IMG/VR virus record: IMGVR_UViG_3300009551_000042
Strand: one strand, 5' to 3'
Length of the DNA stretch: 64,000 nucleotides
Source of the DNA: a virus
Taxonomy: Duplodnaviria; Heunggongvirae; Uroviricota; Caudoviricetes
Shown here: positions 1-64,000 of the stretch, one piece after another
Position numbering within the stretch: position 1 is the stretch's first letter
How the letters are laid out: each line of letters starts with the position of its first letter
Translations under genes and position numbers: made by a program
The notes under the pieces: model-generated
The model's database searches: none
Seen by the model: the letters and a program-made list of their open reading frames with translations, nothing else
Told to the model about the DNA's origin: nothing

Positions 1-1
1 G

Positions 2-790
2 GCCGGATCCAGCGCTGGCTCCGTTACGCTGCGTGCTGGCTCCTCGGCTTCTCAACTTCAGTTGACGGCCGGGTCGCCAGGTATCCTCGCAACAAACGTG
101 AGTCTTGCCTGGGACTCTTCGGCGAGCACACCGAAGATCTACCAAGTCACCGACACCACGGCGACGATTATCGGTGACGCATTCCTGATCAATGCTCAGG
201 ATTGCTCCGGCACAACCGCTGTAACCGGTGGCGCGATGACATTGCGTGCCGGCGACGCGACCGGTGGTAGCGGTAACCGTAACGGCGGAGCTTTGACGCT
301 GCGCTCTGGAACCGGCGCGACGACGGTTGGCAACGTTTCTCTGCTTGCTGGGTCTTACAACCTGGTCGGCTACAGCAACTCGACCAGTAAGCTCACGCTA
401 GGTGACGCCACAGGTGCTGACACCGTATTCGTAGGCGCCGGCAACCTCTACGCCTTCCAATGGAAGGTGGGCGCTACGCTTGCGATGAGCTACCAGTCTG
501 GCAGCTCTGGCGGTCTGGTCTTCGAGGGGTCAACAGACAACATCTCGATCGGCAGCGCACCAGGCGCCACTGTGGTTCACATGGCGACCGCAGGCGGCGG
601 CGCAAACGTTGGACTGATTCCAAACTCTGTATCACCGGCATTCAACGGCGCACAGGGAATCATCTACATCGGCAACCGAACGACGCTACCGAGCAGCAAC
701 CCGTCCGCGGGTGGCTATCTGTACGTTGACGGCGGTGCGCTGAAGTACCGCGGTTCGAGCGGCACGATCACCACTGTTGCTGCTGCGTAA
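2..790 (+). CDS. Gly/Thr/Ser/Ala-rich fibre-like structural protein, C-terminal fragment
   Basis: Frame is open from nt 2 (GSVTLRAGSSAS...) and repeats TLRAGD/TLRSG units; continues from upstream of the window. Confidence 0.5.
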   Translation, partial: AGSSAGSVTLRAGSSASQLQLTAGSPGILATNVSLAWDSSASTPKIYQVTDTTATIIGDAFLINAQDCSGTTAVTGGAMTLRAGDATGGSGNRNGGALTLRSGTGATTVGNVSLLAGSYNLVGYSNSTSKLTLGDATGADTVFVGAGNLYAFQWKVGATLAMSYQSGSSGGLVFEGSTDNISIGSAPGATVVHMATAGGGANVGLIPNSVSPAFNGAQGIIYIGNRTTLPSSNPSAGGYLYVDGGALKYRGSSGTITTVAAA

Positions 791-794
791 CTCA

Positions 795-827
795 AAGGCG
801 GCGCTCTTCGGGGCGCCGCTCGTTCTT
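795..827 (+). terminator. Hairpin GCGGCGC-tcttcggg-GCGCCGC then T-rich tail (putative intrinsic terminator)
   Basis: 7-bp GC stem directly after the stop at 788-790, followed by tcgttctt. Confidence 0.35.
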
Positions 828-842
828 AGGGAGAAAAACTAA

Positions 843-1196
843 ATGATTCGTGTACCCGAACAGCTCGGGCCAGGCATTGATTTGCGCTGGTTCACCGAGC
901 ATGTCATCGACAATTCGCCGCTGTTTAAGACAGCCAGCGCGATTGCAAAAGCCTCGCTCGTGTTGGCCGCCGATCTCGACACCGTTGGTGCCGACGTCGA
1001 AGTCAACCCTGGCGGCCTGAAGCTTGTTCGTGAGGCTCTCACCAGTGAAGAGCAACCGCTTTCGCTGCCTGAACTCGTTGCCTCCAAGACTGATGAAGAG
1101 GGCAAGCCCATCGGTGAGCCCGTAAAGATCCCGCCTCGCGTATACGCGCGCTTCATCGACGCGCTGTGCACCGACGTACAGAAAGAAACAGAATGA
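843..1196 (+). CDS. hypothetical protein
   Basis: GGGAGA RBS 8 nt upstream; ORF 117 aa. Confidence 0.6.
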   Translation: MIRVPEQLGPGIDLRWFTEHVIDNSPLFKTASAIAKASLVLAADLDTVGADVEVNPGGLKLVREALTSEEQPLSLPELVASKTDEEGKPIGEPVKIPPRVYARFIDALCTDVQKETE

Positions 1197-1441
1197 GTGC
1201 TGCACTTAAGCTCGTGCCTCGTGTGCGCGAGTCCCGCGATCTGCTCGCGGACGAAAAAGTATCAATTCAAGGTGAGCCACGCGCTGTCGCCGTCGCGAAG
1301 TTTCGCGAACTGGCTGACAAGCTCGAATGCGGCGAACTCGACGGCGCCCGCGTTCAGTGGCGCGACGGTCTTCCGGAGATGGAGACCGTGACCATGGACG
1401 GCGAAACCGTTCAATTCACGCAATTCAAGATCGAGGTCTAA
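1193..1441 (+). CDS. hypothetical protein
   Basis: ATGA start/stop overlap with upstream gene (MSAALKLVPR...); longer 1166 start rejected. Confidence 0.5.
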   Translation: MSAALKLVPRVRESRDLLADEKVSIQGEPRAVAVAKFRELADKLECGELDGARVQWRDGLPEMETVTMDGETVQFTQFKIEV

Positions 1442-1446
1442 ACTAG

Positions 1447-1854
1447 ATGGCTCTGAATCCAAAGACCGGCGTTGCTCGTCGCAATGCCGCGCTGGATACC
1501 GCTTTTGACGCGCTGAACAGCGGTCATTTGATGGTCTATGACAGCACCCAGCCGACCGACGCCGACACGGCGCTTGGTGCGCAGGTGAAGCTCGCCGACC
1601 TTGCTTTCGGCTCGACCGCATTCGCGGCTGCCGCATCGGGTTCGAAGGCGGCAAACAGCATCACGCAAGACTCCAGCGCTGACGCGACCGGCACAGCAAC
1701 TTGGGCAACGCTTGTCCCCACCTCGCGCGCAACCGTCGGATTTATGGACATGTCCGTCGGAACTTCCGGCGCAAACCTGAACTTCAACTCCGTTGCGATC
1801 TCTAGCGGCGCGGCGGTGTCCGTCTCTTCGCTGACGATCACGCAGGCTGCCTAA
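1447..1854 (+). CDS. hypothetical structural protein
   Basis: ORF 135 aa, tight spacing in the structural operon. Confidence 0.6.
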   Translation: MALNPKTGVARRNAALDTAFDALNSGHLMVYDSTQPTDADTALGAQVKLADLAFGSTAFAAAASGSKAANSITQDSSADATGTATWATLVPTSRATVGFMDMSVGTSGANLNFNSVAISSGAAVSVSSLTITQAA

Positions 1855-2147
1855 TGGCTAAGATTTTCATCGTGCGTCACCAGGCCGCTGGTCTGGTGCA
1901 CGAGTTCCCCTTTGCTGAATCGCCCAGCAAGGAACAGATCGACGCGGTCGCGTCATTCTGCGCGCGTAGTCACGGCGAGGTTCACGGCAAAACCGGTGAG
2001 TCGTACTGGGTTCGCGTTGAAGAGCGCGAGTTGCTGAGCGCCACCGACCTGCCGTCTGTCCCATCCCCCGGCGGTGTCTCCACCGGCAATGCCGCCGCGT
2101 CCGGTGAATTCACCGTTTCCGGCGAAGGCGCAGTTTCCGAAAAGTAA
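1854..2147 (+). CDS. hypothetical protein
   Basis: TAATG overlap with upstream gene; 97 aa. Confidence 0.55.
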   Translation: MAKIFIVRHQAAGLVHEFPFAESPSKEQIDAVASFCARSHGEVHGKTGESYWVRVEERELLSATDLPSVPSPGGVSTGNAAASGEFTVSGEGAVSEK

Positions 2148-2150
2148 TCC

Positions 2151-2699
2151 ATGTCTGGACTTCCGTTCTTTCCACAGGTGCTAACGCAGCAAAAGTCTGC
2201 TGGCACGCTGTTCAATACGTACACGACCGCGAAGACGGTCATCAACCAAGAAAACCTGCTCACCCTGCCACCCAACTACTTGGGACAGGGTTCGAAGCTG
2301 AAGATCCGTGTCTACGGCGGCATCTCGAACGTCGTCACCGCAACGCCGACCTTCACCTTTCAGGTGATGATGGGCTCGACCGTTGCTTGGTCTTCGGGTG
2401 CTATCACCACGAACGCGACGGCCAATACGCTGCTACCGTTCACGCTCGATATCGAGCTGCGCGTGGACTCGATCGGAACCGGCACGGCCGCTAAGTACAT
2501 GGGCCATGCATCGCTGACCTGCGCAGCGTTCGCGTCTGGCTCGACTGCGATCACCGTTCCTGTTGCAAGCCCTGCAGTTGGCAACGGTTGGGATTCGACA
2601 ATCGCAAACATCCTGGATTTCTGGGTTGGCATCAGCGCGTCGAACGCCGGCAACGGTGTGCAGATCTACGACTACAAGGTCTCGCAAGAGTGGAGCTAA
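2151..2699 (+). CDS. hypothetical virion/tail protein
   Basis: ORF 182 aa, Thr/Ser/Asn-rich, in operon with fibres. Confidence 0.6.
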   Translation: MSGLPFFPQVLTQQKSAGTLFNTYTTAKTVINQENLLTLPPNYLGQGSKLKIRVYGGISNVVTATPTFTFQVMMGSTVAWSSGAITTNATANTLLPFTLDIELRVDSIGTGTAAKYMGHASLTCAAFASGSTAITVPVASPAVGNGWDSTIANILDFWVGISASNAGNGVQIYDYKVSQEWS

Positions 2700-2704
2700 G
2701 CTGA

Positions 2705-5059
2705 GTGCGACGCGCGTTCCAGCCGCCGCGCATGGGTCATGGTATTTTTACCCCGGCGGCTGTTCGCGCTTCGCAGATCTTGTCCGTTTCCGGAAACAAG
2801 ATCGTCGATAGCGCGGGCAGAACCGTCTACCTGCGCGGCTTCTCACATTCGAGCCCTGAGTACTCTCCGATCTATCCGGGCTCGACTCAGTTCTATGACG
2901 ACGCCACGCCGTACCTGATGGACAGGTCGGCGCGGCTGGGTGCGAATATGATTCGCATCCCGCTCAACCAAGCCGCTTGGCTTGGAACCGTTGCTGGCAA
3001 TGAGTCCGTAACTGGCGCCAACTACCGCGCTGCGATCGTTGCGCTCGTCACCGCGGCGCGTTCCTACGGTCTCTACGTGATCGTGGAGTTGCACTGGAAC
3101 GATCCGCGACCGACTCCTGACACGACGTATCAAGGATCTCAGCAGCAGATGCCGGATCGCCAGAACAGTCTGGCATTCTGGACGTCCGTCGCTACGCAAT
3201 TCAAGGCTGACACTGGCGTCATCCTTGAGCTGTACAACGAGCCGAACGTCGTCAACTGGTCGGAGTGGCTCAACGGCGGCAAGTCGATTTCGTACTTCAA
3301 CACGAACGGCTCAGGCGCGATCAGCATGTCAACGCTCGGCCTTCCGGACTGGACGACAGCCGGCATGCAAGAGCTGGTGAATACGGTCCGCGCTACCGGT
3401 GCAACGAACATCATCGTTGTCAACGGACTAAATTACTCAGCGTCGCTCGGACAGAATGCCGGTGATTGCAACGGTGATCCAACCCTTGGTTGGCTAGCCA
3501 ACAAGCCCACTGATCCGCTGCAAAACCTGGTCGCCGGTACACACTTCTACCCAGACCAGCCCTACACCAAGGATTACTCAAATCCTGGCTCTCGGTACTT
3601 TCATTCACCGAGTGCGGCAACGGTTCTCACCGTCGCGACCTACTACCCGGTCCTAATTGGTGAGTATGGCGACAAGCGTACCACACCGCTGGACAACTTC
3701 GCGCCTTTGGTTTTGCCATGGGCCGAAAAGAATGGTCTTCACCACTGCGCGTGGACGCTGAACGATTGGACTCAGGACAACACGCTGGTGTCGAGCTTCT
3801 TCGACACCAACAATCCGTATGAGGTTGTCCCGAACGCTGGTCTAGGCGCGCTTGCGCTGCCCTACATCAGCGGTCGCCGCCAGATCACGAAGCCAAACAC
3901 GAACATCAGCGCCGGAAGACCGATCTATGCAAGTACGACCGGCGCCGGCAACGTGTCCAACATCACGCAAGGGCGTTGGGATACTTCTAGCTGGCAGTCG
4001 ACCGGCTTCCCTGCCGACGTGTCGCTCGATCTCTCTGGTGTAACAGCTACCCAGCGCACTCACCTTTCGCTGGTTTGGTCGACGAACAATTACATCGGCG
4101 ATTCCACGCTAACGGGTGGCACCACCTATCGCTCACCGGGTGACTACGTCATTCAGGGAAACGCTGGTGCTGGTGGCGGAGCGCCGCCGGCTTCGGGTTG
4201 GGTTGACCTTGTTACCGTAACTGGCAACAAGCGTCGCAGCCGTTCGCATCGCTTCGACTTCTGTTCAAGCCTGTCGAACTCAAAGTCGAACACACCGTTC
4301 AACTGGCTACGCATCCACTTCACCGCGGGCCAGTCAGAAAACGAGCCTACACAACCACAGGTCTCGATCGCGCATCTTGACGTCTTTGACGTCACCGCTG
4401 GCGGTCATGACACCTGGTTCATCTTTGGTGATTCGATCACCGCAGAGGGCGCACGCTTTCAGGAAGGCATGGGCGCGGCGTGGATCTCGCGTCTCACTGG
4501 TACTGGTTATGCGCCGCTGATCGAAACAGTCGGGGCGCCCTTCTACCATGCTGTCGACTTCGGAATTAACTACTCGGGGACGTACCCAACCGGCACGCAG
4601 ACTGCCGGCGGGAGCCGAACCGAGTGGCTGAATCTGCTTAACGGGACCGCGGCCCACAACGTTCTGATTTGTCTCGGAACGAACGACGCCGCCGGGACGC
4701 CGAACACGACGCAGTTTTACAACCACCTTCGCACCATGATCGATGACTGCCTCTCGCGAGGTAAGCGTCCGTGGGTTGCGAAGATCCCGTGGTCACCAGA
4801 CACGACGCGCCAGGGCAACACCACACCGCTCAACACCAAGATCGCACAGCTGTACACAGAGTACGGAAGCGCGATCGGCGTTGGCCCTGACTTCTACACT
4901 TATTACGCGGCGCACCCCGAGGCGTGGATTGGGGACACCGTACACCCAACGGGTGATTGGACGCTGTGGGGCGAAGAGGTCGCTCGCGTAATCGCGACGA
5001 CTGCCTATCCGTCGAATCAAAGCTCGTGGGTTAACCCGACGATCGATCTCGCAGCGTAA
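2705..5059 (+). CDS. tail-associated polysaccharide-degrading protein: N-terminal GH5-like glycosidase fused to C-terminal SGNH/GDSL esterase
   Basis: GH5 blocks IVELHWND, ELYNEPN (acid/base NEP), LIGEYG (nucleophile). SGNH blocks FIFGDSITAEG (GDS), LICLGTNDA (GxND), DTVHPTGDW (DxxH). GTG start at 2705; ATG at 2732 is an alternative. Confidence 0.7.
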   Translation: MRRAFQPPRMGHGIFTPAAVRASQILSVSGNKIVDSAGRTVYLRGFSHSSPEYSPIYPGSTQFYDDATPYLMDRSARLGANMIRIPLNQAAWLGTVAGNESVTGANYRAAIVALVTAARSYGLYVIVELHWNDPRPTPDTTYQGSQQQMPDRQNSLAFWTSVATQFKADTGVILELYNEPNVVNWSEWLNGGKSISYFNTNGSGAISMSTLGLPDWTTAGMQELVNTVRATGATNIIVVNGLNYSASLGQNAGDCNGDPTLGWLANKPTDPLQNLVAGTHFYPDQPYTKDYSNPGSRYFHSPSAATVLTVATYYPVLIGEYGDKRTTPLDNFAPLVLPWAEKNGLHHCAWTLNDWTQDNTLVSSFFDTNNPYEVVPNAGLGALALPYISGRRQITKPNTNISAGRPIYASTTGAGNVSNITQGRWDTSSWQSTGFPADVSLDLSGVTATQRTHLSLVWSTNNYIGDSTLTGGTTYRSPGDYVIQGNAGAGGGAPPASGWVDLVTVTGNKRRSRSHRFDFCSSLSNSKSNTPFNWLRIHFTAGQSENEPTQPQVSIAHLDVFDVTAGGHDTWFIFGDSITAEGARFQEGMGAAWISRLTGTGYAPLIETVGAPFYHAVDFGINYSGTYPTGTQTAGGSRTEWLNLLNGTAAHNVLICLGTNDAAGTPNTTQFYNHLRTMIDDCLSRGKRPWVAKIPWSPDTTRQGNTTPLNTKIAQLYTEYGSAIGVGPDFYTYYAAHPEAWIGDTVHPTGDWTLWGEEVARVIATTAYPSNQSSWVNPTIDLAA

Positions 5060-5063
5060 ATAA

Positions 5064-7370
5064 ATGACAGCTCGTCTTCGCAGGGCCACCTCGTTGGTAG
5101 GTGGCGGCGGCAACGGTGCGCTTACCGTCACGCTAGCTGAGGTTGGCGCCATCGCGGCTAGCGCATCTAAGCGCGCCGAGGTGTTCCTCGCCGTGTACTT
5201 CGGCGGCTCCCAGATGACCTCTGGCGAGCTGTCGAACGACGCGAGCGGCATGACGACGTTCTTTTTCGGAGCAGCGCCGGCAAACAACCACTTCGCGGAG
5301 ATTTTTCTCCGCGAAGCGCCAGGGCCAGCAACCGGAACCTACGGCATGAACGGCAGCGTTCACGCTGGCTGGCGCGTGCTCGGTATTGGCATCGTGGACG
5401 GCGTTGACGTCACGTCGACGCTAACGGCTGCTGTCAAAGCAACTAACACGGGAACCGGAACCGGATCACCGTCGTGCCCAAGCGTAACGGGTGCCGCCGT
5501 TGGTGACTTCCACATCATCGGCATTGCCTGCAATACCGGTGGTGGTTTCGGAACACAGACACCGCCAGCCGGTTACCAGGCATTCCTGCCACTGCCGGAA
5601 GGAAACTGGTATTACAAGGTCCTAACGAGCGGTGACCTTACCGGCTCGACGGTAGCCGCGCAGACGATCACGACAACCGGCACACCAGCGAGCTGGGTGT
5701 CCATGTCGTGTGTGCTCAAAGCGACGAGCACATCAAACCCGAGCTATCGGTACTACCGCTTCCGCTCGACCGAGTCAGCGGTTTCGGACACGATGACCGC
5801 TGCGGAGATCAATCTCCTCGACGGCACCGGAACTCCCCTCACTCGAACGGGATGGACGCTTGGGGCCTCAAGCTCTTTCAGAGGCAACCCAGTCTCCAAC
5901 ACGACTGACGGTAGCACCGGCACGTTTTGGGAAACCGACTGGTCGCAACCTGCCGGCACGGTCGGAGCCAAGGCCCCCCCCTACCACTGGCAGGCTGATC
6001 TAGGTGCTGCTACCGCTGTTTCTGCCCTTCGCTACACGCCTCGCGGCGGTTCGATGGGCAATAACGGCGCTGTTGGCTACTTCGATATCTACGGCAGCAA
6101 CGACGGGTCAGCATGGACGCTGCTGACTGGTGGTTATCAGCCGGCGTTCTCAGCGATTGATGGAAACGCGACGATCGAGATCCAGGTCTCGACCGCTGCG
6201 GTTGTGGCCGCCACGTACGGCCCGCTACTCGGCAAGCAGCAACGCTGGCCAGGCTTTCCGCCTACAGCCCCGCCTGGTGGCATTGCGCGCCTTGGCATGG
6301 GCGTACTGGCGCCTCAGGCATCCGTCTACGCCTTTCAGGGCGGCGGTGGTGCGCTATCGCCGTACGCGGTAGCGGGAACAGGCGCTCAAGGAACGGGCGC
6401 CACGGGTACGGCGGCGCTTTCGCCGTTCGACTCTGCTGGTCTCGGTCTTGAGACGTTTGCCGGCACGGTTACTGCGGCGTTTTCGGCGTTCGCGGTAACA
6501 GCCGTCGGACTGCTGACGTTCGTTGCCTCGGGCACGGCGTCAATGTCGCCGTTTGCCTGCTCTGGTTCTGGCGCGGAGTCATTCGCGTGCTCCGGTACCG
6601 CAGCCATGTCGCAATTCGCGGCAAGTGCAAGCGGGACGGTCGGCACGTACACGCCACCGCCGGCCTTCTGGGCTCAAGCGCAGCCACGCACCCTAGGTTT
6701 CGGCCCGGCGCGCTTGGTCATGCCGATTGCGCCGATGCTTGGCCTTGGCCTGCTAGTCGCGCAATCGCCGGCAGCAGGGTTCGTCTGCTCCGGATCGGCT
6801 GGTCTATCGAGCTTCGCGACCAACGCGAGCGGCGCGATCACTTTCGTGGCTATCGGTTCGGTCGCCATGTCGACATTCGCGTGTGCCGGAACCGGCGTAG
6901 GCGGTGCCGTCACTGGCAGCGGTTCAGCGGCGTGCGCGCCGTTCGGCTCGTCTGCTTCTGGTCTCGAATCGTTCTCGTGTTCTGGCAGCGCTGCAATGCG
7001 GCCGTTTGCCAGCTCGGGGAACGGAGCCTTGGGGACTGTATTCGTTGGCTCGGGGTCTGCGGCCTTCTCGGCGTTTGCCGTAACTGCCATAGCTGTCCAG
7101 GGCTTCACCGGAACTGCTTCGGCGCTCGTTCAGTCCTTTGCGGTGTCTGGTGCCGCGTTCCAAACGCATGCGGCAACCGGTACGGCCAGCATGTCGCCGT
7201 TCGCATCAACGTCGATTGGTTTCGTTGGCGACTTCATCGGCTTCGGCTCTGCAGCCATGGCCCCGTTTGCTGTGACGTCACTCGGGTTGATCCCGATCAC
7301 GTTCACCTACGTGACCAGCAGAACGAAAGCCAGCATCACAATCATCACCCCGACCTCGCGATCTGTATGA
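5064..7370 (+). CDS. tail fibre-like protein with F5/8 type C (discoidin-like) carbohydrate-binding domain and C-terminal tandem-repeat array
   Basis: YRYYRF...TFWETDW...YFDIYGSNDGSAWTLL resembles a discoidin domain. Residues ~410-730 are imperfect ~13-aa repeats (GSAAMSPFA/CSG...) = ~39-nt DNA repeats at 6300-7260. Confidence 0.65.
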   Translation: MTARLRRATSLVGGGGNGALTVTLAEVGAIAASASKRAEVFLAVYFGGSQMTSGELSNDASGMTTFFFGAAPANNHFAEIFLREAPGPATGTYGMNGSVHAGWRVLGIGIVDGVDVTSTLTAAVKATNTGTGTGSPSCPSVTGAAVGDFHIIGIACNTGGGFGTQTPPAGYQAFLPLPEGNWYYKVLTSGDLTGSTVAAQTITTTGTPASWVSMSCVLKATSTSNPSYRYYRFRSTESAVSDTMTAAEINLLDGTGTPLTRTGWTLGASSSFRGNPVSNTTDGSTGTFWETDWSQPAGTVGAKAPPYHWQADLGAATAVSALRYTPRGGSMGNNGAVGYFDIYGSNDGSAWTLLTGGYQPAFSAIDGNATIEIQVSTAAVVAATYGPLLGKQQRWPGFPPTAPPGGIARLGMGVLAPQASVYAFQGGGGALSPYAVAGTGAQGTGATGTAALSPFDSAGLGLETFAGTVTAAFSAFAVTAVGLLTFVASGTASMSPFACSGSGAESFACSGTAAMSQFAASASGTVGTYTPPPAFWAQAQPRTLGFGPARLVMPIAPMLGLGLLVAQSPAAGFVCSGSAGLSSFATNASGAITFVAIGSVAMSTFACAGTGVGGAVTGSGSAACAPFGSSASGLESFSCSGSAAMRPFASSGNGALGTVFVGSGSAAFSAFAVTAIAVQGFTGTASALVQSFAVSGAAFQTHAATGTASMSPFASTSIGFVGDFIGFGSAAMAPFAVTSLGLIPITFTYVTSRTKASITIITPTSRSV
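6300..7260 (+). repeat. intragenic imperfect tandem repeats (~39 nt unit) inside the fibre gene
   Basis: Recurring gccatgtcgccgttcgc / tcgttctcgtg... units; the antisense ORFs are mirror artefacts. Confidence 0.55.
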
Positions 7371-7714
7371 CGCTTCCGAACACGGAAAACCTAACGCTTG
7401 TGCGAGGCGATGACTACTCGCAGGCGTTCGAGTTCACTCAAACAGTCAGTAGCTTCACACAAATCTACTTCACTGCGCGAGTTGCCTACGCGACCTACGA
7501 AACAGACAATTCCGCTGCCGCATTCTCAGCAATGCTTGGCAGCGGAATCTCTGCCATTGGCTCGAACACGGTTCAGCTCGACATTACGCACGCACAGTCG
7601 CTCACGCTCACTGCTGCGTCCTATTACTACGACATTCAAGTCTTGACCACGACTGGCAAGATCTACACAACCCAACGCGGAATGCTCCGAGTCCTCTCGG
7701 ACGTGACCCGCTGA
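7367..7714 (+). CDS. hypothetical protein
   Basis: ATGA overlap with fibre gene stop (MTLPNTENLTLVRGDD...). Confidence 0.5.
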   Translation: MTLPNTENLTLVRGDDYSQAFEFTQTVSSFTQIYFTARVAYATYETDNSAAAFSAMLGSGISAIGSNTVQLDITHAQSLTLTAASYYYDIQVLTTTGKIYTTQRGMLRVLSDVTR

Positions 7715-7800
7715 ATTACTAGCCGCTCCGCGCAGGCGCCTCGGCTTGCGATTCTCCCTAAGCGAGCCTGGGCGTCTGCTCGGGGCGGCAAGGATTTTTC

Positions 7801-7962
7801 ATGTTGACTGCTCTCACTGTGAGTCTCCCCATTTGGCTTCCGATCGTGGTTGGTCTCGTCGGCACCGGGCTAGAAGCAACGGGCAACCCGGTTGCGGTTG
7901 CTATCGGCCAAAAGCTCGAAGCGATCTCGATCGACCTCCCGAAGCTATTCGGAAAGAAGTAA
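7801..7962 (+). CDS. small membrane protein (holin-like?), 53 aa
   Basis: aagga RBS; one predicted TM helix LTVSLPIWLPIVVGLVGTGL; below the ORF-track length cut-off. Confidence 0.35.
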   Translation: MLTALTVSLPIWLPIVVGLVGTGLEATGNPVAVAIGQKLEAISIDLPKLFGKK

Positions 7963-7963
7963 A

Positions 7964-8188
7964 ATGCTCAAAGCTCTGTTGACCACGCTAGCGCTCGTCG
8001 CGGGCTGCTCTGGGGCTCTTTCCGACCCCTGTTCCGTCGACACGCTGACGGCGCAGACGGCCGCGATTGTGGCCGAATGCAAGGCCCGTCGCCCGAGCGA
8101 GTGTAGGGGCTTCGAGGTTCTAGACGAATGCCCGCTAATTCAGGAATGCGACGCGCGTCTAGATAAGGTCGGTGCATCATGCCACTGA
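7964..8188 (+). CDS. Cys-rich lipoprotein (o-spanin-like?)
   Basis: Signal peptide plus lipobox LALVAGC; 7 Cys; immediately follows the small TM gene. Confidence 0.45.
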   Translation: MLKALLTTLALVAGCSGALSDPCSVDTLTAQTAAIVAECKARRPSECRGFEVLDECPLIQECDARLDKVGASCH

Positions 8189-8340
8189 TCGAAACCTTGG
8201 TTGGGTTGCTCTCGAAAGTTCCTGAGCCGGTCCTGGAGCTGATGGTTGACCTAGCGAAAGCGGTCGCCGGTTCTAAGACGCAAGGCGAAGCCGCTCGTAA
8301 GGCCATGATCGTAGCGGCGAAGAAAGCGATCCGATCGTGA
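8179..8340 (+). CDS. small helical protein, 53 aa
   Basis: Overlaps lipoprotein gene stop; MPLIETLVGLLSK... Confidence 0.3.
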   Translation: MPLIETLVGLLSKVPEPVLELMVDLAKAVAGSKTQGEAARKAMIVAAKKAIRS

Positions 8341-8616
8341 GCTACCATCGGTGTCCCGTGCACGGGCTGGCCCCGTGCGACTGCCGATGGGCTCTAGTGC
8401 CGAAACGCTGACGTCGACAATACTCGCTGATGTGAGTTTGATTCGCCCGCGAACTTTCGCTGACATCTTTCTTGCTTCTGTTCTTATCCCTGGGCTGTTC
8501 GCTTGGACGGCCCTTAAGGGACTCTTGCTCCACGTGACCGACCGGCGTCGGTGATGGGCTGTAACCCCGTTCCGCTTTGCGCGGCAGTTAGGTTCGACTC
8601 CTAAGTGGTGCACTAT

Positions 8617-8691
8617 GCGGCTGTATCTCAATTGGCAGAGGCCCGGCTTTTAACCGGTGCGACGTCGGTTCGAACCCGGCCAGCCGCACCA
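8617..8691 (+). tRNA. tRNA-Lys(TTT)
   Basis: 7-bp acceptor gcggctg/cagccgc, T-arm gtcgg-ttcgaac-ccggc, loop cttttaa, CCA encoded. Confidence 0.65.
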
Positions 8692-8695
8692 CAAT

Positions 8696-8769
8696 GCGTG
8701 TGTAGCACAGAGGTAGTGCAGTCGGCTCTTAACCGATCGGATCGCGTTCGACTCGCGACGCACGCACCA
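8696..8769 (+). tRNA. tRNA-Lys(CTT)
   Basis: Acceptor gcgtgtg/cgcacgc, D gcac/gtgc, AC gtcgg-ctcttaa-ccgat, T tcgcg-ttcgact-cgcga, CCA encoded. Confidence 0.7.
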
Positions 8770-8816
8770 TCCCCCACGGTTCGCCCGTGGGCTGCCTGGG
8801 GCAACCAGGCTTCTAT

Positions 8817-8888
8817 TCCGGGATCGTCTAACTGGTAGGACTAGGGATTCTGAATCCCTCAACGCTGGATCGTACCCAGCTCTCGGAT
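8817..8888 (+). tRNA. tRNA-Gln(CTG)
   Basis: U1:A72 acceptor tccggga/tctcgga, AC aggga-ttctgaa-tccct, T gctgg-atcgtac-ccagc (A54 T-loop). Confidence 0.6.
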
Positions 8889-8904
8889 CTCTTTGACAAT
8901 CTAT

Positions 8905-8989
8905 TCCAGGATGGGTGAGCGGCAAGCCACTCGGCTGTTAACCGAGCGCAGAAATGCAATCGTTGGTTCGAATCCAACTCCTGGAGCCA
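8905..8989 (+). tRNA. type II (long variable arm) tRNA whose anticodon loop reads GTT
   Basis: Acceptor tccagga/tcctgga, G73, CCA encoded; AC ctcgg-ctgttaa-ccgag; variable hairpin gca-gaaa-tgc; T gttgg-ttcgaat-ccaac. Confidence 0.5.
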
Positions 8990-8991
8990 TT

Positions 8992-9063
8992 GCCGGTCTA
9001 GCACTCGGGGAGTGCACCTCATTTGTAACGAGGAGTAGATGGGTTCGAATCCCTTGATCGGCT
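8992..9063 (+). tRNA. tRNA-Thr(TGT)
   Basis: Acceptor gccggtc/gatcggc, D gcac/gtgc, AC loop ttgtaa with A31-C39 mismatch, T atggg-ttcgaat-ccctt. Confidence 0.55.
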
Positions 9064-9150
9064 CTAGGGTGCCTGTTGGTGTGGCGTACCCGTTAACTGA
9101 AGTAACCCAACGCTCGCTGGCAGACCGAGCAAACCCGTCCGCTCATTCAT

Positions 9151-9221
9151 GGCGCATGTACTGCTGGTGCGGTAGTCGGCTTTTCACACCGACCCGCCGG
9201 GATCGTAACCCGGATGCGTCA
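9151..9221 (+). tRNA. tRNA, probable Glu(TTC) with expanded anticodon loop (C31-A39 mismatch)
   Basis: Acceptor ggcgcat/atgcgtc, T ccggg-atcgtaa-cccgg; AC stem gtcgg/ccgac with 9-nt loop cttttcaca. Confidence 0.4.
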
Positions 9222-9310
9222 CTACCCGGAGCGGCAACCGGGCATCAAAGTGTCGCGCGCAGGCTTCGAGACATTTGGCCCGGGCTGGTTCTCTCGATTG
9301 TAGCGCGTTA

Positions 9311-9383
9311 GGGTCGTTAGCAAATCTGGTGATTGCCGTGCGTTGAAGCCGCACAGAGGCCGGTTCGAATCCGGCGCGACCCA
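9311..9383 (+). tRNA. tRNA-Phe(GAA)
   Basis: Acceptor gggtcgt/gcgaccc, D gcaa/ttgc, AC gtgcg-ttgaagc-cgcac, T gccgg-ttcgaat-ccggc. Confidence 0.75.
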
Positions 9384-9473
9384 CTTGTGCGGAGTTGGCT
9401 CCGTTGGCGACGGGGGAAGGCCTGTGACCTGGGGTGAGAGGACCCTTTTGACTGCCAGGAAAGACTGGCTCTG

Positions 9474-9546
9474 CGAGCTGAAGTCCGTTGGACGGACACG
9501 TGTCTTGGGCACACGATGTATGAGAGTTCGATTCTCTCCAGCTCGA
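9474..9546 (+). tRNA. tRNA-Pro(TGG)
   Basis: C1:G72 acceptor cgagctg/cagctcg, D gtcc/ggac, AC cgtgt-cttgggc-acacg, T gagag-ttcgatt-ctctc. Confidence 0.7.
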
Positions 9547-9551
9547 CGACT

Positions 9552-9626
9552 GGGGTGTGGCCCGGGTTTGGGCAAGGGCGGCTGTGACCCGCTTTTAACG
9601 GAGTTCGACTCTCCGGCATCCCTCCA
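9552..9626 (+). tRNA. tRNA, probable His(GTG)
   Basis: Acceptor ggggtgt/gcatccc, T cggag-ttcgact-ctccg, CCA encoded; AC ggcgg-ctgtgac-ccgct; D-arm irregular. Confidence 0.45.
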
Positions 9627-10186
9627 TGGACAGGGAGAAAAGCAAACGCCTGAGCTATGTGCTGAGGCACCACCCAGAAAGCGCCGGGCTTACGCTTGAC
9701 GTTGCTGGTTGGGCTGACGTGCATCGCCTTATGGCGAACATGGGGTTTAACCCGACCGAACTGTCTCACGAAGTGCTTACGAATTCAAAGCAGCGCTTCG
9801 AGTTCAGTGATGATGGGATGCGCATTCGCGCCTGTCAAGGTCACAGTGTGGATGTAGACCTGGGGCTACGCGAGCAGCAGCCGCCCATAGTGCTTTTCCA
9901 CGGTACGTGCGAAGACTCACTTCCTGGAATTCGGGAAGAGGGCATCAAAGCGATGTCCCGTAGACAGGTGCACCTGTCGACCGACCGCGAGACGGCTCAG
10001 CAGGTCGGGGCTCGTCACGGTGCGCCAGTCGTCTTGAGCGTTCAGTCATTGCTGATGTGCGTTGAGGGCTACCGCTTCTATCTCTCGACCAACGGAGTCT
10101 GGCTTACGGATTCCGTACCATCAAAGTTCATCAACTTCGGGCCGCGCCGACAGCCCTCGGGTATTCCCGAAAACCCGGCGCCCTAA
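9626..10186 (+). CDS. kptA: RNA 2'-phosphotransferase (Tpt1/KptA family)
   Basis: KRLSYVLRHHPE, IRACQGHSVDVDL, VLFHGTCEDSL, RRQVHLS motifs; start ATG overlaps the CCA end of the preceding tRNA. Confidence 0.8.
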   Translation: MDREKSKRLSYVLRHHPESAGLTLDVAGWADVHRLMANMGFNPTELSHEVLTNSKQRFEFSDDGMRIRACQGHSVDVDLGLREQQPPIVLFHGTCEDSLPGIREEGIKAMSRRQVHLSTDRETAQQVGARHGAPVVLSVQSLLMCVEGYRFYLSTNGVWLTDSVPSKFINFGPRRQPSGIPENPAP

Positions 10187-10188
10187 AT

Positions 10189-10259
10189 GCTACCGGACGC
10201 GATTGGATCGCGAACCCGCTGTCTACGGGTTGAAGAGGGTTCGATTCCCTTCGGTAGCG
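10189..10259 (+). tRNA. tRNA-Asp(GTC)
   Basis: Acceptor gctaccg/cggtagc, D cgcg/cgcg, AC acccg-ctgtcta-cgggt, T gaggg-ttcgatt-ccctt. Confidence 0.7.
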
Positions 10260-10330
10260 CCCGCTGGTGACACAGCAGACCGCTACCCGTCGGCACACGG
10301 GTTGATAGGCGTAACGGGTACGCCGCTCAT

Positions 10331-10398
10331 GAGTCCGAGTGCAGGGCACAACGAAGCCTCCAAAACTTCGGAACTAGGTTCGATTCCTAGCGGGCTCG
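10331..10398 (+). tRNA. tRNA, probable Trp(CCA); compact D-arm, C31-A39 mismatch
   Basis: Acceptor gagtccg/cgggctc, T ctagg-ttcgatt-cctag; AC stem cgaag/cttcg with inner loop ctccaaa; 68 nt. Confidence 0.4.
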
Positions 10399-10557
10399 CT
10401 ACATGTCGAGATCAAGGCATGACAGCAAGCGTCGTGGTGGCCGTGAATATTGGTCGCGTCGCTACACGCCAACAGCGCTCTCCTGGGGAACGTATGGCAA
10501 ACGTTTGACGCATCGCTTCGAGCGGCAGCAAGCCAAACGAATCATTCTCGAACAATC

Positions 10558-10630
10558 GGGGCACTGACGAAGGCGTCGGAACATCCTTGCAAGATGTCTC
10601 CAGAGGGAGCGTTACCCTCGTGCTCCACCA
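10558..10630 (+). tRNA. tRNA-Ala(TGC)
   Basis: Acceptor ggggcac/gtgctcc with G3-U70, AC acatc-cttgcaa-gatgt, T gaggg-agcgtta-ccctc (non-canonical T-loop), CCA encoded. Confidence 0.6.
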
Positions 10631-10730
10631 GTCGCCAGTTAGCTGATAAATCACTGGCAAGCAGGGACAAGGGTTACCGGTTTACTAGACCCTCCTGCGA
10701 ACTCGATTGCAACGAGCAAACCGGAACAAT

Positions 10731-10799
10731 GCTGGTTCGTCTTGGAGACCGCTCTGCATGGTAAGCAGGCCGGAACGGGATCGAAACCCGTAACCAGCT
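10731..10799 (+). tRNA. tRNA-Thr(GGT)
   Basis: Acceptor gctggtt/aaccagc, AC tctgc-atggtaa-gcagg, T acggg-atcgaaa-cccgt; tiny D-loop. Confidence 0.45.
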
Positions 10800-10978
10800 C
10801 GGGCATTCCCAGGATCGGGGAGTTTGAAAGTCGGCACGCCTGCCGGCGCTTAGCAACTTAAACGCGGGTTGTGGTGACATGTGGCGCGCCGGTCGCTCCG
10901 GCAATGACAATCACATGCAGGCCGGTTTGCTGTCCGGTCGCAATCCACCAAAGCGGACTAGTCACTAAAACAGCATCT

Positions 10979-11053
10979 GCGCGTGAGGTGTACTTGGCTG
11001 CATCTCTGTCTTCCAAACAGAAGGACTCGGATCATTCCCGAGCACGCGCACCA
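10979..11053 (+). tRNA. tRNA-Gly(TCC)
   Basis: Acceptor gcgcgtg/cacgcgc, AC tctgt-cttccaa-acaga, T ctcgg-atcattc-ccgag, CCA encoded. Confidence 0.65.
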
Positions 11054-11054
11054 C

Positions 11055-11128
11055 GCAGTCAATGAGTTACGGTAGCTCGTCGCATTGCCAATGCGGAGGC
11101 CCGGGATCATCACCCGGTGACTGCACCA
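11055..11128 (+). tRNA. tRNA-Gly(GCC)
   Basis: Acceptor gcagtca/tgactgc, D gagt/gctc, AC tcgca-ttgccaa-tgcgg, T ccggg-atcatca-cccgg, CCA encoded. Confidence 0.7.
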
Positions 11129-11129
11129 C

Positions 11130-11198
11130 GACCCGCAGCCCAGGGGGCTAGCAGCGCTGCAAACGCAGCTCGGGGCGGATCGATACCGCCGCGGGTCT
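11130..11198 (+). tRNA. tRNA-like, anticodon unresolved
   Basis: Acceptor gacccgc/gcgggtc and T ggcgg-atcgata-ccgcc are clean; the central region folds as a tetraloop hairpin (gctgc-aaac-gcagc) instead of a 7-nt anticodon loop. Confidence 0.35.
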
Positions 11199-11203
11199 CA
11201 AGC

Positions 11204-11271
11204 GCCCCCGCCGATGGACGGCACCGCGTCTTCTAAACGCACGTGAGCAGGCTCGATCCCTGCCGGGGGCA
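11204..11271 (+). tRNA. tRNA-Arg(TCT)
   Basis: Acceptor gcccccg/cgggggc, AC gcgt-cttctaa-acgc, T gcagg-ctcgatc-cctgc; truncated D-arm, 68 nt. Confidence 0.45.
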
Positions 11272-11275
11272 CTAT

Positions 11276-11347
11276 GCCGCGCTCGACTTCAGGTGAGGTC
11301 GTAGGTTTCTCAAACCTACCAGACGGGATCGTTACCCGTGCGCGGTG
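11276..11347 (+). tRNA. tRNA-Glu(CTC)
   Basis: Acceptor gccgcgc/gcgcggt, D gact/ggtc, AC taggt-ttctcaa-accta, T acggg-atcgtta-cccgt. Confidence 0.7.
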
Positions 11348-11385
11348 CCGATGAAACCAGGCACCACACCGATCGGTTAAATCAT

Positions 11386-11454
11386 ACCCCGGCCCGAGGA
11401 TGGGCCGTGACGCTACGAACGTTACTGGACAGGGTTCGAGTCCCTGACGGGGTA
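11386..11454 (+). tRNA. tRNA-Arg(ACG)
   Basis: AC tgacg-ctacgaa-cgtta, D ggcc/ggcc, T caggg-ttcgagt-ccctg; acceptor has a G7-A66 mismatch or a 1-nt offset. Confidence 0.5.
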
Positions 11455-11512
11455 CCTATGTCGGGCGAGTGAAACGGTTCACGTCAGCCTCATAAGCTGA
11501 AAACACCCAGGT

Positions 11513-12478
11513 TCAATTCCAGGGGCCCGACTCCAAAATCTTCTCCGCGTACGCTTGCCCAATGAGGCAATCCGCGGCGCCAGTCCTATGGATCATGTCA
11601 GCGCCAAACGCTGACCCGTAGGAGTCGATCGCGTGACCAGGTGACGCGATCGACGTCTGCACGGCGCGCACAGCATCCATGCTGGCCTTCTTGTATCGCG
11701 GCGACCAAGTGATCACGATGTACGGATCCAGCGGCTGTTTCGCGACGCCTTCGAACGCCGCCCGCAACGCAGCGAGCCGTCCGGGCCAGGCTGCGGTAAC
11801 CTCGGGGTCGCCGAGCTTCGCTTCGTTCTCGCCTTGATCCCAGACCCAGCGGAAATCAAACGCAGTACCGGACGGGAACTCTTTGGCGAGCAGCGAAACC
11901 GCCAGCTCGAATTTCTTGACGTAAGGAACGCCGGGACCAGTCGGATCCCACTGGCTGATGTACGTGCCGCCGTGCGTGATCTTGATCACGGCAACGCGAC
12001 GGCCGGCAGCCTGCAAGGCCTTTGCTGCGCATAGCTCATGTGACAGCGTGCCGTCGAACGCAGGAGCAACTGACAGGAACGCTTCCTGCTGGAGCGCCTT
12101 TGCCTTGCCGAAGCTGAACTGGAACTCCGGAATTGTTGCGTCCGGAACGCCTCCCGGTACCGAGTCCGTCGACATTCCCTCCGCGTTGCTCTGACCAGCA
12201 ACGAACAGCACGATGACTGGAAGCTCTGGGCCTGCACCAGCTTCGCCTCCAGTGGCTAACGCACCCGCTTCGCCTCCGGCGCCTGCTGCTCCGGCCTCGA
12301 CGCTCGCAGCCTGTCCCGCTTCGCCACCGATGGTCGCTTGCTCAACAACGGCAGGAGCGCCGGCCCCTGATTCGTGGGCCCCCGCCTCGTCGCACAGTGT
12401 GGCCTGATTCGACTCAGTAGGCACCGCTGACGAGCAAGCCACCACCATTCCCACTACAAGCATAGCCATGTGTTTCAT
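11513..12478 (-). CDS. secreted lipoprotein, SASA-type SGNH carbohydrate esterase (sialate O-acetylesterase-like)
   Basis: Signal/lipobox MKHMAMLVVGMVVAC, Ala/Gly-rich linker, then VAGQSNAEG (GQSNMxG-type motif). Only minus-strand gene inside the plus-strand tRNA array. Confidence 0.6.
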   Translation of the reverse strand: MKHMAMLVVGMVVACSSAVPTESNQATLCDEAGAHESGAGAPAVVEQATIGGEAGQAASVEAGAAGAGGEAGALATGGEAGAGPELPVIVLFVAGQSNAEGMSTDSVPGGVPDATIPEFQFSFGKAKALQQEAFLSVAPAFDGTLSHELCAAKALQAAGRRVAVIKITHGGTYISQWDPTGPGVPYVKKFELAVSLLAKEFPSGTAFDFRWVWDQGENEAKLGDPEVTAAWPGRLAALRAAFEGVAKQPLDPYIVITWSPRYKKASMDAVRAVQTSIASPGHAIDSYGSAFGADMIHRTGAADCLIGQAYAEKILESGPWN

Positions 12479-12517
12479 CTATGCGCATGGATATCGTCCA
12501 TATTTATTACCGTCAAG

Positions 12518-12589
12518 CGTGCGCGGCTGAGGTAGCAGCGAAGGCTCATATCCTTTAGCTTTTGGGTTCGAATCCCAGGCGCACGACCA
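12518..12589 (+). tRNA. tRNA-Met/Ile(CAT)
   Basis: C1:G72 acceptor cgtgcgc/gcgcacg, AC gaagg-ctcatat-ccttt, T ttggg-ttcgaat-cccag, CCA encoded; no initiator G-C triplet. Confidence 0.55.
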
Positions 12590-12660
12590 CCAGGAGGCGC
12601 GAATGATGCCTATTCGCTGGCGAGGACTTTAGCGGACCCCGAACTATCGGAGGTTTCGCA

Positions 12661-12735
12661 TGTGCAAGTATTGCAAGCTTGCGATCCAGCTCGGCGGCAA
12701 GATGTGCCGCCCATGCTGGCGTCGGAAGCGTTGAA
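12661..12735 (+). CDS. 24-aa zinc-ribbon micro-ORF (MCKYCKLAIQLGGKMCRPCWRRKR)
   Basis: GGAGG RBS 8 nt upstream, CxxC-N9-CxxC; a second AGGAGG-ATG micro-ORF (MMPIRWRGL) lies at 12603-12632. Confidence 0.3.
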
Positions 12736-12812
12736 CTGACACTCGCAGAGGCGAACGCCTGCTGCGCAAAAATGGAGAGCCGCGCGCCAAGCGTCTGAAC
12801 AGCGGCAACTAT

Positions 12813-12884
12813 TCCAGGTTCGTCTAACGGGTAGGACGCAGGATTTTGGTTCCTGCTATCGGGGTTCGAATCCTCGCCCTGGAA
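12813..12884 (+). tRNA. tRNA-Gln(TTG)
   Basis: U1:A72 acceptor tccaggt/ccctgga (7:66 mismatch), D gtct/ggac, AC cagga-ttttggt-tcctg, T cgggg-ttcgaat-cctcg. Confidence 0.55.
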
Positions 12885-12888
12885 CAAC

Positions 12889-12963
12889 GGCACGCGAGTC
12901 CAGCTGGTGAAGGCGGCGCACTTACAATGCGTTCTCGCATGGGTTCGATTCCCTGGCGTGTCA
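12889..12963 (+). tRNA. tRNA-Val(TAC)
   Basis: Acceptor ggcacgc/gcgtgtc, AC gcgca-cttacaa-tgcgt, T-stem with 1-nt bulge around ggg-ttcgatt-ccc. Confidence 0.5.
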
Positions 12964-12969
12964 CCCCGA

Positions 12970-13041
12970 GCGCGTTCGGTTGGGTAGCCTAGCCGGCCTT
13001 ATGAGCGGTGAGAGCTGGTTCGACTCCAGCAGCGCGCACCA
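12970..13041 (+). tRNA. tRNA, anticodon unresolved (expanded 8-10-nt loop ccttatga)
   Basis: Acceptor gcgcgtt/agcgcgc, T gctgg-ttcgact-ccagc, CCA encoded; no clean 5-7-5 anticodon hairpin. Confidence 0.4.
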
Positions 13042-13042
13042 T

Positions 13043-13116
13043 GCACCTGAGTCCACCTGGTTGGTGGAAACGATCTGATACGTCGTACGCGGTGAGTTCG
13101 ATTCTCACGAGGTGCA
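13043..13116 (+). tRNA. tRNA-Ile(GAT)
   Basis: D tcca/tgga, AC acgat-ctgatac-gtcgt, T gtgag-ttcgatt-ctcac; acceptor gcacctg/gaggtgc with 7:66 mismatch. Confidence 0.6.
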
Positions 13117-13152
13117 CCCGTCTGCGGGAGGACGTTAAACAGTCCCGTCAAT

Positions 13153-13226
13153 CCTGACGTAGCCCAATTGGCCGAGGCAACCGTCTTAGAAACGGACAGA
13201 TGTGGGTTCGAGTCCCTCCGTCAGGA
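13153..13226 (+). tRNA. type I tRNA whose anticodon loop reads TAG (Leu CUA codon) but lacks a long variable arm
   Basis: C1:G72 acceptor cctgacg/cgtcagg, AC accgt-cttagaa-acgga, 5-nt variable loop, T gtggg-ttcgagt-ccctc. Confidence 0.45.
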
Positions 13227-13241
13227 CTAGTAGCGACTAAC

Positions 13242-13326
13242 GCAAGCGTGGTGGAACAGGCAGACGCAGCGGCTTCAAACCCCGCCGGGCTATCAGCCCA
13301 TGCGAGTTCGACTCTCGCCGCTTGCA
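13242..13326 (+). tRNA. type II tRNA (85 nt); anticodon loop cttcaaa (TCA) or alternative register CAA
   Basis: Acceptor gcaagcg/cgcttgc, T gcgag-ttcgact-ctcgc; anticodon stem imperfect (gg/cc then mismatch). Confidence 0.45.
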
Positions 13327-13332
13327 CAGACC

Positions 13333-13857
13333 ATGAGACGCCGAAGAGCAAACCAACCCGGTCGCAAAACGCTGGTTCTTAGCGCAAGCTACGTGCCCGT
13401 CCGCATTATCTCATGGCGCGACGCAATCAAGATGCGTTGCGAGGACACGGCCGATGTGGTGGCGGAGTACCGCGAGACGGTTAGCTCACCGTCGGTAACG
13501 TGGCGCATTCCGGCCGTGATCCGCGAGCGGCAATTTCACAAGGGCCGCGCTGGTGTCAGGTTTAGTCCGCTGAATGTCTTCAGGCGCGACGGCTACCGCT
13601 GTCAGTATTGCGGCGACAGATTCCCGCCCGACAAGCTCGAATGCGAACACGTTGTCCCGAAGAGCAAGGGCGGGAAGCGCAACTGGGAAAACATCGTTGC
13701 GGCATGCCGCACATGCAACGCCAGAAAGCGCGATAGGAGCTGCGAGGAGATCGGCATGTTCCCGTTGGCCAAACCAGTGCGGCCCAAGTCGCTTCCTGTC
13801 GACAGGCTCGAGGTGCCGCACGAGCGAGCGCCTGAAGAATGGCTCGCGTATTTGTGA
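13333..13857 (+). CDS. HNH endonuclease
   Basis: CQYCG...HVVPKSKGG...N...ACRTCNARK HNH motif; ATG chosen right after the tRNA 3' end (longer 13300 start would overlap the tRNA). Confidence 0.7.
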   Translation: MRRRRANQPGRKTLVLSASYVPVRIISWRDAIKMRCEDTADVVAEYRETVSSPSVTWRIPAVIRERQFHKGRAGVRFSPLNVFRRDGYRCQYCGDRFPPDKLECEHVVPKSKGGKRNWENIVAACRTCNARKRDRSCEEIGMFPLAKPVRPKSLPVDRLEVPHERAPEEWLAYL

Positions 13858-13862
13858 TTTCT

Positions 13863-13945
13863 GGAAAGTAAACCCTGAGTGGTCGGGGAGCCGGTTTGAA
13901 CCCGGTGGCACCGCAAGGTGAGGCGTTCGACTCGTCTGCTTTCCT
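13863..13945 (+). tRNA. tRNA-Ser(TGA), type II
   Basis: Acceptor ggaaagt/gctttcc, AC gccgg-tttgaac-ccggt, variable hairpin cacc-gcaa-ggtg, T aggcg-ttcgact-cgtct. Confidence 0.6.
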
Positions 13946-13951
13946 CAAACT

Positions 13952-14037
13952 GGAGAGTAAACCGGCAAGGCTGGCCGGGCTTGCTTGCTAAGCAATGTCG
14001 CACCGTAAGGTGTGGGCTTCGATTGCTCTGCTCTCCG
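13952..14037 (+). tRNA. tRNA-Ser(GCT), type II
   Basis: Acceptor ggagagt/gctctcc with G73, AC ttgc-ttgctaa-gcaa, variable hairpin cacc-gtaa-ggtg, T tgggc-ttcgatt-gctct. Confidence 0.6.
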
Positions 14038-14045
14038 CAAAATTC

Positions 14046-14113
14046 GCCCGCGCGCTTCGGAAGCATCGTGCATTCGTATCGCACCTAACCCGGTTCGACT
14101 CCGGGCGTGGGCT
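14046..14113 (+). tRNA. tRNA, possibly Thr(CGT) (A31-C39 mismatch, compact D-arm)
   Basis: Acceptor gcccgcg/cgtgggc, T cccgg-ttcgact-ccggg, AC gtgc-(a)ttcgtat(c)-gcac. Confidence 0.35.
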
Positions 14114-14115
14114 CT

Positions 14116-14802
14116 ATGGATCTCGACCTGTGGCGCACGGCTGCCGTTGCGCTCGATGAGTACGCTTGCAATGGGGACAAGGGGCGCGACAAGCGTGATC
14201 CTGTCTACCTTGAGGTCGTCGAAAAGCGCGACGGAATTCTAGTCCCGTATGACCGCTATTCCAGCTGCGCAGATCGCGCGCACTGGAAACTCTGGCGCCT
14301 CGGGGTGCGAGAGAAGTTCGTTAACCGAGAGGAACGAACACCGCTGCCGAACGATTGGCACGTCGGCGCCAACATCTCCCAGCTTTGGAACAAGGCAATG
14401 GGCTCACCATCTGAGCAACCTACCGCCGACTGGCTTCCGGAACCAGGCGATGAGCTGCTGATTTGGAACACCGGGAACGATGCTCATTCGCTCTCGATCA
14501 TGAGCTACGACCCGGTAAAGCGCGAAGCGCGCACCGCGAACTACGGAACCGCCGGCATGAGTAAGGCGACGTTTCCAGGCGCGAAGTGCAGCACCGCTCC
14601 CCTAGTTTACACCGCGCAAGATGGCTGGCTCTATGGGCTCAGTCACAAGCGCAAGGTGCAGCGTGTAACCAAGCTAGCCAAGGTGGTCCCTCTGATCACG
14701 GCGAAGCCTAACTTCAGAGACAGTGCTGGTCAGTACATCTTCGGAAACGGAGAATCGCTGGATGCGCTAGAGGCCCCGTGGAATCAGAACACACTCGCGT
14801 AA
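14116..14802 (+). CDS. hypothetical protein, possible Cys/His peptidase-like (CHAP/NlpC-like?) enzyme
   Basis: ATG immediately after the tRNA 3' end; conserved-looking SCADRAHW and NDAHSLSIMS segments; function not established. Confidence 0.45.
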   Translation: MDLDLWRTAAVALDEYACNGDKGRDKRDPVYLEVVEKRDGILVPYDRYSSCADRAHWKLWRLGVREKFVNREERTPLPNDWHVGANISQLWNKAMGSPSEQPTADWLPEPGDELLIWNTGNDAHSLSIMSYDPVKREARTANYGTAGMSKATFPGAKCSTAPLVYTAQDGWLYGLSHKRKVQRVTKLAKVVPLITAKPNFRDSAGQYIFGNGESLDALEAPWNQNTLA

Positions 14803-14834
14803 CAGTCCCCCCAGCGGCAGAGGTCGACAACCGC

Positions 14835-15221
14835 ATGGTGCAGCTCGCTTTGAGCAGTATGGCCACCACGCTGGAGACCATCGAATCGGCCGTTAGCCAC
14901 ATCCCCGGCATTCGGGGCGCCCTACAGACGCTTGAGAACCAGCACGACGTCACCGTTAAGCTGATTGGTGAAGCCAAGGGCGCGGCCAATCTTGCCGGCG
15001 GCATGGCAGCGCGAGCGCTGGAAGAGATCCAGGACGTTCGCATTACGGTCAATCGTATCGAGACAGCTGTCGGACTGCTAGCTCAGTCGATGCAGGGACT
15101 TGAGCAGGCCAGCCGCTCGCTAATCGAAACCGTGTACCCCGAGCGCGATAGCCCGAGCACGCCACCAGAGATTGAGCTGGCAGACGTTGTGCCGATCCGA
15201 CGAGCGATGACCGGCGAGTAA
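14835..15221 (+). CDS. hypothetical coiled-coil protein
   Basis: Internal ATG after the upstream stop; the longer 14778 start would overlap. Confidence 0.5.
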   Translation: MVQLALSSMATTLETIESAVSHIPGIRGALQTLENQHDVTVKLIGEAKGAANLAGGMAARALEEIQDVRITVNRIETAVGLLAQSMQGLEQASRSLIETVYPERDSPSTPPEIELADVVPIRRAMTGE

Positions 15222-15241
15222 AGATTTCGGAGAGGGAGAGA

Positions 15242-15808
15242 ATGCAAGCACCACCAAAGCCGCGCCGTCCGCAGCCGGACGCGCGAGGTTTGCCTTTGGC
15301 GCGTCAGGACATCGTGCCAGGTATACCAAAACAGGCGCCATCGCCGCGCGCCCTGGAGGCCGCCAGGGAGGCCGCACGGGCTAGCAGCCCCGAGGTCCAT
15401 GACCTGCAGATCGAGTCCCTAGACGGCCGCGTAACCGCACTAGAGGCCCGTGTCGGTGACATGAGCGCGAGTCAGCACCGGGTAGCAAACTCGGTCGACA
15501 AGCTCACTGAAAAGTTCGGCGAATGGGAACTTCAGGCAGCCGGCAGCGAGAACGTCAAGATCCAGGAAGAGCAAAAGACCAAACGCTGGGTCTCGCTCAT
15601 TGGCCTACTGACCATGATCATTTCGCCGCTCGGCGCTGTAGCGGGTAGCTATCTCACGCGCGAGACGCCGCATACGCAGACTCAGCAAGTAATCGTCAAA
15701 AGCGAGATGCAAGAAGAGCTTGACGAATGCGCGAAAAAGCCGCGCGAGAAATACGCAGAGTGCTGGCGTGACGTCACGCTGAAGCATCTCCCACAACAAG
15801 AACGCTAA
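15242..15808 (+). CDS. hypothetical protein with C-terminal TM segment
   Basis: GGAGAGGGAGAG RBS; TM WVSLIGLLTMIISPLGAVAGSYL. Confidence 0.6.
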   Translation: MQAPPKPRRPQPDARGLPLARQDIVPGIPKQAPSPRALEAAREAARASSPEVHDLQIESLDGRVTALEARVGDMSASQHRVANSVDKLTEKFGEWELQAAGSENVKIQEEQKTKRWVSLIGLLTMIISPLGAVAGSYLTRETPHTQTQQVIVKSEMQEELDECAKKPREKYAECWRDVTLKHLPQQER

Positions 15809-15825
15809 CGACAGTCAGGTGTCGT

Positions 15826-15863
15826 CAAAGCCCCTCGGGTTCACGCCCGGGGGGCTTTTTTGC
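15826..15863. terminator. bidirectional intrinsic terminator
   Basis: aaagcccctcgggttcacgcccggggggcttttttg: GC-rich hairpin with T6 on plus and A-run on minus, between convergent genes. Confidence 0.6.
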
Positions 15864-15870
15864 GTCCATC

Positions 15871-16020
15871 TTACGGTTCTAGGCAACCCTTGTCGCTGTA
15901 GAGGTGCACCGCGTGACTGCGCGAAGCGCAGTCATCAGAGGCGACGCTATAGAGCAGCGCGCAGGCCGCGAAAACAATCACGCCAATCGACAGCAACCAA
16001 AGATAATGCTTGTTCACCAT
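15871..16020 (-). CDS. small membrane protein, 49 aa
   Basis: GGGAGGATGAA RBS; MVNKHYLWLLSIGVIVFAACALLY...; below the ORF-track length cut-off. Confidence 0.45.
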   Translation of the reverse strand: MVNKHYLWLLSIGVIVFAACALLYSVASDDCASRSHAVHLYSDKGCLEP

Positions 16021-16042
16021 TTCATCCTCCCTATTGGTTCGC

Positions 16043-16336
16043 TTACACCGATCGCTGGCTACGTTGGTTGGAGTTCTTGAGCGGGTCGAAACCGCACCAC
16101 GGGCAGGCGCTCAGCGGCCCATGGTCGCCGCGCATGCGGCAAGTCTCCGGCGTCACGTTGATGTATTCGATCGCGCGATCGAATCGCTCCAGCGCATCTT
16201 CCAGCCTTTCATCGGCGCGTCGAAGCTGTGCCTCGCTGCGTTCGCGCTGCTCGGGCGTGAGCGCCCCCAATGCTGCTGCGCAAGCCGCGCGCGCTTCCCG
16301 TGTCAGCTGCTTGGCGCGCTCGATAACCTCGCTCAC
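16043..16336 (-). CDS. hypothetical protein
   Basis: GTGA start/stop coupling to the upstream gene; the longer Arg-rich N-terminus in the ORF track is rejected. Confidence 0.5.
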   Translation of the reverse strand: MSEVIERAKQLTREARAACAAALGALTPEQRERSEAQLRRADERLEDALERFDRAIEYINVTPETCRMRGDHGPLSACPWCGFDPLKNSNQRSQRSV

Positions 16337-16545
16337 GGTTTGACCTGCTTGATAGGCTGACAGCCGCTCGTGAGCTTTTCTTCGAGCGCTTTCGAGACGA
16401 GCAGCGTGCCGCCGGACAGCACCGCGTGCACGATGACGCCGTCTTCCGTGTGGCTCTCGAACGGTAGCATCTGAGGCGCTGGCGCCCATGGCGTACCCAT
16501 CAACACCATGCCTTGCGCCGCTTGGTCTGTAATCTCTTTCAGCAT
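16333..16545 (-). CDS. hypothetical protein
   Basis: ORF 70 aa, operon spacing. Confidence 0.5.
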   Translation of the reverse strand: MLKEITDQAAQGMVLMGTPWAPAPQMLPFESHTEDGVIVHAVLSGGTLLVSKALEEKLTSGCQPIKQVKP

Positions 16546-16555
16546 GAGCGTCCTT

Positions 16556-16786
16556 TCACGAGCGCCTGACTACCTCACCACCGCGCTTCCAAGGTCCAAC
16601 TCCCGCCGCAGCTCCACTGTGTTCACCGTAGAAATCCGTTTCAATCCCGCGCTTACGTCTTGGGCGAGAGAAACCTTTGAACCAGTCATAGAACCTGCGA
16701 ATACAAGGTCCGCAAACGACAACGCGCTCGGAATACCAAGCGCCTGTGCTCACGTGATAAGGGCCACCGCAAAGAAAACAGGCCAC
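16556..16786 (-). CDS. zinc-ribbon protein (CxxC-N17-CxxC)
   Basis: CFLCGG...CGPC; GTG start lies inside the T-tail of the hairpin at 16779-16812, so uncertain. Confidence 0.35.
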   Translation of the reverse strand: MACFLCGGPYHVSTGAWYSERVVVCGPCIRRFYDWFKGFSRPRRKRGIETDFYGEHSGAAAGVGPWKRGGEVVRRS

Positions 16787-16812
16787 GCTCCGCGGAGGAT
16801 GGCGGAGCGTGG
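16779..16812. terminator. 13-bp perfect hairpin ggccacgctccgc-ggaggatg-gcggagcgtggcc with T-tract on the minus side
   Basis: Seen directly; sits between minus-strand genes 16823-17233 and 16556-16786. Confidence 0.45.
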
Positions 16813-16822
16813 CCTTTGGGTA

Positions 16823-17233
16823 CTAGCGCGTCGGGTCGTGCTGCGCGGTGTAAGAATCTGCCGGAGGGTGGATCGCGCGATAGGCCGCGCTCATGCGGTA
16901 CATGATGCGGCCACGCTTAGCCTCCGTGTCAAAGGGCTCACCGATGCGACCTGGCAAATCAGGCAAACGATAGGATGCGCCGTGGTTGAGAACGGAAAGC
17001 ACAGTTCGCGGGGAAGCCTGTTGAAGGGTCTGGATTAGCTCGCCCTTCTCACGCGGCCAGGCGTCCAGCTCCGCCTGCGTCCATTTCGCCTCCGTCCCAT
17101 CGTTCTCGTCGGGATAAAGGACGATGCATTCTGTGATGATATGCCCTGCACGGGTCTGCGCTACCGCTTCATCGGCGCGCCTGTGCGCCTTGTCCACCCG
17201 CGCGATCTCTTCCTTGGTCGGTGTCGTCATCAC
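16823..17233 (-). CDS. hypothetical protein
   Basis: ORF 136 aa. Confidence 0.6.
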   Translation of the reverse strand: MMTTPTKEEIARVDKAHRRADEAVAQTRAGHIITECIVLYPDENDGTEAKWTQAELDAWPREKGELIQTLQQASPRTVLSVLNHGASYRLPDLPGRIGEPFDTEAKRGRIMYRMSAAYRAIHPPADSYTAQHDPTR

Positions 17234-17469
17234 CTGTCCTTTCGGCCTAGAGCCGAGAACAACGGCTAGCAGGACTAGGCATAGGCTTCAAGATCCTTTA
17301 TTACTTTCGGCGTGGCCACATGCACATGACCAAGACCAAGATCGCCGAGACTGCAAAAACCAGCCAATCCGACCCTGATAGTGGGATCACCTCTCGCGGC
17401 ACCACCGTCTCATCGATGCTCTCCATGCACAACGCGCCTACCAGCGGCAGGCATGAACCGCAAGCGTCT

Positions 17470-18468
17470 TTATGCCCGGAGCTGGCTAGAGCTGATATCC
17501 CAGCGCCCCTCAAGGGGCTCCAGGTTGTAGATGACACCGGATTCCGGAACCGCCGCGATAGCCTCTTCGGCGCTGACCCAGCGCCCGTTGACCTCGCGTC
17601 CAACAATCTTCAAGGTCGTGTCATTGTCGGCGAGCTTGCGTAGGAGGTCCATCGGGTCAGGACCCCACTTCGGGTCGAGCATCCGAAGGAAGGCGTCTGC
17701 ACCGATGACGATTGCACGACGCGGAAACGCATTGGACTTATCCAGATAGAGCGGCATACCCGACGTGAACAGACGGTCTCTGCGGTGCAGCATCTTGGCT
17801 CGCTGCACCATCTCAGCCAGCGCTAGCGGTGGCTTGTGCGGCGTGGTCGCTTCGATCCAGTGAATCGCGTTGACCGATTCGGCGATAGCCAGGTGTCCCT
17901 GATGCGGCGGATTGAAGGCACCTGGGTATAGCGCGCGATGCGCTGGTGGTGTGGCGTGGCGTGTACCATCGGCTGCCCAGTAGGAGCGACCTAGAAAGAG
18001 ACTAAGCGCGTGTCCCGTGACCTCACCGGACAGAGGGCGCCCGCGATCGAGTAGCATCTTGATCACTGAGTCCGCATGCCGTCCCTGCCACTCGCGAGCC
18101 TTTGCGCCGTGCTCATTCTCGTAGCCGTAGTGGTACGCCCTGACGCCCTCCGCCGTCATCAGGGCAACATGGATGCGGTTCTCGCCCTTGCGCGGCTTAG
18201 CGCTCGCCACAGCGCCGCTGAGCCCTACCCCAACCGCGTCAGTCCCGGGCTGCCATGCGCGATAGTAGGCCATCATCGCCATCTCGATCGATGTATCCTC
18301 ACAGCACGCTCGCTCCGGCGCGAAGCCTAAAAAGTCCTCTAGCTGATCGTGACCGTACGGGAAGCAGGCCCCGGCGAAGTAGGCGGAGCAGCCGGGCACA
18401 CGCCAAATGTCGGCCTGTGCTCCGGCTCCTGCACCCGTTGCCGCAATGTAGATGCGGCGCTTACTCAC
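17470..18468 (-). CDS. nicotinamide-nucleotide adenylyltransferase (NMNAT, C-terminal HxGH nucleotidyltransferase domain) with N-terminal domain of unknown function
   Basis: GAFNPPHQGHL (H/T)xGH motif in C-terminal half; 4-nt overlap with the NAMPT gene. Confidence 0.65.
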   Translation of the reverse strand: MSKRRIYIAATGAGAGAQADIWRVPGCSAYFAGACFPYGHDQLEDFLGFAPERACCEDTSIEMAMMAYYRAWQPGTDAVGVGLSGAVASAKPRKGENRIHVALMTAEGVRAYHYGYENEHGAKAREWQGRHADSVIKMLLDRGRPLSGEVTGHALSLFLGRSYWAADGTRHATPPAHRALYPGAFNPPHQGHLAIAESVNAIHWIEATTPHKPPLALAEMVQRAKMLHRRDRLFTSGMPLYLDKSNAFPRRAIVIGADAFLRMLDPKWGPDPMDLLRKLADNDTTLKIVGREVNGRWVSAEEAIAAVPESGVIYNLEPLEGRWDISSSQLRA

Positions 18469-19862
18469 GCTGCCAAGCTCCTGTCCGCGTTGGCGCGAAC
18501 CTCGTCGAGGGTGAACGTGCGCTTGAGTTCGCCGTTTTCGAAGACGGTCTGCAACTCATCTCGCAGCTGGGTCGGTTGCTGAACTGTCGTATAAGCACCG
18601 GTCTGCGCGTTGCGCACGAGAGACAAGCGGCCCCATTTGCTTCGCTTCCCCGGGTCCGTGACAGGGTCCTTAGCGATCGGACGCGATACGCCGTTGACCG
18701 TTACCTCGCTCGGCTTGAACGCAAACTTCTGCGTGTCGCGGTCGACCTTCTGTAGCAACGCGCCGCCCATACCGAACGCGATGTTTGACGCACTGTAGCC
18801 ATTGGCCTTCATGACGAGGAGGATCTCAGTGATGGAGTCGTGATTGACGCCGTCGCCCTGGATCACGCGGAGCCACTTCGGGAGCAGCTTGTAGCCGCGC
18901 ATGTTCATCGGCGCGCCGACCTTGCGCTCCAGGATCTGAAGCGTCTTCAGCACGACGTCCGGCGGGTGACCCGAGTCCGGGCGAACCACGAGAGTGGCGC
19001 CGCTGCGCTCGATGTCCTCGCGAAGCTCACCGCCCCACACGTTCTCCAGCACGTTCCACAGGTCGTAACTGTCCGAGACGCACGCGAACAGAGAGCCAGG
19101 CTTGGCGAACTGTTTGACGACGTTGCGGTATGCATCGAGCTCGCCGTCTCGTCCCCAGCTGATGATCGTGCTGTGCTCGGTCGCCGGGATCGAGAACGCC
19201 GGCATGCCGTTAGCGGTGCCGTAGAAGCGGCGCGCTGCCAGAATGCCTTCCACTGTGTCTGAGCCCTGGAAGTTCACCAGGTGCGCCATGCCGCCAAGCT
19301 CGGCGGATTCCGCGCTCGACACTCCGCGGGCCCCGAAGTCGTGAAGCTTGAACGGCAGCTCGGCCAAGGGCGCGTCGCTGGTCTCGTTCAGGTATTCCAG
19401 GATCGTCCGCTTGATGTAGTGCGATTGCGTGGCAACCGTGGTCGGATACCAAATCGCGCGCAGCAGAACGGTCTCGAGGTACGAGGGGAGCCAGAAGAAC
19501 TCTGGATCCGTCGACTCGACGGACATCAGGATGTTGTGCGTCGGAACGACGGTGCCCTCGGCTACCGCCTTGATGCGCAGCGGCAGCGTCCCGCCGTGCT
19601 TATCAACGAGACGCAACCAAGCCGCACGGTCGAACGGCTCACCGTGCGCCGCGAAGAACTCTGCAGCCTCCCGAACGTCGTCGACAGTTAGAACGGCGCC
19701 GCTGAGGTACGCCTTTAGGAAGGCCTGGAGACCGAAGAAAACAGTCGATCCGTACTTGCCGCCGCGACTCTCCAGGTAGCTGTAAAGCCCCGTGGTCCCC
19801 GGCGGGAACAGACCGATGTGTGATGGCTTGTATGAATCAGTAGCTAGACACAGATTGCGCAT
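18465..19862 (-). CDS. nadV: nicotinamide phosphoribosyltransferase (NAMPT/NadV)
   Basis: 465 aa; characteristic type II phosphoribosyltransferase blocks (GYRGVSS-like, DSGHPPDVV). Confidence 0.8.
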   Translation of the reverse strand: MRNLCLATDSYKPSHIGLFPPGTTGLYSYLESRGGKYGSTVFFGLQAFLKAYLSGAVLTVDDVREAAEFFAAHGEPFDRAAWLRLVDKHGGTLPLRIKAVAEGTVVPTHNILMSVESTDPEFFWLPSYLETVLLRAIWYPTTVATQSHYIKRTILEYLNETSDAPLAELPFKLHDFGARGVSSAESAELGGMAHLVNFQGSDTVEGILAARRFYGTANGMPAFSIPATEHSTIISWGRDGELDAYRNVVKQFAKPGSLFACVSDSYDLWNVLENVWGGELREDIERSGATLVVRPDSGHPPDVVLKTLQILERKVGAPMNMRGYKLLPKWLRVIQGDGVNHDSITEILLVMKANGYSASNIAFGMGGALLQKVDRDTQKFAFKPSEVTVNGVSRPIAKDPVTDPGKRSKWGRLSLVRNAQTGAYTTVQQPTQLRDELQTVFENGELKRTFTLDEVRANADRSLAA

Positions 19863-20370
19863 GCCCCGGTGTTAAAGCCGGGGCAGCGTTCATCACTAGA
19901 ACAGGCGCCGCGTCTTGCTCAAGCGCGCTACGCAAGATCTCGACATGATCGAAAGCCAGTCTCCCGGGTTCGAACAGGTCGCCTGTCATCTCCACCCATT
20001 CAGCTGCGGCAGCGTCGTCACCGGCTTTGATGATGATCGGGCCCTCGTAGTCATCGAGCGAAGCCACGAAAGCCACGCTCACGACCCAGCCACGCGGATC
20101 CCTTCCGGGCGTCGTGAACGCCCGGACCTGTACGAGAGAAGCGGCGCGGTGGTAGACGTCATTGACGACAAGGCGTAGCCCGGTCTCTTCCTCCAGCTCC
20201 CGCTGGGCCGCCTCCTCCGCGCTCTCACCCTCGTTCACGTAGCCGCCAGGCAGCGCCCACATGCCCTTGAACGGCTCGTCGCGGCGCTTGATGAGCAGCA
20301 CGCGCGAGCCGTCCAAGACCACGCAATCGACAGTCAGCGCCGGGCGCGGATAGTCGTAGGTATGCTTCAC
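19837..20370 (-). CDS. NUDIX hydrolase
   Basis: Nudix box GGYVNEGESAEEAAQRELEEETGL. Confidence 0.75.
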   Translation of the reverse strand: MKHTYDYPRPALTVDCVVLDGSRVLLIKRRDEPFKGMWALPGGYVNEGESAEEAAQRELEEETGLRLVVNDVYHRAASLVQVRAFTTPGRDPRGWVVSVAFVASLDDYEGPIIIKAGDDAAAAEWVEMTGDLFEPGRLAFDHVEILRSALEQDAAPVLVMNAAPALTPGHAQSVSSY

Positions 20371-20705
20371 GCCTGGGCTCGTGGGGGTTGAGGCTGCTGC
20401 TTGCCGTTAGGCTTGGCTGCGCCATTGGTCGCGGGCGCTGGTGGCGGCACATCCGCCGGGCGTGCGTCAGCGCGCGCCTTTTCCGTCTCCCCCCTCTTGG
20501 TTTCCTCGTCGCTCTCAGGGAGAACGAGATCGCCCATCTTGGATCGAAGCTTGATCATCTGCATGACAGGGTCGGGAATCTTTTCGATGAATTCCTGACG
20601 CTTCTTGGCGATGGCCTTCTCTTGTTCGTCGAACTTGGCGATTTGCTCTTCGACGTATGCGCAGTAGGCGTAGATTTCTTTCGGTTGCTGTTTCGGTCGT
20701 GCCAT
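20367..20705 (-). CDS. hypothetical protein
   Basis: ORF 112 aa, 4-nt overlap with the Nudix gene. Confidence 0.55.
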   Translation of the reverse strand: MARPKQQPKEIYAYCAYVEEQIAKFDEQEKAIAKKRQEFIEKIPDPVMQMIKLRSKMGDLVLPESDEETKRGETEKARADARPADVPPPAPATNGAAKPNGKQQPQPPRAQA

Positions 20706-20794
20706 TTTTGGGTGTCCCTTCCAAAAGTCAGCCCCAACGGGCCTGAGTAATAGATACCATAGCCAGACTATTACTCAAGCCCGACGAGCTACTT

Positions 20795-21196
20795 TCAGAA
20801 CGGAATGTCGTCGTCACCAGCGGGCGGTGCCGGGGCGTCATCCGACCCTGAGCTACCCTTTCCACCACCGCAGAGCACCACATTCGAGGCGTTAACCTCG
20901 GTCTTGTAGCGCTTGTTTCCGTCCTTATCGTCATACGACGACGTACGGTTCGACCCCTCGACCAGGATCCTGGAACCCTTGGTTAGGAACTTGGACAGGG
21001 CCTCGGCGCGCTTGCCCCAGAGGGTAACCGAATGCCATTCGGTCCGTTCGGTGCGTGGGCCGCCATCCTTACCGGGGATGGATTCCGTGGTCGCTAAGCG
21101 CATGTTGAGGACGGAATTCCCGTTGCTCGTCACGCGCAACTCGGGATCCGCCCCCAGGTTGCCTAGCAATGTTACTCGATTCAAACCTTCAGCCAT
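20795..21196 (-). CDS. ssb: single-stranded DNA-binding protein
   Basis: OB-fold-like N-terminus, Gly-rich linker, acidic C-terminal tail DDDIPF. Confidence 0.8.
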   Translation of the reverse strand: MAEGLNRVTLLGNLGADPELRVTSNGNSVLNMRLATTESIPGKDGGPRTERTEWHSVTLWGKRAEALSKFLTKGSRILVEGSNRTSSYDDKDGNKRYKTEVNASNVVLCGGGKGSSGSDDAPAPPAGDDDIPF

Positions 21197-21213
21197 TCTT
21201 TACTTTCCTGCTT

Positions 21214-21954
21214 TTATTCGGCCGCAATTGGCCAGAGTTCTTCTAGATTGACCGGCGCATCGTCCAGCAACGTGGCGAGCTTCACGGCCATCGTTGGATC
21301 CCATGCCCGGATCGAGTCCAGGATCTTGTGCGAGATGCCGCGGATGGACAGGATCTCCTCGTCGGCAGCCGCGCGGATCCCGTCGATGGTGCCGAACTTG
21401 CGCAGCAACGCACCAGCCTTGGCTGGCCCAATCAGAGGACAGCCTTCGATGTTGTCGGCGTTGTCGCCGCAGAGCGCCAGATAGTCGCGGATCTGGTTCG
21501 GTTGGACGCCGAACTTCTCAACGCACTTCGCTTCGTTCACCAGGCCACGGCGGTTCGTGAGCCACACCGTTTCGCACACGAGCGCGTACAGGTCTTTGTC
21601 CTCGACGATCAGCTGTACATCTTCCGGCCACGCCTGCCGAACAAGCGTGGCCATCAGATCGTCGGCCTCGTAACCCTCACATTCGACGACAGGAAGCCCG
21701 AGCAGCTGGCACTGTTCTTTGACTGACTGCAATGCGTCGACCGCGTCTTGCGGCTTCGGTGGGCGGTTGCCCTTGTATTCAGGAGACCACACACAGCGGA
21801 GCAACCTCGGCCCGTCGCAGAGGATGGCGAGACGTTCGGACCGTCCCCTATAAAATAGGATGCTGTCCATCGTGCGCTCGTAAGCCTCAAGGGCTGACTT
21901 GCGCACGAAGTAGTTTCGCCAAAACTCTGCTGACAGGTCGAAGAGTGTGATCAT
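21214..21954 (-). CDS. 5'-3' exonuclease / flap endonuclease (Pol I N-terminal-like)
   Basis: EGYEADDLMATL metal site and H3TH GDNADNIEGCPLIGPAKAGALLRKFG. Confidence 0.8.
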   Translation of the reverse strand: MITLFDLSAEFWRNYFVRKSALEAYERTMDSILFYRGRSERLAILCDGPRLLRCVWSPEYKGNRPPKPQDAVDALQSVKEQCQLLGLPVVECEGYEADDLMATLVRQAWPEDVQLIVEDKDLYALVCETVWLTNRRGLVNEAKCVEKFGVQPNQIRDYLALCGDNADNIEGCPLIGPAKAGALLRKFGTIDGIRAAADEEILSIRGISHKILDSIRAWDPTMAVKLATLLDDAPVNLEELWPIAAE

Positions 21955-21957
21955 TTT

Positions 21958-22086
21958 TCAGGATGCCCAATGCAGGTGAACGAACACCCACCACACAAGT
22001 TCAATCAGCTTCCAAAGCCCGAGCGGCACGAAGACCACCACGAGACCGAGCAGCATCTTGAAGAGCTGTTCAAGCCCATCGAACAT
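21958..22086 (-). CDS. 42-aa membrane peptide
   Basis: MFDGLEQLFKMLLGLVVVFVPLGLWKLIELVWWVFVHLHWAS, strongly hydrophobic, GC3-rich, 12 nt after the ATPase stop; preferred over the antisense His-rich ORF 21970-22152. Confidence 0.4.
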   Translation of the reverse strand: MFDGLEQLFKMLLGLVVVFVPLGLWKLIELVWWVFVHLHWAS

Positions 22087-22097
22087 CCCGGGCCCCA

Positions 22098-23000
22098 TCA
22101 CGCCGCCTTGAGACGGTTGGTAGCCGACTCCAGAGCTGCCCGCACAACCTGAACACTGCTGCCCAGCTGGTCGCGCTTGCTCGTTGCGTCGGCCTTCACG
22201 GCGTTGACCTCGTCGAGCGACGTAGCGGCCTCAAGGCGCGCCACCAGCTCGCCGGCAACGTCGTTAGCCGGAGGGACGGATGCAGCCGGGATCTCGCGCT
22301 TCGGTGCGCCGCTGTTGAGCCACGCCAGCAGCGTGTCGGCAACATCCTTGCCCGGCTTGCGGTACACCTTGCCGTCGAGCGCTTCGACGCGCGTCTTTCC
22401 GATCGCGAGATCGTGCTCGATCGTCAACATACCTTCGACGTCCATCTCGTATTGGAAGCCGTCACGCATCTCCGGCGCGAGCCCGAGCTTCGTGACCTTG
22501 CCGCCTTCCTTGCTGTACTCCTGCTTCGCGCGCAGCGTGATGATCACGTGCGCATTGCAATTCAGGATCGCCGCAACGAACTTCTTGTAGATCGGGTCGA
22601 CGATCTTCCAAGCGTTGAAGCTGTCGCCCTTGCCACCTTGAGCGCGCTGGCGCTTGACCTCGTTGTCGATCAGCTCAAGGAAGCCGCCGGAGCCATTCCA
22701 GAAGTGGCTACCGGAATCGATGATGATCACGTCATAGCCAGCGGCCGCGCCGGCTTCTAGGAACTCGCAAGCCTTGTCGGGGTGGAAATTCCCCTCGAAC
22801 TCGTGCACGTCGAAGTTGAACTTATCGCCGTACTTGCTTGCGGACTTCGTCTCGGTGTCACCCAGCAAGATGCGCTGCCCAAGGTGGGCCGCTATGCTGA
22901 GCGCAGAGAAAGTCTTCCCCGAGCCGCTCGGCCCGTGGATCGCCATTCTGAGTTTTGATTGTTCTTTGGTTGCCTTTTTGAATTCGAATTTCGTCGACAT
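22098..23000 (-). CDS. RecA-fold ATPase (Sak4-like ssDNA annealing/recombination ATPase)
   Basis: Walker A GPSGSGKT, Walker B VIIID; ~300 aa phage-type. Confidence 0.65.
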   Translation of the reverse strand: MSTKFEFKKATKEQSKLRMAIHGPSGSGKTFSALSIAAHLGQRILLGDTETKSASKYGDKFNFDVHEFEGNFHPDKACEFLEAGAAAGYDVIIIDSGSHFWNGSGGFLELIDNEVKRQRAQGGKGDSFNAWKIVDPIYKKFVAAILNCNAHVIITLRAKQEYSKEGGKVTKLGLAPEMRDGFQYEMDVEGMLTIEHDLAIGKTRVEALDGKVYRKPGKDVADTLLAWLNSGAPKREIPAASVPPANDVAGELVARLEAATSLDEVNAVKADATSKRDQLGSSVQVVRAALESATNRLKAA

Positions 23001-23033
23001 GCCCCCGGTGTAACGGGGGTGGTGAGTTCGGTG

Positions 23034-23573
23034 CTAGAGCCGCATGTCGTAGGGACACAGCCACACTCGAGGATCTGATGTCCTCTGCATTCTGTGTTGA
23101 ATTGAGGAGATCGAAACTCCGGCGAGTCGCGCCATTTCTTTTGTCGTTAGCATTACACCATAAACATCATGAACCTTTTGGGATCCGCCATGAGCGACAT
23201 TAGAGCCGCAGCCAGAGGCGCAACTTTTATGGCGCCGCGCGCGAAGCTCAGCGGCTCTCAACTCCTTTTCTTGCCCGCAATCGCACCTGCACAAATAGAC
23301 TCTTCCATTAGCAGCTGACGATACCCGCGCAACCACCAAGAGTTGGCCGTACCTGTTGTCAGTTAAGTCCTCCATCCGGTGAGATGGATCGCCACAACTT
23401 TTCGTTCCGCTACTGTTGCCTTTGACAAGATCACGTCCGGCAACTTCTTTTATGGCTCCACAGATGCACCGGCATATCCATTTCCGGCGACCGTCGTTGG
23501 TCTTATTGTCGCTCGCCGAAAGAACGGTCAATAGCCCATATACGTTGCCAGTTATGTCAGCATGTTTACCCAA
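23034..23573 (-). CDS. DNA-binding protein with two zinc-ribbon repeats and C-terminal HTH
   Basis: Duplicated YG(L/Q)L(T/L)V...W(I/L)CRC.CG units; C-terminal TKEMARLAGVSISSIQHRMQ. Confidence 0.5.
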   Translation of the reverse strand: MGKHADITGNVYGLLTVLSASDNKTNDGRRKWICRCICGAIKEVAGRDLVKGNSSGTKSCGDPSHRMEDLTDNRYGQLLVVARVSSAANGRVYLCRCDCGQEKELRAAELRARRHKSCASGCGSNVAHGGSQKVHDVYGVMLTTKEMARLAGVSISSIQHRMQRTSDPRVWLCPYDMRL

Positions 23574-24890
23574 TCGGCACCAGCCCCCTTCTGCTTCGCG
23601 AACTCCACGAGCCGTGTGCGAAACGAACGGTACGCTTCTAGTTTTTCTTCGTTCTCATCTGGCACTGGCAACGCCGCCGGGAATGAGTAGTCACACTCTG
23701 AGCAAACCAGCGCGCCAGCTGGCACGTTGAAGTTGCATTCCGGGCACACCTTCCAGGGTGCGACCGATTCCCCGTTCCCCGACTCGCGTCCTGTAACGAG
23801 CTTCCATTCACGCTCATCAGTCGGCAAGCCGAAGCCGCGCCTTAGACATGCCCCTACGTGATCCAACAGGATAGGCCGCTGGCCTCGATATGGACGCTCG
23901 AAACGCCCTGTCATTTGAAGGTAATAGGTCAGGCTGCGCGTTGGTCTCGCAATCACTACGCACTTGCACACCGGCATATCCCAACCCTCGGTGAGCACCG
24001 CGACGTTTACGATAACGTGGATTTCTTTCTTCTCGAACCGCCGCAGGATTTCGGTGCGCTCCGCTTGCGGCGTATCGCCAAGCAGAACGGCGCACGAGAT
24101 GCGAGCGCGTTTGAGCTGCCTGGCGATGTGCTCCGCGTGCATTCTGCCCACTGCGAAAACCACCGTTTGTAGGTTCATCGCGTGGCGCCGGACCTCATTT
24201 ACGATGGTTCCCACCAAGCTACGCTTGTTGACGCGGGCCTCTAGCTCACGCAACGAGTAGTCACCTTGACTCAGACGCAGGCCCTTCAGTTCAGGCCGCT
24301 CGCGCTCCGGAACAGTATAAGCGCGCGGCTCAACTATGAATCCTCCTGCGATCAGCTCGCTCGGTTTGGCAATGACGTATAGCTCCTCGTAGAAGTCGCC
24401 CAGCCCGCGCCCGTCGAAGCGGATAGGTGTAGCTGTCAGCCCGAGGTGACGCGCCTCGGGGTAGTCGGTGAGCAGCGTTTGGTAGGAGTCAGCCATGGTG
24501 CGGTGGCACTCATCGACGATCACGAGGTCAGCCGGTGGCCTCGCCTCGCGAGCGATCAGCGTCTGAATACCGCAGACCTGGACAGCGGCGTCTGGGTTGA
24601 CTCTCTCGCGACCGGACGCCAGCACGGCGTCGCTTCCCATGATAACGCCGAGGTCGACGAGTCCTACGCCGCCACGGCGAATCTGCTCGAAGGCCTGGAT
24701 TGCAAGCTCTCGGCGATGCACCACAAACAGCACGCGCTTCCCACGCTTTACATAGTCGGCAATGATACGCGCCGCGATCACCGTCTTGCCGCAACCGGTA
24801 GGACCGGTCATGCACAAGCGCTTAGCTTTGGACCTTTTGAAATGCGTAAAGGCGCGTTCCTGGTAATCGCGCACCTGCAGCTTTTTCACC
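23552..24890 (-). CDS. SF2 DEAD/DEAH-box helicase with C-terminal zinc ribbon
   Basis: Walker A TGPTGCGKT, DECH box, CPECNF...CSECDY ribbon; start reassigned to GTG 24890 (GGAGG RBS, GTGA coupling). Confidence 0.75.
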
Positions 24891-25095
24891 GCGGCGCCTC
24901 CACCACGCAAAGACACCGACCCTCCAGCAACTCCGCGTGCTCGCCGGTTGCACACTTCTTCGCCTCGCACTCGTTGGTGTTCCGAAACGCTAGCCATGCG
25001 GTGATGGCAACAGCGATGAAGAACACCAGGCAGCCTACGGGGCTACGGGGGCTGAAGATCAGCGCCACGTCCAGCACGTCACCGTCATCGATCAT
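24886..25095 (-). CDS. small membrane protein
   Basis: TM LVFFIAVAITAWLAF; GTGA coupling to the helicase and ATGA coupling to the upstream gene. Confidence 0.45.
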   Translation of the reverse strand: MIDDGDVLDVALIFSPRSPVGCLVFFIAVAITAWLAFRNTNECEAKKCATGEHAELLEGRCLCVVEAPR

Positions 25096-25676
25096 TTGCT
25101 AAACCTCTCGTCGAGCTTGCCTACGCGGCCAGGAGGCACCACACCATCGGGCCACAAATGCGGGTTTGGACCGAGTCCAGCGACGTAGAGCCACTCATCG
25201 ATCTCGTGCGCGACCAGCTCGATCATCAGCCGTCGCGCCTCACGGACCGCTTCCTCGGCGGTGTCTACGTACTTACCTCCGCCGCGCAGGAGAATTTCCT
25301 GCGTGTGCAGACCGCCAGTTAGCGGGGTCGGCTTCACGCTAACTGAGACGCAGACATAAGTCTTCTCGTACGGAATGAACGAAGGCATCCCTAGCGCCGT
25401 GTGGAATCGGAGGTCACGCAAGGAAAGCGTGATCTCATCCAGCGCTTTACTTACTGCTGCTAAGCGCTCGTCGATAGGCGGAGCTGCGTAGCCACCGATC
25501 GTAACGGTCTCGAATTTCAACTCAGTGAGCCGGCCTCCGAAGTCGTGAAGCTTCGGAAAGTCCAGCTTGTCTGACTCGGTCGGTTGCGGTGGAGCTGGCT
25601 CCTTTGCAGCTGCCTTGCGCTTCACCTGCCGCAAGCGCTCACGCTCGCGCCACCGCTCGTCATGCTTGCTCAGCAT
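25092..25676 (-). CDS. hypothetical protein
   Basis: ORF 194 aa. Confidence 0.6.
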   Translation of the reverse strand: MLSKHDERWRERERLRQVKRKAAAKEPAPPQPTESDKLDFPKLHDFGGRLTELKFETVTIGGYAAPPIDERLAAVSKALDEITLSLRDLRFHTALGMPSFIPYEKTYVCVSVSVKPTPLTGGLHTQEILLRGGGKYVDTAEEAVREARRLMIELVAHEIDEWLYVAGLGPNPHLWPDGVVPPGRVGKLDERFSK

Positions 25677-25690
25677 TCAAAACCTCCGGG

Positions 25691-26079
25691 TGGACCGCCC
25701 GGGAATCGAACCCGGGTCCACGAGACGGAACAGAGGATCTCGCTCACGCGCGTAGTCCGTTTAGAGCCCGGACGGGCTTGACGCCGGGGGGACGGCGCCT
25801 CCACCACCAGTGCCTACTAGAACGTCGATGGAAGGTGCACTGGAACCATCGTCGACAGCTGCCCGTGTATTTGCGCCGTGAGAGCTACTCGGGCTCTCGC
25901 ACCCACGACGGCTTACGCTGCCAGGGGCAGGTAAGCATCACCCTCGTCGGCTTGCGCCTCGAAGGGGACCGCGTTGTCGTTCGCAGTTACGTTTGCTCGC
26001 CGGGATTAACGACTCTCGCGAGCATGAGTCGGCGCGATCAATCCTACATCCACATCCCATGTCGAAACCTGTGCGGCCC
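25691..26079 (-). ncRNA. ssrA: tmRNA (ssrA-like), tag reading frame ANDNAVPFEAQADEGDAYLPLAA-stop
   Basis: Minus strand: 5' GGGCCGCACAGGTTTCGACATGGG (cf. bacterial GGGG...GGAUUCGACGGG); 3' T-arm ccggg-ttcgatt-cccgg plus acceptor gcggtcc pairing with the 5' end including G3-U70; tag ORF at plus 25904-25975 ending LAA-TAA. Confidence 0.7.
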
Positions 26080-26087
26080 AGACACGC

Positions 26088-26288
26088 TCAGTCGTTGTCG
26101 GTGAAAAACTCCTCAATGCCGCCGTGCGCCTCGATGTAGCGCCAAGCCAGCACGCCTGCGATTGCGATGGCGACGAAGAATCCGCCAATCAGGATGACAT
26201 CGAAAAACTTGATCACGAGCAGCGCAACGATTGCGACAACTGCCGTTGTGATGATGGTCTTCTTTTCCTCAGCCCAGAACTTTTCCAT
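26088..26288 (-). CDS. small membrane protein (2 TM)
   Basis: TAVVAIVALLVIKFF and IGGFFVAIAIAGVLAW. Confidence 0.55.
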   Translation of the reverse strand: MEKFWAEEKKTIITTAVVAIVALLVIKFFDVILIGGFFVAIAIAGVLAWRYIEAHGGIEEFFTDND

Positions 26289-26350
26289 GGTGCCTCCGTA
26301 AGCAAGAGCCAGCGCGCCCGCGTGATTGCGAGCGCGCCGACCCGAGCGGA

Positions 26351-26950
26351 TCAGTCGTGGAGAGCGCCGGAAAACGCGGCCATGAAATCGACGTCCGTCA
26401 GAGCCTTGACGTCCACGATGTCATGTTTTGCGTTGAGGTTGTCGTCCAGCTCGGTGAGGAACGTGCGGAGCCCGCTGTTGATCTCGCCGACGGTGAGGAA
26501 CGAGATCGCGAACTCGTGCTCTTCGCGAAGCTCGGAAGCGATCGTGCGGATCGTGTTCTTGACAGCCTCCGGGTCGCTCGGGGCGCCGTCCGTGGCTACG
26601 AACAGAACCGTCTGATCGTAGTTGCCTGCACGGTGGAGTTTGTAGGCCTCGCGGATCACGCCGGCCGTGTCCGTCATGCCTTCCTTGGCGTCCAGACCGT
26701 TGATGATCGTTTCCGCCTTGTCGGCCGTGACGCCCTTGTACGGGGTGATCCGCTCACCGAACGAAAGAACGTCGATACCGTCCGAGTCCCATTTGCTTGC
26801 TTCCTTGGCGAAGGTGATGACGCCTTCCTTCAGGTATTCGATGCGGCTCTTGCCGCCGGGGCAATCCTTGGTTTGCATCGACGCGCTCACGTCGACCGCG
26901 AAAATGAAGTTGTCGCCCTTGTTCAGCTCGAGTTGATTTGATTGGTCCAT
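26351..26950 (-). CDS. von Willebrand factor A (vWA) domain protein
   Basis: MIDAS FAVDVSASM; AAGGAACAGGAAA RBS before ATG 26950 (the longer 26998 start is less likely). Confidence 0.7.
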   Translation of the reverse strand: MDQSNQLELNKGDNFIFAVDVSASMQTKDCPGGKSRIEYLKEGVITFAKEASKWDSDGIDVLSFGERITPYKGVTADKAETIINGLDAKEGMTDTAGVIREAYKLHRAGNYDQTVLFVATDGAPSDPEAVKNTIRTIASELREEHEFAISFLTVGEINSGLRTFLTELDDNLNAKHDIVDVKALTDVDFMAAFSGALHD

Positions 26951-27039
26951 GTTATTTCCTGTTCCTTTCGTTGCACACACGTACACCTCCGCTCCCATGC
27001 GGGGTGATTGACTTGGTAGATGTTGAGCGTGACTCGGCG

Positions 27040-27264
27040 CTAGGCCGGCACCGTTGAATGCAGTGGCTTACGGTCGCCCTCAGTGCACAGCACAGGAGCA
27101 TCCAAGATGACCCGGAGTCCTTCGAGCGCAAGCCCAGCGACTGCTACGGCCTCACGCGCCTCAGCGTCGCCAGCAAGCGTGTCCGTGGCTGCGTGACGCA
27201 CCACAGAACGGAGCTGTGCGGTAACTTCAGCGGCGCGAGCAACGATACGATCGAAGCGCGTCAT
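27040..27264 (-). CDS. hypothetical small protein
   Basis: 74 aa; start directly abuts the palindromic operator-like site. Confidence 0.5.
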   Translation of the reverse strand: MTRFDRIVARAAEVTAQLRSVVRHAATDTLAGDAEAREAVAVAGLALEGLRVILDAPVLCTEGDRKPLHSTVPA

Positions 27265-27271
27265 CAGTTAT

Positions 27272-27296
27272 AAGTTATTACTGGCAGTAATAACTT
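27272..27296. promoter_or_regulatory. perfect palindrome AAGTTATTACTG-g-CAGTAATAACTT (operator-like)
   Basis: 12-bp inverted repeat with 1-nt spacer immediately upstream of the minus-strand gene; half-site variants recur at 28225-28238, 28307-28322, 31104-31135. Confidence 0.5.
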
Positions 27297-27312
27297 CGCG
27301 CAACAAAAATCG

Positions 27313-27618
27313 TCACGCCGACTGGACGTGCAGCAGAAACAGGCCGGATTTCACGCACATTGCGCTTGCTACATCGCACGCGATCCCGAGCGACGTCTCC
27401 AGACCAATGTCTTCGCTGACGAGAAATCCAAGCGCGAGCCACACTCCCCACTCGCTCTGCGCGTAGATGAGATCCTCTTCCAGGACGAACGCTTCGCCGT
27501 CGGGAACAGCGCTCGTCATCACGACGCTGTAGCCCAGCTCACCCGCGGCCACGTCGTAACGCGATCCGAGTCTACGCAGCTCAATGATCAGTTCCCGGCG
27601 CGCCCCAGACATCTTCAT
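27313..27618 (-). CDS. hypothetical protein
   Basis: Start at MKMSGARREL...; GC3-rich. The upstream Arg-rich extension is rejected, and the antisense ORF 27328-27645 judged spurious. Confidence 0.45.
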   Translation of the reverse strand: MKMSGARRELIIELRRLGSRYDVAAGELGYSVVMTSAVPDGEAFVLEEDLIYAQSEWGVWLALGFLVSEDIGLETSLGIACDVASAMCVKSGLFLLHVQSA

Positions 27619-27685
27619 GAGACCGCGCAGAGTGCCCCGCGCTAACAAAATCGTCAACGCAATCCCGCCCCGCGTGTGACTTTTT

Positions 27686-28210
27686 TTAGGGCTTGCTTCG
27701 GATCTTGCGCGACGATCGTCGAGTGCTGCCCGCGCTTCGTACGCTCGGCGGCGATGTGTCACTTCCTGAAGTACGCTTACGCCCGAACGTTTCGAGCATG
27801 GTGGCAACTGCGATCAGATCCAGGGCTTCCAACTGTTCAGGTGGGAACGACAGCACCGACCGACCCACGCGCTCCCACACTTTTTCAGTGAAGCGATTTC
27901 CAGCGACACGGCGCGCAGAAAATAGAGCCACTTGATAATTGGGCAGCTCGGAACACATGCGCAGTGTGTGCGAAGGGGCATCGTCTTCGATGTTTAGGAT
28001 CTCGTTGATGCTGATCCCAAGCTCACGCGCGATCTTGCTAGCGCTCTCAACGGACCCACCCATGTCACCGTTAACGAAGCGGTGAAGCCACGACTGGCTT
28101 TGCTCAATCGCAACAGCCGCGCTGCTCAAGTTGCCACCGTGAATCTCGATGAGGCGCCTCGCAAACGTGCGAACACGCTCGTTCATTTCTGGGGTTAGAT
28201 GAGCGGCCAC
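27686..28210 (-). CDS. HTH (XRE-like) transcriptional regulator, CI-like repressor candidate
   Basis: HTH SKIARELGISINEILNI; divergent from a Cro-like gene across an AT-rich intergenic region. Confidence 0.6.
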   Translation of the reverse strand: MAAHLTPEMNERVRTFARRLIEIHGGNLSSAAVAIEQSQSWLHRFVNGDMGGSVESASKIARELGISINEILNIEDDAPSHTLRMCSELPNYQVALFSARRVAGNRFTEKVWERVGRSVLSFPPEQLEALDLIAVATMLETFGRKRTSGSDTSPPSVRSAGSTRRSSRKIRSKP

Positions 28211-28326
28211 TGGCTTTTACCGAGGTTATTATAGTCAGGCATAAATCGCCACCAATTTTTTGACACGGAAACGTCGAATTTCACACAGGTTTTGATGGCG
28301 TCTATGCTTGGTAGTAATAAATTGTC
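28211..28326. promoter_or_regulatory. AT-rich divergent promoter/operator region (genetic-switch-like)
   Basis: Contains TTGACA (28256) and the operator-like half-sites gttattatagtcag and cttggtagtaataaat in inverted orientation. Confidence 0.45.
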
Positions 28327-28437
28327 TTGCACGTATGCAAAGCCGAGAGCACATTGCGAGGTGTGAGACGGCAGCTGAGGGAGCGGCGCTCCAGAACGCT
28401 AGCGGATCCACGGGGCACTGCAACTGATTTTGCATCA

Positions 28438-28671
28438 GTGCAAAAGGCTCCCGCCAGCGAGAATGATAGTGCTGCTGATTGGATCGGACAAGAGCTTGAA
28501 AAGTCCGGACTTTCGGTCGCCCAGCTAGCCGAAAAAGCAGGGATAGACCCGTCAACCGCATGGCGGTGGGCGAAGGGAATTGGAAACTTCAGCCAGGTGA
28601 AGGCTGTTCTTTTTCTGATGTCTTTCAACTCTGACAAGGCTGACTTAAGTCCCCCAGTCGCTGCTGAATAG
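28438..28671 (+). CDS. Cro/CI-type HTH protein
   Basis: HTH SGLSVAQLAEKAGIDPSTAWRWAKG; GTG 28438 start proposed (ATG 28327 alternative). Confidence 0.5.
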   Translation: MQKAPASENDSAADWIGQELEKSGLSVAQLAEKAGIDPSTAWRWAKGIGNFSQVKAVLFLMSFNSDKADLSPPVAAE

Positions 28672-28877
28672 ACCCCGGAACTAGCAAGTCCGCAGCCGCA
28701 AACGCAAGCGTTTTCAGCACGACCAATCCTATCGTGTGTGAAATTCGTGTACCTAATCCGCCACGGATCGGCCTTTAGGCATAACTTCGACAAGCAACCC
28801 CCGCGGGCTCAGAACCGCAGAAAACGACGCATTCTAGCGGCGAATGACCAGCCGCCCCTAAGACCGTAGGCCAGTTC

Positions 28878-30509
28878 ATGAAATACCTACAGCACTTCAA
28901 TCCGGCTCGCACGCCGCAGACCGAGCAAGCGTCCGCTAAGCAGGTCCCGAACTCGGCCGGCGGGTTTTCCTTTGCCGTCGACAACTGGAAGCGCCTGGAA
29001 AGGTTCGTGATCTTGGGGTCTGAGGGCGGCAGTTACTACGCGAGTGAGAAGACGCTGACCCGCGAAAGCGCCGCAGCTGTCCTGGCGTGCTGTGCGGAGG
29101 ATGGTCCGCGCGCCGTCAGTTCTGTCGTGGAAATCTCGGACAGCGGCCGGGCACCAAAGAACGATGCCGCTATATTTGCCCTAGCGCTTGCCGCCACGCA
29201 CGATAACCCGAGCGCTCGTGAGGCGGCGCTCTCCGCGCTACCGCGCGTGTGTCGAACCGGGACGCACCTGTTCCAGTTTGTTTCACAGGTCGATCAGATG
29301 CGCGGCTGGGGCAGAGCCCTACGGCGCGGCGTATCGAACTGGTACACGAGCAAGACGCAAGCTGACCTTGCGTTTCAGGTTTGCAAGTACCAGAACCGCG
29401 AGGGTTGGTCGCACGCTGACGTTCTAGCCCGCTGCCACGCGCGAAGCCTCGACCTGAATCCGGTGTTACGTTGGATCGTCGCTGGCATCAACGGGGGCGG
29501 TGAGCGCGCACATTACAGCCGGGAGATGCAGCTGTTTCGTGAGTATCCGGACCCGGGTCCCCTCCCCGAGTTCCTGATCGACTTCGAGGAGCTGAAGCAT
29601 GCTGACGAGAAGCGAACCATTCAGCTGATTCAAAAACACGGCTACACGCACGAAATGATCGCGACCGAGCATAAGAACTCGGCGGCGGTTTGGGAGTCAT
29701 TACTCCCGCGCATGGGCATGACCGCGCTCATTCGTAACCTGGGCAAACTGACCGAGGTCGGTTTACTCAAGCCGCTGAGTGCAGCCGCGCGAACAGTCTC
29801 CGAGCGATTGCAGGATCGAGAGGCCTTGCGCAAGGGGCGAGTCCATCCGATTCAAATGCTCTCGGCCCTCAGTGTCTACGCACAAGGCCACGGCGAGCGC
29901 GGGTCTCTGACCTGGGTTCCCGTTAGCACTGTGACCGATGCACTGAATGAGGGTTTCTATCAGTCGTTCGGAGTCATCCAGCCGAGCGGCAAGCGCCACA
30001 TGCTGGCGCTCGATGTTTCTGGAAGCATGACCTGCGGGCGCATCGCTGGAGTGCCGGGGCTCACGCCGCGCACTGCGTCTGCGTGCATGGCGATGGTGAC
30101 CGCCCGCGTTGAAAAGGAATGGGAGGTATACGGCTTCTCAGATCGCTTCATCAAGCTGGACATCAGCCCGACTCGTCGCCTGGACGAAATTTGCCACTAC
30201 ATGAACCGGTTGCCGTTCAGCTCGACGAATTGCTCGCTACCGATTCAGTTCGCGAGCCAGCAAAAGATGGAGGTCGATCTGTTCTCCGTCTACACCGACT
30301 CAGAGACCTACGCGGGCAATGAGCACCCGCACCAGTCACTGCGCCGATACCGGCAAAACATGGGTATTCCGGCTCGCATGGCCGTGATCGGGATGGTTTC
30401 CAACGGATTCACGATCGCTGATCCTGATGACGCCGGCATGCTGGACGTCGTCGGCTTTGACACAGCGACGCCCGCGCTACTTTCAGCGTTCGCGCGCGGC
30501 GACCTCTAG
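28878..30509 (+). CDS. rsr: Ro60-related protein (Rsr; TROVE domain plus C-terminal vWA)
   Basis: 543 aa; TROVE-like N-terminal region; C-terminal MIDAS LALDVSGSM. Confidence 0.8.
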   Translation: MKYLQHFNPARTPQTEQASAKQVPNSAGGFSFAVDNWKRLERFVILGSEGGSYYASEKTLTRESAAAVLACCAEDGPRAVSSVVEISDSGRAPKNDAAIFALALAATHDNPSAREAALSALPRVCRTGTHLFQFVSQVDQMRGWGRALRRGVSNWYTSKTQADLAFQVCKYQNREGWSHADVLARCHARSLDLNPVLRWIVAGINGGGERAHYSREMQLFREYPDPGPLPEFLIDFEELKHADEKRTIQLIQKHGYTHEMIATEHKNSAAVWESLLPRMGMTALIRNLGKLTEVGLLKPLSAAARTVSERLQDREALRKGRVHPIQMLSALSVYAQGHGERGSLTWVPVSTVTDALNEGFYQSFGVIQPSGKRHMLALDVSGSMTCGRIAGVPGLTPRTASACMAMVTARVEKEWEVYGFSDRFIKLDISPTRRLDEICHYMNRLPFSSTNCSLPIQFASQQKMEVDLFSVYTDSETYAGNEHPHQSLRRYRQNMGIPARMAVIGMVSNGFTIADPDDAGMLDVVGFDTATPALLSAFARGDL

Positions 30510-30627
30510 TAGCCAAACGAGGCCACAACTAAAACAAGACTACGGCACGAGCCGGAAGCTGGTGGGTTATCAATTGTAAACTGATGCCAACCCCACCGGC
30601 GCCACCTTTGTTCGTGCCAACTTTTAC

Positions 30628-30763
30628 GCAGGTGATCGTCTAGCGGTAGGACGCGAAAATCTCCCTTGACGCCCTCTTTGTCCAATCCTCGGTTGGGCCG
30701 ATAGTTGAGGGTTACCATCTTCAGGAGATCGAAACGCTGGTTCGAATCCAGCTCACCTGCCCA
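30628..30763 (+). ncRNA. Y RNA-like ncRNA (tRNA-mimic module plus long imperfect helix) downstream of rsr
   Basis: 8-bp acceptor-like stem gcaggtga/tcacctgc with CCA after it, D-arm gtc-tagcggtag-gac, T-arm gctgg-ttcgaat-ccagc; the anticodon arm is replaced by an ~80-nt bulged helix (atctcc/ggagat, gccctc/gagggt). Confidence 0.55.
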
Positions 30764-31103
30764 GAGCCCAGGGCCGCACGACGGAGGGTTAACCCGTTAA
30801 GTTTTCCCCCTCCGTCACCACCTTTGCCCGGGCTCGCCTACTTATGACTGAGAGAGTCTTCGTTCCGAGCTGGGTTCTCATAGGCCTGCTCTGTGCCATC
30901 GCGTGCGCCGCTGGCGTCGCTGCTGGTTGCCATTGATCGGGCGACTGGTCAGCTCCGGCCTAGCGGTCGGGTTCCTTGTCGGATTTTGCCTCGGGAGTTT
31001 CGTCGGCCTTCTATGCACCCGTTAACCGCACCGCTTGTTTTTTCCATCTTGGCGCGGATGCCCGTCTGTTGGGCTGACCGTCACGATCATAGAAAACCGT
31101 GGC

Positions 31104-31135
31104 AGTTATTGACTGTGGCGCATGCTATTACTGAG
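31104..31135. promoter_or_regulatory. operator-like motif copies gttattgactg / gctattactgagg
   Basis: Same GTTATTACTG family as the 27272 palindrome; lies in a ~350-nt apparently non-coding stretch after the Y RNA. Confidence 0.35.
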
Positions 31136-31166
31136 GTCGCCAACAGCTCACGGCAGCCAGTGGACA

Positions 31167-31495
31167 AGGCCGGAAAGCTCATCACGACGTTTTACCACGA
31201 GGGCCGCGGATGCCTCGACGTGCATAGCGGCGCGCATCGTGGTCCGGGGCGCGGGCCGTTTCAGCTCGAAGGCCAGAGCAAGCGCTACTCTGGGCCGTTC
31301 GTTGGGCTCGACTACGAATCCACCCTGAACGCCGCCCGTGTGGCTGGCGACGTTTTCGATCACTCGTATCAATGCGGCTCGACGCCCGCTGATGTTTTCA
31401 CGGCCTACGCCGGCCGCCCCTGCGGCAAGCCATGGCCGACCTTAGACGACAGAACGCGCACCTACCGCTGGGTTACGTGGAGGCTTAGTCAATGA
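31167..31495 (+). CDS. hypothetical protein (start uncertain)
   Basis: The ORF-track N-terminus looks like non-coding read-through; in-frame GTG at 31116 or 31167. Confidence 0.4.
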
Positions 31496-31755
31496 AATTC
31501 GAGGTGGAGATCGATAACGAGAAGGTCTTCGACACCAAGACCGGCTTGGATACGATCCATTGGAAGGTGACGCTCAAGCGGAACGGCGAGTTCATCTGTG
31601 AAACGACGGATGAGGATCTAGGCAAGGCCTTTGCTGACGCGCACCAGATGGCTACCCACGAAGTCGCCGAAGATCTGGCCGCGCGTGTAGGCGCGTTCTT
31701 TGAAGAGTTCGACACTATGCGCCGCCGCTTGGCGACTTTGGAGAAGAAGAAATGA
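31492..31755 (+). CDS. hypothetical protein
   Basis: GGAGG RBS, ATGA coupling. Confidence 0.55.
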   Translation: MKFEVEIDNEKVFDTKTGLDTIHWKVTLKRNGEFICETTDEDLGKAFADAHQMATHEVAEDLAARVGAFFEEFDTMRRRLATLEKKK

Positions 31756-32237
31756 TCGGGCACTCTCAAGGCATGGCCGCACTCATGCGCGACGTTGCTG
31801 CGTTCCACGCCGCACACGGAAGCGCGGACCCGACCAACCTGATAGAAAAGCCATGCGTAGAGGTCGTGCGTCTACGTGCGAAGCTGATCACGGAAGAGTA
31901 CTGCGAAACGATCGTTGCGATGTTCGCCGGCAACACGCCGGAGGTGAAGGCACTCCTGAAAGAGATGCTGCAACCCATCCTCGACGTGATCGACCAGTGC
32001 CCGGCAGACCACTTCGACCTTGAGGCAACCGCCGACGGACTAGCTGATCTGATTTACGTATCGGTCGGCACAGCTCTGGCTCTCGGGATGACCAGGTTTC
32101 CAAGTGTATGGTCCGAAGTGCAGCGGTCCAACATGGACAAGCTCGGCGGCGGTAGGCGTGAGGACGGGAAGATCCTCAAGCCAGAAGGCTGGAAGCCTCC
32201 ACACATCCACCATGCGCTTTACGACGTAGCCGTCTAA
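31752..32237 (+). CDS. all-alpha NTP pyrophosphohydrolase (MazG-like) candidate
   Basis: Acidic helices EEYCET...DLEATADGLADLIYV; ATGA coupling. Confidence 0.4.
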   Translation: MIGHSQGMAALMRDVAAFHAAHGSADPTNLIEKPCVEVVRLRAKLITEEYCETIVAMFAGNTPEVKALLKEMLQPILDVIDQCPADHFDLEATADGLADLIYVSVGTALALGMTRFPSVWSEVQRSNMDKLGGGRREDGKILKPEGWKPPHIHHALYDVAV

Positions 32238-32266
32238 TCGGCAGCAGTCGGGAGTCTCTCTGCGCC

Positions 32267-32605
32267 ATGCGTGGCGCCACGGGAAAGGTGTATCCAATGA
32301 TTAAGGATGGTCTGCGCCAAGCGCGAGCTTTGCTCGACGCCGGATGGTGCAAGGGCGCCTCTGCGCTCGACGCGGAAGGCCTAGCGTGCTGGTCTGATTC
32401 AAAGCGCGCTGTTTGCTTCTGTATGCTGGGCGCGATCAATCGCGCGTTTCCAGATGGCGGCCAGCGAGACATCGCCTTCAAGCTCATCAGGCCACTCATT
32501 CCCGCGAACTTTCTTGGGTCAATCTACGGGTTCAATGACGACCCGAAGACAACGAAAGCAATGGTTCTGGCGACCATGGACGAAGCAATCGAGGTAGCCC
32601 CATGA
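32267..32605 (+). CDS. hypothetical protein (paralog A)
   Basis: Shares ARALLDAGWCKG...C..LGAI pattern with the next gene. Confidence 0.55.
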   Translation: MRGATGKVYPMIKDGLRQARALLDAGWCKGASALDAEGLACWSDSKRAVCFCMLGAINRAFPDGGQRDIAFKLIRPLIPANFLGSIYGFNDDPKTTKAMVLATMDEAIEVAP

Positions 32606-32961
32606 CACCGATCGATATCCTGAAAGCAGCCCGCGACCTCATCGCCGACCCGAGTCGTTGGGCCCAAGGTTACTTCGCCAGGACTGAGACCGGTGAGTCG
32701 TGCGCCTCATACTGCGAGAAGGCCAGCTGCTGGTGTCTCTGGGGCGCCATCCTGAAGGTTTGCGGGTTCAGTGCGCACACGCAGACCACGCCAGAGGTTG
32801 AGGCTGCCTTGGGGCTCCTAGACCGCGCCGCGAGGTGCCTGTACCCGGACAGTTGGCGGATCAACATGCCGCGTTACTTCGCGGTAGTGAATGACGACCA
32901 AGACCACGCTGGTGTCCTCGCCCTGACGGACCTCGCCATAGAGCTAGCGGAGGCCGCGTGA
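32602..32961 (+). CDS. hypothetical protein (paralog B)
   Basis: ARDLIADPSRWAQG...CWCLWGAILK; ATGA coupling. Confidence 0.55.
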   Translation: MTPIDILKAARDLIADPSRWAQGYFARTETGESCASYCEKASCWCLWGAILKVCGFSAHTQTTPEVEAALGLLDRAARCLYPDSWRINMPRYFAVVNDDQDHAGVLALTDLAIELAEAA

Positions 32962-33161
32962 GTCTGCTTGGCATCGGGACCGTTGGTTGCGGAGTTGGAC
33001 TCCTACTCCTCGCCGCCTGGCTCGGAGTGACAGCGCTATTGGGGATCGGAGCCGCCTGGGTTCTGTCTTACTTCGGTTTGGTCGTGCCTTGGTACGTCTG
33101 CGCTGTCGCTCTGTTCATCCTGTCTAGCATCTTCCGCTTTGGCGTGACGGTGACCAAATGA
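32958..33161 (+). CDS. small membrane protein
   Basis: Two hydrophobic helices; GTGA coupling. Confidence 0.5.
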   Translation: MSLLGIGTVGCGVGLLLLAAWLGVTALLGIGAAWVLSYFGLVVPWYVCAVALFILSSIFRFGVTVTK

Positions 33162-33520
33162 AGTTCATCGTCTACCGGGACACCTGGCTGAGGGGCCGAA
33201 CCGATAGCGCTCTGCATATCCAGGGGCAGCGATGTTGCCTTGGGTTCCTGGGGTTGGCCTGCGGATACACGGACGAAGAGATGGACATGTCGGCCACACC
33301 CGACGATGTCTGTTTCTTGGGCAACCGCTGGCCCAAGGCGCTGGTCAGCCTCATGGAGGACGAAGAGTCGGCCGCCTTCTGCGATAGTCATCTGTGCTCG
33401 CAGATCATGGGGGAGAACGACGGGGGCGGTGTGACGGAAGCCGAGCGCGAAGCTCGGCTCACTGCCCTATTCGCCAAGGGCGGGATCGAGGTCGAGTTCA
33501 GGGACGGGGCCGGGCCGTGA
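33158..33520 (+). CDS. hypothetical Cys-rich protein
   Basis: ATGA coupling; 120 aa. Confidence 0.55.
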   Translation: MKFIVYRDTWLRGRTDSALHIQGQRCCLGFLGLACGYTDEEMDMSATPDDVCFLGNRWPKALVSLMEDEESAAFCDSHLCSQIMGENDGGGVTEAEREARLTALFAKGGIEVEFRDGAGP

Positions 33521-33703
33521 GACAGGCGCAACCGGCACTTGCTGTCGTGGAAACCACACCACGGGTAATAGCGGTCATAGAATCGCAACCAACGCCACAC
33601 CTTGAGGGGGCGCGGATCAAGCCCAGCCGTGAACTCATTGGCGCCATGGCAGATCTTTTGATCGCGGATCTACTTCGCAGGGGCCCGAAAAAGGAATAGG
33701 ATA

Positions 33704-35359
33704 TTGGCCATGCGTTGCGCTTTCTATGGCCGGAAATCAACCGAAGAACAGATCGCCTCTCTGGACGTCCAGATGGAAGAGGCGACGAGGTATGCCCAAT
33801 CTAAGGGTTGGACGCTTGCTCCCGGACACATCTACCAAGACAGCGCGATCAGCCGCGCAGAGTTCAAGAAGCGCCCAGGTCTTATCGCGCTGCTCAACGC
33901 TCTAAGCTCCGGTGAGTTCGACGCGGTGATCATGCGCGACGACTCGCGCTTGGGCGGCGACATGCACCGCACCGGCCTGGTCGTTCAGGACATCATCGAG
34001 AACGGTAAGCGGCTCTTCTGCTACTTCGAGGAGAACGAAATCACCCTAGAGTCCGCCACGGACAAGTTCATGATGGCCGTGCGAGGTTTCGCGGCTGAGC
34101 TAGAGCGAGAGAAGATTGCAGGTCGTACCCGTGAGCACCTTGAGACTAAGGCCCGCAAGGGCTACGTAACTGGAGGCAAGTGTTACGGATACGACAACGA
34201 GCGTTTAGCCGACCATGTTGAGCACCGCATCAACGAAACCCAAGCCGCTATCGTTCGCGAGGTGTTCCAGGCGAAGGCAGATGGCGACGGCTACAAGAAG
34301 ATCGCAAAGCGTCTAAACGCGCGCGGCGTCCCCTCGCCTAGCGCCGGGAAGCGCGGCACTGGGTCATGGGCCCCGACTATGATCCTCAGCATGCTTCGAA
34401 ACGAGCGCTATATCGGCGCCGTTCTCTGGGGCAAGGCTACGAAGACTTACCGCGGAGGAACGAAAGTCAGGCTTCAATCAGCGGAGGAGGATCGAATCCG
34501 TAGTGAGCGCCCAGAGCTGCGCATTGTCCCGCAAGAGCTGTGGGATCAGGTTCAAGCCGGAATGCGGCAAAACAAGTCGAGCGGACGCAGGCGCGGGCCA
34601 GAGCCTCGCTACCTGCTATCCGGGATTGCCCGATGCTCTGAGTGCGACGGCCCCATGCGGGCACATGCGGCAAAGTTCGGTTCTGAAAAAACCCACCTGT
34701 ACCTTTGCGCTCGTCACCATGATCGCGGTGACGCCGTCTGCAAGAGCGATCTGCGTCGGCCGGTGGCCCTCGTGGACGCAGCCGTGATCGATTGGGTCAT
34801 GGCAAATGTCTTGAATGAAGAGGTCATCACGGCCGTGTTGGCTGAGGTCAGGGGCCGCGTAGCAAAGCGAAGCGAGGCGCCCAACGCCGAGCGCGACGAG
34901 CTGGAAACAGAGTCGAAGCGCCTACGCGCGGAGATCGATCGGCTGGTCGGTGCTTTGGCTAGCGGCGTTGAATCCGCGACGATCGCCACCGTCATCGGTC
35001 AGCGCGAAAAGCGACTGATGGAGGTCAAGGCTCGCCTTGAGGTCATTGCTATCGCGCCTTCGGTCCTGGACCTGGAGGTGCGACGGCTGGAAAAGGAAGC
35101 CCGTGCGCGCCTGAAAGAGTTCAAGAAGATTCTGAGCGGCAACGTGGCCGTTCTTGAGTCACGAAAAGTGCTCGAAGCGCTGTTTGATGGCCCAATGCGC
35201 TTCACCGAGACATCGACCCCCGGTGGCCGCCGCTTTCGCGTTGAATTTGCGGTGGCCACCGGGAATCTGATGTCCCCTACTGCGGGCGTCCCCAAGGGGA
35301 TTCGAACAGTAGGGGACATGATGGAATTCCCTGAAAAACGAGGGGTGCTCACAGCCTAG
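33704..35359 (+). CDS. large serine recombinase / serine integrase
   Basis: N-terminal resolvase catalytic domain (AFYGRKSTEEQ), recombinase domain, zinc ribbon CSECDGPM...C..C, coiled-coil C-terminus. Confidence 0.8.
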   Translation: MAMRCAFYGRKSTEEQIASLDVQMEEATRYAQSKGWTLAPGHIYQDSAISRAEFKKRPGLIALLNALSSGEFDAVIMRDDSRLGGDMHRTGLVVQDIIENGKRLFCYFEENEITLESATDKFMMAVRGFAAELEREKIAGRTREHLETKARKGYVTGGKCYGYDNERLADHVEHRINETQAAIVREVFQAKADGDGYKKIAKRLNARGVPSPSAGKRGTGSWAPTMILSMLRNERYIGAVLWGKATKTYRGGTKVRLQSAEEDRIRSERPELRIVPQELWDQVQAGMRQNKSSGRRRGPEPRYLLSGIARCSECDGPMRAHAAKFGSEKTHLYLCARHHDRGDAVCKSDLRRPVALVDAAVIDWVMANVLNEEVITAVLAEVRGRVAKRSEAPNAERDELETESKRLRAEIDRLVGALASGVESATIATVIGQREKRLMEVKARLEVIAIAPSVLDLEVRRLEKEARARLKEFKKILSGNVAVLESRKVLEALFDGPMRFTETSTPGGRRFRVEFAVATGNLMSPTAGVPKGIRTVGDMMEFPEKRGVLTA

Positions 35360-35366
35360 CACAGAG

Positions 35367-35387
35367 GCTCCGAGCGCCCAGGCTGGG
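35367..35387. other. perfect 9-bp inverted repeat GAGCGCCCA-ggc-TGGGCGCTC directly after the integrase stop
   Basis: Seen in sequence; no T-tract follows, so it is either a GC-only terminator or part of a recombination site. Confidence 0.3.
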
Positions 35388-35631
35388 CGCTCCTCGTTGG
35401 CAGCTTGGCCAGGTTCCGCAACGATTCTGCAAATGACCGGTACATCGTGCACCTCCATTCCTCGCTCAACGCGGGTCGTTCGCGCCGGCATTGCCGCCGC
35501 ATTCGAGGATGGTTTCGGCGGTTGGGACATCTTCCATGGTCGCGATTTCCTTTTCAATACGACCGTAAACGCGCCGGCAGGCGACCTTTACGAGGTGCTC
35601 AGACTGATCCTCAAGCTCAAGGAAAGAACCG

Positions 35632-35940
35632 ATGACCTACCAGTTTCCGACGAATAAACGGTTTCGCAAGCTCGCCGCAAAGCTCGCCGATGCCGTGACC
35701 GTGGCGATCAATTCTGGTCGCAAGGTGGGCAACCGGAACGGTGGAACCTGCCCCTTTGGTTGCTTGTTTCCGCCGCGGGTTCCTCGCCCCGGTTGCTGGC
35801 AAGGCGCGCGAGTTTTGGGGTGCACCCAAGAAGAAGCTTCGGCCTTCATGACAGCTTTCGATGGTGAACCGCGCGATCGTTACACCATCTCTGAGCCATT
35901 CTATCGGCTCGGACTCGCTTACCGTAGCCGCTTCGCTTGA
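35632..35940 (+). CDS. hypothetical protein
   Basis: AAGGAAAG RBS. Confidence 0.45.
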   Translation: MTYQFPTNKRFRKLAAKLADAVTVAINSGRKVGNRNGGTCPFGCLFPPRVPRPGCWQGARVLGCTQEEASAFMTAFDGEPRDRYTISEPFYRLGLAYRSRFA

Positions 35941-35981
35941 CCTTCTAGTGACCAACGGATCGCCTCGCGCATCGTGCGCGG

Positions 35982-36782
35982 ATGCGCCTCGCTTGGCTCA
36001 CTGATATTCACCTAGACCACCTCAAACCTCGACGCGAAGCGCGTCGGGCATTCGCGGAACTCGTCGCCAATTCCGCGGACGCTTGTGTGATTACCGGCGA
36101 CTGTTCCAGCGCTACAGAAGCCCATCTACTCGGCGATTTCGCGGACGATAACGGTAAACCCGTCTACTTCGTCCTAGGGAATCACGACTACTGGGGCAGC
36201 TCATTCGGCGGCGCCGAGGAGCACGTGCGTAAGCTTTGTGCTGCGCGTTCCAACCTGCATTGGCTGACTGAATCAGGTCCAATTGACATCGCTCCCGGCG
36301 TTCAGCTGTGCGGTGTTGACGGTTGGTACGACGCCGAATTCGGCAACTGGCGATCCAGCGACTTCATCATGGTTGATTGGAAAAAGATCACCGACTTGCG
36401 GAAGATTTTCCAAGTAATGGCAGGCGAACACCTCGTCAAAGCCTGCCGCGAGCGTGCGCAAATGTTCGCCATCAAGGCACGGGAACAGCTCTCGAAGGCG
36501 ACCGCAAAGCGCGTGTTCTTCGCAACGCATATGCCACCGTTCGAGCAGTCAGCCATGCATGAGGGGCGCCCCTCTACGCCTCAAGCTCTACCTTGGTACA
36601 CCTCACGCGCGATGGGTTACGCGCTCATGATTCACGCCGACAAACACCGCGACCAGGAATTCACGACGCTTTGCGGCCACGTTCATTCGGCATCTGAGTA
36701 CATCGAAGGGCCGAACCACACCGTCCTTTGTGGCGCGGCTGAGTACGGTAGGCCGGAGATTGTGAGGGTTTTCGACCTATGA
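35982..36782 (+). CDS. calcineurin-like metallophosphoesterase
   Basis: DIHLDH, ITGDCSSA, GNHDYW, GHVH blocks. Confidence 0.7.
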   Translation: MRLAWLTDIHLDHLKPRREARRAFAELVANSADACVITGDCSSATEAHLLGDFADDNGKPVYFVLGNHDYWGSSFGGAEEHVRKLCAARSNLHWLTESGPIDIAPGVQLCGVDGWYDAEFGNWRSSDFIMVDWKKITDLRKIFQVMAGEHLVKACRERAQMFAIKAREQLSKATAKRVFFATHMPPFEQSAMHEGRPSTPQALPWYTSRAMGYALMIHADKHRDQEFTTLCGHVHSASEYIEGPNHTVLCGAAEYGRPEIVRVFDL

Positions 36783-36982
36783 AGTACATCTCATTCGGCC
36801 TCACTTCCATCTGCGTGGGCTGCATCGCCGGCATCATCTCCGGAGACAGCTGGATCGGGACGTTCGGTTCGCTCGGCCCCTGGTTCCTGTTGATATCGCT
36901 CGATCAAATCGTCAACGGCTCCGAGCATGAGTCCAGACGGGCTCCGCTTGTGCCGGCCATCGTTGCGGACGATCTCCTATGA
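36779..36982 (+). CDS. small membrane protein
   Basis: ATGA coupling; hydrophobic N-terminal half. Confidence 0.5.
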   Translation: MKYISFGLTSICVGCIAGIISGDSWIGTFGSLGPWFLLISLDQIVNGSEHESRRAPLVPAIVADDLL

Positions 36983-37419
36983 GAACCGCCGTCCTCGTCT
37001 CTGGTTACCGGGAATGGACCAGCCGCGACGCGATCCTGCATCGCCTCAACCGGTACGAGGCCGGAACGATTCTTTTGCACGGCGACTGCGGCGAATCGGT
37101 TCGGAACAGTCCCGATCCGTGGGATTGGTATCACATCGGCGCCGACAAGATCGCGGGCGAGATAGGCAAGATTCTGCGCTTTCACGTGCACGCCTACCCT
37201 GCCCATTGGGACCTCGGAAAGCGCGGCGGACCGCACCGTAACGACACCATGTTGGACGTGCTCCTGGTGCTCCAGCGTCGTGGCTACGACTGCCATTTCG
37301 AAGCGTTTCTACACCCGAACAGCGTCGGCATCGTCCGCATGATCGAATCGCTCGACAAGCATAACTCTCGCCTAATCACCGCCAAACAGATCCCCAAATT
37401 CATCACAAAGGCCACATGA
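36979..37419 (+). CDS. hypothetical protein
   Basis: ATGA coupling; 146 aa. Confidence 0.55.
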   Translation: MRTAVLVSGYREWTSRDAILHRLNRYEAGTILLHGDCGESVRNSPDPWDWYHIGADKIAGEIGKILRFHVHAYPAHWDLGKRGGPHRNDTMLDVLLVLQRRGYDCHFEAFLHPNSVGIVRMIESLDKHNSRLITAKQIPKFITKAT

Positions 37420-37979
37420 AAACAGCAAAGTTCGACAGCCTGACACCGGAACAGAAGCGCATCACCATCGCCAACGACGTGCTCGAACAGCTTCGGCTAC
37501 GTCGATTCGTCGCGACAACTGGCACTTGGGTTCGCCAATTGGGGCGAGCAGCTAAGAAAAAAGTCGGTGAGGACGTCGAGGTTTGCGACGTCACACGCAA
37601 GCTCAAGAAGTGCAATGTTTGCGCCTTGGGCGGCATGTTCATTGCTGCCGTAGAGCGCGCCGACAAGCTCAAGGGACGCGACCTGCAGGGCGGAACAGAC
37701 TGGGATGGGACCCGCGTTCAGCTCGCGCAAAAGGACGTGTTTCGGTACATGGAGCAGTTCTTTTCCAAGAAGCAGCTCCAGCTGATTGAGGCAGCGTTCG
37801 AGCGCGGCGCGGGGGCGTGCAACAACACAGTAGCCGAGGAGTTCTGTCCGGTGGGTCTCGGACCAGAGGAGCGGATGCGCCTCATCATGGAGAACATCGT
37901 CGCCAACAATGGCCGCTTTCTTCCCGGCAAACGCCCTGTGCTGATCTGGGCTACGCCGGGCTATGAGGGGGCAGCGTGA
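37416..37979 (+). CDS. hypothetical protein
   Basis: ATGA coupling; 187 aa. Confidence 0.55.
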   Translation: MKTAKFDSLTPEQKRITIANDVLEQLRLRRFVATTGTWVRQLGRAAKKKVGEDVEVCDVTRKLKKCNVCALGGMFIAAVERADKLKGRDLQGGTDWDGTRVQLAQKDVFRYMEQFFSKKQLQLIEAAFERGAGACNNTVAEEFCPVGLGPEERMRLIMENIVANNGRFLPGKRPVLIWATPGYEGAA

Positions 37980-38317
37980 CGCCGCAGGAGATCTTCGACA
38001 AGGTCGCTACGCACCTGCTCGCGCAGGGAAAGAAGGCGAGAAATGGAGCGGGTGGACCGTGTCTGTATCGTGCTGAGGACGGCGCACGATGCGCAGCCGG
38101 GTGCCTCATTCCCGATGAACTCTACAACGCGAGCATGGAATGTAAGCGGATTCGCGTGCTCTCGCAGACCTACAAGCTTCCAGAATTCATCACAGACAAC
38201 ATCCGCCTCATCGTTCAGCTCCAGGACGTTCACGACCAAGCAGACCCCACCGGGTGGCGCAGTGAACTGCACAGAGTGGCAGCGGATAACAACCTGAGCG
38301 CAGCAGTTCTGAGCTAG
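37976..38317 (+). CDS. hypothetical protein
   Basis: GTGA coupling; 113 aa. Confidence 0.55.
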   Translation: MTPQEIFDKVATHLLAQGKKARNGAGGPCLYRAEDGARCAAGCLIPDELYNASMECKRIRVLSQTYKLPEFITDNIRLIVQLQDVHDQADPTGWRSELHRVAADNNLSAAVLS

Positions 38318-38387
38318 CAGCGAGCGATCACAGGGGCGGATAAAAGCGGGATCACGCGCTCATTACTGGCGAGCGCGGGCGGGAGAC

Positions 38388-39923
38388 GTGTGCCCAATGA
38401 TCGAAACAAGCAGCTACATGGACGTGCTGAACGACGAGCAGCGCTGGCACGTCGAGCACTCTGACGCCCTCACCTTTCTCCAAAAACTTCCGGACGCCTG
38501 CTGTGACTCCATCGTCACCGATCCCCCGTCTGGAACCGGGTTCATGGGGCGCGATTGGGACAAGAACAAGGGCGAGCGCGACAAGTGGATCGGATGGCTC
38601 GCGGAGATCATGCGCGAAGCATTCCGGGTTCTGAAGCCCGGTGGACACGGCTTGATCTGGGCGTTTCCCCGCACGTCACACTGGACCGGTATCGCGCTCG
38701 AAGATGCGGGTTTTGAGCTTCGGGATAAGATCCAACACGTCTTTGGATCAGGCTTTCCCAAGTCGCTGAACGTCGACAAAGCGATCGATAAGAAGAAGGG
38801 CGCAAAACGAAAGAAGGTCGGTGAGTACACGATCGCTGGTACTTCCGCGATGTCACTTGCGGAGAAAGGCGGAACGTATTCCGCCGGTATTGCCAGCAGC
38901 GGTCACAAGAAAGTGATCGAAATCACCACGCCGGAAAGCGACGAGGCGAAGCAGTGGGAGGGCTACGGAACCGGGCTTAAGCCAGCGCATGAGGATTGGT
39001 GGCTGGTTCGTAAGCCGTGCGAAGGGTCGATCGTAGATAGTGTCTTGCGCAACGGAACTGGTGCGCTAAACATCAATGACTGTCGCATCGGAAACGGTGC
39101 TGACAAGGGCATCTGGCCGGTTACCGCTCGCACAAGCGAGCGCGGAACTATGACCGGTGAGCTTGGATGCGTTGAAACCAAGCGTGAAGTTGGCCGCTGG
39201 CCTGCCAACTTTCTGCTTTCGCATTCCGCCGGATGCGTGTGCGAGGGCACGCGCGAAATCAAAGCTAACCCGACTTGGGACACACCGAATCGGGACACCG
39301 AACCGAGTTCGTTCACGGGCAAAGCCGTCTCCGATGTGGCTCACGGCTCCAAAGGAAAAGAGCGCGTGCCGGTGTGGCGCTGTGCTCCTGACTGTCCGGT
39401 GTTCTTGCTCGATATCGGGCAAAAGCTCGACGCATCGCGCTACTTCGCTGACCTCACGTGGGGTCCCGATGACGTCCCTGTGCCGTTCATCTACCAGGCC
39501 AAACCGTCACGCAAAGAACGCGACGCGGGCCTCCAGAACTTCAAGCGACTGACCGGCGGCAAAGCCACGGGACGTAAAGACGGCTCCGCCGGAACGAACT
39601 CACCGCGCGCTGGAGCGGGCCGCAAGGGCGGATCAGCGAACTCACACCCTACGGTCAAGTCAGTGGCGCTCATGCGCTACCTGTGCCGACTTGTAACGCC
39701 TCCTAACGGCGTTGTCCTCGACGTATTCACTGGCTCAGGAACGACCGGGATTGCGTGCCTACGCGAGGGATTCCGCTTCCTGGGGTGCGAGCTGAACGAC
39801 ACCCAAAAGGAGCCATTCGTCAGCATTGCACGTGCCCGTATCGGGCACGTCGAGGGGCGGACGTTCATCCCGCGCGAGTCACTACGCGCGGTCGTAACCG
39901 ACAGCCAAGGGAGTCTCTTTTGA
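38388..39923 (+). CDS. DNA amino-methyltransferase (N6-A/N4-C class, motif IV before motif I)
   Basis: SIVTDPPSG (DPPx) near N-terminus, VLDVFTGSGTTGIA (FxGxG) near C-terminus. Confidence 0.7.
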   Translation: MCPMIETSSYMDVLNDEQRWHVEHSDALTFLQKLPDACCDSIVTDPPSGTGFMGRDWDKNKGERDKWIGWLAEIMREAFRVLKPGGHGLIWAFPRTSHWTGIALEDAGFELRDKIQHVFGSGFPKSLNVDKAIDKKKGAKRKKVGEYTIAGTSAMSLAEKGGTYSAGIASSGHKKVIEITTPESDEAKQWEGYGTGLKPAHEDWWLVRKPCEGSIVDSVLRNGTGALNINDCRIGNGADKGIWPVTARTSERGTMTGELGCVETKREVGRWPANFLLSHSAGCVCEGTREIKANPTWDTPNRDTEPSSFTGKAVSDVAHGSKGKERVPVWRCAPDCPVFLLDIGQKLDASRYFADLTWGPDDVPVPFIYQAKPSRKERDAGLQNFKRLTGGKATGRKDGSAGTNSPRAGAGRKGGSANSHPTVKSVALMRYLCRLVTPPNGVVLDVFTGSGTTGIACLREGFRFLGCELNDTQKEPFVSIARARIGHVEGRTFIPRESLRAVVTDSQGSLF

Positions 39924-40144
39924 GAGCTGAGCAGATCTATCAAGTCTTCGATCAGGCCGGCCTAGCGCCGCCTGTGCACTGGGCAGCAGCACCGCAAGTC
40001 TGGCGAAGCGCATGCGCGGCGCTCGCTAGCGACTTCGACGACGAAGCGGAATCGCTCCTGCTCGCCCAAGAAATTCACGCGCCGATCGACCAGTTACCCA
40101 CCGAATCACTGCTCGACGCAGTGCGAAAGGTCATGCGTAAATGA
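39920..40144 (+). CDS. small hypothetical protein (TTG start coupled to the MTase stop)
   Basis: TTGA overlap upstream, ATGA overlap with dnaN downstream. Confidence 0.35.
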   Translation: MRAEQIYQVFDQAGLAPPVHWAAAPQVWRSACAALASDFDDEAESLLLAQEIHAPIDQLPTESLLDAVRKVMRK

Positions 40145-41250
40145 AGTTCACAGCCGAAAAAGAAGACCTTCTGGCAGCGCTTTCGCGTTGTGTTGGGGTC
40201 GCCGAACAGAAGTCAACGAACCCGATTCTAGGGACGGTTCGCATTGCGGCCGGTCCCGATCTCTCGATGCGCGCAACTGACTTGATGCGCGGAATTGCGT
40301 GTCGCGTGGACGGCGCAACGCAAAAAGAGGGCTCGATTTGCTTGGGCGCTCACGACCTTTTGGAGCGCGTAAAGCTCATGCCGGACGGCGCAATCGTCGT
40401 CGATGTGGACGGCAGCAAGGCGACTATCAAGGCCAAGTCCGCGTCACGCCGATTCACGATGCACGGCATCCCGGGCGATGAATTCCCCGTCGCTCTGCCG
40501 AAACACGAGCGTTTGAACCCGCTGGACACCAGTACTCACAAGCTTGCTCAGGTGCTGAGCGCTGTCCATCACGCGGTGTCAACAGACCCTACCCGCTTGC
40601 AGCTCAACGCGGTCAACCTGGAACATTGGGACGGCCATTTGCGAGCCGTTGCCACGGATGGTCATCGCGTTGCGGCCGTGAGTACCGGCGAGTTGGACCC
40701 CACCAGCAAGCCCGCTGCGTGGTTGATTCCGGCCTCCGGCATCGCCCACCTTCGCAAGCTTTGCGACACGAAGGCCGACGAGTCGGTCACGCTGTTCGAG
40801 TCTCGCGAGGCGCTTTTTGCGGAGTTCGATGCGTTCGATTTCTCGTGCAAGCTTACCGCGGGCAGCTTCGTTCCTTGGCAGCAAGTTGTCCCCGAACACA
40901 GCGAACGCTCTGTCACGGTTGACCGTAAGGCGCTGATTGAGGCGCTCCGCGCCGTCGGCACCGCGACCGGTCTCAGTGGCGCGGTGCGCTTCGTCTTCGG
41001 CGAAACGCTCCGTCTGGAATCGGAAAGCCCGTCGGGTGGCGACGCTTTCGACGAGGTCGCTTGCGAGTCGGTGAGCGGCAACGGGCAGTCAGCCACGATC
41101 GGCTTGAGTCATCACTACATGCTGAACGCGCTGAGTGTTCTCGGTGTCGACAAGGTCTCGATCGGAAGTAGCGGCGAGCTGGATCCGGTCCTTATCAAGG
41201 TACCCGGGCGCTCGGAGTTCTTGGCTTGCGTGATGCCAATCAGGATCTGA
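40141..41250 (+). CDS. dnaN: DNA polymerase III beta sliding clamp
   Basis: 369 aa, three-domain clamp-like; MKFTAEKEDLLAAL N-terminus. Confidence 0.75.
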   Translation: MKFTAEKEDLLAALSRCVGVAEQKSTNPILGTVRIAAGPDLSMRATDLMRGIACRVDGATQKEGSICLGAHDLLERVKLMPDGAIVVDVDGSKATIKAKSASRRFTMHGIPGDEFPVALPKHERLNPLDTSTHKLAQVLSAVHHAVSTDPTRLQLNAVNLEHWDGHLRAVATDGHRVAAVSTGELDPTSKPAAWLIPASGIAHLRKLCDTKADESVTLFESREALFAEFDAFDFSCKLTAGSFVPWQQVVPEHSERSVTVDRKALIEALRAVGTATGLSGAVRFVFGETLRLESESPSGGDAFDEVACESVSGNGQSATIGLSHHYMLNALSVLGVDKVSIGSSGELDPVLIKVPGRSEFLACVMPIRI

Positions 41251-41254
41251 AACC

Positions 41255-41872
41255 ATGACCAAACCGCTGTTCGCTGTCGAGTATCGACAGCAAGGAACGA
41301 CCGAGAAACGCAACGACGCCCGCGAAGAGCGGAAGAAAACCCAGGTCACGCCTTGGACGTGCCTCGTTGAATGCTTTCAGAAGCAGAAGCGAACGCCCGT
41401 ATCTTTTCTGTTTTTGGCTGCGCGCAGGCGAACCTGGCTGACCCCCGAAGAGATCGCCGAAGAACTAAACCGCCTGTCCTCAGCAGGCGAGAATCTAACT
41501 GCCGCCGACGTCCATTTGTTCACGGTCGCGGCCGAGCGCCGACTGAAGCGCCGCGGTACCTACGCACGGCGTTTCAACACCTTTCTCGAATTGGCTGACG
41601 TCGAGATCAAAAAGGAACGCGAGAAGCTCGCTGCGGCCGAGAGCGAAACCGATCGCGCCATTCGCGAGCAAGCCGAGGACGTTCAATACGCCTATCACAT
41701 GACCTTCCAGGAAATCGGGTGGCAGCGCGGGTCATCGTGGCAAAGAGCGCAACAAGAGGTCAACGAGGCAATGGCAGAGCTTCACGGCAAGCTCAAGCAG
41801 TCAGCCGGCAGGGCTCGCAAGTCGAACGAGAACATCCGCAAGTTCCTCGATTCGGCTGGGGTTCACCCGTGA
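41255..41872 (+). CDS. hypothetical protein
   Basis: ORF 205 aa. Confidence 0.55.
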   Translation: MTKPLFAVEYRQQGTTEKRNDAREERKKTQVTPWTCLVECFQKQKRTPVSFLFLAARRRTWLTPEEIAEELNRLSSAGENLTAADVHLFTVAAERRLKRRGTYARRFNTFLELADVEIKKEREKLAAAESETDRAIREQAEDVQYAYHMTFQEIGWQRGSSWQRAQQEVNEAMAELHGKLKQSAGRARKSNENIRKFLDSAGVHP

Positions 41873-42387
41873 ACTGTGAGTCCATTTTCGTCGATTATCG
41901 CCCTTTGGTGAAGGTGCTGGTGGGCCAGTTCAAGCGGACGCTTGCGGCCGTCGACTGGGATGACCTCTTCAGTGAGGCCAATGGTGCGCTTTGGAAGGCC
42001 TACCTGACCTATCGCCCACAGGCTGGCATGACATTCGGTCAATATGCACGAATGCTAATTCGTCAGCGCCTGTGCGTCATCTATGCGCACGAGCGACGGC
42101 GCGCTCGGCTCGGGGATCCGATTGTGGAGAACTCCGATGGGGACCGCATTGTCGACGAAATCCCAACCTACGACGCCGACCACGTCGAAGCAGACGAGCT
42201 TGCGCGCGTGATGCACGAAGCGATGTCATGCCTCCCAATCAAAGAGCGCCTCGTATTGCGGATGCGCTTCTATGGGGAGGGAATGACGCTCGAACTCGTG
42301 GGCGAGGAGCTGGGATTCACACGTGAGCGCGTACGGCAAATCGAAGAATCAGCGCTAGCGAAGCTGCGCAGAAAGGTGGACTGGTGA
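41869..42387 (+). CDS. sigma-70 family RNA polymerase sigma factor (regions 2 and 4)
   Basis: DDLFSEANGALWKAYLTY (region 2) and LELVGEELGFTRERVRQIEESALAKLR (region 4); GTGA coupling start. Confidence 0.7.
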   Translation: MNCESIFVDYRPLVKVLVGQFKRTLAAVDWDDLFSEANGALWKAYLTYRPQAGMTFGQYARMLIRQRLCVIYAHERRRARLGDPIVENSDGDRIVDEIPTYDADHVEADELARVMHEAMSCLPIKERLVLRMRFYGEGMTLELVGEELGFTRERVRQIEESALAKLRRKVDW

Positions 42388-42515
42388 TGCGGTACTTCCT
42401 TGTTAACGACGAAAGCGGCGAAGAGGTGGAATTGGTGCTTTCTCAGAGGGACGCTGAGGAATCACGGGCCTTTTGGAAGTCGCTCGGGTGGACGTTGTTC
42501 CAATGCACACCGTAA
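42387..42515 (+). CDS. 42-aa hypothetical protein
   Basis: TGATG coupling to the sigma gene; below the ORF-track cut-off. Confidence 0.35.
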   Translation: MRYFLVNDESGEEVELVLSQRDAEESRAFWKSLGWTLFQCTP

Positions 42516-42694
42516 CCGAACACCGCGTCACCTATTGGGCTGTCCATGGTGACCGCTGGTGCAATGTTGACGGCCTGATTTCGGCCGAGTTGCTGCGCAA
42601 ATGGGAGCAAGCTGGCTGGCGAATCGTGACGCGAGTCACGCACACCGAACGGGAAGTATTCGGAGAATTGGAGCACAGGTTCGATGTTGAGTGA
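42503..42694 (+). CDS. small hypothetical protein
   Basis: Internal ATG (MHTVTEHRV...) after the upstream stop. Confidence 0.4.
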   Translation: MHTVTEHRVTYWAVHGDRWCNVDGLISAELLRKWEQAGWRIVTRVTHTEREVFGELEHRFDVE

Positions 42695-42917
42695 ATGGCT
42701 ACACAATGTCTTCTGGGCTGTGAAAATTGCCTCTGTGCTGGCGACGATTGTCGGCGCAGTTCTAGGTGCCGTGGCGCCGATCGTCTGGGTGTGTGAATTC
42801 ACAAGCTGGCGATCGGTGTGGTTTCCGATCCTCTCTATTGCCATAGCACTCGGCTTCGCTGGGGTTGCGCCAATGGCCATCTGCTGGGCAAGCACTACTA
42901 CGTTGCAGTGCAAATGA
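42684..42917 (+). CDS. membrane protein (2 TM)
   Basis: Hydrophobic; overlapping start. Confidence 0.5.
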   Translation: MLSEWLHNVFWAVKIASVLATIVGAVLGAVAPIVWVCEFTSWRSVWFPILSIAIALGFAGVAPMAICWASTTTLQCK

Positions 42918-43306
42918 AGCCAGAAATCCACGCCAAAAACTCTGCCAGGAAGTTCGGCGGCAAGCCTGAAGACTACCTGGAGATCCACGACTGGCTAGAC
43001 CAGACGAAGGCGCATCACGCGGACATGCGGCACCGCGCGATGCTTCACAACAGCTGGGGGATCTACCTGGCTGAGCAGTGGTTTGGCCACAGCATCACCA
43101 ATAGCGACGGTCGCAGCGTGAGCGTTCGCGACGTCGCGGAACACCACGTCCTCGAAGACATGGGCCGCATTCCTAGTGTCGGGGACTACCTGAAAGGTAT
43201 GCCCTTCTACAGCTGGCTTGGCGGTCCGAAGCGCAGACGCGGCACTGATGCAATGGGTGACGAGCATCCGCCAGACGAAGAAACAACGTTCCAGGGAGCT
43301 GACTAA
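42914..43306 (+). CDS. hypothetical protein
   Basis: ATGA coupling (MKPEIHAKNS...). Confidence 0.55.
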   Translation: MKPEIHAKNSARKFGGKPEDYLEIHDWLDQTKAHHADMRHRAMLHNSWGIYLAEQWFGHSITNSDGRSVSVRDVAEHHVLEDMGRIPSVGDYLKGMPFYSWLGGPKRRRGTDAMGDEHPPDEETTFQGAD

Positions 43307-43798
43307 ATGACCCTTTCAAAGTTCATGGCTGCGGCAGAGAAGCTCAAGCAAGCTCGGAAAGAGATCGCGGAGCTTGGTGCAAAAGAAGGCGGCGAAGCGA
43401 TTCGCGAGGCTTTCGCGCCAGCATTCGAGCCCCCGACGAACCTCACCAAGATCGTTTGGACTCAATATACGCCGTTTTTCAACGATGGCGAAGCCTGCGA
43501 GTTCAGCGCGCATGAGCCGGAGTTGTACCGCGGTGGAACCGGTGACGACACCGAGGAGTCGAGCGACATTTACGGACTGATCGACCGCGAGGGCAGGCGC
43601 CACAACCCCGACTATCAGGACTACCTGAAACGCAAACGCGCTGAACTCGAAGCGAAGTTTGGCGCGAACGCCGTCACCACCGTGATCGATCTTTGGTCGA
43701 AGCTCGACGACGACATTCTTCTCGCCGTTTTCGGCGACCACAAGGAAATCACCATCACGAAGGACGGCGTCACCGTCGAGGAGCACGAGCACGAATGA
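43307..43798 (+). CDS. hypothetical protein (paralog 1, WTQYTPFFNDGEAC)
   Basis: Tandem paralog of the next gene. Confidence 0.55.
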   Translation: MTLSKFMAAAEKLKQARKEIAELGAKEGGEAIREAFAPAFEPPTNLTKIVWTQYTPFFNDGEACEFSAHEPELYRGGTGDDTEESSDIYGLIDREGRRHNPDYQDYLKRKRAELEAKFGANAVTTVIDLWSKLDDDILLAVFGDHKEITITKDGVTVEEHEHE

Positions 43799-44220
43799 GC
43801 ATTGAAGCAGTCAAGGAAGCCACGGCGAAGCTCAACAAGGCGCGTGAGGAACTGCGCGCAGTCGCCAAGAGCGCACGAGAGCCAATCGCAAAGATGTTCC
43901 AAGAGATCCTCGAACGTCACACCGACGTGAATTGTGTGACTTGGACGCAGTACGCGCCCCACTTCAATGATGGCGACGCCTGCATCTTTCATGTTCACGG
44001 GTTCTGTATTCTCCCGGCCAACGAAGAGCCGCGCAGCAATCAACCGGACTACGATTTTGAAGGCCAACCAGACGGCGTGAGTGAGGAAGCTTACGAGGAA
44101 CTGAGCAGCGCGTTCAGCAACATTGATAACGAAGACTTGCTCAAAGCCGTTTTCGGCGCTGACGCGAAGATCATCATCACGCGCGACGATTGCGAGGTCG
44201 ACTACTGTGACCACGACTGA
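43795..44220 (+). CDS. hypothetical protein (paralog 2, WTQYAPHFNDGDAC)
   Basis: ATGA coupling. Confidence 0.55.
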   Translation: MSIEAVKEATAKLNKAREELRAVAKSAREPIAKMFQEILERHTDVNCVTWTQYAPHFNDGDACIFHVHGFCILPANEEPRSNQPDYDFEGQPDGVSEEAYEELSSAFSNIDNEDLLKAVFGADAKIIITRDDCEVDYCDHD

Positions 44221-44761
44221 AATCCTCCTCGACTGCGACGGCGTTCTAGGCCAGTTCGCCCCGGAGGCCGTCGACTTCTGCAATCTCTACGGCCGTGAGC
44301 CCGGCGCAAAACCCTGGACGATCGACGACGTCACCAACTGGGATATCCTCAAAAACTTCGGCTTGGAACACCTGCAAGATCGACTCGATCAGCACATGAT
44401 CGACACCGACTTTTGCAGGCACATGCCGCTGTATCCAGGCGCTCAGGAATTCGTGGAAGCGCTGCGCGGATTGGGCAACGTGACGATCGTTACGAGCCCT
44501 TACACGGCGGTCCCTAATTGGTGCAGCGCGCGCTATGCCTGGCTCGCGGAACACTTCAACATCGACAAGCGCGATGTGATTTTCGCTAAGAAGAAGTGGA
44601 AAGTCTGGGGCGACTACCTGATCGACGATCAGACCGAGAACTGTATCCAGTTCGAGGCGAAGGCGCCCTACGGATCACCGCTCTGTCTAGCCCGGCCCTG
44701 GAATGAAGACTTCATCGGGCGCTGTTCAAGCTTCGAAGAGATCATCTACGAGATCAGTTGA
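44207..44761 (+). CDS. HAD-superfamily 5'(3')-deoxyribonucleotidase-like
   Basis: Motif I ILLDCDGVL; GTG start proposed. Confidence 0.6.
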   Translation: MTTTEILLDCDGVLGQFAPEAVDFCNLYGREPGAKPWTIDDVTNWDILKNFGLEHLQDRLDQHMIDTDFCRHMPLYPGAQEFVEALRGLGNVTIVTSPYTAVPNWCSARYAWLAEHFNIDKRDVIFAKKKWKVWGDYLIDDQTENCIQFEAKAPYGSPLCLARPWNEDFIGRCSSFEEIIYEIS

Positions 44762-45042
44762 GGGTATTTGTCAGCCTGGTTGCATTCAACCTGGCTGAGG
44801 TCGCGATTCAGAGGGAAGAGGCGCGGGGGATGGTTGAGGCGTGCCTTTGGCGCCTTCTAGCGCTCATTGGCGAAAGGCGACCAAAGCTTGTTGGAGTCTA
44901 CGACGGTGACGCGGGATGCGTTCACGTCGTCTATCGGGTGAGGACGCGCAGTCGTGCGCTGCAATGGCACGCGCTGTCCGCACCATTCGGGGATCTGGAC
45001 CGACGGTTCATTGATGACGCTTGGGGGCAAGAGGAAACATGA
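44758..45042 (+). CDS. hypothetical protein
   Basis: ORF 94 aa. Confidence 0.45.
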   Translation: MRVFVSLVAFNLAEVAIQREEARGMVEACLWRLLALIGERRPKLVGVYDGDAGCVHVVYRVRTRSRALQWHALSAPFGDLDRRFIDDAWGQEET

Positions 45043-46058
45043 CGGATTTTCATGTCGAATGTGTGCGGGTAGGCAAGATCGATAAACACCCGAACGCGGA
45101 CACGCTCGGGATCACGCACGTCGGGGACTACCCGGTGATCGTGAAGCTCGACGACTTCAAAGAGGGCGATCTTGCTGTGTACGTGCCGGTCGATGCGATC
45201 GTGCCGAACAAGCCAGAATGGGCATTTCTTGGCGGACACTTCCGCATCAAGGCCAAGCGCCTACGTGGCGTGTTCTCACAAGGCCTTTTGATGCCGGCGC
45301 CGCTCGGAGTGCTCGAAGGCGAGGACTGCGCTGTGCTGCTGGAGATCGAGAAATACGAGACTCCGGAAGAGAAAGCGGAGCGCTCTGGAGGTGGTCCCAA
45401 CAATCCGCGGCCGCGCGCAGCGGTACCGGCAAGCCTACCGCGTTACACGGACCTGGAGAACGTGCGCCGTTGGCCAAACGCGCTGCGTGAGGGAGAAGAC
45501 GTCGTCATCACCGAAAAGATCGAGGGTGAGAACTGCGGCGTGACTTACGAGCGCTTCCCGTGGTGGAAACGGGCATGGAACTGGTTCTGGTGCGAGCCCA
45601 TGGGGCGCACGATCGTACGCAGCCGCAACCAGCTCAAGACGGAAGGCAAATGGGTTGAGGTCACAGCATCGATCGACTTCGAACAGCTGCCGGATCCGGA
45701 GCGCTATTCGATCTACGGCGAGAGCTACGGCTACACTGCCGGGTTCAACTACGGCAAGCGCAACATCCCGCGCTTCGCGATGTTCGATGCTTGGGATCGC
45801 AAGGAAAAGCGTTGGTGCAACTGGCAAGAGGTGGCTGCGCTCTCATCGTTGCTCGACCTCGACCTAGTTCCCATTCTGCACTGGGGTCCGTGGTCACGCG
45901 ATCTGTTGAATCTCGCTGAGGGTGAATCCGAATGGGATTCGCACGTGCGTGAGGGCTTCGTGGTCCGGCCTGAGAACGAGCGCACCGAGCCCGGATTGGG
46001 TCGCGTGATTCTCAAGTGCAAGGGCGAAGGCTACTTGCTCAGGAAGGAAGCGGCGTGA
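45039..46058 (+). CDS. Rnl2-like ATP-dependent RNA ligase
   Basis: Motif I ITEKIEGENCGV (cf. T4 Rnl2 VTEKIHGTN); GAGGAAA RBS. Confidence 0.7.
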   Translation: MTDFHVECVRVGKIDKHPNADTLGITHVGDYPVIVKLDDFKEGDLAVYVPVDAIVPNKPEWAFLGGHFRIKAKRLRGVFSQGLLMPAPLGVLEGEDCAVLLEIEKYETPEEKAERSGGGPNNPRPRAAVPASLPRYTDLENVRRWPNALREGEDVVITEKIEGENCGVTYERFPWWKRAWNWFWCEPMGRTIVRSRNQLKTEGKWVEVTASIDFEQLPDPERYSIYGESYGYTAGFNYGKRNIPRFAMFDAWDRKEKRWCNWQEVAALSSLLDLDLVPILHWGPWSRDLLNLAEGESEWDSHVREGFVVRPENERTEPGLGRVILKCKGEGYLLRKEAA

Positions 46059-46429
46059 GTTACAACGTTGACCACGTCGAGATCGTAGCCAGCAACCGCT
46101 TTTGCATTCCGCGCGACAGCATTGCGATTCTTCGAAAGCTCGTAACCGACGACGACCTTCCTGAGATCTGCTTTCTGGATGAGATCGACGACGAGCGCTT
46201 TTTCAGCGAGGACACGGAGGAGATTCTCCATCCGAAGCATCTGAGCTGGTGCGGCAGCGGCAGCGGCTGGTCTGTAAAGACGCTCGAAACGCTGCTCTCA
46301 CACTTCAGCGGATCGGTTGACTTGGTTCTTACCTGGGAAGGCGGAGATTCGTTCTCCGGCCTGCGGCTCGTGGACGGGAAGGTGACGCGACACGACGTAT
46401 TGATGTCACTGGGGTCTGAGCGTGGTTGA
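46055..46429 (+). CDS. hypothetical protein
   Basis: AGGAAGGAAG RBS, GTGA coupling. Confidence 0.5.
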   Translation: MSYNVDHVEIVASNRFCIPRDSIAILRKLVTDDDLPEICFLDEIDDERFFSEDTEEILHPKHLSWCGSGSGWSVKTLETLLSHFSGSVDLVLTWEGGDSFSGLRLVDGKVTRHDVLMSLGSERG

Positions 46430-47858
46430 CACGCTTCGCCCGTATCAGATCAACCTTCTAAAGAACATCGAAGCGGGTTGGAACCGTGGCGCCCGCCGCC
46501 AGTTGGCTGTCTTGCCAACTGGCGGCGGTAAGACGGTGGTGGCCTCAGAATTCATCCACCGCGAGCCTGGCTCGGTCCTTTTCGTGGTGCACCGCCGCGA
46601 CCTAGTGCGACAGACGGCGAAGCGCCTGCGCGATCGCTTCGGAGCCTCCGAGGTCGGAGTCGTACTGCCGGGCGCTGACCGTTCGCCATACTCTCGGATC
46701 CAGGTTGGAACAGTTCAGACATTCAACGCGCGTGGCATTCGTCCCGATGCTGCTCTAGCCATCTTCGACGAGGCCCACCACTACGCCGCCGACGATTGGG
46801 CAACGCTCCTCAATCACTACTCCCAGGCGCGCTTACTTGGGCTCACAGCAACGCCGCAGCGTGCCGACGGGAAGCCGCTCAACGATTGCTTTGACGAGCT
46901 TGTTGTCGGTGCTCGCTACTCGGAACTACTGGCTGACGGCTTCTTGGTGCCTTGCGGCATCTTCAGGCCACCGCCCGTGCTCGACGCCGGAGACCTCGCA
47001 AAGGATCCCCTCGCGGCGTGGCAAGAGTACGGCGACGACAGCCAGACATTTGTGTTCTGTGCGAGCGTCGAAGCCGCTGAGGCGCTAGCGCGCCGCTTCT
47101 GTGAGGCGGGTGTACCTGCTAAGTGCATTGAAGCCAACACCCCAAAGGGTGAGCGCGATCAGGCAATCGCGGCGTTCGAGCGCGGCGAACTCAAAGTCAT
47201 CACCAATGTGAACACGATGACCGAGGGGATCGACGTGCCGCAAGCGCGGTGCGTAATTCTGGCTCGGTCGTTCAATCATCTTGGCGCCTACCTGCAAGCA
47301 TGCGGCCGGGTACTACGTCCCCACCCTACCAAGCCACACGCAATCCTGATCGATCTTGTCGGCGCAACGTATACGCACCTCTCGCCTACGATCGATCGCG
47401 ACTACTCGCTAGACGGCGAAGGCATCAAGACGCCCGGCGTCGGGCCGATGGCGACGTGCCCCGCGTGCCTGATCAGCTATCCGAGCCGCCCCGGCGGCTG
47501 TCCCGCGTGCGGCCACGTTGCACCGAAGGAAGAGAAACCGCTACCGAAGATCTGGGATCTGCAGCTTGAGGCAGTGTTCGACTTCCAGCACACGCCAGTC
47601 AGCGCGAAGCTGAGTGAGTACAAGCGCCTAAGAGAGATTGGCCGTCAACGCGGCTGGAATCTCTACTTCATTCAGAAAGAGTACAAGAAACTGTTCGGCG
47701 AGCTGCCCGTCATTCACGACGCGACAGAGCAAGAACAGCGCGACATGTTCGAGCGATTCCGCACCACGGCGGAGGAGCGTGGATTCAAGGCCGGATACGT
47801 TGGCGTCCGCTTCAAAGAGATGTTCGGGAAGTGGCCGCCGAGGAGTTGGGCAGCGTGA
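46422..47858 (+). CDS. SF2 DEAH-box helicase with C-terminal zinc ribbon (paralog of 23552-24890)
   Basis: LPTGGGKT, FDEAHH, CPACLISYPSRPGGCPACGH. Confidence 0.75.
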   Translation: MVDTLRPYQINLLKNIEAGWNRGARRQLAVLPTGGGKTVVASEFIHREPGSVLFVVHRRDLVRQTAKRLRDRFGASEVGVVLPGADRSPYSRIQVGTVQTFNARGIRPDAALAIFDEAHHYAADDWATLLNHYSQARLLGLTATPQRADGKPLNDCFDELVVGARYSELLADGFLVPCGIFRPPPVLDAGDLAKDPLAAWQEYGDDSQTFVFCASVEAAEALARRFCEAGVPAKCIEANTPKGERDQAIAAFERGELKVITNVNTMTEGIDVPQARCVILARSFNHLGAYLQACGRVLRPHPTKPHAILIDLVGATYTHLSPTIDRDYSLDGEGIKTPGVGPMATCPACLISYPSRPGGCPACGHVAPKEEKPLPKIWDLQLEAVFDFQHTPVSAKLSEYKRLREIGRQRGWNLYFIQKEYKKLFGELPVIHDATEQEQRDMFERFRTTAEERGFKAGYVGVRFKEMFGKWPPRSWAA

Positions 47859-47929
47859 TCGATATCGCAATCGGCGCCGCGCTGGCGGTCGTCTGTCTCT
47901 GGGTTGGCTCTCGTTACTTCTGAAAGGGA
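47855..47929 (+). CDS. 24-aa TM micro-ORF
   Basis: GTGA coupling to the helicase stop; IDIAIGAALAVVCLWVGSRYF. Confidence 0.25.
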
Positions 47930-47933
47930 AAGC

Positions 47934-48812
47934 ATGGAGAAACTATTCGCAGCCGTTGTTTTAGTACTGTTTTCATTCTTCGGGCTCGTCGGCAGCTGCA
48001 CCAGCGTCAGCACGGGATCGGTTGGCGTGGTGAAGCACTTTGGCGCCGTTCAGCCGTACACTTTGCCCGAGGGAGTTAGCTGGGTTCGCCCTTGGCCGTT
48101 TGCCAGCGTGACCGAGGTCACCACGCAAAACAACACAACCGAGACCGAGGCGGATGCCGCTTCGAAAGACCTGCAGATGGTGAAGACCAAGGTCACTCTG
48201 CAGTGGTCGATCGCGCCGCACATGGCCGCGCTGTTCCTGCAGCGCTTTGGCGATTGTGACGGCTGCTGGGTCGGTCTCATCACGCCCGCTGTTGAGGAGA
48301 CGGTCAAGGCGGTGAGCGCACGCTACACGGCGGAACAGCTTATCACGCAGCGGCATCAGGTGAAGGCTGAGATCGAACAGGGCCTGAACGGGTTTCTCAA
48401 AAAGACGCTGAGTGAGCGAGGTGTCGACGGTGCGATCCATATCGCTAACGTGGCCGTGACGAATTTCGAGTTTTCGCACGACTTCAACGCATCGATCGAG
48501 GCCAAGGTGAAGGCCGAGCAAGACAGTTTGCGCGCGGAGAATGAGAAGCGCACAAAGATCACGCAAGCCGAAGCAAAGGCGCGCGAAGTCACGCTAGCCG
48601 CAGAAGCCACGGCCAAACAAACGACGCTCGCCGCAGACGCGGAAGCCTACGCAACCGAGGTGCAGTCAAAGGCCAAGGCTGGTGCGATCAAGCGCGAAGC
48701 CGACGCGCTCAACGCAAACCCGCAGCTGGTAGAGCTGCGCCGCATCGAGCAATGGAACGGTGTGCTACCTCAGTATCAGGGCGCGGCTGTGCCGTGGTTC
48801 TCAGTCAAATGA
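47934..48812 (+). CDS. SPFH/band-7 (stomatin/prohibitin-like) membrane protein
   Basis: N-terminal TM then SPFH core and long Ala/Glu coiled coil; RBS GGGAAAG. Confidence 0.75.
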   Translation: MEKLFAAVVLVLFSFFGLVGSCTSVSTGSVGVVKHFGAVQPYTLPEGVSWVRPWPFASVTEVTTQNNTTETEADAASKDLQMVKTKVTLQWSIAPHMAALFLQRFGDCDGCWVGLITPAVEETVKAVSARYTAEQLITQRHQVKAEIEQGLNGFLKKTLSERGVDGAIHIANVAVTNFEFSHDFNASIEAKVKAEQDSLRAENEKRTKITQAEAKAREVTLAAEATAKQTTLAADAEAYATEVQSKAKAGAIKREADALNANPQLVELRRIEQWNGVLPQYQGAAVPWFSVK

Positions 48813-49012
48813 CTGACGTGCTTTTCGGCTGGTTCCTGGGCGCAATTATCTCCGGATTTGCCGTGCCCACGATCCTTATGGAGTCGGACTTCAAGGCGCC
48901 AGAAATCGCAGCGCTGGCCATCTTCTGGCCCTTCTCGCTTCTAGCAATGACTTTGATCGGCGTGAGACAGCTGATTCGGCGCTTCTATGACCGAATCAGA
49001 GATTCAGCATGA
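48809..49012 (+). CDS. small membrane protein (NfeD-like partner?)
   Basis: ATGA coupling to the SPFH gene; 2 TM. Confidence 0.45.
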   Translation: MTDVLFGWFLGAIISGFAVPTILMESDFKAPEIAALAIFWPFSLLAMTLIGVRQLIRRFYDRIRDSA

Positions 49013-49337
49013 TATCCGCGTAGCGCTCGGGCAGCTGCCCGATGTGCGCGTGTTCCGAAACAACGTGGGCGTGGCGGATGTACGCGGATCCAAGGTCCGC
49101 TTTGGTCTCGCGAAGGGATCCAGCGACCTGATCGGGTTCATCCGTCACGACTTCAACGGCAAAAAGATCGCCCGGTTCGTGTCACTGGAAGTCAAGACAC
49201 CCACGGGCAAGACGACTGAAGAACAGGATCTCTGGATTGCTGCAATTCGTCGCTTTGGTGGATTCGCCTGCGTCGTGCGCAGCGTTGAAGACGCCCTAGC
49301 AGCCATCGAGCGAGCAAGAAAAGGTGAGTACGAATGA
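48987..49337 (+). CDS. VRR-NUC domain nuclease (PD-(D/E)xK)
   Basis: GSSDLIG...LEVKTPTGK core. Confidence 0.65.
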   Translation: MTESEIQHDIRVALGQLPDVRVFRNNVGVADVRGSKVRFGLAKGSSDLIGFIRHDFNGKKIARFVSLEVKTPTGKTTEEQDLWIAAIRRFGGFACVVRSVEDALAAIERARKGEYE

Positions 49338-49441
49338 CCGCGCTTGTTGTCTGTCTACTGTTTCTCTCGTTCATTCAGAACGAGCCATCTCTGATGGCGT
49401 TCTTTGCGTTCCTGCTGATCTGCCAGGTGCTGAATGACTGA
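49334..49441 (+). CDS. 35-aa TM peptide
   Basis: ATGA coupling; MTALVVCLLFLSF... Confidence 0.35.
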   Translation: MTALVVCLLFLSFIQNEPSLMAFFAFLLICQVLND

Positions 49442-49559
49442 TCGTCAATACACCGGATTCACGCTGTGCCTGTTGCTGCTGGTCTTCTTCGGCGCTGATT
49501 GGTTGGCCTTGCCGCTGTGTGCGGTGGGCAACGCGCTGGATTGGAGCATCAAGGCGTGA
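49435..49559 (+). CDS. 40-aa TM peptide
   Basis: ATGA coupling upstream and GTGA coupling to the primase. Confidence 0.35.
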
Positions 49560-51688
49560 TCACACGCTTTCGTGAGCTGTATGCGACGGAAGCGAAACCG
49601 GACCCGATCGACTGGCAGTCACTCTTCGCTGAGTTCAGCCAGAAGGTACCCTACCGCGGTGATCTTCGTCATCCGGGTTGGAGCCCGGCCGAGTTCGATC
49701 CGCCAAAGCGCAGCCTAGACAACTGCAAGCGCATTCATGCGCTTGTGCTGGACTTCGACAATCAGAGCAAAGGTGGTGACCGTGTAGCGGACCCGGTCAC
49801 CATCGAGTCCATCACCGAAACGCTGCTCGACTATTACGCGCTTATCCATACGACGCGGCACCACACCCGCGATTGGCCCCGCTTCCGCGTTATCCTGCCC
49901 CTAGAGCGCCCGATCGATCGGCTGGGCTATCAGGTGCTCTGGCAGGCTGCGGCGCGCGTGTGGCCCACCCTGGACCCGGCTCCGAAGGATCCGTCACGCT
50001 TTTGGTATACCCCAGGCGTTGCCGATATTGAAGGCGCCGAGTTCGAGGCGCTCACCATCAAAGGCGCGTACCTCAACCCGGATGAATTCAGTAAGCCAAT
50101 CGTCGAGACGAAGCCGCCACCTGCGGCCCCTAGCTCGCTCTTGGAGACCAGAGCCCGCGCGTACCTGGAAAAGATGCCGGCCGCGATCTCTGGTGCCGGC
50201 GGTCACAATGATCTGTGGCGCGCTGCGCGCAAGCTCGTTTGCGATTTCGGTCTCAACGAGCAAGCTGCGTTTCGAATTCTGAAGACAGAGTACAACCCGC
50301 GCTGTCAGCCGCCTTGGTCTGACAAGGAAATCCAGCACAAGGTCCAACAGGCGCTCACGCGCGCGAACGAGCATCACCCGATCCAAGATCGCCCGATGCC
50401 GGGCGCTGTGCCGATGGTGAACCTCGGTGAGTACGAAATCGAAGCCGCTGCTGCGACCGTTGAAATCGTGAAGAACGATGCATGGAAGAAGAACCTTCGG
50501 TACGACAAGAACGGGCAGCTAACCAAAGACGTCGGGAACGTCACGCTCATTCTGAAGAATGAGGCGGGGTTCCGTGACTGCCTTCGCTATGACGAAATGT
50601 CTTACCGCTGCATGTGGTACCGCGAACCATCGTACAGCATCGGGATCGAGCCGCCACAGGCCGGTGAGATGCTTGAGGATCACCATGCGGTGTATGTGCA
50701 GCAGGTTCTAGCGAAGAACTTCGGGCTTTCGGTCAGCGACGCGATGACATGGAAAGCGCTCGAAGCCGCCGCGCACGAAAAGAGCGTCCATCCCGTCAAA
50801 GAGTACCTCTTGCCGCTCATCTGGGACGGCGTGCCACGCCTCTCAACGTGGCTCACGACCTATCTGGGGGCCCCTCAAACCGAATACACGCAAAGCGTGG
50901 GGCGATGGTGGATGATCTCGGCTGTTGCGCGAGCCTTACGCGCTGGCTGTCAGGTGGACCATTGCCTGATTCTCGAAGGCGAGCAGGGCGAAGGCAAATC
51001 GCAAGTCATCAAGGCGCTTTCCGATCCTTGGTACCTCGGATCGCTGCCCGATATTCGGGACCGCGATCGTGCGGCGGACACGATCGGTGGGTCATGGATC
51101 GTCGAGATCGCGGAGCTAGACGCTATCAAGGGCGCGAGCATGACTCGCGTCAAAGAATTCCTCACGCTGCAAAGCGACAAATACCGCGCCGCTTACGCTC
51201 GCTCGCCTGTTACGCGACCCCGCTCGTGCGTGTTCTTCGGAACCACAAATGAAAAAACGTACCTAAGCGATCCAACTGGCGCGCGCCGTTTTTGGCCTGT
51301 TGAGGTCGCTGGACCCATCCACCGTGTCGGCATTGAGCGTGACCGCGATCAGCTTTGGGCTGAGGCCGTTGCTGCCTATCGAGCCGGTGAGAAATGGTAT
51401 CCCGAGAAGCAACACCGGGACATGATCGAGGAGGAGCAATCCGCTCGCTACCTAGAAGACGATTGGACCGGCATCGTTAGGCGCTTCATCAAGACGAACG
51501 GCGCTAGCGATGAAGGGTTCTCGTGTGAGGAAATCATGACGCAAGCGCTCAACATCGAGCCGCGCCTGATGGACCGATCAGCTCAAACGCGCATCGGCGC
51601 GATCCTAACCAAACTGAAGTGCACCAGAAAGCGAGTCCAGATCAATGGAGAACGTGACTACCGATACTTCGCGCCAACTAAACCGTAA
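49556..51688 (+). CDS. D5-like primase-helicase (SF3 NTPase)
   Basis: N-terminal primase-like region; Walker A LEGEQGEGKSQVIKAL, Walker B WIVEIAELD; GTG start at 49556. Confidence 0.7.
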   Translation: MITRFRELYATEAKPDPIDWQSLFAEFSQKVPYRGDLRHPGWSPAEFDPPKRSLDNCKRIHALVLDFDNQSKGGDRVADPVTIESITETLLDYYALIHTTRHHTRDWPRFRVILPLERPIDRLGYQVLWQAAARVWPTLDPAPKDPSRFWYTPGVADIEGAEFEALTIKGAYLNPDEFSKPIVETKPPPAAPSSLLETRARAYLEKMPAAISGAGGHNDLWRAARKLVCDFGLNEQAAFRILKTEYNPRCQPPWSDKEIQHKVQQALTRANEHHPIQDRPMPGAVPMVNLGEYEIEAAAATVEIVKNDAWKKNLRYDKNGQLTKDVGNVTLILKNEAGFRDCLRYDEMSYRCMWYREPSYSIGIEPPQAGEMLEDHHAVYVQQVLAKNFGLSVSDAMTWKALEAAAHEKSVHPVKEYLLPLIWDGVPRLSTWLTTYLGAPQTEYTQSVGRWWMISAVARALRAGCQVDHCLILEGEQGEGKSQVIKALSDPWYLGSLPDIRDRDRAADTIGGSWIVEIAELDAIKGASMTRVKEFLTLQSDKYRAAYARSPVTRPRSCVFFGTTNEKTYLSDPTGARRFWPVEVAGPIHRVGIERDRDQLWAEAVAAYRAGEKWYPEKQHRDMIEEEQSARYLEDDWTGIVRRFIKTNGASDEGFSCEEIMTQALNIEPRLMDRSAQTRIGAILTKLKCTRKRVQINGERDYRYFAPTKP

Positions 51689-51860
51689 GATCGGGGATTG
51701 GGTTGTCGTCACCGCGCCGGGCAAGTGGTTCGGTATGGTTGGCGAGATCATCGATCGAGTTCACGAGAACGTGCGCAGCCGTTTGGACTGGTGGATCGAG
51801 TTCACCGTGGGCCACGAAGGAGCGGGCTTCGCTGAAGATGAGATCATGGTGAAGCCGTGA
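51645..51860 (+). CDS. small KOW-like protein
   Basis: GDWVVVTAPGKWFGMVGEI; overlaps the primase 3' end by 44 nt (alternative ATG 51733). Confidence 0.4.
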   Translation: MENVTTDTSRQLNRKIGDWVVVTAPGKWFGMVGEIIDRVHENVRSRLDWWIEFTVGHEGAGFAEDEIMVKP

Positions 51861-52032
51861 AGGCCCACCGCCTCACAAGCATGACCCGACGCTGTAGCCG
51901 CTTCGCGTATTGCACCACGTGCGGCTTGGTCTCGCTACGAAACCAGGCGAGCGCGAAAGCCACAAAGGCGGAGTGCCGTGGAGAGCGTCCGGTCAAAGCC
52001 TACGTGGTGGGCGATGCAAGCAAGTGCAGGGA

Positions 52033-52302
52033 ATGAGCGACGCCCAAGAATTCAACGAACGCATGGCCGAGTATCGAGCCGCAACCGCGACCAAACAGCC
52101 GCGTGTGATTACCCGTTGCACAAGGCCAGAGGATAACGGCGCGCGCGGTTACTATTGTTCGCGTGAACCAGGGCACACGGGGCCGTGCGCCGCGTATAGC
52201 GCGGTTGACTTCGACCTTGTGGGATTGTTCAGGTCACTAGCAAACGCCGGAGATACCAGGAGCTTCGGCCAATGGCTCGCGCACTGGTGCCGTGAGTCCT
52301 AG
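52033..52302 (+). CDS. hypothetical protein
   Basis: Internal ATG MSDAQEFNER... Confidence 0.45.
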   Translation: MSDAQEFNERMAEYRAATATKQPRVITRCTRPEDNGARGYYCSREPGHTGPCAAYSAVDFDLVGLFRSLANAGDTRSFGQWLAHWCRES

Positions 52303-52503
52303 TCTAGCAGCTAGCTGCACGTAACGATCGTCATCGTAGAACTCTAGCCAGAGGTCGCCGAAGCGTTGCAGCTCTGCTTTTGGGGCTGGCTCAAAAGCTG
52401 TGTGGCCGAACTCACCGCACTTGGAACAAATCCAAGCCCAGCGGCGAACCGCCGTTAGGTACGCTTCGCCCGAGTAGACGGGATCGTGTACGCAGTCAGC
52501 CAC
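52237..52503 (-). CDS. hypothetical protein
   Basis: Coupled to the upstream minus gene. Confidence 0.45.
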   Translation of the reverse strand: MADCVHDPVYSGEAYLTAVRRWAWICSKCGEFGHTAFEPAPKAELQRFGDLWLEFYDDDRYVQLAARLGLTAPVREPLAEAPGISGVC

Positions 52504-52945
52504 GCAACACCAGCCCGAGCATCATCAGGCAACGCGCCGCGACATGCGCGTAAGGGTGCTCGCCCGTGTCCTCGTCGGCCGTTACGCCCTTCATACCGGC
52601 CGCAAGGTGACCGAGCATTTTAGCGATCTGGTGCGGCACGCTCTGGCCCGCCCATTTCGGCCCAGGATGCTTCCCCTGCTGAGCCCATGCGGTGACTCGT
52701 TCGACTGCGTCAAGCGCGTCAGCGAGGCCAATAGCGCGCAGGGTGGGCCAGCGTTCGCTGGGTAGTGGCGGGGTGCCAAGCAGCAGCTGTCCCAGTGCAA
52801 CCCCTAGAGCGCCCGACGCAGGCCGCTCCGCGAAGCATTGCTCACACCCCACCAGTGGCCCCGTGGCATGCACACCGGTTGCCGAATCGATCCAAGCCAA
52901 CCAAGCATCCTTCGACTTGCCGTCAAACGTCTCAGACTCGTTCAT
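52496..52945 (-). CDS. hypothetical protein
   Basis: ORF 149 aa. Confidence 0.55.
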   Translation of the reverse strand: MNESETFDGKSKDAWLAWIDSATGVHATGPLVGCEQCFAERPASGALGVALGQLLLGTPPLPSERWPTLRAIGLADALDAVERVTAWAQQGKHPGPKWAGQSVPHQIAKMLGHLAAGMKGVTADEDTGEHPYAHVAARCLMMLGLVLRG

Positions 52946-53478
52946 AGAACCTCATACGTGAACGGTGGTCTTACACCGGTCGTTTCCTTCGCTGCGCGTT
53001 CGAGCGCTCGCTTGAGGCGCGTGCGTGGTTGCAGTTTCGCCGTTTCACAAAGCGATGTGCGAGCTGGTCCCGCGCCGCTTCCGATCGCCGAGTAGTCTTC
53101 CAGCGTGCGCCAGAAACACAAATCCGACTCCATTACGAACAGGCAACCGGCTACACCTATCATCGCCTGACACTCGTCGATTTCGAATGCGCCTGACTCG
53201 TGCACGTAGCCGTCGTTTATGAGCGACTTGCGGATCTCGTAAGCCAGTTCCACGTTGATCCACTGACCGGGATCCTGGCCTTTGCGAAAGCGCGGAATGT
53301 CGACCACGTATCGCATGAGCGCTTCGAATCTAGCTTTGCCGCAGACGCCGATCAGCACGTCCCCACGTCGGAAGACTTTCGGATCGCGTTGGATCCAAAC
53401 CTCTTCATCGGTGCTGAACGCCGAGTCCCCGCCCATCCAAACGCGGTTCTTGTGAATGAGGCCGACGATTGCGGTCAT
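52942..53478 (-). CDS. Ntn-hydrolase-like (proteasome/HslV-like fold?) protein
   Basis: N-terminal MTAIVGL...GGDS after Met; assignment tentative. Confidence 0.45.
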   Translation of the reverse strand: MTAIVGLIHKNRVWMGGDSAFSTDEEVWIQRDPKVFRRGDVLIGVCGKARFEALMRYVVDIPRFRKGQDPGQWINVELAYEIRKSLINDGYVHESGAFEIDECQAMIGVAGCLFVMESDLCFWRTLEDYSAIGSGAGPARTSLCETAKLQPRTRLKRALERAAKETTGVRPPFTYEVL

Positions 53479-53654
53479 GCGATGTTCGCGCGGTACTCAG
53501 CAAGGAACAGTTCCGACAGGCGCTTGGCAGCATCCTCGTGTGTCTCACCGTACACAGAGCAAATTGGGAACAGAGGCGTTGCGGTCACACCGCCATCGTC
53601 CTCAAGCTCGAACTCGACGACCAACGGGACGACGATAAAACTCTTCTCAGTCAT
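53475..53654 (-). CDS. 59-aa HicB-like (UPF0150-type) small protein
   Basis: MTEKSFIVVPLVVEFELEDDGGVTATPLFPICSVYGETHEDAAKRLSELF; ATGA coupling; below the ORF-track cut-off. Confidence 0.4.
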   Translation of the reverse strand: MTEKSFIVVPLVVEFELEDDGGVTATPLFPICSVYGETHEDAAKRLSELFLAEYRANIA

Positions 53655-53655
53655 A

Positions 53656-53967
53656 TTATTTGCGCTGGTCGAGCTGCATTTCGGTCAGCACCTCGCGCAA
53701 GAGCACATCATCACCGCCTAGGCGCTTGCGATGCTTGCGCACGGCGCGAAACGTCTTCCCGAACTCTGTAAGGGCTTGCTTTTCGGTGATGCCAACATTG
53801 AGCAAAGCAAATGCAGTCGCCACGTGAGCGACAGTAACCGCGCTAAGGTATTGCTCCGGAGACTCGTCGGCGTAGTCAGACATTGCATCGGCGATCTCGT
53901 AACCGAGCACGATCCGATCGGCCGCTGCATCTACCTTCGCCCAGTCAATGGATGACTTGGCTGTCAA
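53656..53967 (-). CDS. hypothetical protein
   Basis: TTG start with GGGAGGG RBS; the longer ORF-track N-terminus is rejected. Confidence 0.4.
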   Translation of the reverse strand: MTAKSSIDWAKVDAAADRIVLGYEIADAMSDYADESPEQYLSAVTVAHVATAFALLNVGITEKQALTEFGKTFRAVRKHRKRLGGDDVLLREVLTEMQLDQRK

Positions 53968-54946
53968 GGATGACCCTCCCGTCAATGATCGGATGGAACT
54001 GCACCCAACCGAGTCCAGTTGCGCGCTCGATGGTTGCCGTTGAGAAGCCGTGCGTCCATTCGCGGCGAGCCTTCCAGCGCTTCGCGTAGCTGAACGCAAG
54101 CGCGTCGTAATCGCCGAGCCAGCCGCATGTCATGCCCACGTGACGCTCACCGTCGGTCGTGCCCGAGTATTCGATCGCAGCTCTGTGCGTGTGACCGAAC
54201 ACAACGCAATGACCCGTCGCGGCTAGTGACTGGCTCACTGAACGTGAGCCGGCGGCCCCGTAGTCATGACAGAACCGGATGTGACCGATCTGGAGTTGTT
54301 CACCGTAAGGAATCCACTGCCACCCCGGGCGGCGTTCGAATTCGAGCAAGTCAGGGATCGAAGTGACCCCATGCAGCTCGGGGGCATTTTTCGCGATGTG
54401 CTTATCAAGGCGATACTCGTGGTTCCCGCCTAGGAACTTGACCGGGCCGGCGAAGGCCGCTTGCAGCTGGTTGCAGGCCTTGACCCCTGCCCCGATCTCG
54501 TCAGCGAACGAAAGCTGACGCGCGGGGTCTTTGGTGAACTCGGAGATGGAGTAGCAGTCGAGGAAGTCACCGAGGCACACGAGTGTGTCAGGCTTCCAAG
54601 CGCGGCAAGCGTTGAGAAAGACATTCCAGGCGCGTTCGTCGTGGTAAGGGACATGGACGTCCGGGCAGATGATCACGCGCTCGATGGCGCTTTCTGGTTC
54701 GGCAACAAAGCGGCGCGTGCTCGGTAGGCGCCCTGCGGCGCGCTGCTGGGCTCGGCTCTGCCGCTCACGACCCGTCGAAACGTGGTCGACCGGTGACCCG
54801 CACTTGAGTCCCTTTTCACGGGCTCGCTCGAACAACGCACGCAACGCGGCGGGTGTGGTCTGGAGACTGAGAGCGGCCTCCCGAACCGACCCGCTACGCC
54901 CCAACAGTTTGATCGCCCTGGTTACCCGTGGATCTTGGTAGGTCAC
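53945..54946 (-). CDS. calcineurin-like metallophosphoesterase (Ser/Thr phosphatase-like)
   Basis: GDFLDCYSISEF, GNHEYRLDKH, GHTH blocks. Confidence 0.7.
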   Translation of the reverse strand: MTYQDPRVTRAIKLLGRSGSVREAALSLQTTPAALRALFERAREKGLKCGSPVDHVSTGRERQSRAQQRAAGRLPSTRRFVAEPESAIERVIICPDVHVPYHDERAWNVFLNACRAWKPDTLVCLGDFLDCYSISEFTKDPARQLSFADEIGAGVKACNQLQAAFAGPVKFLGGNHEYRLDKHIAKNAPELHGVTSIPDLLEFERRPGWQWIPYGEQLQIGHIRFCHDYGAAGSRSVSQSLAATGHCVVFGHTHRAAIEYSGTTDGERHVGMTCGWLGDYDALAFSYAKRWKARREWTHGFSTATIERATGLGWVQFHPIIDGRVILDSQVIH

Positions 54947-55008
54947 GGCGGAAACCCTAAGTTTCCTGGCTGATTCGGTGCTAGTATGCTCCTGGGTAAT
55001 AAAAGAGC

Positions 55009-55037
55009 TTGACTAGGAAACTCAGATTAGGCATAGT
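55009..55037 (+). promoter_or_regulatory. promoter cassette variant TTGACT-N17-CATAGT-N7-ATG
   Basis: Same architecture as eight downstream copies. Confidence 0.5.
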
Positions 55038-55044
55038 GGGTGAC

Positions 55045-55227
55045 ATGAACGCGACGCAATCCACCCGCTACGTGATCCGGTTCGCGGACGGTGAACTGGC
55101 CAAGAACTGCAACGGCGTGCGCACCTTCAAGAGTGCCGCGAACGCGGAGCGCGAACGCGCGGGCAAGGCTCGCCGCGACATCGTGATGGGTCCCCGATAC
55201 GCGACCGCGAAGGTTGAGCCTCGCTGA
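55045..55227 (+). CDS. hypothetical small protein (MNATQ...)
   Basis: Shares its start region (catgaacgcgacgcaa) with the gene at 57676. Confidence 0.45.
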   Translation: MNATQSTRYVIRFADGELAKNCNGVRTFKSAANAERERAGKARRDIVMGPRYATAKVEPR

Positions 55228-55294
55228 GACCAGGCGGCGGCCCCCCGGACCGGAGCTTCGAAAGAGGCCCGGGCTTGAGGCGTTAGAGGAACCC

Positions 55295-55504
55295 ATGTAC
55301 CAGCCCGGCTACCAATCCGCGATCCGTGTTTCTGTCGCTCCCAATTGCTGCAACCCGTACGTGTGTACCAAGTGCGGCGCGAGCGGCGCGGGTCCGTACT
55401 GCTGCGATCCTGATGACAGCCAGTCCGAGCTAGCGCGTCGCGCATTCGGCCCGCATCCGATCCGGCAGCTGCACACCGAACCCCTGACACCGGGGCACCC
55501 ATGA
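55295..55504 (+). CDS. Cys-rich small protein
   Basis: GAGGAA RBS; CCNPYVCTKCG...YCC. Confidence 0.45.
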   Translation: MYQPGYQSAIRVSVAPNCCNPYVCTKCGASGAGPYCCDPDDSQSELARRAFGPHPIRQLHTEPLTPGHP

Positions 55505-55854
55505 ACATCCCCCGGCGCACCGAAGCCGAGCAACTAGCGCTAAACGAGCGCATCAAAAACACCATCACCCCGAGCAAGTTGCGCTCGCTCAAGCGCGGTC
55601 TTCGCGACGCTCGCGCGGAATACTCGCGGTGTCGGGCGGAAGCGCTAGCCGCCGGGCGTGCCATGCGCGCCGAGCCAAAGCGCGGACGCTTGTTGCTCGA
55701 CTACGAGCGCGCGATCGGGGCTGCCGTCATGGCGCGTCACGACGTCAAACACATGGCCAGCATCATTGCTGCTCGTGAGCCATACGTGCAGGTGGGCGCG
55801 AAGTGGTCCGCCCGCGGGCTGGCCAACGTGCGCCGCGCGAATGCGAATCGGTAA
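55501..55854 (+). CDS. hypothetical basic protein
   Basis: ATGA coupling. Confidence 0.5.
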   Translation: MNIPRRTEAEQLALNERIKNTITPSKLRSLKRGLRDARAEYSRCRAEALAAGRAMRAEPKRGRLLLDYERAIGAAVMARHDVKHMASIIAAREPYVQVGAKWSARGLANVRRANANR

Positions 55855-55876
55855 CCGACCACTAGAACCGTGACAA

Positions 55877-56101
55877 GTGAGCGAGCCAATGGCCAAAGGT
55901 GACCCCCAAGCAATCAAGCTGCACTACCGCAAGAGCGATACGAACCGCCGCCCGATCTGCGGCGCGCGCTCTGGCAACATGACGTTCAGCACCACCAAAC
56001 GCGCCGAGGTCGATTGCATCCGCTGCCTGGCGATGCTGACCAACAGCACAAGCTTGCTCATGGGCGCCCCGGGGCGCCCTGTTGCGCCCCGAAGAGATTG
56101 A
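55877..56101 (+). CDS. zinc-finger small protein
   Basis: PICGARSG...DCIRC. Confidence 0.45.
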   Translation: MSEPMAKGDPQAIKLHYRKSDTNRRPICGARSGNMTFSTTKRAEVDCIRCLAMLTNSTSLLMGAPGRPVAPRRD

Positions 56102-56267
56102 CGTGCTGCGCCGCTGCGAACTGGCCGAGCGTTTCACTAGCCCGACTGTTTCGACAACGAAGCCGCGTCCGAGCACGTTCGTGCTGCTCAAAGACATGGG
56201 CCTGATCTGTTGGGCGCCCGGCTGGCGCCTGACCGAAAAAGGCCGCGAAGCCCTCAAGAACGCCTGA
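56082..56267 (+). CDS. hypothetical protein
   Basis: ORF 61 aa. Confidence 0.4.
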   Translation: MRPEEIDVLRRCELAERFTSPTVSTTKPRPSTFVLLKDMGLICWAPGWRLTEKGREALKNA

Positions 56268-56278
56268 GACAGCCACCA

Positions 56279-56542
56279 ATGCGCGAACTAATCATCACCC
56301 TCCCCACCGCGTCAGACCCGCTCGGGCGCTGGCTCGAAGCGAACCACGTGGCGATCAACATTCACGTGTCCATGGGCAAGTACCATATCGAAGCGCGTTG
56401 GAAAAAACTGCATTCGTACAGCGACAACGAGGGGGAGCACAGCGAGATCTGGAACGTCAACCGGTCGGGCACCGACCCGGCGCTGACGTTCGGCCTGGTG
56501 CTCGAAGCCGTGGCAAAGAAGATTGGAAAGCCGCTACCGTGA
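56279..56542 (+). CDS. hypothetical protein
   Basis: Internal ATG MRELIITLP... Confidence 0.5.
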   Translation: MRELIITLPTASDPLGRWLEANHVAINIHVSMGKYHIEARWKKLHSYSDNEGEHSEIWNVNRSGTDPALTFGLVLEAVAKKIGKPLP

Positions 56543-56844
56543 GCTACGACCCACCGGAAGACGCCCCCACCGACGCGCTTGATCCCAAGCGAAAAAAGTT
56601 TCTCGTCACCGCCAAGCGCTGTGATGAGTGCCTGTTCTCTAAGGCGAAACTGGTTGACGATAGCCGGCAGCAGCAAATCCTAAACAACTGCCGCGAAACA
56701 GGGAGCTACTTCCTGTGTCACAAGGGCACGCTGCGCGGTGTAGCCGTCGTGTGTCGCGGGTTCTTCGACACCGAGGCAAACCAGGCTTGTCAGGTAGCTG
56801 ATAGGCTTGGGCTAGTTGAATTCATCGATCCGGAGGAAGTATGA
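56539..56844 (+). CDS. hypothetical Cys-containing protein
   Basis: GTGA coupling. Confidence 0.5.
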   Translation: MSYDPPEDAPTDALDPKRKKFLVTAKRCDECLFSKAKLVDDSRQQQILNNCRETGSYFLCHKGTLRGVAVVCRGFFDTEANQACQVADRLGLVEFIDPEEV

Positions 56845-57290
56845 GCAGCATCGAACGTGATACGTTTTTGACCGTGAGCACACATGGTGACGCAGAAAGC
56901 GCCAAGCGCTTCATCGGTGGAGGCTTTTACAGGGTTGTGCCGTCCGGTCCGGACCCTCGCGACCCGGGCAAGACGATCTTTCGCATGTATCGGACGGCCA
57001 AGGATTGGGGCGATGAAATCCGCAAGCGGGTGGCCGCTGGTGAGAGTCAGCTAGATTTGGCGCAGGAGTTCAATATCAGCCAATCGATCATTTTTCGCAC
57101 CGCAAACGGCACGTACGCGATCAGCGACGAGCGCGAGCCGGACCAGGGTAGCGAACGGGAAAGCGCCATGCGTGACCTGATCACAGATTGGCGTGACAAG
57201 GCGGACAACTGCCTAGCCGACCAGCCAGCGGCTAGCCAAGCCTACGACCATTGCGCGGCGCGGCTGGAAGACTTGCTCGCTACCAAATGA
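56841..57290 (+). CDS. hypothetical protein
   Basis: ATGA coupling. Confidence 0.55.
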   Translation: MSSIERDTFLTVSTHGDAESAKRFIGGGFYRVVPSGPDPRDPGKTIFRMYRTAKDWGDEIRKRVAAGESQLDLAQEFNISQSIIFRTANGTYAISDEREPDQGSERESAMRDLITDWRDKADNCLADQPAASQAYDHCAARLEDLLATK

Positions 57291-57592
57291 TCATCGTTCG
57301 GCACCCCGGAACCATGACCATCAAGCAAGACCTCGAAGCCATCGAGGCCCTGATCCGCAAGGCGCCCCATGAGGCGACGAAACACCATGAGGTGAGCATC
57401 GCCCTGCAAGCGCTGGAGCGCGTCCAGCGGGCAGCCACCGGCCCGCTCGCGAGCGCCTTTGCGGACGCCTATCGGGAAGCCCAAGCGAAGGGCAACGACA
57501 CCGCCCGGTGCGAGCTGTTAGCCCTCGTCGCGGTCAGCGGGGCCATTGTCGAGCGGTACAGGGTGCTCATTCCGTCGACCTCTCGAAAATAG
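57287..57592 (+). CDS. hypothetical protein
   Basis: ATGA coupling. Confidence 0.5.
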   Translation: MIIVRHPGTMTIKQDLEAIEALIRKAPHEATKHHEVSIALQALERVQRAATGPLASAFADAYREAQAKGNDTARCELLALVAVSGAIVERYRVLIPSTSRK

Positions 57593-57639
57593 TTAGAGCC
57601 GTTTTGATGCTGGATCGTGAGTGCTGTGCATTTATCTGA

Positions 57640-57668
57640 TTGACCATTGGACTCAGATAAATCAGTAT
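57640..57668 (+). promoter_or_regulatory. promoter cassette TTGACC-N17-CAGTAT-N7-ATG
   Basis: Repeat-family member. Confidence 0.5.
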
Positions 57669-57675
57669 CCACGAC

Positions 57676-57879
57676 ATGAACGCGACGCAAAACGAAGTGA
57701 ACCGGGTAGCGGCTGAGATCATCGCCAAGAATGCCGCCCGTGAGCACGGGGCGCACCACGTACTTCGCATCGCTTCCCAGGGCTTCAGCCCTTTCCACAG
57801 CCCGGAACTGAACCGCGCCGGCCGTGAGCTGGCGCGACGTCACCCTTTCGTTGCCCACCTCTACCCCGAGGCCCGCTAA
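57676..57879 (+). CDS. hypothetical small protein (MNATQ...)
   Basis: Immediately downstream of a promoter cassette. Confidence 0.5.
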   Translation: MNATQNEVNRVAAEIIAKNAAREHGAHHVLRIASQGFSPFHSPELNRAGRELARRHPFVAHLYPEAR

Positions 57880-57881
57880 AC

Positions 57882-58283
57882 ATGAACGGTTACCAATACG
57901 CAGCCCTCGCCCCTGGCGAGTCACTCCAAAGCCCCGAGGCCTGCGACTGCTGCGGCCGCGAAGGCCTCAAGAAGACCATCAAGCTCGTGAACCCTGAGGG
58001 GCGCGCCGTTTGGTTCGGTGTCGGTTGCGCCGCGCGCGCGCTCAGTGAACCCGAGAGGCTCGTACGTAAAGCTCGCGACGAGCAGATCGAAACCGCCGAT
58101 AAAGCACAGCGTGATGCCGCCAAGGCGGCTCACGACGCCGAGCAAGGGCGCTTCAGCGCCTGGCTTCTAGCCACCGTGGGGGCGTTTGCTGACTGGGACG
58201 GCCGCCCCAACCGCGCAAAGCAGCTCGAAGCCCTGGGCGGGTACCGGGCAGCCTTCAACGCCTACCGTGAGGCCCAATCGTGA
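57882..58283 (+). CDS. hypothetical protein (CxCC-containing)
   Basis: ORF 133 aa. Confidence 0.55.
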   Translation: MNGYQYAALAPGESLQSPEACDCCGREGLKKTIKLVNPEGRAVWFGVGCAARALSEPERLVRKARDEQIETADKAQRDAAKAAHDAEQGRFSAWLLATVGAFADWDGRPNRAKQLEALGGYRAAFNAYREAQS

Positions 58284-58480
58284 AACCCTTCCGCGTCAGC
58301 GTACTGGCCGCCGATGGTGTCACCTGGGCGGCCACAGCCATCGTGGTCGTGGGTCCTGACGGACCCATCAAGGTTAGGCTTTTCTGGATCACCGCTGACG
58401 GCGTTCCCAGTCCGCCCACTACAGACGCTTGGCTTGACCTGACGGGCGCCGCTCTGATGATTCATAACAAATCTGATTGA
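58280..58480 (+). CDS. hypothetical protein
   Basis: GTGA coupling. Confidence 0.45.
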   Translation: MKPFRVSVLAADGVTWAATAIVVVGPDGPIKVRLFWITADGVPSPPTTDAWLDLTGAALMIHNKSD

Positions 58481-58505
58481 CGCCACAACTCACATAAACC
58501 ATACT
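58477..58505 (+). promoter_or_regulatory. promoter cassette TTGACG-N17-CATACT-N9-ATG
   Basis: Repeat-family member. Confidence 0.5.
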
Positions 58506-58514
58506 CACCTCATC

Positions 58515-59081
58515 ATGAACAAAGACGAATTCGCCAAGGCTCTCAACTGGAACCCCAAGAACGTCTGGGCTCGCCTACTGGCTCTCGGGCTTCTGGACAA
58601 CTGCAGTCGTTGCGGCGGCTCGGGGAACTACAGCCGCTGCGCCATGTATGGAACCACCTGCTTCAAGTGCCGCGGTTCAAAGTTCCAACTCCCCCGCCTC
58701 ACGGGCAAGCTGGCGCGTCTGGTGGCTGAACGTGTCGAAGCTGGCGGGCTCGTTGAGTACTTCCTGAGGCAGGAACAGATCCGCAAGGCAAAGGCTGAGC
58801 TTCCGGCGCTGCTAGCCCAGGCTGAAGCCTGTTACTACGTCATTGGTAAGCCGTACTCCGCCGCGAGCATGGCCGGCAACGTCACCCCTGAACTACTCGA
58901 CCTGCAGGAGCGCAATAACCGGCTCTACTGGGGTCACGGGATCAGCCCGACGTGGAACCGTCCGCAACCGGTTGGCGTTCGTGAGGTCAAGGATATGGCG
59001 GAGCGCGGACAGTGTCAGGCTGATTGGGCTGCCGATCGGATTCGCCTGCTGATCCAGGATCTTGCCGCCCCTGTCGGCTGA
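58515..59081 (+). CDS. zinc-ribbon protein
   Basis: CSRCGGSGNYSRC...CFKCRGSK. Confidence 0.55.
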   Translation: MNKDEFAKALNWNPKNVWARLLALGLLDNCSRCGGSGNYSRCAMYGTTCFKCRGSKFQLPRLTGKLARLVAERVEAGGLVEYFLRQEQIRKAKAELPALLAQAEACYYVIGKPYSAASMAGNVTPELLDLQERNNRLYWGHGISPTWNRPQPVGVREVKDMAERGQCQADWAADRIRLLIQDLAAPVG

Positions 59082-59176
59082 ATTCGAGTCCACCCGCCAG
59101 GCTGCCTGATAGGCATAGCACTCAGCCCTGTTTATGATTCTGGACAACGCCCGGGACCCTCGACTAAAAGGGTCCC

Positions 59177-59620
59177 ATGGCGCAACAGACGACCACACAA
59201 CAACTGATAAACACGATCGTAGAAACGCTCAATCTGCTGGTGGAAACCGCGCGCACTGAGGAACAGGAGAACATCGTTTCGCTATTCACCTCCCGGGCGA
59301 GCGCACCCAAGAAAGGGAAGCCCGGACCTAAGCCGGGACGCAAAGCCGTGCGGACGGCAGCTCCGAAGCCCGTCAAGCGCACCAAGCAGCCCAAGCGCTC
59401 TGAGGACGAAATCAACGCGACGATCAAGCGCATGAGCACGTTCCTCACCAAGCACCCCAACAGCAGCTCCAAGCAGATTCAGCAAGCAACTGGGCTCACC
59501 GCTGCCGAGCTGCAGTTCCCCTTCCGTAAGATGAAGGAAGCGAAGATGCTGCGCTCCAAGGGCGAAGGCGTCAACACCACGTACAGCGTGCGCGCGGCTG
59601 CAGCTGCCTCGGAGGCATAA
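59177..59620 (+). CDS. DNA-binding protein, basic AT-hook-like region plus winged-helix
   Basis: KKGKPGPKPGRK; paralog of the next gene. Confidence 0.55.
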   Translation: MAQQTTTQQLINTIVETLNLLVETARTEEQENIVSLFTSRASAPKKGKPGPKPGRKAVRTAAPKPVKRTKQPKRSEDEINATIKRMSTFLTKHPNSSSKQIQQATGLTAAELQFPFRKMKEAKMLRSKGEGVNTTYSVRAAAAASEA

Positions 59621-59752
59621 CCTGGCGGTGGATTAGGTGGGCTGCGTCGAGAAAATCGGCACGGCCCACCGCCATTTACCCGAAATCATAATTCTCGTCA
59701 GATTTCATGAGCATTGACACCGGGCGTTGCCCCCGGGTAATGAAACCGTCTC

Positions 59753-60169
59753 ATGAGTGCTATCGAGAAACTGAGGGATTTCCTGGAGGCGTTTGAGGAG
59801 GAGTGTCGCGCTGGCTACGAGCTAGACCTGCGGGCGGCGCTGGGGAAGCCGCGTAAAGCGGCACCGAGAACCCGCGTGACTAATGAGGTCATGAAGGAAG
59901 TCACGAGCCGTCAGCCGTCACGGACTCAGCGGGCGCAGCCGGCTCAGCAAGCCACTCTACCCCGCCGCGACCCCACCGAGCTGCAACGCATCACCGATAG
60001 CCTGCTGACCTACATAAAGGATCACCCGTCGGAGCGCATCGAGCAGATCTCTGACGGCATGGGGGTATCCACGAAAGAGCTAAAGCTACCGATGCGTTAC
60101 CTGAAACAACAGAAGCAGGTGACCCAAAAGGGCGAGCGCCGCGCCGCGACCTATGCCGCCAAAGGGTGA
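59753..60169 (+). CDS. winged-helix DNA-binding protein (paralog)
   Basis: C-terminal wHTH similar to the previous gene. Confidence 0.55.
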   Translation: MSAIEKLRDFLEAFEEECRAGYELDLRAALGKPRKAAPRTRVTNEVMKEVTSRQPSRTQRAQPAQQATLPRRDPTELQRITDSLLTYIKDHPSERIEQISDGMGVSTKELKLPMRYLKQQKQVTQKGERRAATYAAKG

Positions 60170-60173
60170 AGCC

Positions 60174-60941
60174 ATGCGCTTCTGGCGCCCAGAGGCCGAT
60201 CTAGTGCTCGTTGAGCACTACGGAAAGCGTCCGCCTAGTGAGATCGCCAGCTTGCTAGGGCGCTCGACGGCGGCCGTGAACAATCGAGCTTCGCGCATCG
60301 GGATAACGACTCGGGAACTATGGAGCGCGAAGGAAGAAGCAACCCTACGCGCTCTGTGGGGCTCTGAGCCCGTCGAATCGATCGCTAAGAGGCTCTCACG
60401 CACCCCGGTGGCTGTATGCCTGAAGGCGTCGTTAGTAGGCCTGCGTGCAATGCCCCGACAGGGCGAAGAATCGCTGACCGATGCGGCGCGGCGGTGCAAC
60501 TTTGACGCCGTCACTCTGCGAAATCTGCTCGTTCGCGCGGGGGTCAAGCGGGGCCCGTCTGGGCTTTTCGATTGCTTCGACGTGGATCTAGCGGTTGAGG
60601 CCTACCTCAAAACCCAGCCAATCCACGTCCATGCAACGAAGCGTCGCATGGTTGGCGCGCTGCTCAGGCGCTGGATCGTGGCTGCAATGCAGCACACGAA
60701 CATCGTGATACCGCCGAGGCCACGCAAGCACAAGTTCTGGCGCCTGACCGATGAAACCGTCGATGAGGTGCTGGTCTGGAGGGACTCGCTTGAGTCATTG
60801 ACCGCGGCCTCTAAGCGCCACCGTCGGGACCGTGCGAGGTCGAAACGAAAGCTGATTGAGGCTCAAATCAAGCTCTTTCACTTTCACAAGACCGATTGGG
60901 TCCTGAAAACAGACGCGGATCGCGTTCTGAAAAATAGTTAG
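60174..60941 (+). CDS. DNA-binding protein with tandem HTH-like repeats
   Basis: Two W...E...L......IA..L.R......R repeats. Confidence 0.5.
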   Translation: MRFWRPEADLVLVEHYGKRPPSEIASLLGRSTAAVNNRASRIGITTRELWSAKEEATLRALWGSEPVESIAKRLSRTPVAVCLKASLVGLRAMPRQGEESLTDAARRCNFDAVTLRNLLVRAGVKRGPSGLFDCFDVDLAVEAYLKTQPIHVHATKRRMVGALLRRWIVAAMQHTNIVIPPRPRKHKFWRLTDETVDEVLVWRDSLESLTAASKRHRRDRARSKRKLIEAQIKLFHFHKTDWVLKTDADRVLKNS

Positions 60942-60984
60942 AGCCGTTTTGATGCTGGATACATGCAACGCGCATTTTATCTGA

Positions 60985-61013
60985 TTGACGACACCACTCA
61001 GATAAATCATAGT
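60985..61013 (+). promoter_or_regulatory. promoter cassette TTGACG-N17-CATAGT-N7-ATG
   Basis: Repeat-family member. Confidence 0.5.
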
Positions 61014-61020
61014 CCCTTAC

Positions 61021-61284
61021 ATGAACAAGACGAACCGCGGCGCCCTGATTGCGAAGACCTTCGGTGAGACCTCGCACTATCAGGTCGGTGAAAGCCTGAC
61101 CGTCAACGACTGCAAGATCCTCAACGCCGTTGCGGCTAAGCTGGTTGAGTTCGGCGCCGCTAGCATCGAGCGCCTCCAGAGCGCATGCAAACTAGAGAAA
61201 ATCTCCGTCCAGTGGGCGATCTGCTGGCTCGGTGCCCGTTGCGGTACCGCTGAGATCTACTGGCTCCCCGAGTTCGAGGATTGA
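61021..61284 (+). CDS. hypothetical protein
   Basis: Promoter-proximal start. Confidence 0.5.
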   Translation: MNKTNRGALIAKTFGETSHYQVGESLTVNDCKILNAVAAKLVEFGAASIERLQSACKLEKISVQWAICWLGARCGTAEIYWLPEFED

Positions 61285-61646
61285 TGGAACTGAAAATTCG
61301 CGACGGGTGGCGGGTCGCAAGGCCCGCTGGCTTCTCAGGCTTCGGTATGGGCGCCCCGTGGCGTGAGGCTGAGTGTTGGGAGGTTACGGTTACCGAGATC
61401 AAGACCGCGAGCATTCGCCGAACCTTCCGCGTTCAGGGTGAGCTGATCGCCCAGATCCATCCGGAACGCTGGTGCCTCGACAGCTCCACGATGCTCCCGA
61501 CCGAGGCGGAGCCAGTGCCGGGTGTTTACGTGGGAGGGCGCGAGTTCAATGCGCTGGGGGCGGCGCGCGATGCTGCGCGGGACCTGGTGACATTGCTCGG
61601 CGGGAAGATGTTTTTCCAAGACGTCAGGCTGTGTAAATTCGCATAG
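61281..61646 (+). CDS. hypothetical protein
   Basis: ATGA coupling. Confidence 0.5.
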   Translation: MMELKIRDGWRVARPAGFSGFGMGAPWREAECWEVTVTEIKTASIRRTFRVQGELIAQIHPERWCLDSSTMLPTEAEPVPGVYVGGREFNALGAARDAARDLVTLLGGKMFFQDVRLCKFA

Positions 61647-61682
61647 TTAGAAGAAATCGACCGAGACCCAAACAAATCTGGT

Positions 61683-61711
61683 TGACCAGTGGCATCAGAT
61701 AAATCATAGTC
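61683..61711 (+). promoter_or_regulatory. promoter cassette TTGACC-N17-CATAGT-N7-ATG
   Basis: Repeat-family member. Confidence 0.5.
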
Positions 61712-61717
61712 CCTCTC

Positions 61718-62125
61718 ATGCAAACGCAAATCATCCTCTGCAACGCCGACCAAATCCGCATCGAGTTTTCGCACGTGGCTGTCCGCGGCATCGAGCACCA
61801 GGGTTCGGTCTGGTTCAATGTCTCCGGCGGTAATGCCGTGGTCATTGACCGCTACTGCAGCGGGCGCCGCAAGTGCCACGCCTACCGCCAGGGCACATTG
61901 ACCGATGCTACCCTGGCCGCCGATGCGAAGCTGGTCGAGATCATGACCACCAAGGCTCAGGAGTGGCTCGCGACCGCTGGCCAGGACATCGAGGCCAAGC
62001 GGATCGCCGAGCTGGACCAGGCCGTGATTGACGCCGAGGAGGTTCTTCGCAACGCTTTGGCCGCCGTGGAGGCCGCTCGCGCTATGGTGAGCGAGGCCGA
62101 AAAGAATCGCCGCGCGATCGGCTAA
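61718..62125 (+). CDS. hypothetical protein
   Basis: Promoter-proximal start. Confidence 0.5.
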   Translation: MQTQIILCNADQIRIEFSHVAVRGIEHQGSVWFNVSGGNAVVIDRYCSGRRKCHAYRQGTLTDATLAADAKLVEIMTTKAQEWLATAGQDIEAKRIAELDQAVIDAEEVLRNALAAVEAARAMVSEAEKNRRAIG

Positions 62126-62131
62126 AACTGG

Positions 62132-62160
62132 TTGACAACATCAGTCGCTTACGCCATACT
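62132..62160 (+). promoter_or_regulatory. promoter cassette TTGACA-N17-CATACT-N7-ATG
   Basis: Repeat-family member. Confidence 0.5.
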
Positions 62161-62167
62161 GCTTCCT

Positions 62168-62689
62168 ATGACGAACACCGCAATTGCTCAGGCCGTCGAA
62201 CCGCTCCGCGCTGACGCTATGGATCGCGCCCGCAAGGCCGCTGGCATGCTGGCTGAAGACACTCTCAAGGATCAGGCCGCGCACCCCGAGCAATACACCT
62301 ACCCGATGGGCCTCGGAAACTCCGCGTGGAAGATCCAGAAGGCTCGCCGGGATCGCTTTCTGTCCCTGGTGACCACCAAGTCTGACTATGTTCCCGGGAC
62401 CGGATACGTCGAGAGCTACACCCGCGACGAGGAGAAGATCGCGGCCTTCATTGCCGCCGCGGTGGAAGCGGCCGGGCTCGCCTACACGGCTTTCATTGAG
62501 AAGCTCGAAAGCAAGGTGGGCGCACATTCGGCTGCCACCCTCGAAGGGTCGCACGTCTGGGGTTACAGCGTGCTGACGGTCACCAAGGCGGACGGCTCGG
62601 TGGAGCGCTGGAAGACGCAACAGATCGTCAACGTGAGCGTCCATGGCCTACTTTTCAACCAGTGGCCAAGCCGCAAGATGAAGGGCTGA
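62168..62689 (+). CDS. hypothetical protein
   Basis: ATG 7 nt after the -10 element; the longer 62132 ORF start would cover the promoter. Confidence 0.5.
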   Translation: MTNTAIAQAVEPLRADAMDRARKAAGMLAEDTLKDQAAHPEQYTYPMGLGNSAWKIQKARRDRFLSLVTTKSDYVPGTGYVESYTRDEEKIAAFIAAAVEAAGLAYTAFIEKLESKVGAHSAATLEGSHVWGYSVLTVTKADGSVERWKTQQIVNVSVHGLLFNQWPSRKMKG

Positions 62690-62729
62690 GGGGCGCAAAA
62701 TAAATCGACGTGCAACCGTCTAAATCTGA

Positions 62730-62758
62730 TTGACGGTTGCACTCGGATAGTCCATACT
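62730..62758 (+). promoter_or_regulatory. promoter cassette TTGACG-N17-CATACT-N7-ATG
   Basis: Repeat-family member. Confidence 0.5.
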
Positions 62759-62765
62759 GCTTCTC

Positions 62766-63020
62766 ATGACGAACAGCAACACCATCCACCTGCAGGGAAT
62801 CGGCCTCGTGAACGCGGTTACGGCCGCCGAGCTGACCATCGGCACCCGTACGATCTGGAATTACGGCTATGTGGCCGTGGTCCAAGCCATCAAGCCCAAG
62901 GGTAAGCAGTCGATCGAGGTGACACTCATCACCGAGGGTAGCGGCCACGTGGGCAACCGCGTTTTTCGCAAAACCCGCCTCGTCGGCATCGTGCGAAATA
63001 AATCGACCACGGCCACCTGA
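62766..63020 (+). CDS. hypothetical protein
   Basis: Promoter-proximal start. Confidence 0.5.
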   Translation: MTNSNTIHLQGIGLVNAVTAAELTIGTRTIWNYGYVAVVQAIKPKGKQSIEVTLITEGSGHVGNRVFRKTRLVGIVRNKSTTAT

Positions 63021-63027
63021 AATCTGA

Positions 63028-63056
63028 TTGACAGACGGACTCGGTTAACACATACT
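63028..63056 (+). promoter_or_regulatory. promoter cassette TTGACA-N17-CATACT-N7-ATG
   Basis: Repeat-family member. Confidence 0.5.
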
Positions 63057-63063
63057 CCCTCAC

Positions 63064-63261
63064 ATGAACAAGCCGATGACCCCCGCCGCTCTCCTCACCG
63101 CCGCTATCGCCCTCATCGAGAGCGATTCGATCCGCGCCTGGGCCAACGGCCAGCGCCATGCGTTCTTGTACATCGCCAAGAGCTGGCGCAAGCATAACAG
63201 CTCGCGCAACGATCCGACCGCGTTCGCTACCTACATCACCGCCGTCGCCCTGGGAGCCTGA
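63064..63261 (+). CDS. hypothetical protein
   Basis: Promoter-proximal start. Confidence 0.5.
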   Translation: MNKPMTPAALLTAAIALIESDSIRAWANGQRHAFLYIAKSWRKHNSSRNDPTAFATYITAVALGA

Positions 63262-63264
63262 TCC

Positions 63265-63555
63265 ATGATTACCGCAGGAACCAACGTCAAGATCCTCAAA
63301 GGCTGCAACGCTCGCAACATCCGGAAGGGAACCACGTGGCATGTCCGCGAGGTGCAGCCAATGGGGGCAGAGTACAGTCATCAAGCCCGCGTGGTCCTAA
63401 CCCACGGCTCCCGCGTGCTCACCTTTTGGGCGCGTCACCCCAACCGCCTGAACGATGCGACTGTGCGCCTGAACGATGGCAGCCCTAACTACACGATCGA
63501 AGTCAAGGCGCTGGCGCCTGGTGAGCTGGGGCCCGGACAGATACGGATCAAATAA
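63265..63555 (+). CDS. hypothetical protein
   Basis: ORF 96 aa. Confidence 0.5.
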   Translation: MITAGTNVKILKGCNARNIRKGTTWHVREVQPMGAEYSHQARVVLTHGSRVLTFWARHPNRLNDATVRLNDGSPNYTIEVKALAPGELGPGQIRIK

Positions 63556-63582
63556 ATCGACCGCGGGCCCCATCAAATCTGA

Positions 63583-63611
63583 TTGACACAACCGCCCACA
63601 TAAATCATACT
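63583..63611 (+). promoter_or_regulatory. promoter cassette TTGACA-N17-CATACT-N7-ATG
   Basis: Repeat-family member. Confidence 0.5.
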
Positions 63612-63618
63612 ACTTCTC

Positions 63619-64000
63619 ATGACGAACCAAAACCCCATGGAAATGCTCCTCGCTATCGGTCACAGCGTCGGCCCTGCCGTCGAGAACGACAACCGCGCCG
63701 AGCTGCGCACCAACGGCAAGCACTCGATCTCCCTCAGCCTGATCGCTGGTGACTGGCGCGTCAGCTGCTTTCCTTGCGGCGCCGATGGTTTGCCCGACTA
63801 TGAACAAGACCCGGTGTTCTGCCGCATCGTGGCGGCCGATGTGGCTCACGCGGTTTTCCGTGGCGAGTGCCGCGCCCTCTACTGCCGTGCCGATGACATG
63901 CGCCTCGCCATTGGGAGCGTGTACGACTCGATCAACAGCCTCAAGAGCTGCCGTGACAACGAAGTCCAGAAGGAAGCGGCCACCCTGGTGCGCACCATCC
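63619..64000 (+). CDS. hypothetical Cys-rich protein, 3' partial (runs off window)
   Basis: MTNQNPMEMLLAIGHS...; open to the window end, so absent from the ORF track. Confidence 0.5.
   Translation, partial: MTNQNPMEMLLAIGHSVGPAVENDNRAELRTNGKHSISLSLIAGDWRVSCFPCGADGLPDYEQDPVFCRIVAADVAHAVFRGECRALYCRADDMRLAIGSVYDSINSLKSCRDNEVQKEAATLVRTI

Follow-up and report, generated by a model that had tools for sequence, protein, structure and literature searches.

Do tRNA genes that depart repeatedly from the canonical cloverleaf still work for the phage that carries them, or are they the remains of genes that once did? The question is raised by a locus in an uncultivated myovirus-like soil phage, for which the initial annotation had proposed ~30 tRNAs at positions 8555-14115, covering at least 17 amino acids. 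We analysed it within the window, i.e. the whole 64,000-nt stretch of DNA available to us.

Size and gene content of the array

The array comprises 31 tRNA genes, all on the + strand at 8527-14114 (5.6 kb; 5.5 genes per kb). Their isotypes represent all 20 amino acids, and among their 30 different anticodons CAU is the sole duplicate, so that the earlier estimates of gene number and isotype coverage are both slightly exceeded. ARAGORN identifies 21 of the genes in default mode and 26 with -ps, the latter placing none elsewhere in the 64 kb. Lowering its threshold to 80% yields 85 matches outside the array, and this setting was therefore discarded as evidence. A class I covariance model (R1), trained on 68 phage tRNAs from other contigs only and applied unfiltered to either strand of the window, gives 29 array matches at E<=0.022, the next ones being at E>=0.5; outside the array it detects only the tRNA-like domain of a tmRNA and a Y-RNA-like tRNA module. 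In a hand-written cloverleaf rule, the acceptor stem had to be paired 7/7, the T stem 5/5 and the anticodon stem 4/5 or better, the T loop had to read N[TG]CRNNN, and U33 and R37 had to be present; this rule is matched 21 times in the array, nowhere else on either strand, and 0.005 times per shuffle.

The initial annotation held that a far smaller count by covariance models would speak against it. Rfam RF00005 does give far fewer, with only 15 array genes reaching its threshold, but R1 gives 29. Six genes (Ala, Thr-GGU, Cys, Arg-UCU, Glu-CUC and Arg-ACG) have no RF00005 match at E<=10 even in ~300-nt segments; since the unfiltered, phage-trained R1 recovers them, these misses reflect divergence and filtering rather than absence. 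CCA is encoded in 10 of the 31 genes, where several had been noted before, and C74 in all of them. A search for promoter-like signals gave none that exceeded chance. The genes, all on the + strand, are as follows.

8527..8613, +, tRNA-Tyr(GUA), class II, long variable arm (ARAGORN default; Rfam clan 38.5 bits; class I model R1 scores the 3' part only, 14.5 bits)
8617..8691, +, tRNA-Lys(UUU), CCA encoded (ARAGORN default; Rfam 50 bits; R1 65.0 bits)
8696..8769, +, tRNA-Lys(CUU), CCA encoded (ARAGORN default; Rfam 60.7 bits; R1 56.8 bits)
8817..8889, +, tRNA-Gln(CUG), U1:A72, T-loop ATCGTAC (A54/U58) (ARAGORN default; Rfam 48.2 bits; R1 47.2 bits)
8905..8989, +, tRNA-Asn(GUU), 15-nt variable arm, U1:A72, G73, CCA encoded (ARAGORN default; Rfam 52.5 bits)
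8992..9064, +, tRNA-Thr(UGU), A31.C39 mismatch (ARAGORN default; Rfam; R1 50.4 bits)
9151..9222, +, tRNA-Glu(UUC), T-loop ATCGTAA (A54/U58), C31.A39 mismatch (ARAGORN default; passes cloverleaf rule; weak in R1, 10.2 bits; missing from Rfam output)
9311..9384, +, tRNA-Phe(GAA) (ARAGORN default; Rfam 50.8 bits; R1 50.8 bits)
9474..9547, +, tRNA-Pro(UGG), C1:G72, A73 (ARAGORN default; Rfam 46.2 bits; R1 41.5 bits)
9552..9626, +, tRNA-His(GUG), CCA encoded, U73, lacking the usual G-1:C73 and an encoded G-1 (ARAGORN default; R1 20.7 bits; missing from Rfam output)
10188..10262, +, tRNA-Asp(GUC), anticodon loop CTGTCTA (U37) (ARAGORN default; R1 36.3 bits)
10331..10398, +, tRNA-Trp(CCA), 68 nt, D-loop 3-5 nt, C31.A39, G73 (cloverleaf rule 7/7; ARAGORN -mt; Rfam 26.6 bits, under the threshold of 29; R1 24.5 bits, E 1e-5)
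10558..10630, +, tRNA-Ala(UGC), G3:U70, 5-nt D-loop, T-loop AGCGTTA (A54, G55, U58), CCA encoded (ARAGORN -ps; cloverleaf rule; R1 17.0 bits, E 0.003; no Rfam match)
10731..10799, +, tRNA-Thr(GGU), 69 nt, mini D-arm, T-loop ATCGAAA (A54/A58) (custom scan; ARAGORN -mt; R1 25.5 bits, E 5e-6; missed by ARAGORN standard modes and Rfam)
10979..11053, +, tRNA-Gly(UCC), T-loop ATCATTC (A54/U58), CCA encoded (ARAGORN default; Rfam 42.9 bits; R1 38.9 bits)
11055..11128, +, tRNA-Gly(GCC), T-loop ATCATCA (A54/U58), CCA encoded (ARAGORN default; Rfam 44 bits; R1 40.2 bits)
11130..11199, +, tRNA-Cys(GCA), 69 nt, mini D-loop, T-loop ATCGATA (A54/A58), U73 (ARAGORN -ps; cloverleaf rule; R1 19.5 bits, E 5e-4)
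11204..11272, +, tRNA-Arg(UCU), 68 nt, mini D-loop, T-loop CTCGATC (C54/A58) (cloverleaf rule 7/7; R1 31.7 bits, E 4e-8)
11276..11349, +, tRNA-Glu(CUC), T-loop ATCGTTA (A54/U58), 77% identical to tRNA-Glu(UUC) over 53 nt (ARAGORN default; R1 28.7 bits; no Rfam match)
11386..11454, +, tRNA-Arg(ACG), 69 nt, cloverleaf being the minimum-energy fold (ARAGORN -mt; R1 33.4 bits, E 1e-8)
11460..11535, +, tRNA with anticodon CAU, elongator Met or Ile2, CCA encoded (Rfam 32.4 bits; ARAGORN -ps; R1 39.8 bits)
12518..12589, +, second CAU tRNA, C1:G72, CCA encoded, without bacterial initiator features (ARAGORN default; Rfam 32.8 bits; R1 31.7 bits)
12813..12885, +, tRNA-Gln(UUG), U1:A72, canonical T-loop (ARAGORN default; Rfam 47.9 bits; R1 53.8 bits)
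12889..12965, +, tRNA-Val(UAC) (ARAGORN default; Rfam 34.4 bits; R1 38.8 bits)
12970..13041, +, probable tRNA-Ile(UAU), CCA encoded, weak anticodon stem (3/5 pairs) with alternative folds; loop CTTATGA in the R1 alignment, one base off in ARAGORN, 'His(AUG)' (ARAGORN -ps; Rfam 23.2 bits; R1 32.7 bits)
13042..13119, +, tRNA-Ile(GAU) (ARAGORN default; R1 35.1 bits)
13153..13227, +, tRNA-Leu(UAG), class I body, 5-nt variable loop, 3-bp D stem, 11-nt D loop, A73 (ARAGORN default; Rfam 54.3 bits; R1 64.1 bits)
13242..13327, +, tRNA-Leu(CAA), class II, C31.C39 mismatch (ARAGORN default; Rfam 39.4 bits)
13863..13946, +, tRNA-Ser(UGA), class II (ARAGORN default; Rfam clan model 31.5 bits)
13952..14038, +, tRNA-Ser(GCU), class II, G73 (relaxed ARAGORN only; class I model R1 8.3 bits)
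14046..14114, +, tRNA-Thr(CGU), 68 nt, mini D-loop, A31.C39 mismatch (ARAGORN -ps; cloverleaf rule; R1 26.8 bits, E 2e-6)

The two serine tRNAs have a common architecture, starting with the 5' end GGA.AGTAAACC, and their variable arms are near-identical (CACCGTAAGGTG vs CACCGCAAGGTG).

Spacers and embedded genes

The spacers had been suspected of containing strong hairpins and of hiding further tRNAs, introns or structured RNAs. Most of them fold no better than shuffled sequence (z-scores -0.3 to -1.7), the exception being the following element.

8770..8816, +, spacer with two G+C-rich hairpins (z -2.4; 5/200 shuffles fold equally well)

Its second hairpin (8794-8810) is followed by TTCTATT, a terminator-like match, and may therefore be a terminator or processing site. 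One hidden gene did emerge, the tRNA-Thr(GGU) at 10731-10799, and the supposed spacer at 8555-8612 proved to be the 3' part of the class II tRNA-Tyr; ARAGORN in mitochondrial mode and Rfam revealed no further tRNAs or structured RNAs in the spacers. The only call of the ARAGORN intron mode, on the minus strand across an esterase gene, is spurious. A hairpin-rich segment at 10866..10950 (+), for which an 8-bp acceptor-like stem and an ACCA end can be drawn, was rejected as a tRNA, being found only at the 80% ARAGORN threshold and having no + strand R1 match.

Several other genes are situated within the array or elsewhere in the window.

9626..10186, +, RNA 2'-phosphotransferase (Tpt1/KptA), inside the array (Pfam PF01885 E 1.8e-42; PHROG 5470 E 1.7e-56)
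10403..10567, +, 54-aa ORF of uncertain coding status (ORF list; no match in PHROG or Pfam), overlapping the first 10 nt of tRNA-Ala
11513..12478, -, SASA-family carbohydrate esterase, antisense within the array (Pfam PF03629 E 8e-11), its translation starting with a lipoprotein-like signal (MKHMAMLVVGMVVAC...)
13300..13857, +, HNH endonuclease, inside the array (Pfam PF14279, PF01844; PHROG 16726 E 2e-31)
25689..26079, -, tmRNA with tag ANDNAVPFEAQADEGDAYLPLAA, outside the array (ARAGORN; Rfam RF00023 88.8 bits)

The tmRNA is part of the phage translation toolkit; an RNA ligase and a Ro60 protein with Y-RNA-like elements are likewise encoded near the array.

Decoding capacity

What could such a collection of tRNAs be for? 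Under standard wobble rules the array reads 83% of the codons in the window genes, and the coverage reaches 99% on the assumption that every U34 tRNA decodes all four codons of its box; once the probable tRNA-Ile(UAU) is counted, only CGG and UUA are left uncovered. The locus is probably best explained as a functional phage tRNA array that gives the phage a near-complete decoding set of its own, the deviant tRNAs being tolerated and not decayed.

The classical explanation of phage tRNAs, reviewed in PMC10264068, is narrower: the array would only compensate for codon usage, supplying tRNAs for codons that the phage favours and the host decodes poorly. U34 tRNAs are indeed present for the A-ending codons AAA, GAA, CAA, AGA, CUA, UCA, ACA and GUA, which should be scarce in a host rich in G+C. 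The set is, however, complete rather than selective in its amino acids and codons: the commonest phage codons (GAG, AAG, CAG, GGC, ACC/ACG) are served as well, and the uncovered ones are few and rare. We regard compensation as the sole function as possible but rather unlikely.

Non-canonical features

The recurrent oddities described in the initial annotation are present and, in quantitative terms, enriched relative to other phage arrays, which bears out its core reading of a ~30-gene phage array with systematic non-canonical features. The reversed T-loop pair A54/U58 occurs in 6/31 array tRNAs vs 1.6% of 569 unselected phage tRNAs, D-loops of at most 5 nt in 23% vs 1.6% of the phage comparison tRNAs, and 31-39 mismatches in 19% vs 5.6%. 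The mismatches include A.C, C.A or C.C in five tRNAs, and tRNAs of 68-70 nt have D-loops of 3-5 nt, with GG kept. The U1:A72 and C1:G72 ends had also been listed as oddities, and they do exist; U1:A72 in Gln and Asn and C1:G72 in Pro are, however, normal bacterial identity features. In the array U1:A72 is limited to Gln and Asn, and Pro is one of the C1:G72 cases.

Could the deviant subset, located mainly at 10331-11454, consist of decaying pseudogenes or non-decoding relics accompanying ~20 functional genes? The six failures of RF00005, the shrunken D-arms, the G55 in place of U55 in tRNA-Ala and the physical clustering of the deviants would all fit decay. Their architecture is nevertheless intact: all deviants keep acceptor stems of 7/7 (6/7 in Arg-ACG), T stems of 5/5, anticodon loops of 7 nt in which U33 and R37 are present, and GG in the tiny D-loop. 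Across the whole array, acceptor stems are 7/7 in 27/31 genes (6/7 in Tyr, Arg-ACG, Gln-UUG and Ile-GAU), T stems are mostly 5/5, and U33 is present in 31/31. Identity elements, the meaning of which follows from the established identity rules of aminoacyl-tRNA synthetases, fit the anticodons in the deviants and beyond: G3:U70 in Ala, U73 in Cys, G73 in Trp, G1:C72 with C2:G71 in all three Thr, C1:G72 with A73 in Pro, U1:A72 in Gln and Asn, and A73 with a Leu-type D arm in the class I Leu. The deviants are, moreover, the sole array source of the Ala, Trp, Cys, both Arg and both Gly anticodons, and without them the array would be short of five amino acids. Instead of drifting, positions 54 and 58 covary (T/A 530, A/T 9, A/A 13, T/T 1 in the 569 unselected phage tRNAs; Fisher p 4e-13), and the deviant forms are also retained by cultured phages and cellular genomes. 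Decay of this subset thus appears improbable. Because stems, U33, identity elements and non-redundant anticodons are kept, we read the A54/U58 or A54/A58 pairs, the 3-5-nt D-loops and the 31-39 mismatches as working variants, tolerated and possibly selected.

Genomic setting and possible function

The array directly follows the baseplate and tail-fibre genes of the phage. A different origin of the locus, as a tRNA array unit of a cell or plasmid (such units are known from Mycobacterium, in chromosomes as well as plasmids; PMC5966550) or as the inactive remnant of a prophage, is very hard to credit. The window does encode a serine integrase, and a scan for A54/U58 tRNAs matched cellular bins with tRNA arrays too. 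Immediately upstream, however, the same 112-kb contig carries baseplate wedge and tail fibre PHROGs; the remainder is taken up by phage-type replication genes (primase-helicase, Sak4-like, clamp) and by PHROG-only families, and no ribosomal or housekeeping operons were seen. The phage itself may be in an integrated prophage state.

How would a functional array of this kind operate? Transcription of the array would yield precursors that mature through host RNase P, processing of the 3' end and addition of CCA, and the resulting tRNAs would make up the phage's own near-complete decoding set. Such a set would allow late translation to go on where host tRNAs are in short supply or degraded, or where tRNA-targeting defences cleave them, and cleaved tRNAs might be repaired by Tpt1 together with the RNA ligase. 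The proposed evasion of defences draws on the literature, in which phage tRNAs counter tRNA-depleting defences (PMC10264068, PMC11555353) and KptA with a ligase constitutes phage tRNA repair (PMC9503650).

Comparison with known systems

A search for a close relative of this array found none, and its individual traits are shared with several known phages. Mycobacterium phage Alice has the same layout of tail genes, an array containing HNH, tmRNA and a Ro-like protein, and the deviant T-loops and mini D-loops recur there as well. Gordonia phage Phendrix shares the tRNA-Asn architecture and the U1:A72 and C1:G72 ends. The class I type of tRNA-Leu(UAG) also occurs in Gordonia phages, Streptomyces phages and four IMG/VR arrays, and the tRNA-Asp anticodon loop CTGTCTA is common to this array and two others (L057 and L036). 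Deviant variants are also seen in other phage arrays and in some cellular tRNAs. What distinguishes the present locus is the unusually large share of tRNAs that combine rare shape variants with a functional appearance. It is an unusually divergent example of the known class of phage tRNA arrays rather than a new kind of system.

Gene content and detection of the array

The array comprises 31 tRNA genes packed into 5,588 bp (8527-14114, plus strand) at a density of 5.5 genes per kb, with 30 different anticodons that together represent 20 of 20 amino acids. Its source is a 112-kb contig of 60% G+C from a soil or rhizosphere metagenome (ENA ERZ27252311; JGI 3300025924). The initial annotation had estimated about 30 genes for at least 17 amino acids, and the count of 31 is now supported by ARAGORN, by a structural rule and by an independent covariance model.

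At its default setting ARAGORN reports 21 tRNAs, all on the plus strand between 8527 and 13946, as well as a tmRNA at 25689-26079 on the minus strand; these 21 genes alone amount to 3.9 per kb over their own span of 5,420 bp. With the slightly lower threshold of the -ps option there are 26 calls in the array and none in the other 58 kb. At the 80% threshold the array yields 31 calls on the plus and 6 on the minus strand, and since 85 matches (about 0.7 per kb of strand) then appear outside it, calls made only at this setting are no evidence. A candidate at 10866-10950 with an acceptor-like stem and an ACCA end was rejected on the false-positive rate of relaxed ARAGORN and the lack of a match to the independent model.

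The structural rule demands a 7/7 acceptor stem, a 5/5 T stem, a T-loop of the form N[TG]CRNNN, at least 4/5 pairs in the anticodon stem, and an anticodon loop of 7 nt in which position 33 is U and position 37 a purine. The array contains 21 such sites, against none in the other ~122 kb (both strands counted) and 0.005 per array shuffle. Trp (10331), Ala (10558), Cys (11130), Arg-UCU (11204) and Thr-CGU (14046) all pass, Arg-ACG passes at 6/7, and so does Thr-GGU at 10731-10799, a gene reported neither by the standard modes of ARAGORN nor by Rfam. The independent model, R1, was trained on 68 class I tRNAs from other IMG/VR phage contigs, none of them from the window, and was run without filters on both strands of the whole 64 kb. 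It returns 29 array matches at E<=0.022, and the remaining matches have E>=0.5 apart from exactly two outside the array, the tRNA-like domain of the tmRNA and a tRNA-like module beside the Ro60 gene; these E-values are rough because the calibration was short, but the gap between array and noise is still wide. The two genes below this set are Glu-UUC, which scores 10.2 bits, is 77% identical to Glu-CUC and is found by both default ARAGORN and the structural rule, and Ser-GCU, a class II tRNA that is a close copy of Ser-UGA.

A far lower count from covariance models had been named in the initial annotation as evidence against the array. Rfam formally gives such a count, with 15 genes reaching the gathering threshold of 29 bits (RF00005, clan CL00001), while the phage-trained model gives 29. 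Four further genes match only the tRNA-Sec model, which is related to RF00005, under its cut-off; Trp and the probable Ile-UAU gene score 26.6 and 23.2 bits against RF00005. Ten array genes have no Rfam match at all at E<=10 in stretches of 270-1300 nt, and in segments of ~300 nt RF00005 is silent at the same E-value for Ala, Thr-GGU, Cys, Arg-UCU, Glu-CUC and Arg-ACG. Among the genes missed by Rfam, Glu-CUC, Glu-UUC and His have intact stems and are called by default ARAGORN. The phage-trained model, too, recovers genes that Rfam misses. We conclude that Rfam falls short because the genes have diverged, chiefly by losing the GTTCRANNC anchor, rather than because they are absent.

Non-canonical features of the array tRNAs

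The canonical tRNA elbow, with U54/A58 and a D-loop of 7-11 nt carrying G18 and G19, is departed from by a subset of the array tRNAs.

Non-canonical features on which ARAGORN structures, cloverleaf fits and the model alignment all concur
T-loop with A54/U58: Gln-CUG (ATCGTAC), Glu-UUC (ATCGTAA), Glu-CUC (ATCGTTA), Gly-UCC (ATCATTC), Gly-GCC (ATCATCA), Ala-UGC (AGCGTTA)
T-loop with A54/A58: Cys, Thr-GGU
T-loop with C54/A58: Arg-UCU
D-loop of 3-5 nt, total length 68-70 nt: Trp, Ala, Thr-GGU, Cys, Arg-UCU, Thr-CGU
Mismatch at 31-39: Thr-UGU (A.C), Glu-UUC (C.A), Trp (C.A), Leu-CAA (C.C), Thr-CGU (A.C)

The non-canonical 54/58 combinations thus number six A/U, two A/A and one C/A, and T54 is absent from all seven confirmed genes between 10558 and 11349. 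Each mini D-loop keeps its GG. The recurrent A54 T-loops proposed in the initial annotation are therefore real, as are its A-C and C-A mismatches at 31-39 (five tRNAs are mismatched there), its D-loops of 3-5 nt in bodies of 68-69 nt (six tRNAs, 68-70 nt) and its encoded CCA ends (ten genes). The U1:A72 and C1:G72 ends that it listed as oddities are present but ordinary: U1:A72 is confined to Gln and Asn, Pro is among the C1:G72 cases, and both are standard bacterial identity features of these tRNAs. Normal 7-nt D-loops can be drawn for Asp and Pro; tRNA-Asp carries U37.

Several single genes deserve mention. Acceptor and T arms are perfect in the gene at 12970-13041, which encodes CCA but has an anticodon stem of 3/5; its model-aligned loop, CTTATGA, makes it a probable Ile-UAU. 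The tRNA-Leu(UAG) at 13153-13227 has a class I body, and its D arm, GTAGCCCAAnTGGCnGAGGC, is near-unchanged in phages from 32% to 60% G+C; phage arrays of 32-52% G+C also contain class I Leu(UAG) with this D arm, and among its carriers are four IMG/VR contigs, Streptomyces phages and Gordonia phage Phendrix. Lacking the long variable arm, it appears to be a type of Leu tRNA widespread among phages. The tRNA-Asn(GUU) at 8905-8989 has a 15-nt variable arm, U1:A72, G73 and encoded CCA, a class II-like body unusual for Asn that has a counterpart in Phendrix (comparison locus L125, 5661-5748). In tRNA-His (9552-9626) the discriminator is U73 and no G-1 is encoded (T precedes), so that the G-1:C73 pair normally required by bacterial HisRS is missing.

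Rarity and covariation of the elbow variants

The array was compared with an unbiased sample of 569 distinct tRNAs from viral contigs picked by a tRNA-Gln D-arm motif. A54/U58 is found in 6 of 31 array tRNAs against 9 of 569 (1.6%; Fisher p 4e-5), D-loops of at most 5 nt in the ARAGORN reading in 6 of 26 against 9 of 569 (1.6%; p 1.5e-5), and a non-pair at 31-39 in 5 of 26 against 16 of 286 (5.6%; p 0.02), all three p-values being approximate because array paralogues are not independent. The elbow changes, both the T-loop swap and the mini D-loops, are thus 12-15 fold concentrated in the array.

Within the comparison set 530 tRNAs have T54/A58 and 13 have A54/A58. Positions 54 and 58 covary strongly: U58 accompanies 9 of 22 A54 tRNAs but 1 of 533 with U54 (p 4e-13), a pattern that speaks for structural pairing rather than decay. 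Several IMG/VR arrays have between one and five A54/U58 tRNAs; the pair is not universal to phage arrays, being absent from Phendrix and most others.

Nor is it phage-specific. A scan of bacterial and archaeal genomes for a canonical D arm followed by GATCRTNNC shows A54/U58 in at least 120 cellular tRNAs of many phyla, mostly isolated tRNA genes among the matches listed, so that it is a rare natural variant in cells too. The matches listed include tRNA-Asn in Chryseolinea, Ohtaekwangia and Chryseosolibacter, tRNA-Lys(UUU) in bins of the candidate phyla radiation (Patescibacteria), tRNA-His in Kiritimatiellae and tRNA-Phe in Bacillota. Also among them is a near-identical tRNA-Met(CAU) with the loop CTCATAT in bins of the unrelated Segatella, Sphaerochaeta and Spirochaetales, a distribution that suggests a mobile element or mis-binned phage. 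In the literature searched, the U54-A58 pair is treated as universal except for eukaryotic A54/A58 cases (PMC7912444, PMC7566577), and the term A54-U58 is found in none of the papers.

Spacers and 3' ends

The initial annotation had regarded the spacers as bearing strong hairpins and as possible hiding places for further RNAs. The first view was not borne out, since folding energies are within chance (z -0.3 to -1.7) everywhere except at 8770-8816, where two hairpins give z -2.4 and the second resembles a weak terminator. One supposed spacer, 8555-8612, belongs to tRNA-Tyr. As for hidden RNAs, Thr-GGU did come to light, but introns, armless tRNAs and known structured RNAs did not: the intron mode of ARAGORN makes a single spurious minus-strand call across the esterase gene, so that intron-containing or split tRNAs were rejected; its mitochondrial mode finds no additional armless tRNA in the spacers; and Rfam at E<=10 finds no credible structured RNA there. 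The spacer at 10400-10557 holds a 54-aa ORF with no family match. A promoter scan was uninformative.

C74 is encoded in 31 of 31 genes and full CCA in 10. In the others the tRNA is mostly followed by CTA, CTC or CAA (8527-14118), and CTAT recurs directly before the next tRNA (8613, 11272, 14114); these recurrent bases may represent a shared 3'-processing context. Two of three public assemblies (Logan SRR6056499, JGI Ga0207694_10001225) stop at about 10285-10291, just past tRNA-Asp and just ahead of the most deviant tRNA block, and are otherwise identical in sequence, which may be due to strain variation or to a branch in the assembly graph.

Genome context

The array is interspersed with and flanked by protein-coding genes.

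Genes and elements in and around the array
Upstream: 1312-aa protein; GH5 cellulase-GDSL esterase fusion; F5/8-type-C protein
9626-10186: Tpt1/KptA, inside the array
11513-12478, minus strand: lipoprotein-type SASA esterase, antisense in mid-array
13300-13857: HNH endonuclease, inside the array
Inside the array: small ORFs
Downstream: NAMPT/NMNAT-like/NUDIX module, helicases, tmRNA, Ro60 with two Y-RNA-like elements
Also downstream: serine integrase, sliding clamp, RNA ligase, primase-helicase

At most 10 kb upstream of the array, on the same 112-kb contig, lie the baseplate wedge subunits PHROG 6 (E 8.5e-29) and PHROG 43 and a weak tail-fibre match; the baseplate wedge genes place virion structural genes of the kind that defines Caudoviricetes on the same molecule. 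The product of 9626-10186 is predicted to be a Tpt1/KptA RNA 2'-phosphotransferase by its full-length match to PF01885 (145.9 bits, cut-off 26; profile positions 5-176 of 177). The 5' region of the SASA-family carbohydrate esterase gene contains imperfect 27-nt tandem repeats (12234-12333) encoding a Gly/Ala/Glu-rich linker. Between tRNA genes, a 24-codon ORF on the plus strand (12660-12734), MCKYCKLAIQLGGKMCRPCWRRKR, contains two CxxC pairs, is preceded by a GGAGG some 7 nt ahead of its ATG, and may specify a zinc-ribbon micro-protein.

Genes on the minus strand between 17470 and 20370 encode a nicotinamide phosphoribosyltransferase (18465-19862), a cytidylyltransferase-like, NMNAT-like protein (17470-18468) and a NUDIX hydrolase (19837-20370). 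This NAD+ salvage module fits Tpt1, an NAD consumer, as well as the known means by which phages counter NAD depletion. The tmRNA (25689-26079, minus strand) specifies an unusually long tag of 23 residues, ANDNAVPFEAQADEGDAYLPLAA. Directly downstream of the Ro60/TROVE gene (28878-30509) are two plus-strand elements that look like a YrlB/YrlA-type pair: 30543-30618 scores 37.5 bits against RF01656 (stem-bulge, a Y RNA homologue; threshold 38, E 4e-6), and 30691-30837, a weak Y_RNA match, holds the tRNA-like module GCTGG TTCGAAT CCAGC, to which R1 gives 25.6 bits. Further genes at 33704-35359, 45021-46058 and 35982-36782 on the plus strand and at 53945-54946 on the minus strand encode a serine recombinase, an RNA ligase and two phosphoesterases. 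The large serine recombinase suggests a temperate lifestyle. The RNA ligase (N-terminal OB-fold) and the two calcineurin-type phosphoesterases could provide the sealing and end-healing of a tRNA repair pathway alongside Tpt1.

Among phages, Ro60 homologues come almost exclusively from actinobacteriophages, and the few tRNA matches are to phages of Gordonia and Streptomyces; no particular host group is indicated by Tpt1 or the sliding clamp (DnaN). An actinobacterial host is plausible from these similarities.

Decoding capacity and possible role

Large tRNA arrays are familiar from phages and are now being recast as insurance against tRNA-targeting bacterial immunity. What could the present array contribute? 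Its codon coverage was assessed against the phage's own genes, a check already envisaged in the initial annotation. By standard wobble the 30 clear anticodons read 83% of 12,568 codons in 44 ORFs of the window, and 99% if each U34 tRNA reads its full four-codon box. The codons left over are AUA, CGG and UUA, the first of which is covered if the gene at 12970 is Ile-UAU. There is mostly one U34 tRNA per four-codon box. We infer that the array forms a complete decoding set of nearly minimal size, more in keeping with translational self-sufficiency than with selective codon compensation. Such a set could sustain phage translation if the host's tRNAs become limiting or if tRNA-targeting defences cut them (PMC10264068, PMC11555353). 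Tpt1 and RNA ligase might in turn repair cleaved tRNAs by an NAD-dependent route (PMC9503650), which would fit the adjacent NAD salvage genes.

The initial annotation was right in its observation of the array and is partly supported in its interpretation. A bolder reading is that the remodelled elbow, A54/U58 or A54/A58 together with D-loops of 3-5 nt, marks an adaptive class of phage tRNAs and is not the product of neutral drift. Elbow-variant tRNAs would admit neither m5U54 nor m1A58 and would present a different elbow surface; we propose that they might therefore escape host enzymes that recognize the elbow while keeping their function on the ribosome. The enzymes evaded could be toxins and nucleases directed at the T-loop or elbow, or those of modification-dependent quality control. 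We regard an adaptive class as improbable; were it real, standard covariance models would miss about half of such genes and phage tRNA repertoires would be systematically under-counted.

The main interest of the array lies in its concentrated, covarying elbow variants and in their heavy under-counting by standard models. It is an extreme case of a variant, A54/U58, that covaries and recurs in cultured phages and some bacteria, and therefore offers a convenient natural test set for the requirements of the T-loop/D-loop interaction. It also carries a practical warning: with Rfam recovering 15 of 31 genes and default ARAGORN 21 of 31, tRNA counts for metagenomic phages can be substantial underestimates.

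Comparison with known systems

Close relatives of the array are not apparent. Megablast against 50,697 phage records gave no match; among 120 viral loci the only blastn matches were one Gln tRNA and a fragment of HNH; a pattern anchored on the loop of tRNA-Gly(GCC) had 0 matches in JGI metagenomes; and a Gln D-arm pattern found 61 loci in IMG/VR whose kinship is limited to the Gln tRNA. A search of IMG/VR loci through Tpt1 yielded one relative at 51% identity (locus L001), in which a tmRNA adjoins Tpt1 and no tRNAs lie within 10 kb.

Arrays in general have been defined as units of at least 20 tRNAs at no fewer than 2 per kb (Tran 2016; Morgado & Vicente 2018, PMC5966550), values well exceeded by the 31 genes at 5.5 per kb found here. 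Those described from Mycobacterium chromosomes, plasmids and phages have HNH genes as common passengers (PMC5966550); like the window's array they represent 20 isotypes and carry an HNH passenger, but that work contains no analysis of non-canonical tRNA structure, in which the window's array is rich.

The mycobacteriophages Alice and Bxz1 (cluster C1, Bixzunavirus), Alice having been selected solely through Ro60 similarity, resemble the window in their myovirus-type genome with the array after the tail genes, in the interruption of the array by an HNH endonuclease, small ORFs and a cell-envelope enzyme, and in the presence of a tmRNA and a Ro-like protein. Alice also shares A54/U58 in Gly-GCC and Asp-GUC (both ATCGTAA), A54/A58 in Lys (ATCGAGA) and mini D-loops (5 nt in Trp, 3 nt in Arg-CCG). 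The likeness is one of architecture alone: nucleotide similarity to cluster C1 is absent and the best Ro60 identity is 43.6%, short of the similarity that membership in Bixzunavirus or cluster C1 entails. The window differs further in having Tpt1 inside the array and neither a peptidyl-tRNA hydrolase nor a suppressor tRNA; its tmRNA is encoded on the other strand, 11.6 kb away from the array, whereas that of cluster C1 is inside the array, and T54 is absent from 9 of 31 tRNAs as against 3 of 24 in Alice.

Phendrix (Godonkavirus) shares with the window a set of ~30 tRNAs for all amino acids, a tRNA-Ile(UAU), a long-arm Asn(GUU) with U1:A72 and encoded CCA, the same end pairs, and a class I-shaped Leu(UAG) that is ~83% identical. 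It differs in that 30 of 30 T-loops are T54/A58 and a single tRNA has a mini D-loop, and DNA similarity is undetectable outside single tRNAs.

Outside phages, A54 is known from functional eukaryotic initiator tRNA and metazoan tRNA-Ala(AGC) (PMC7566577, PMC7912444), where it forms a purine-purine pair with A58 (m1A58) stated to be unobserved in bacteria and archaea (PMC7566577). These eukaryotic tRNAs keep A58, whereas the commoner form in the window is the swapped A54 with U58. Phage tRNAs with altered anticodon loops are known to evade anticodon nucleases (van den Berg et al. 2023, PMC10264068; Azam et al. 2024, PMC11555353), and the window is comparable in its large deviant set, including U37 in Asp and the loop-adjacent 31-39 mismatches, and in its RNA repair genes. 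The changes in those tRNAs are in the anticodon loop, whereas the most striking ones here, seen from the phage side alone, are in the elbow, in both T-loop and D-loop. The array is thus a new and unusually divergent case within the known class of phage tRNA arrays.

What the first reader, a model, noticed from the sequence alone, without database searches (positions are those of the whole stretch)
9626..10186. Tpt1/KptA RNA 2'-phosphotransferase embedded in the tRNA array, with an Rnl2-like RNA ligase at 45039-46058
Tpt1 removes the 2'-phosphate left at tRNA splice or repair junctions. Its start codon overlaps the CCA end of the preceding tRNA, so it is co-transcribed with the tRNAs. An Rnl2-type ligase elsewhere in the genome is also present. 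Together with the large tRNA complement, tmRNA and Ro60/Y RNA this forms an RNA repair and replacement toolkit, plausibly a counter-defence against host anticodon nucleases (PrrC/RloC/VapC/retron-type). No Pnkp or RtcB was seen in this window, so the end-healing step may use a different or unrecognised enzyme. The two metallophosphoesterases (35982, 53945) are candidates.
Basis: partly seen in the sequence, partly recalled or inferred. Interest (0 to 1): 0.7.

Follow-up and report, generated by a model that had tools for sequence, protein, structure and literature searches.

The report
Phage Tpt1 gene inside tRNA array
An uncultured soil phage carries an intact RNA 2'-phosphotransferase (Tpt1/KptA) gene wedged, without spacers, between two tRNA genes; the gene class is already known from phages, and its link to an RNA ligase 35 kb away is not supported by gene context.

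Summary
ORF 9626-10186 (+) is a full-length Tpt1/KptA with the Arg-His-Arg-Arg tetrad intact (R14, H15, R57, R112). Its ATG shares one base with the 3' end of an ARAGORN-called tRNA-His, and its stop codon lies one base before tRNA-Asp.

Two corrections apply. The tRNA-His is aberrant: Rfam's tRNA model does not detect it. The ligase at 45039-46058 is Rnl5-type (DraRnl/NgrRnl: N-terminal OB fold, C-terminal nucleotidyltransferase), not Rnl2-type.

The "repair toolkit" reading is only partly supported:
- No Pnkp, RtcB, 2H, Macro or polynucleotide kinase was found in the window.
- The two metallophosphoesterases are generic.
- The ligase sits in the replication module, in a neighbourhood conserved in a related phage contig.
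- The only relative found with the homologous tRNA array (L017) lacks both Tpt1 and tRNA-Asp.
- None of 14 other Tpt1 loci examined has tRNAs nearby.
- The array also holds unrelated cargo (an esterase and an HNH endonuclease).

A better-supported partner is the phage NAD+ salvage set (NAMPT, NMNAT-like, Nudix) 7-10 kb downstream. Phage KptA is already catalogued (PHROG 5470) and already proposed for NAD+-dependent tRNA repair. Verdict: a new member of a known kind in an unusual position; modest interest.

The parts
8527..14112 (+). tRNA array: 21 tRNAs called by ARAGORN plus at least 5 further tRNA-like elements. It lies between tail-fibre-like genes and a lysis-like cassette and is interrupted by Tpt1, a minus-strand SASA-type esterase (11513-12478) and an HNH endonuclease (13300-13857).
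   Evidence: ARAGORN; Rfam; homology to the L017 array; reading of 13947-14112; Pfam for the esterase and HNH
9474..9547 (+). tRNA-Pro (tgg), 4 nt upstream of the tRNA-His-like element
   Evidence: ARAGORN; Rfam tRNA model 46.2 bits
9552..9626 (+). tRNA-His (gtg)-like element. It is non-canonical; its last base is the A of the Tpt1 ATG.
   Evidence: ARAGORN. No Rfam tRNA hit at E<=10. The MFE fold is a cloverleaf with a 1-nt connector, a 4-nt D loop and an 8-bp anticodon stem. The L017 ortholog scores 33.5 bits.
9626..10186 (+). Tpt1/KptA RNA 2'-phosphotransferase, 186 aa, with tetrad R14-H15-R57-R112
   Evidence: GC3 0.66 and GC 57.8%, similar to the rest of the phage.
10188..10262 (+). tRNA-Asp (gtc), starting 1 nt after the Tpt1 stop codon. 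It is absent from the L017 array.
   Evidence: ARAGORN; Rfam tRNA clan, 31 bits; L017 tRNA list
10331..10398 (+). tRNA-Trp (cca)-like element missed by ARAGORN. It is the counterpart of L017 tRNA-Trp and marks the downstream edge of the Tpt1 + tRNA-Asp segment.
   Evidence: Rfam tRNA 26.6 bits; anticodon loop read from the sequence; L017 tRNA-Trp
17470..18468 (-). NMNAT-like protein (cytidylyltransferase-like C-terminal half); a weak assignment
   Evidence: Pfam PF01467 E 8.9e-5; NCBIfam TIGR00482 E 7e-5
18465..19862 (-). NAMPT/NadV-type nicotinamide phosphoribosyltransferase. It would recycle the nicotinamide that Tpt1 releases.
   Evidence: NCBIfam NF006629, 611.6 bits against a cut-off of 405; Pfam NAMPT_N + NAPRTase
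19837..20370 (-). Nudix hydrolase resembling the Nudix half of bifunctional NMNAT/Nudix enzymes
   Evidence: Pfam NUDIX 1.2e-22; NCBIfam NF003788 1.1e-24, aligned to model positions 209-346
35982..36782 (+). Calcineurin-type metallophosphoesterase, generic. One small ORF (36779-36982) separates it from a YAcAr/SLOG gene at 36979-37419.
   Evidence: Pfam; PHROG 1649; no PDB relative; YAcAr assignment
44123..44761 (+). NT5C-type HAD phosphatase carrying the motif DCDGV, two genes upstream of the ligase. The neighbourhood is conserved in L008.
   Evidence: Pfam PF06941 5.2e-17; PDB 5'(3')-deoxyribonucleotidases; L008 gene table
45039..46058 (+). Rnl5-type ATP-dependent RNA ligase: N-terminal OB fold plus C-terminal nucleotidyltransferase. 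Motif I lysine is K160, motif III E228, motif IIIa F249-D250, motif IV E305-G306, motif V K326.
53945..54946 (-). Second metallophosphoesterase, generic
   Evidence: Pfam; PHROG 221; no PDB relative

Best explanation
The ORF encodes an intact, very probably active NAD+-dependent RNA 2'-phosphotransferase. This phage lineage acquired it from bacteria independently of the known phage Tpt1 genes. It sits as variable cargo, together with tRNA-Asp, in a plastic tRNA array.

Because no spacer separates it from the tRNAs on either side, it is most likely transcribed as part of the tRNA precursor. Its mRNA would then be either the unprocessed precursor or a fragment with almost no untranslated regions, released by tRNA end-processing (inferred).

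[quoted passage not shown] The phage's own NAMPT, NMNAT-like and Nudix genes would regenerate NAD+ from those products (inferred).

Its most likely use is to clean 2'-phosphorylated RNA, probably tRNA, that arises during infection (inferred, not shown). The Rnl5 ligase 35 kb away is a separate gene of the replication and nucleotide-metabolism module. It is not a demonstrated partner.
For: Identity and active site. The mutational basis of the tetrad is in PMC6097658.

Independent bacterial origin: the closest non-self homologs are 51-60% identical, and the named ones are bacterial (Kitasatospora, Blastococcus, Geodermatophilus, Planctomycetaceae and others). Known phage Tpt1 proteins are 41-44% identical, and one IMG/VR contig is 51%.

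Variable cargo: L017 carries the same tRNA order (Tyr-Lys-Lys-Gln-Asn-Thr...Phe-Pro-His, then Trp...Gly-Glu-Met-Gln-Val...Leu-Leu-HNH) with 70-92% identical segments. It has only a 177-nt spacer where Tpt1 + tRNA-Asp sit here. Eight other contigs with a homolog of the 2151-2699 protein (48-79% identical) have no tRNA within the DNA retrieved downstream of it (0.1-10 kb).

Co-transcription: same strand, gaps of -1 and +1 nt, and no + strand promoter- or terminator-like site between tRNA-His and tRNA-Asp. A second gene (ATG at 14116) also starts 3-4 nt after a tRNA-like element.

NAD+ salvage.

Ligase independence.
Against: - No activity or expression data exist. This is a single uncultured phage population with an unknown host.
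- No source of RNA 2'-phosphate was identified in the window: no 2H or other cyclic phosphodiesterase, no kinase, and no Trl1-type ligase.
- The closest characterised enzyme, Runella Tpt1, does not remove terminal 2'/3'-phosphates (PMC6573784). That argues against a simple end-healing role if the property carries over.
- NAD+ salvage genes are common in large phages for other reasons, such as countering NAD+ depletion. Their presence is therefore not specific evidence.
- Only 64 kb of a contig of at least 112 kb was examined, so partner enzymes could lie outside the window.
- The flanking tRNA-His may be a degenerate tRNA.
Confidence: 0.55

Rival explanations
1. Tpt1, the RNA ligase and a phosphoesterase form one heal-and-seal tRNA repair pathway that restores tRNAs cut by host anticodon nucleases. 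A phosphoesterase opens the 2',3'-cyclic phosphate. Then either the ligase seals the break and Tpt1 removes the junction 2'-phosphate, or Tpt1 removes a terminal 2'-phosphate before sealing.
For: Both enzymes are intact. The genome is rich in translation-rescue elements: at least 21 tRNAs, a tmRNA, and Ro60 with Y-like RNAs. Some Tpt1 enzymes do remove terminal 2'/3'-phosphates (PMC6573784). The model is already proposed for phage KptA (PMC9503650, PMC7824862). An NT5C-type HAD phosphatase lies two genes upstream of the ligase.
Against: - No 5'-kinase, 2H/cyclic phosphodiesterase, Pnkp or RtcB is present in the window.
- Rnl5 ligases seal nicks in duplexes, not single-stranded loops (PMC1807946, PMC4408790).
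- The two genes are 35 kb apart, in different modules.
- The ligase neighbourhood is conserved in L008, while no ortholog-level Tpt1 appears on the long contigs of ligase relatives.
- Tpt1 is absent from the homologous array in L017.
- The metallophosphoesterases match only generic families.
Confidence: 0.15
2. Tpt1 acts here through a non-canonical reaction of the family, as part of the phage's NAD+/ADP-ribose metabolism rather than junction repair. Candidate reactions are ADP-ribose capping of 5'-phosphate RNA or DNA ends, removal of terminal phosphates, or action on a non-nucleic-acid phospho-substrate.
For: The family has these side activities (PMC6573784). The window holds NAMPT, an NMNAT-like protein, a Nudix hydrolase, and a YAcAr/SLOG protein one small ORF away from a metallophosphoesterase. 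These domains are grouped with NAD+/ADP-ribose processing in PMC9503650.
Against: The closest characterised homolog, Runella Tpt1, lacks both 5' capping and terminal phosphate removal. None of these genes is adjacent to Tpt1. The placement among tRNAs is not explained.
Confidence: 0.15
3. Passenger gene. Tpt1 was inserted into the tRNA array because such arrays are insertion hot spots. Its position says nothing about its substrate, and it may give little or no benefit.
For: The same array carries a carbohydrate esterase on the opposite strand and an HNH endonuclease. L017 lacks Tpt1. None of the 14 other Tpt1 loci examined (5 phage or viral contigs and 9 metagenome contigs, one of which is the same contig as L004) has a tRNA in the retrieved flanks. 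Those flanks are 6 kb for the phage loci, but only a few hundred bases to 4 kb on the short metagenome contigs.
Against: The ORF is intact, full length, keeps all four catalytic residues, and has phage-like GC3. This argues that selection maintains it. The exact abutment to tRNAs on both sides implies that it depends on the array's transcription.
Confidence: 0.15

Closest known systems
Phage-encoded KptA/Tpt1 (PHROG 5470), for example in Dickeya phage AD1, Erwinia and Klebsiella jumbo phages, and C. difficile phage phiCD211
   Same: Same protein family (PHROG 5470, E 1.7e-56). 98 phage records carry a homolog, and those listed that are annotated mostly call it RNA 2'-phosphotransferase. A role in NAD+-dependent tRNA repair has been proposed (PMC9503650).
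   Different: Identity to those phage proteins is only 41-44%, lower than to bacterial Tpt1 (51-60%). In the phages checked, the gene has no tRNA within 6 kb. Here it abuts tRNAs on both sides.
Runella slithyformis Tpt1 (RslTpt1), which I take to be PDB entry 7kw8/7kw9
   Same: Best match among solved structures (E 2.9e-51, residues 6-170 aligned to 8-177). All four essential residues are conserved. [quoted passage not shown]
   Different: RslTpt1 is bacterial. No repair-gene cluster surrounds the phage gene. The attribution of 7kw8 to Runella rests on my own knowledge and on the matching residue numbering, because the tool output names only the molecule.
Rnl5 nick-sealing RNA ligases (Deinococcus radiodurans DraRnl, Naegleria gruberi NgrRnl)
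   Same: The architecture is an N-terminal OB fold plus a C-terminal nucleotidyltransferase. The full-length fold matches NgrRnl at TM 0.78-0.79, the profile E-value is 1e-30, and the motif residues are conserved.
   Different: About 21% identity to NgrRnl. The score is below the TIGR02306 equivalog cut-off (104 against 151 bits). The residue at the NgrRnl D172 position is Glu here and is variable in this clade. Substrate preference is untested.
Phage T4 Pnkp + Rnl1 repair of tRNA-Lys cut by PrrC
   Same: The concept is the same: a phage counters anticodon nucleases by repairing tRNA (described in PMC6097658).
   Different: T4 uses a kinase-phosphatase and a loop-specific ligase, and leaves no 2'-phosphate. 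No Pnkp or Rnl1 was found here.
Fungal and plant tRNA splicing: Trl1 (ligase + kinase + cyclic phosphodiesterase) followed by Tpt1
   Same: This is the only established pathway that creates the canonical Tpt1 substrate, a 2'-PO4 at a 3'-5' junction (PMC6097658, PMC10946426).
   Different: No Trl1-type ligase, kinase or cyclic phosphodiesterase domain was found in the window. The ligase present belongs to another family.
Phage NAD+ salvage (NAMPT plus NMNAT/Nudix, as described for jumbo phages)
   Same: NAMPT scores above its equivalog cut-off. A Nudix of the NMNAT-Nudix type and an NMNAT-like protein are clustered with it, matching the description in PMC7824862.
   Different: Here the NMNAT-like and Nudix parts are separate ORFs, and the NMNAT assignment is weak (E about 1e-4).

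Membership tests
Tpt1/KptA RNA 2'-phosphotransferase (PF01885) | Sequence match above the curated Pfam threshold over the whole domain | tested here: met
   145.9 bits against a cut-off of 26; residues 4-162 cover profile positions 5-176 of 177
Tpt1/KptA RNA 2'-phosphotransferase (PF01885) | Arg-His-Arg-Arg catalytic tetrad | tested here: met
   R14, H15, R57 and R112 align with R16, H17, R64 and R119 of the 7kw8 chain. These residues are essential according to PMC6097658.
Tpt1/KptA RNA 2'-phosphotransferase (PF01885) | Score above the NCBIfam equivalog cut-off | tested here: not met
   Best model NF002014: 213 bits against a cut-off of 239. This means a divergent member of that sub-model. It does not mean a failure of the family signature.
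Tpt1/KptA RNA 2'-phosphotransferase (PF01885) | NAD+-dependent removal of an internal RNA 2'-phosphate | not testable with these tools
   Needs a biochemical assay or yeast tpt1-delta complementation
Rnl2-type RNA ligase (T4 Rnl2) | N-terminal nucleotidyltransferase domain followed by the Rnl2 C-terminal domain | tested here: not met
   The nucleotidyltransferase domain occupies residues 154-328 and is preceded by an OB domain at residues 10-86. T4 Rnl2 matches only the nucleotidyltransferase part: TM 0.46 and E 6e-9 over profile positions 152-289.
Rnl5-type RNA ligase (DraRnl/NgrRnl) | N-terminal OB module plus C-terminal adenylyltransferase, as a full-length fold match | tested here: met
   PF21189 + PF09414. 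AF2 model with pLDDT 90.9. NgrRnl matches at TM 0.78-0.79, E 4e-21. The profile against NgrRnl gives E 1e-30 over positions 12-307 aligned to 14-324.
Rnl5-type RNA ligase (DraRnl/NgrRnl) | Nucleotidyltransferase motifs I, III, IIIa, IV and V | tested here: met
   K160 and G163, E228, D250, E305-G306, R322 and K326 are invariant in 35 homologs. Motifs I, III, IIIa and IV align to NgrRnl K170, E227, FD and E312. Motif V lies outside the printed alignment, so it is assigned by conservation only.
Rnl5-type RNA ligase (DraRnl/NgrRnl) | Score above the TIGR02306 equivalog cut-off | tested here: not met
   104.1 bits against a cut-off of 151.15, though the alignment covers 11-334 to model positions 8-340 of 341
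Rnl5-type RNA ligase (DraRnl/NgrRnl) | Seals 3'-OH/5'-PO4 nicks in duplexes whose 3'-OH strand is RNA | not testable with these tools
   Needs a ligation assay
Phage heal-and-seal tRNA repair system (T4 type or KptA-centred type) | A 5'-OH polynucleotide kinase | tested here: not met
   No kinase family appeared in the Pfam scans. Among plausible genes, Walker A motifs occur only in the AAA_24 protein, one helicase and the primase (two further hits fall in unassigned overlapping ORFs). Only the window was scanned.
Phage heal-and-seal tRNA repair system (T4 type or KptA-centred type) | An enzyme that resolves 2',3'-cyclic phosphate (2H, cREC, HD, Pnkp phosphatase) or an RtcB ligase | tested here: not met
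   None was found in the Pfam, NCBIfam or PHROG scans. The two metallophosphoesterases and the NT5C/HAD protein are untested candidates. Relative L008 has a cREC gene two genes upstream of its YAcAr gene, where the window has a metallophosphoesterase one small ORF upstream.
Phage heal-and-seal tRNA repair system (T4 type or KptA-centred type) | Gene-neighbourhood linkage of the components | tested here: not met
   Tpt1 starts at 9626 and the ligase at 45039. They lie in different modules, and the ligase neighbourhood is conserved without Tpt1.
Canonical bacterial-type tRNA (for the element at 9552-9626) | Match to the Rfam tRNA covariance model | tested here: not met
   No RF00005 hit at E<=10. 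The only hit is 12.4 bits on the tRNA-Sec model. The L017 ortholog scores 33.5 bits.

The most novel reading that the evidence does not exclude
Tpt1 is a dedicated phage counter-defence enzyme whose substrates are phosphorylated tRNAs. These could be 2'-phosphate junctions or terminal 2'/3'-phosphates left after host nuclease attack. They could even be phosphate groups that host toxins add to tRNA ends, as with the toxSAS/CapRel-type pyrophosphorylation of the CCA end (10.1101/2021.04.30.441581, PMC9712102). In this reading, its mRNA is cut out of the tRNA precursor by the tRNA-processing enzymes as an essentially UTR-less message. Enzyme and replacement tRNAs would then be made together from one transcript.
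Probability: 0.08. Interest if true: 0.75.

Novelty: new member of a known kind. Interest (0 to 1): 0.3.

Why it matters
What Tpt1 does in bacteria and phages that lack yeast-type tRNA splicing is an open question (PMC6097658, PMC6573784). A Tpt1 gene packed without spacers into a tRNA operon hints that tRNA is the substrate. It is also a compact example of a protein gene punctuated by tRNAs.

The hint is weak. There is one genome, the closest relative lacks the gene, and unrelated genes share the array. The phage is uncultured and its host is unknown, so the finding does not make the question directly testable. The practical value lies in corrected annotation: an Rnl5 ligase rather than Rnl2, NAD+ salvage genes as the likelier functional context, and an aberrant tRNA-His.

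Tried and rejected
- Megablast of 8400-11400 against cultured phages gave no match. The structural protein 2151-2699 also has no phage hit, and the primase has only distant ones. No cultured relative and no host clue emerged.
- The genome-contig scan for prophage relatives returned only two MAG contigs (Reyranella, Saccharibacteria) at 48-51% identity. These are uninformative about the host.
- IMG/VR scans with the 768-aa and 231-aa proteins next to the array found nothing.
- I looked for a conserved Tpt1-tRNA association and found none. The loci checked were 5 phage or viral contigs (L004-L007, L031) and 9 metagenome contigs (L018-L026; L019 is the same contig as L004).
- I looked for the array in contigs that carry a homolog of the structural protein 2151-2699. 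Only L017, of 9 such contigs, has it.
- I considered leaderless translation as a distinctive feature because Tpt1 has no Shine-Dalgarno sequence. I rejected it as uninformative: only 19 of 49 genes in the window have any SD-like 4-mer.
- I considered the three genes after the array (14116-15808) as hidden repair enzymes. They have no family hits and no kinase motif. One has a transmembrane segment and coiled coils, so the set looks like a lysis cassette.
- I tested the metallophosphoesterases for similarity to Pnkp or other solved phosphoesterases. There are no PDB relatives.
- The GS linkers I used to concatenate ORFs for Pfam produced spurious 'Serglycin' hits, which I ignored.
- My first greedy ORF selection missed the + strand genes at 42818-44761. 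I rescanned them.
Full report
**What is at the coordinates**

The window is 59.8% G+C. Window positions 1 to about 20,200 match (6 mismatches) the part I could fetch of a 112-kb metagenome contig; by coordinates the window should be its last 64 kb. Two shorter assemblies of the same population end about 100 nt after the gene in question.

ORF 9626-10186 (+) encodes 186 aa from an ATG, and no in-frame start lies upstream of it. It matches the following:
- Pfam PTS_2-RNA (PF01885) at E 1.8e-42 over almost the whole profile.
- PHROG 5470 'RNA 2'-phosphotransferase' at E 1.7e-56.
- NCBIfam RNA 2'-phosphotransferase models. The best scores 213 bits, below its equivalog cut-off of 239.

The best solved relative is chain 7kw8_A (E 2.9e-51, residues 6-170 aligned to 8-177). 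I take this to be Runella slithyformis Tpt1 from the residue numbering and from memory. Clostridium thermocellum Tpt1 (6e3a/6ede) follows. In that alignment R16, H17, R64 and R119, which are essential in RslTpt1 (PMC6097658), correspond to R14, H15, R57 and R112.

**The tRNA context**

ARAGORN tRNAs on the + strand between 8527 and 13946, and a tmRNA at 25689-26079 (-). tRNA-His (gtg) is placed at 9552-9626 and tRNA-Asp (gtc) at 10188-10262. The A of the ATG is therefore the last base of ...TCCA, and the TAA stop is one base before tRNA-Asp.

The consensus scan finds no + strand promoter- or terminator-like site between tRNA-His and tRNA-Asp. Its overall counts do not exceed those from shuffled sequence. 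Co-transcription is thus the simplest reading, but it remains an inference.

One caveat concerns the tRNA-His:
- It is not seen by Rfam's tRNA model even at E<=10 in a 121-nt search.
- Its minimum-energy fold is a cloverleaf with a 1-nt connector, a 4-nt D loop, an 8-bp anticodon stem and a 2-nt variable region.
- Its counterpart in the related contig L017 scores 33.5 bits and, by my reading of the sequence, has the canonical G-1:C73 pair.

The array is also larger than ARAGORN reports:
- A tRNA-Trp-like element lies at 10331-10398.
- Further tRNA-like hits lie at 11460-11531 and 12970-13038.
- A segment at 11121-11199 is about 85% identical to L017 tRNA-Cys.
- Ser(gct)-like and Arg(tcg)-like elements lie between 13947 and 14112. 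The Arg-like element ends 3-4 nt before the ATG at 14116 of the next gene.

Tight abutment of ORFs to tRNAs is thus a general habit of this region.

**Is the association conserved?**

The closest Tpt1 homologs, apart from the identical copies, are only 51-60% identical. Where they carry names, they are bacterial. Phage Tpt1 proteins in cultured phages are 41-44% identical (98 records), and one IMG/VR contig is 51%.

I examined the flanks of 14 other Tpt1 loci:
- Dickeya AD1, phiCD211, Klebsiella FBKp24, Bacillus C30-3 and the IMG/VR contig.
- Nine metagenome loci (one the same contig as the IMG/VR locus, several under 2 kb long).

ARAGORN finds no tRNA in any of them.

I then used the conserved structural protein 2151-2699 as an anchor. 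I fetched nine contigs that carry a homolog of it (48-79% identical); two of them yielded under 1.5 kb of DNA downstream of the anchor. Eight have no tRNA in the DNA retrieved downstream of the anchor. One, L017 (74% identical anchor), has a 22-tRNA array with the same gene order and 70-92% identical segments. In L017, tRNA-His is followed by a 177-nt spacer and then tRNA-Trp. There is no Tpt1 (tblastn negative) and no tRNA-Asp.

Tpt1 + tRNA-Asp is therefore a lineage-specific insertion, or a loss in L017. The array also holds a minus-strand SASA-type esterase and an HNH endonuclease. This shows that it accepts unrelated cargo, which weakens guilt by association.

**The ligase**

ORF 45039-46058 has the PHA02142 OB-fold domain (residues 10-86) followed by the RNA_ligase nucleotidyltransferase domain (residues 154-328). 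It aligns end to end with TIGR02306 'RNA_lig_DRB0094', though below the cut-off.

- An AlphaFold model built on 35 homologs has pLDDT 90.9.
- Its best PDB matches are all Naegleria gruberi RNA ligase, at TM 0.78-0.79 and E about 4e-21. T4 Rnl2 matches only the nucleotidyltransferase domain, at TM 0.46.
- A profile search gives NgrRnl E 1e-30 against Rnl2 6e-9. It aligns motif I (TEKIEG to VKLDG, K160 to K170), motif III (GE, E228 to E227), motif IIIa (FD) and motif IV (EG, E305 to E312).
- K326 is invariant in the family alignment.

The adenylylation motifs are therefore all present, but the enzyme belongs to Rnl5, not Rnl2. Rnl5 enzymes seal 3'-OH/5'-PO4 nicks in duplexes whose 3'-OH strand is RNA. 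Their physiological role is uncharted and has been linked to radiation resistance in Deinococcus (PMC1807946, PMC4408790, PMC5397189).

The gene lies downstream of sigma-factor, DUF6915 and NT5C/HAD genes and upstream of helicase, SPFH/Band 7, VRR-NUC and VapE-primase genes. The order NT5C - small ORF - ligase - helicase - VRR-NUC - primase recurs in relative L008, whose ligase is 65% identical. None of the top 120 Tpt1 homologs sits on the 87-116-kb contigs that carry these ligase relatives. An orthologous Tpt1 in those phages is therefore unlikely, though this is an inference.

**Other pathway parts**

I ran Pfam on the ORFs I selected, about 108, nearly all of at least 50 aa. This included a second pass for + strand genes that my first selection missed.

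- No RtcB, Pnkp, 2H/LigT, Macro, HD or cREC family appeared.
- Among plausible genes, Walker A motifs occur only in the AAA_24 protein, one helicase and the primase; two further hits fall in unassigned overlapping ORFs.
- The metallophosphoesterases match generic phage families (PHROG 1649 and 221) and no solved structure.
- The first metallophosphoesterase lies one small ORF upstream of a YAcAr/SLOG protein (36979-37419), which is 48% identical to the L008 protein annotated PF10686. In L008 a cREC gene lies two genes upstream of its YAcAr gene.

**NAD+ salvage**

On the minus strand, 7-10 kb downstream of Tpt1, three genes form an NAD+ salvage set:
- an NMNAT-like protein (weak assignment);
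- a NAMPT (NF006629, 611 bits against a cut-off of 405);
- a Nudix of the NMNAT-Nudix type.

Tpt1 consumes NAD+ and releases nicotinamide, so this set is a plausible support. It is not specific evidence.

**Comparison with what is known**

Phage KptA is a recognised family. Its proposed role in NAD+-dependent repair of cleaved tRNAs has been laid out for jumbo and medium-sized phages, together with RNA ligases, 2H, Ro/TROVE, many tRNAs and NAD+ salvage (PMC9503650, PMC7824862).

The canonical Tpt1 substrate arises only from Trl1-type ligation. Some Tpt1 enzymes also remove terminal 2'/3'-phosphates or cap 5'-phosphates, but Runella Tpt1, the closest characterised relative here, does neither (PMC6573784).

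**Verdict**

Its placement flush between tRNAs is unusual among the Tpt1 loci I could examine. However, the gene class and the interpretation are already in the literature, the ligase was mis-typed, and comparative context argues against a coordinated Tpt1-ligase-phosphoesterase toolkit. I rate it a new member of a known kind, with interest 0.3.

Noticed in passing
window 30543-30618 (+) and 30691-30837 (+): Two Y-RNA-like elements lie directly after the Ro60/Rsr gene (28878-30509). The first scores 37.5 bits on RF01656 (gathering score 38). RF01656 is a nematode sRNA family that, from my own knowledge, is a stem-bulge RNA related to Y RNAs. The aligned helix reads GGUGGGUUAUCA...CCCACC. The second scores 18 bits on Y_RNA, with a weak tRNA-like hit inside it (30695-30759), which is reminiscent of YrlA.
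   Followed up: partly
window 17470-20370 (-): An NAD+ salvage cluster: an NMNAT-like protein, a NAMPT (above its equivalog cut-off), and a Nudix of the NMNAT-Nudix type.
   Followed up: partly
window 9552-9626 (+): The tRNA-His called by ARAGORN is structurally aberrant and invisible to Rfam's tRNA model. Its ortholog in L017 (12805-12878) is canonical. It may be a degenerate or unusual tRNA.
   Followed up: partly
window 10331-10398, 11121-11199, 11460-11531, 12970-13038, 13947-14112 (+): Additional tRNA-like elements that ARAGORN did not call: Trp(cca)-like, Cys-like by homology to L017, and Ser(gct)-like and Arg(tcg)-like by reading the sequence. The array holds at least 26 elements rather than 21.
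   Followed up: partly
window 10603-10658 (+) / L017 13178-13232: This 56-nt segment is 91% identical between the two phages, more conserved than most of the aligned tRNA segments (70-85%). In L017 it overlaps a weak tRNA-like hit (13131-13202, 28.2 bits). Its nature is unknown.
   Followed up: no
window 14116-15808 (+): The three genes after the array have no family hits. The third has a transmembrane segment and coiled coils, so the set looks like a lysis cassette. The first gene's ATG (14116) lies 3-4 nt after a tRNA-like 3' end, a second case of a gene abutting a tRNA.
   Followed up: partly
window 11513-12478 (-) and 13300-13857 (+): A SASA-type carbohydrate esterase on the opposite strand and an HNH endonuclease interrupt the tRNA array. 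The predicted HNH start overlaps tRNA-Leu (caa) by 28 nt.
   Followed up: no
window 35982-37419 (+) versus L008 2521-3571: A metallophosphoesterase lies one small ORF upstream of a YAcAr/SLOG gene; in relative L008 a cREC gene lies two genes upstream of its YAcAr gene. This may be an exchangeable ADP-ribose or cyclic-phosphate processing pair.
   Followed up: partly
window 18465-19862 (-), 22098-23000 (-), 59177-59620 (+): Perfect G+C-rich hairpins (6-8 bp stems, 6-8 nt loops) end 0-1 nt before the start codons of these genes. An example is GCCCCGGCTTTAACACCGGGGC followed by ATG. This may be a recurring signal for transcript processing or for initiation.
   Followed up: no
window 8905-8989 (+): tRNA-Asn is 85 nt long, against 77 nt in L017. 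That is unusually long for a class I tRNA.
   Followed up: no
window, about position 10290: Two of the three public assemblies of this phage (Logan SRR6056499 and JGI 3300025924) end about 100 nt after the Tpt1 gene. This may reflect population heterogeneity or repeats in the array.
   Followed up: no
window 41719-42387 (+); L008 7095-8650: The window has one phage-encoded sigma-70-family protein, and relative L008 has three in a row. No DNA polymerase and no DNA ligase was detected in the window, despite the presence of DnaN, SSB, a 5'-3' exonuclease, helicases and a primase.
   Followed up: no
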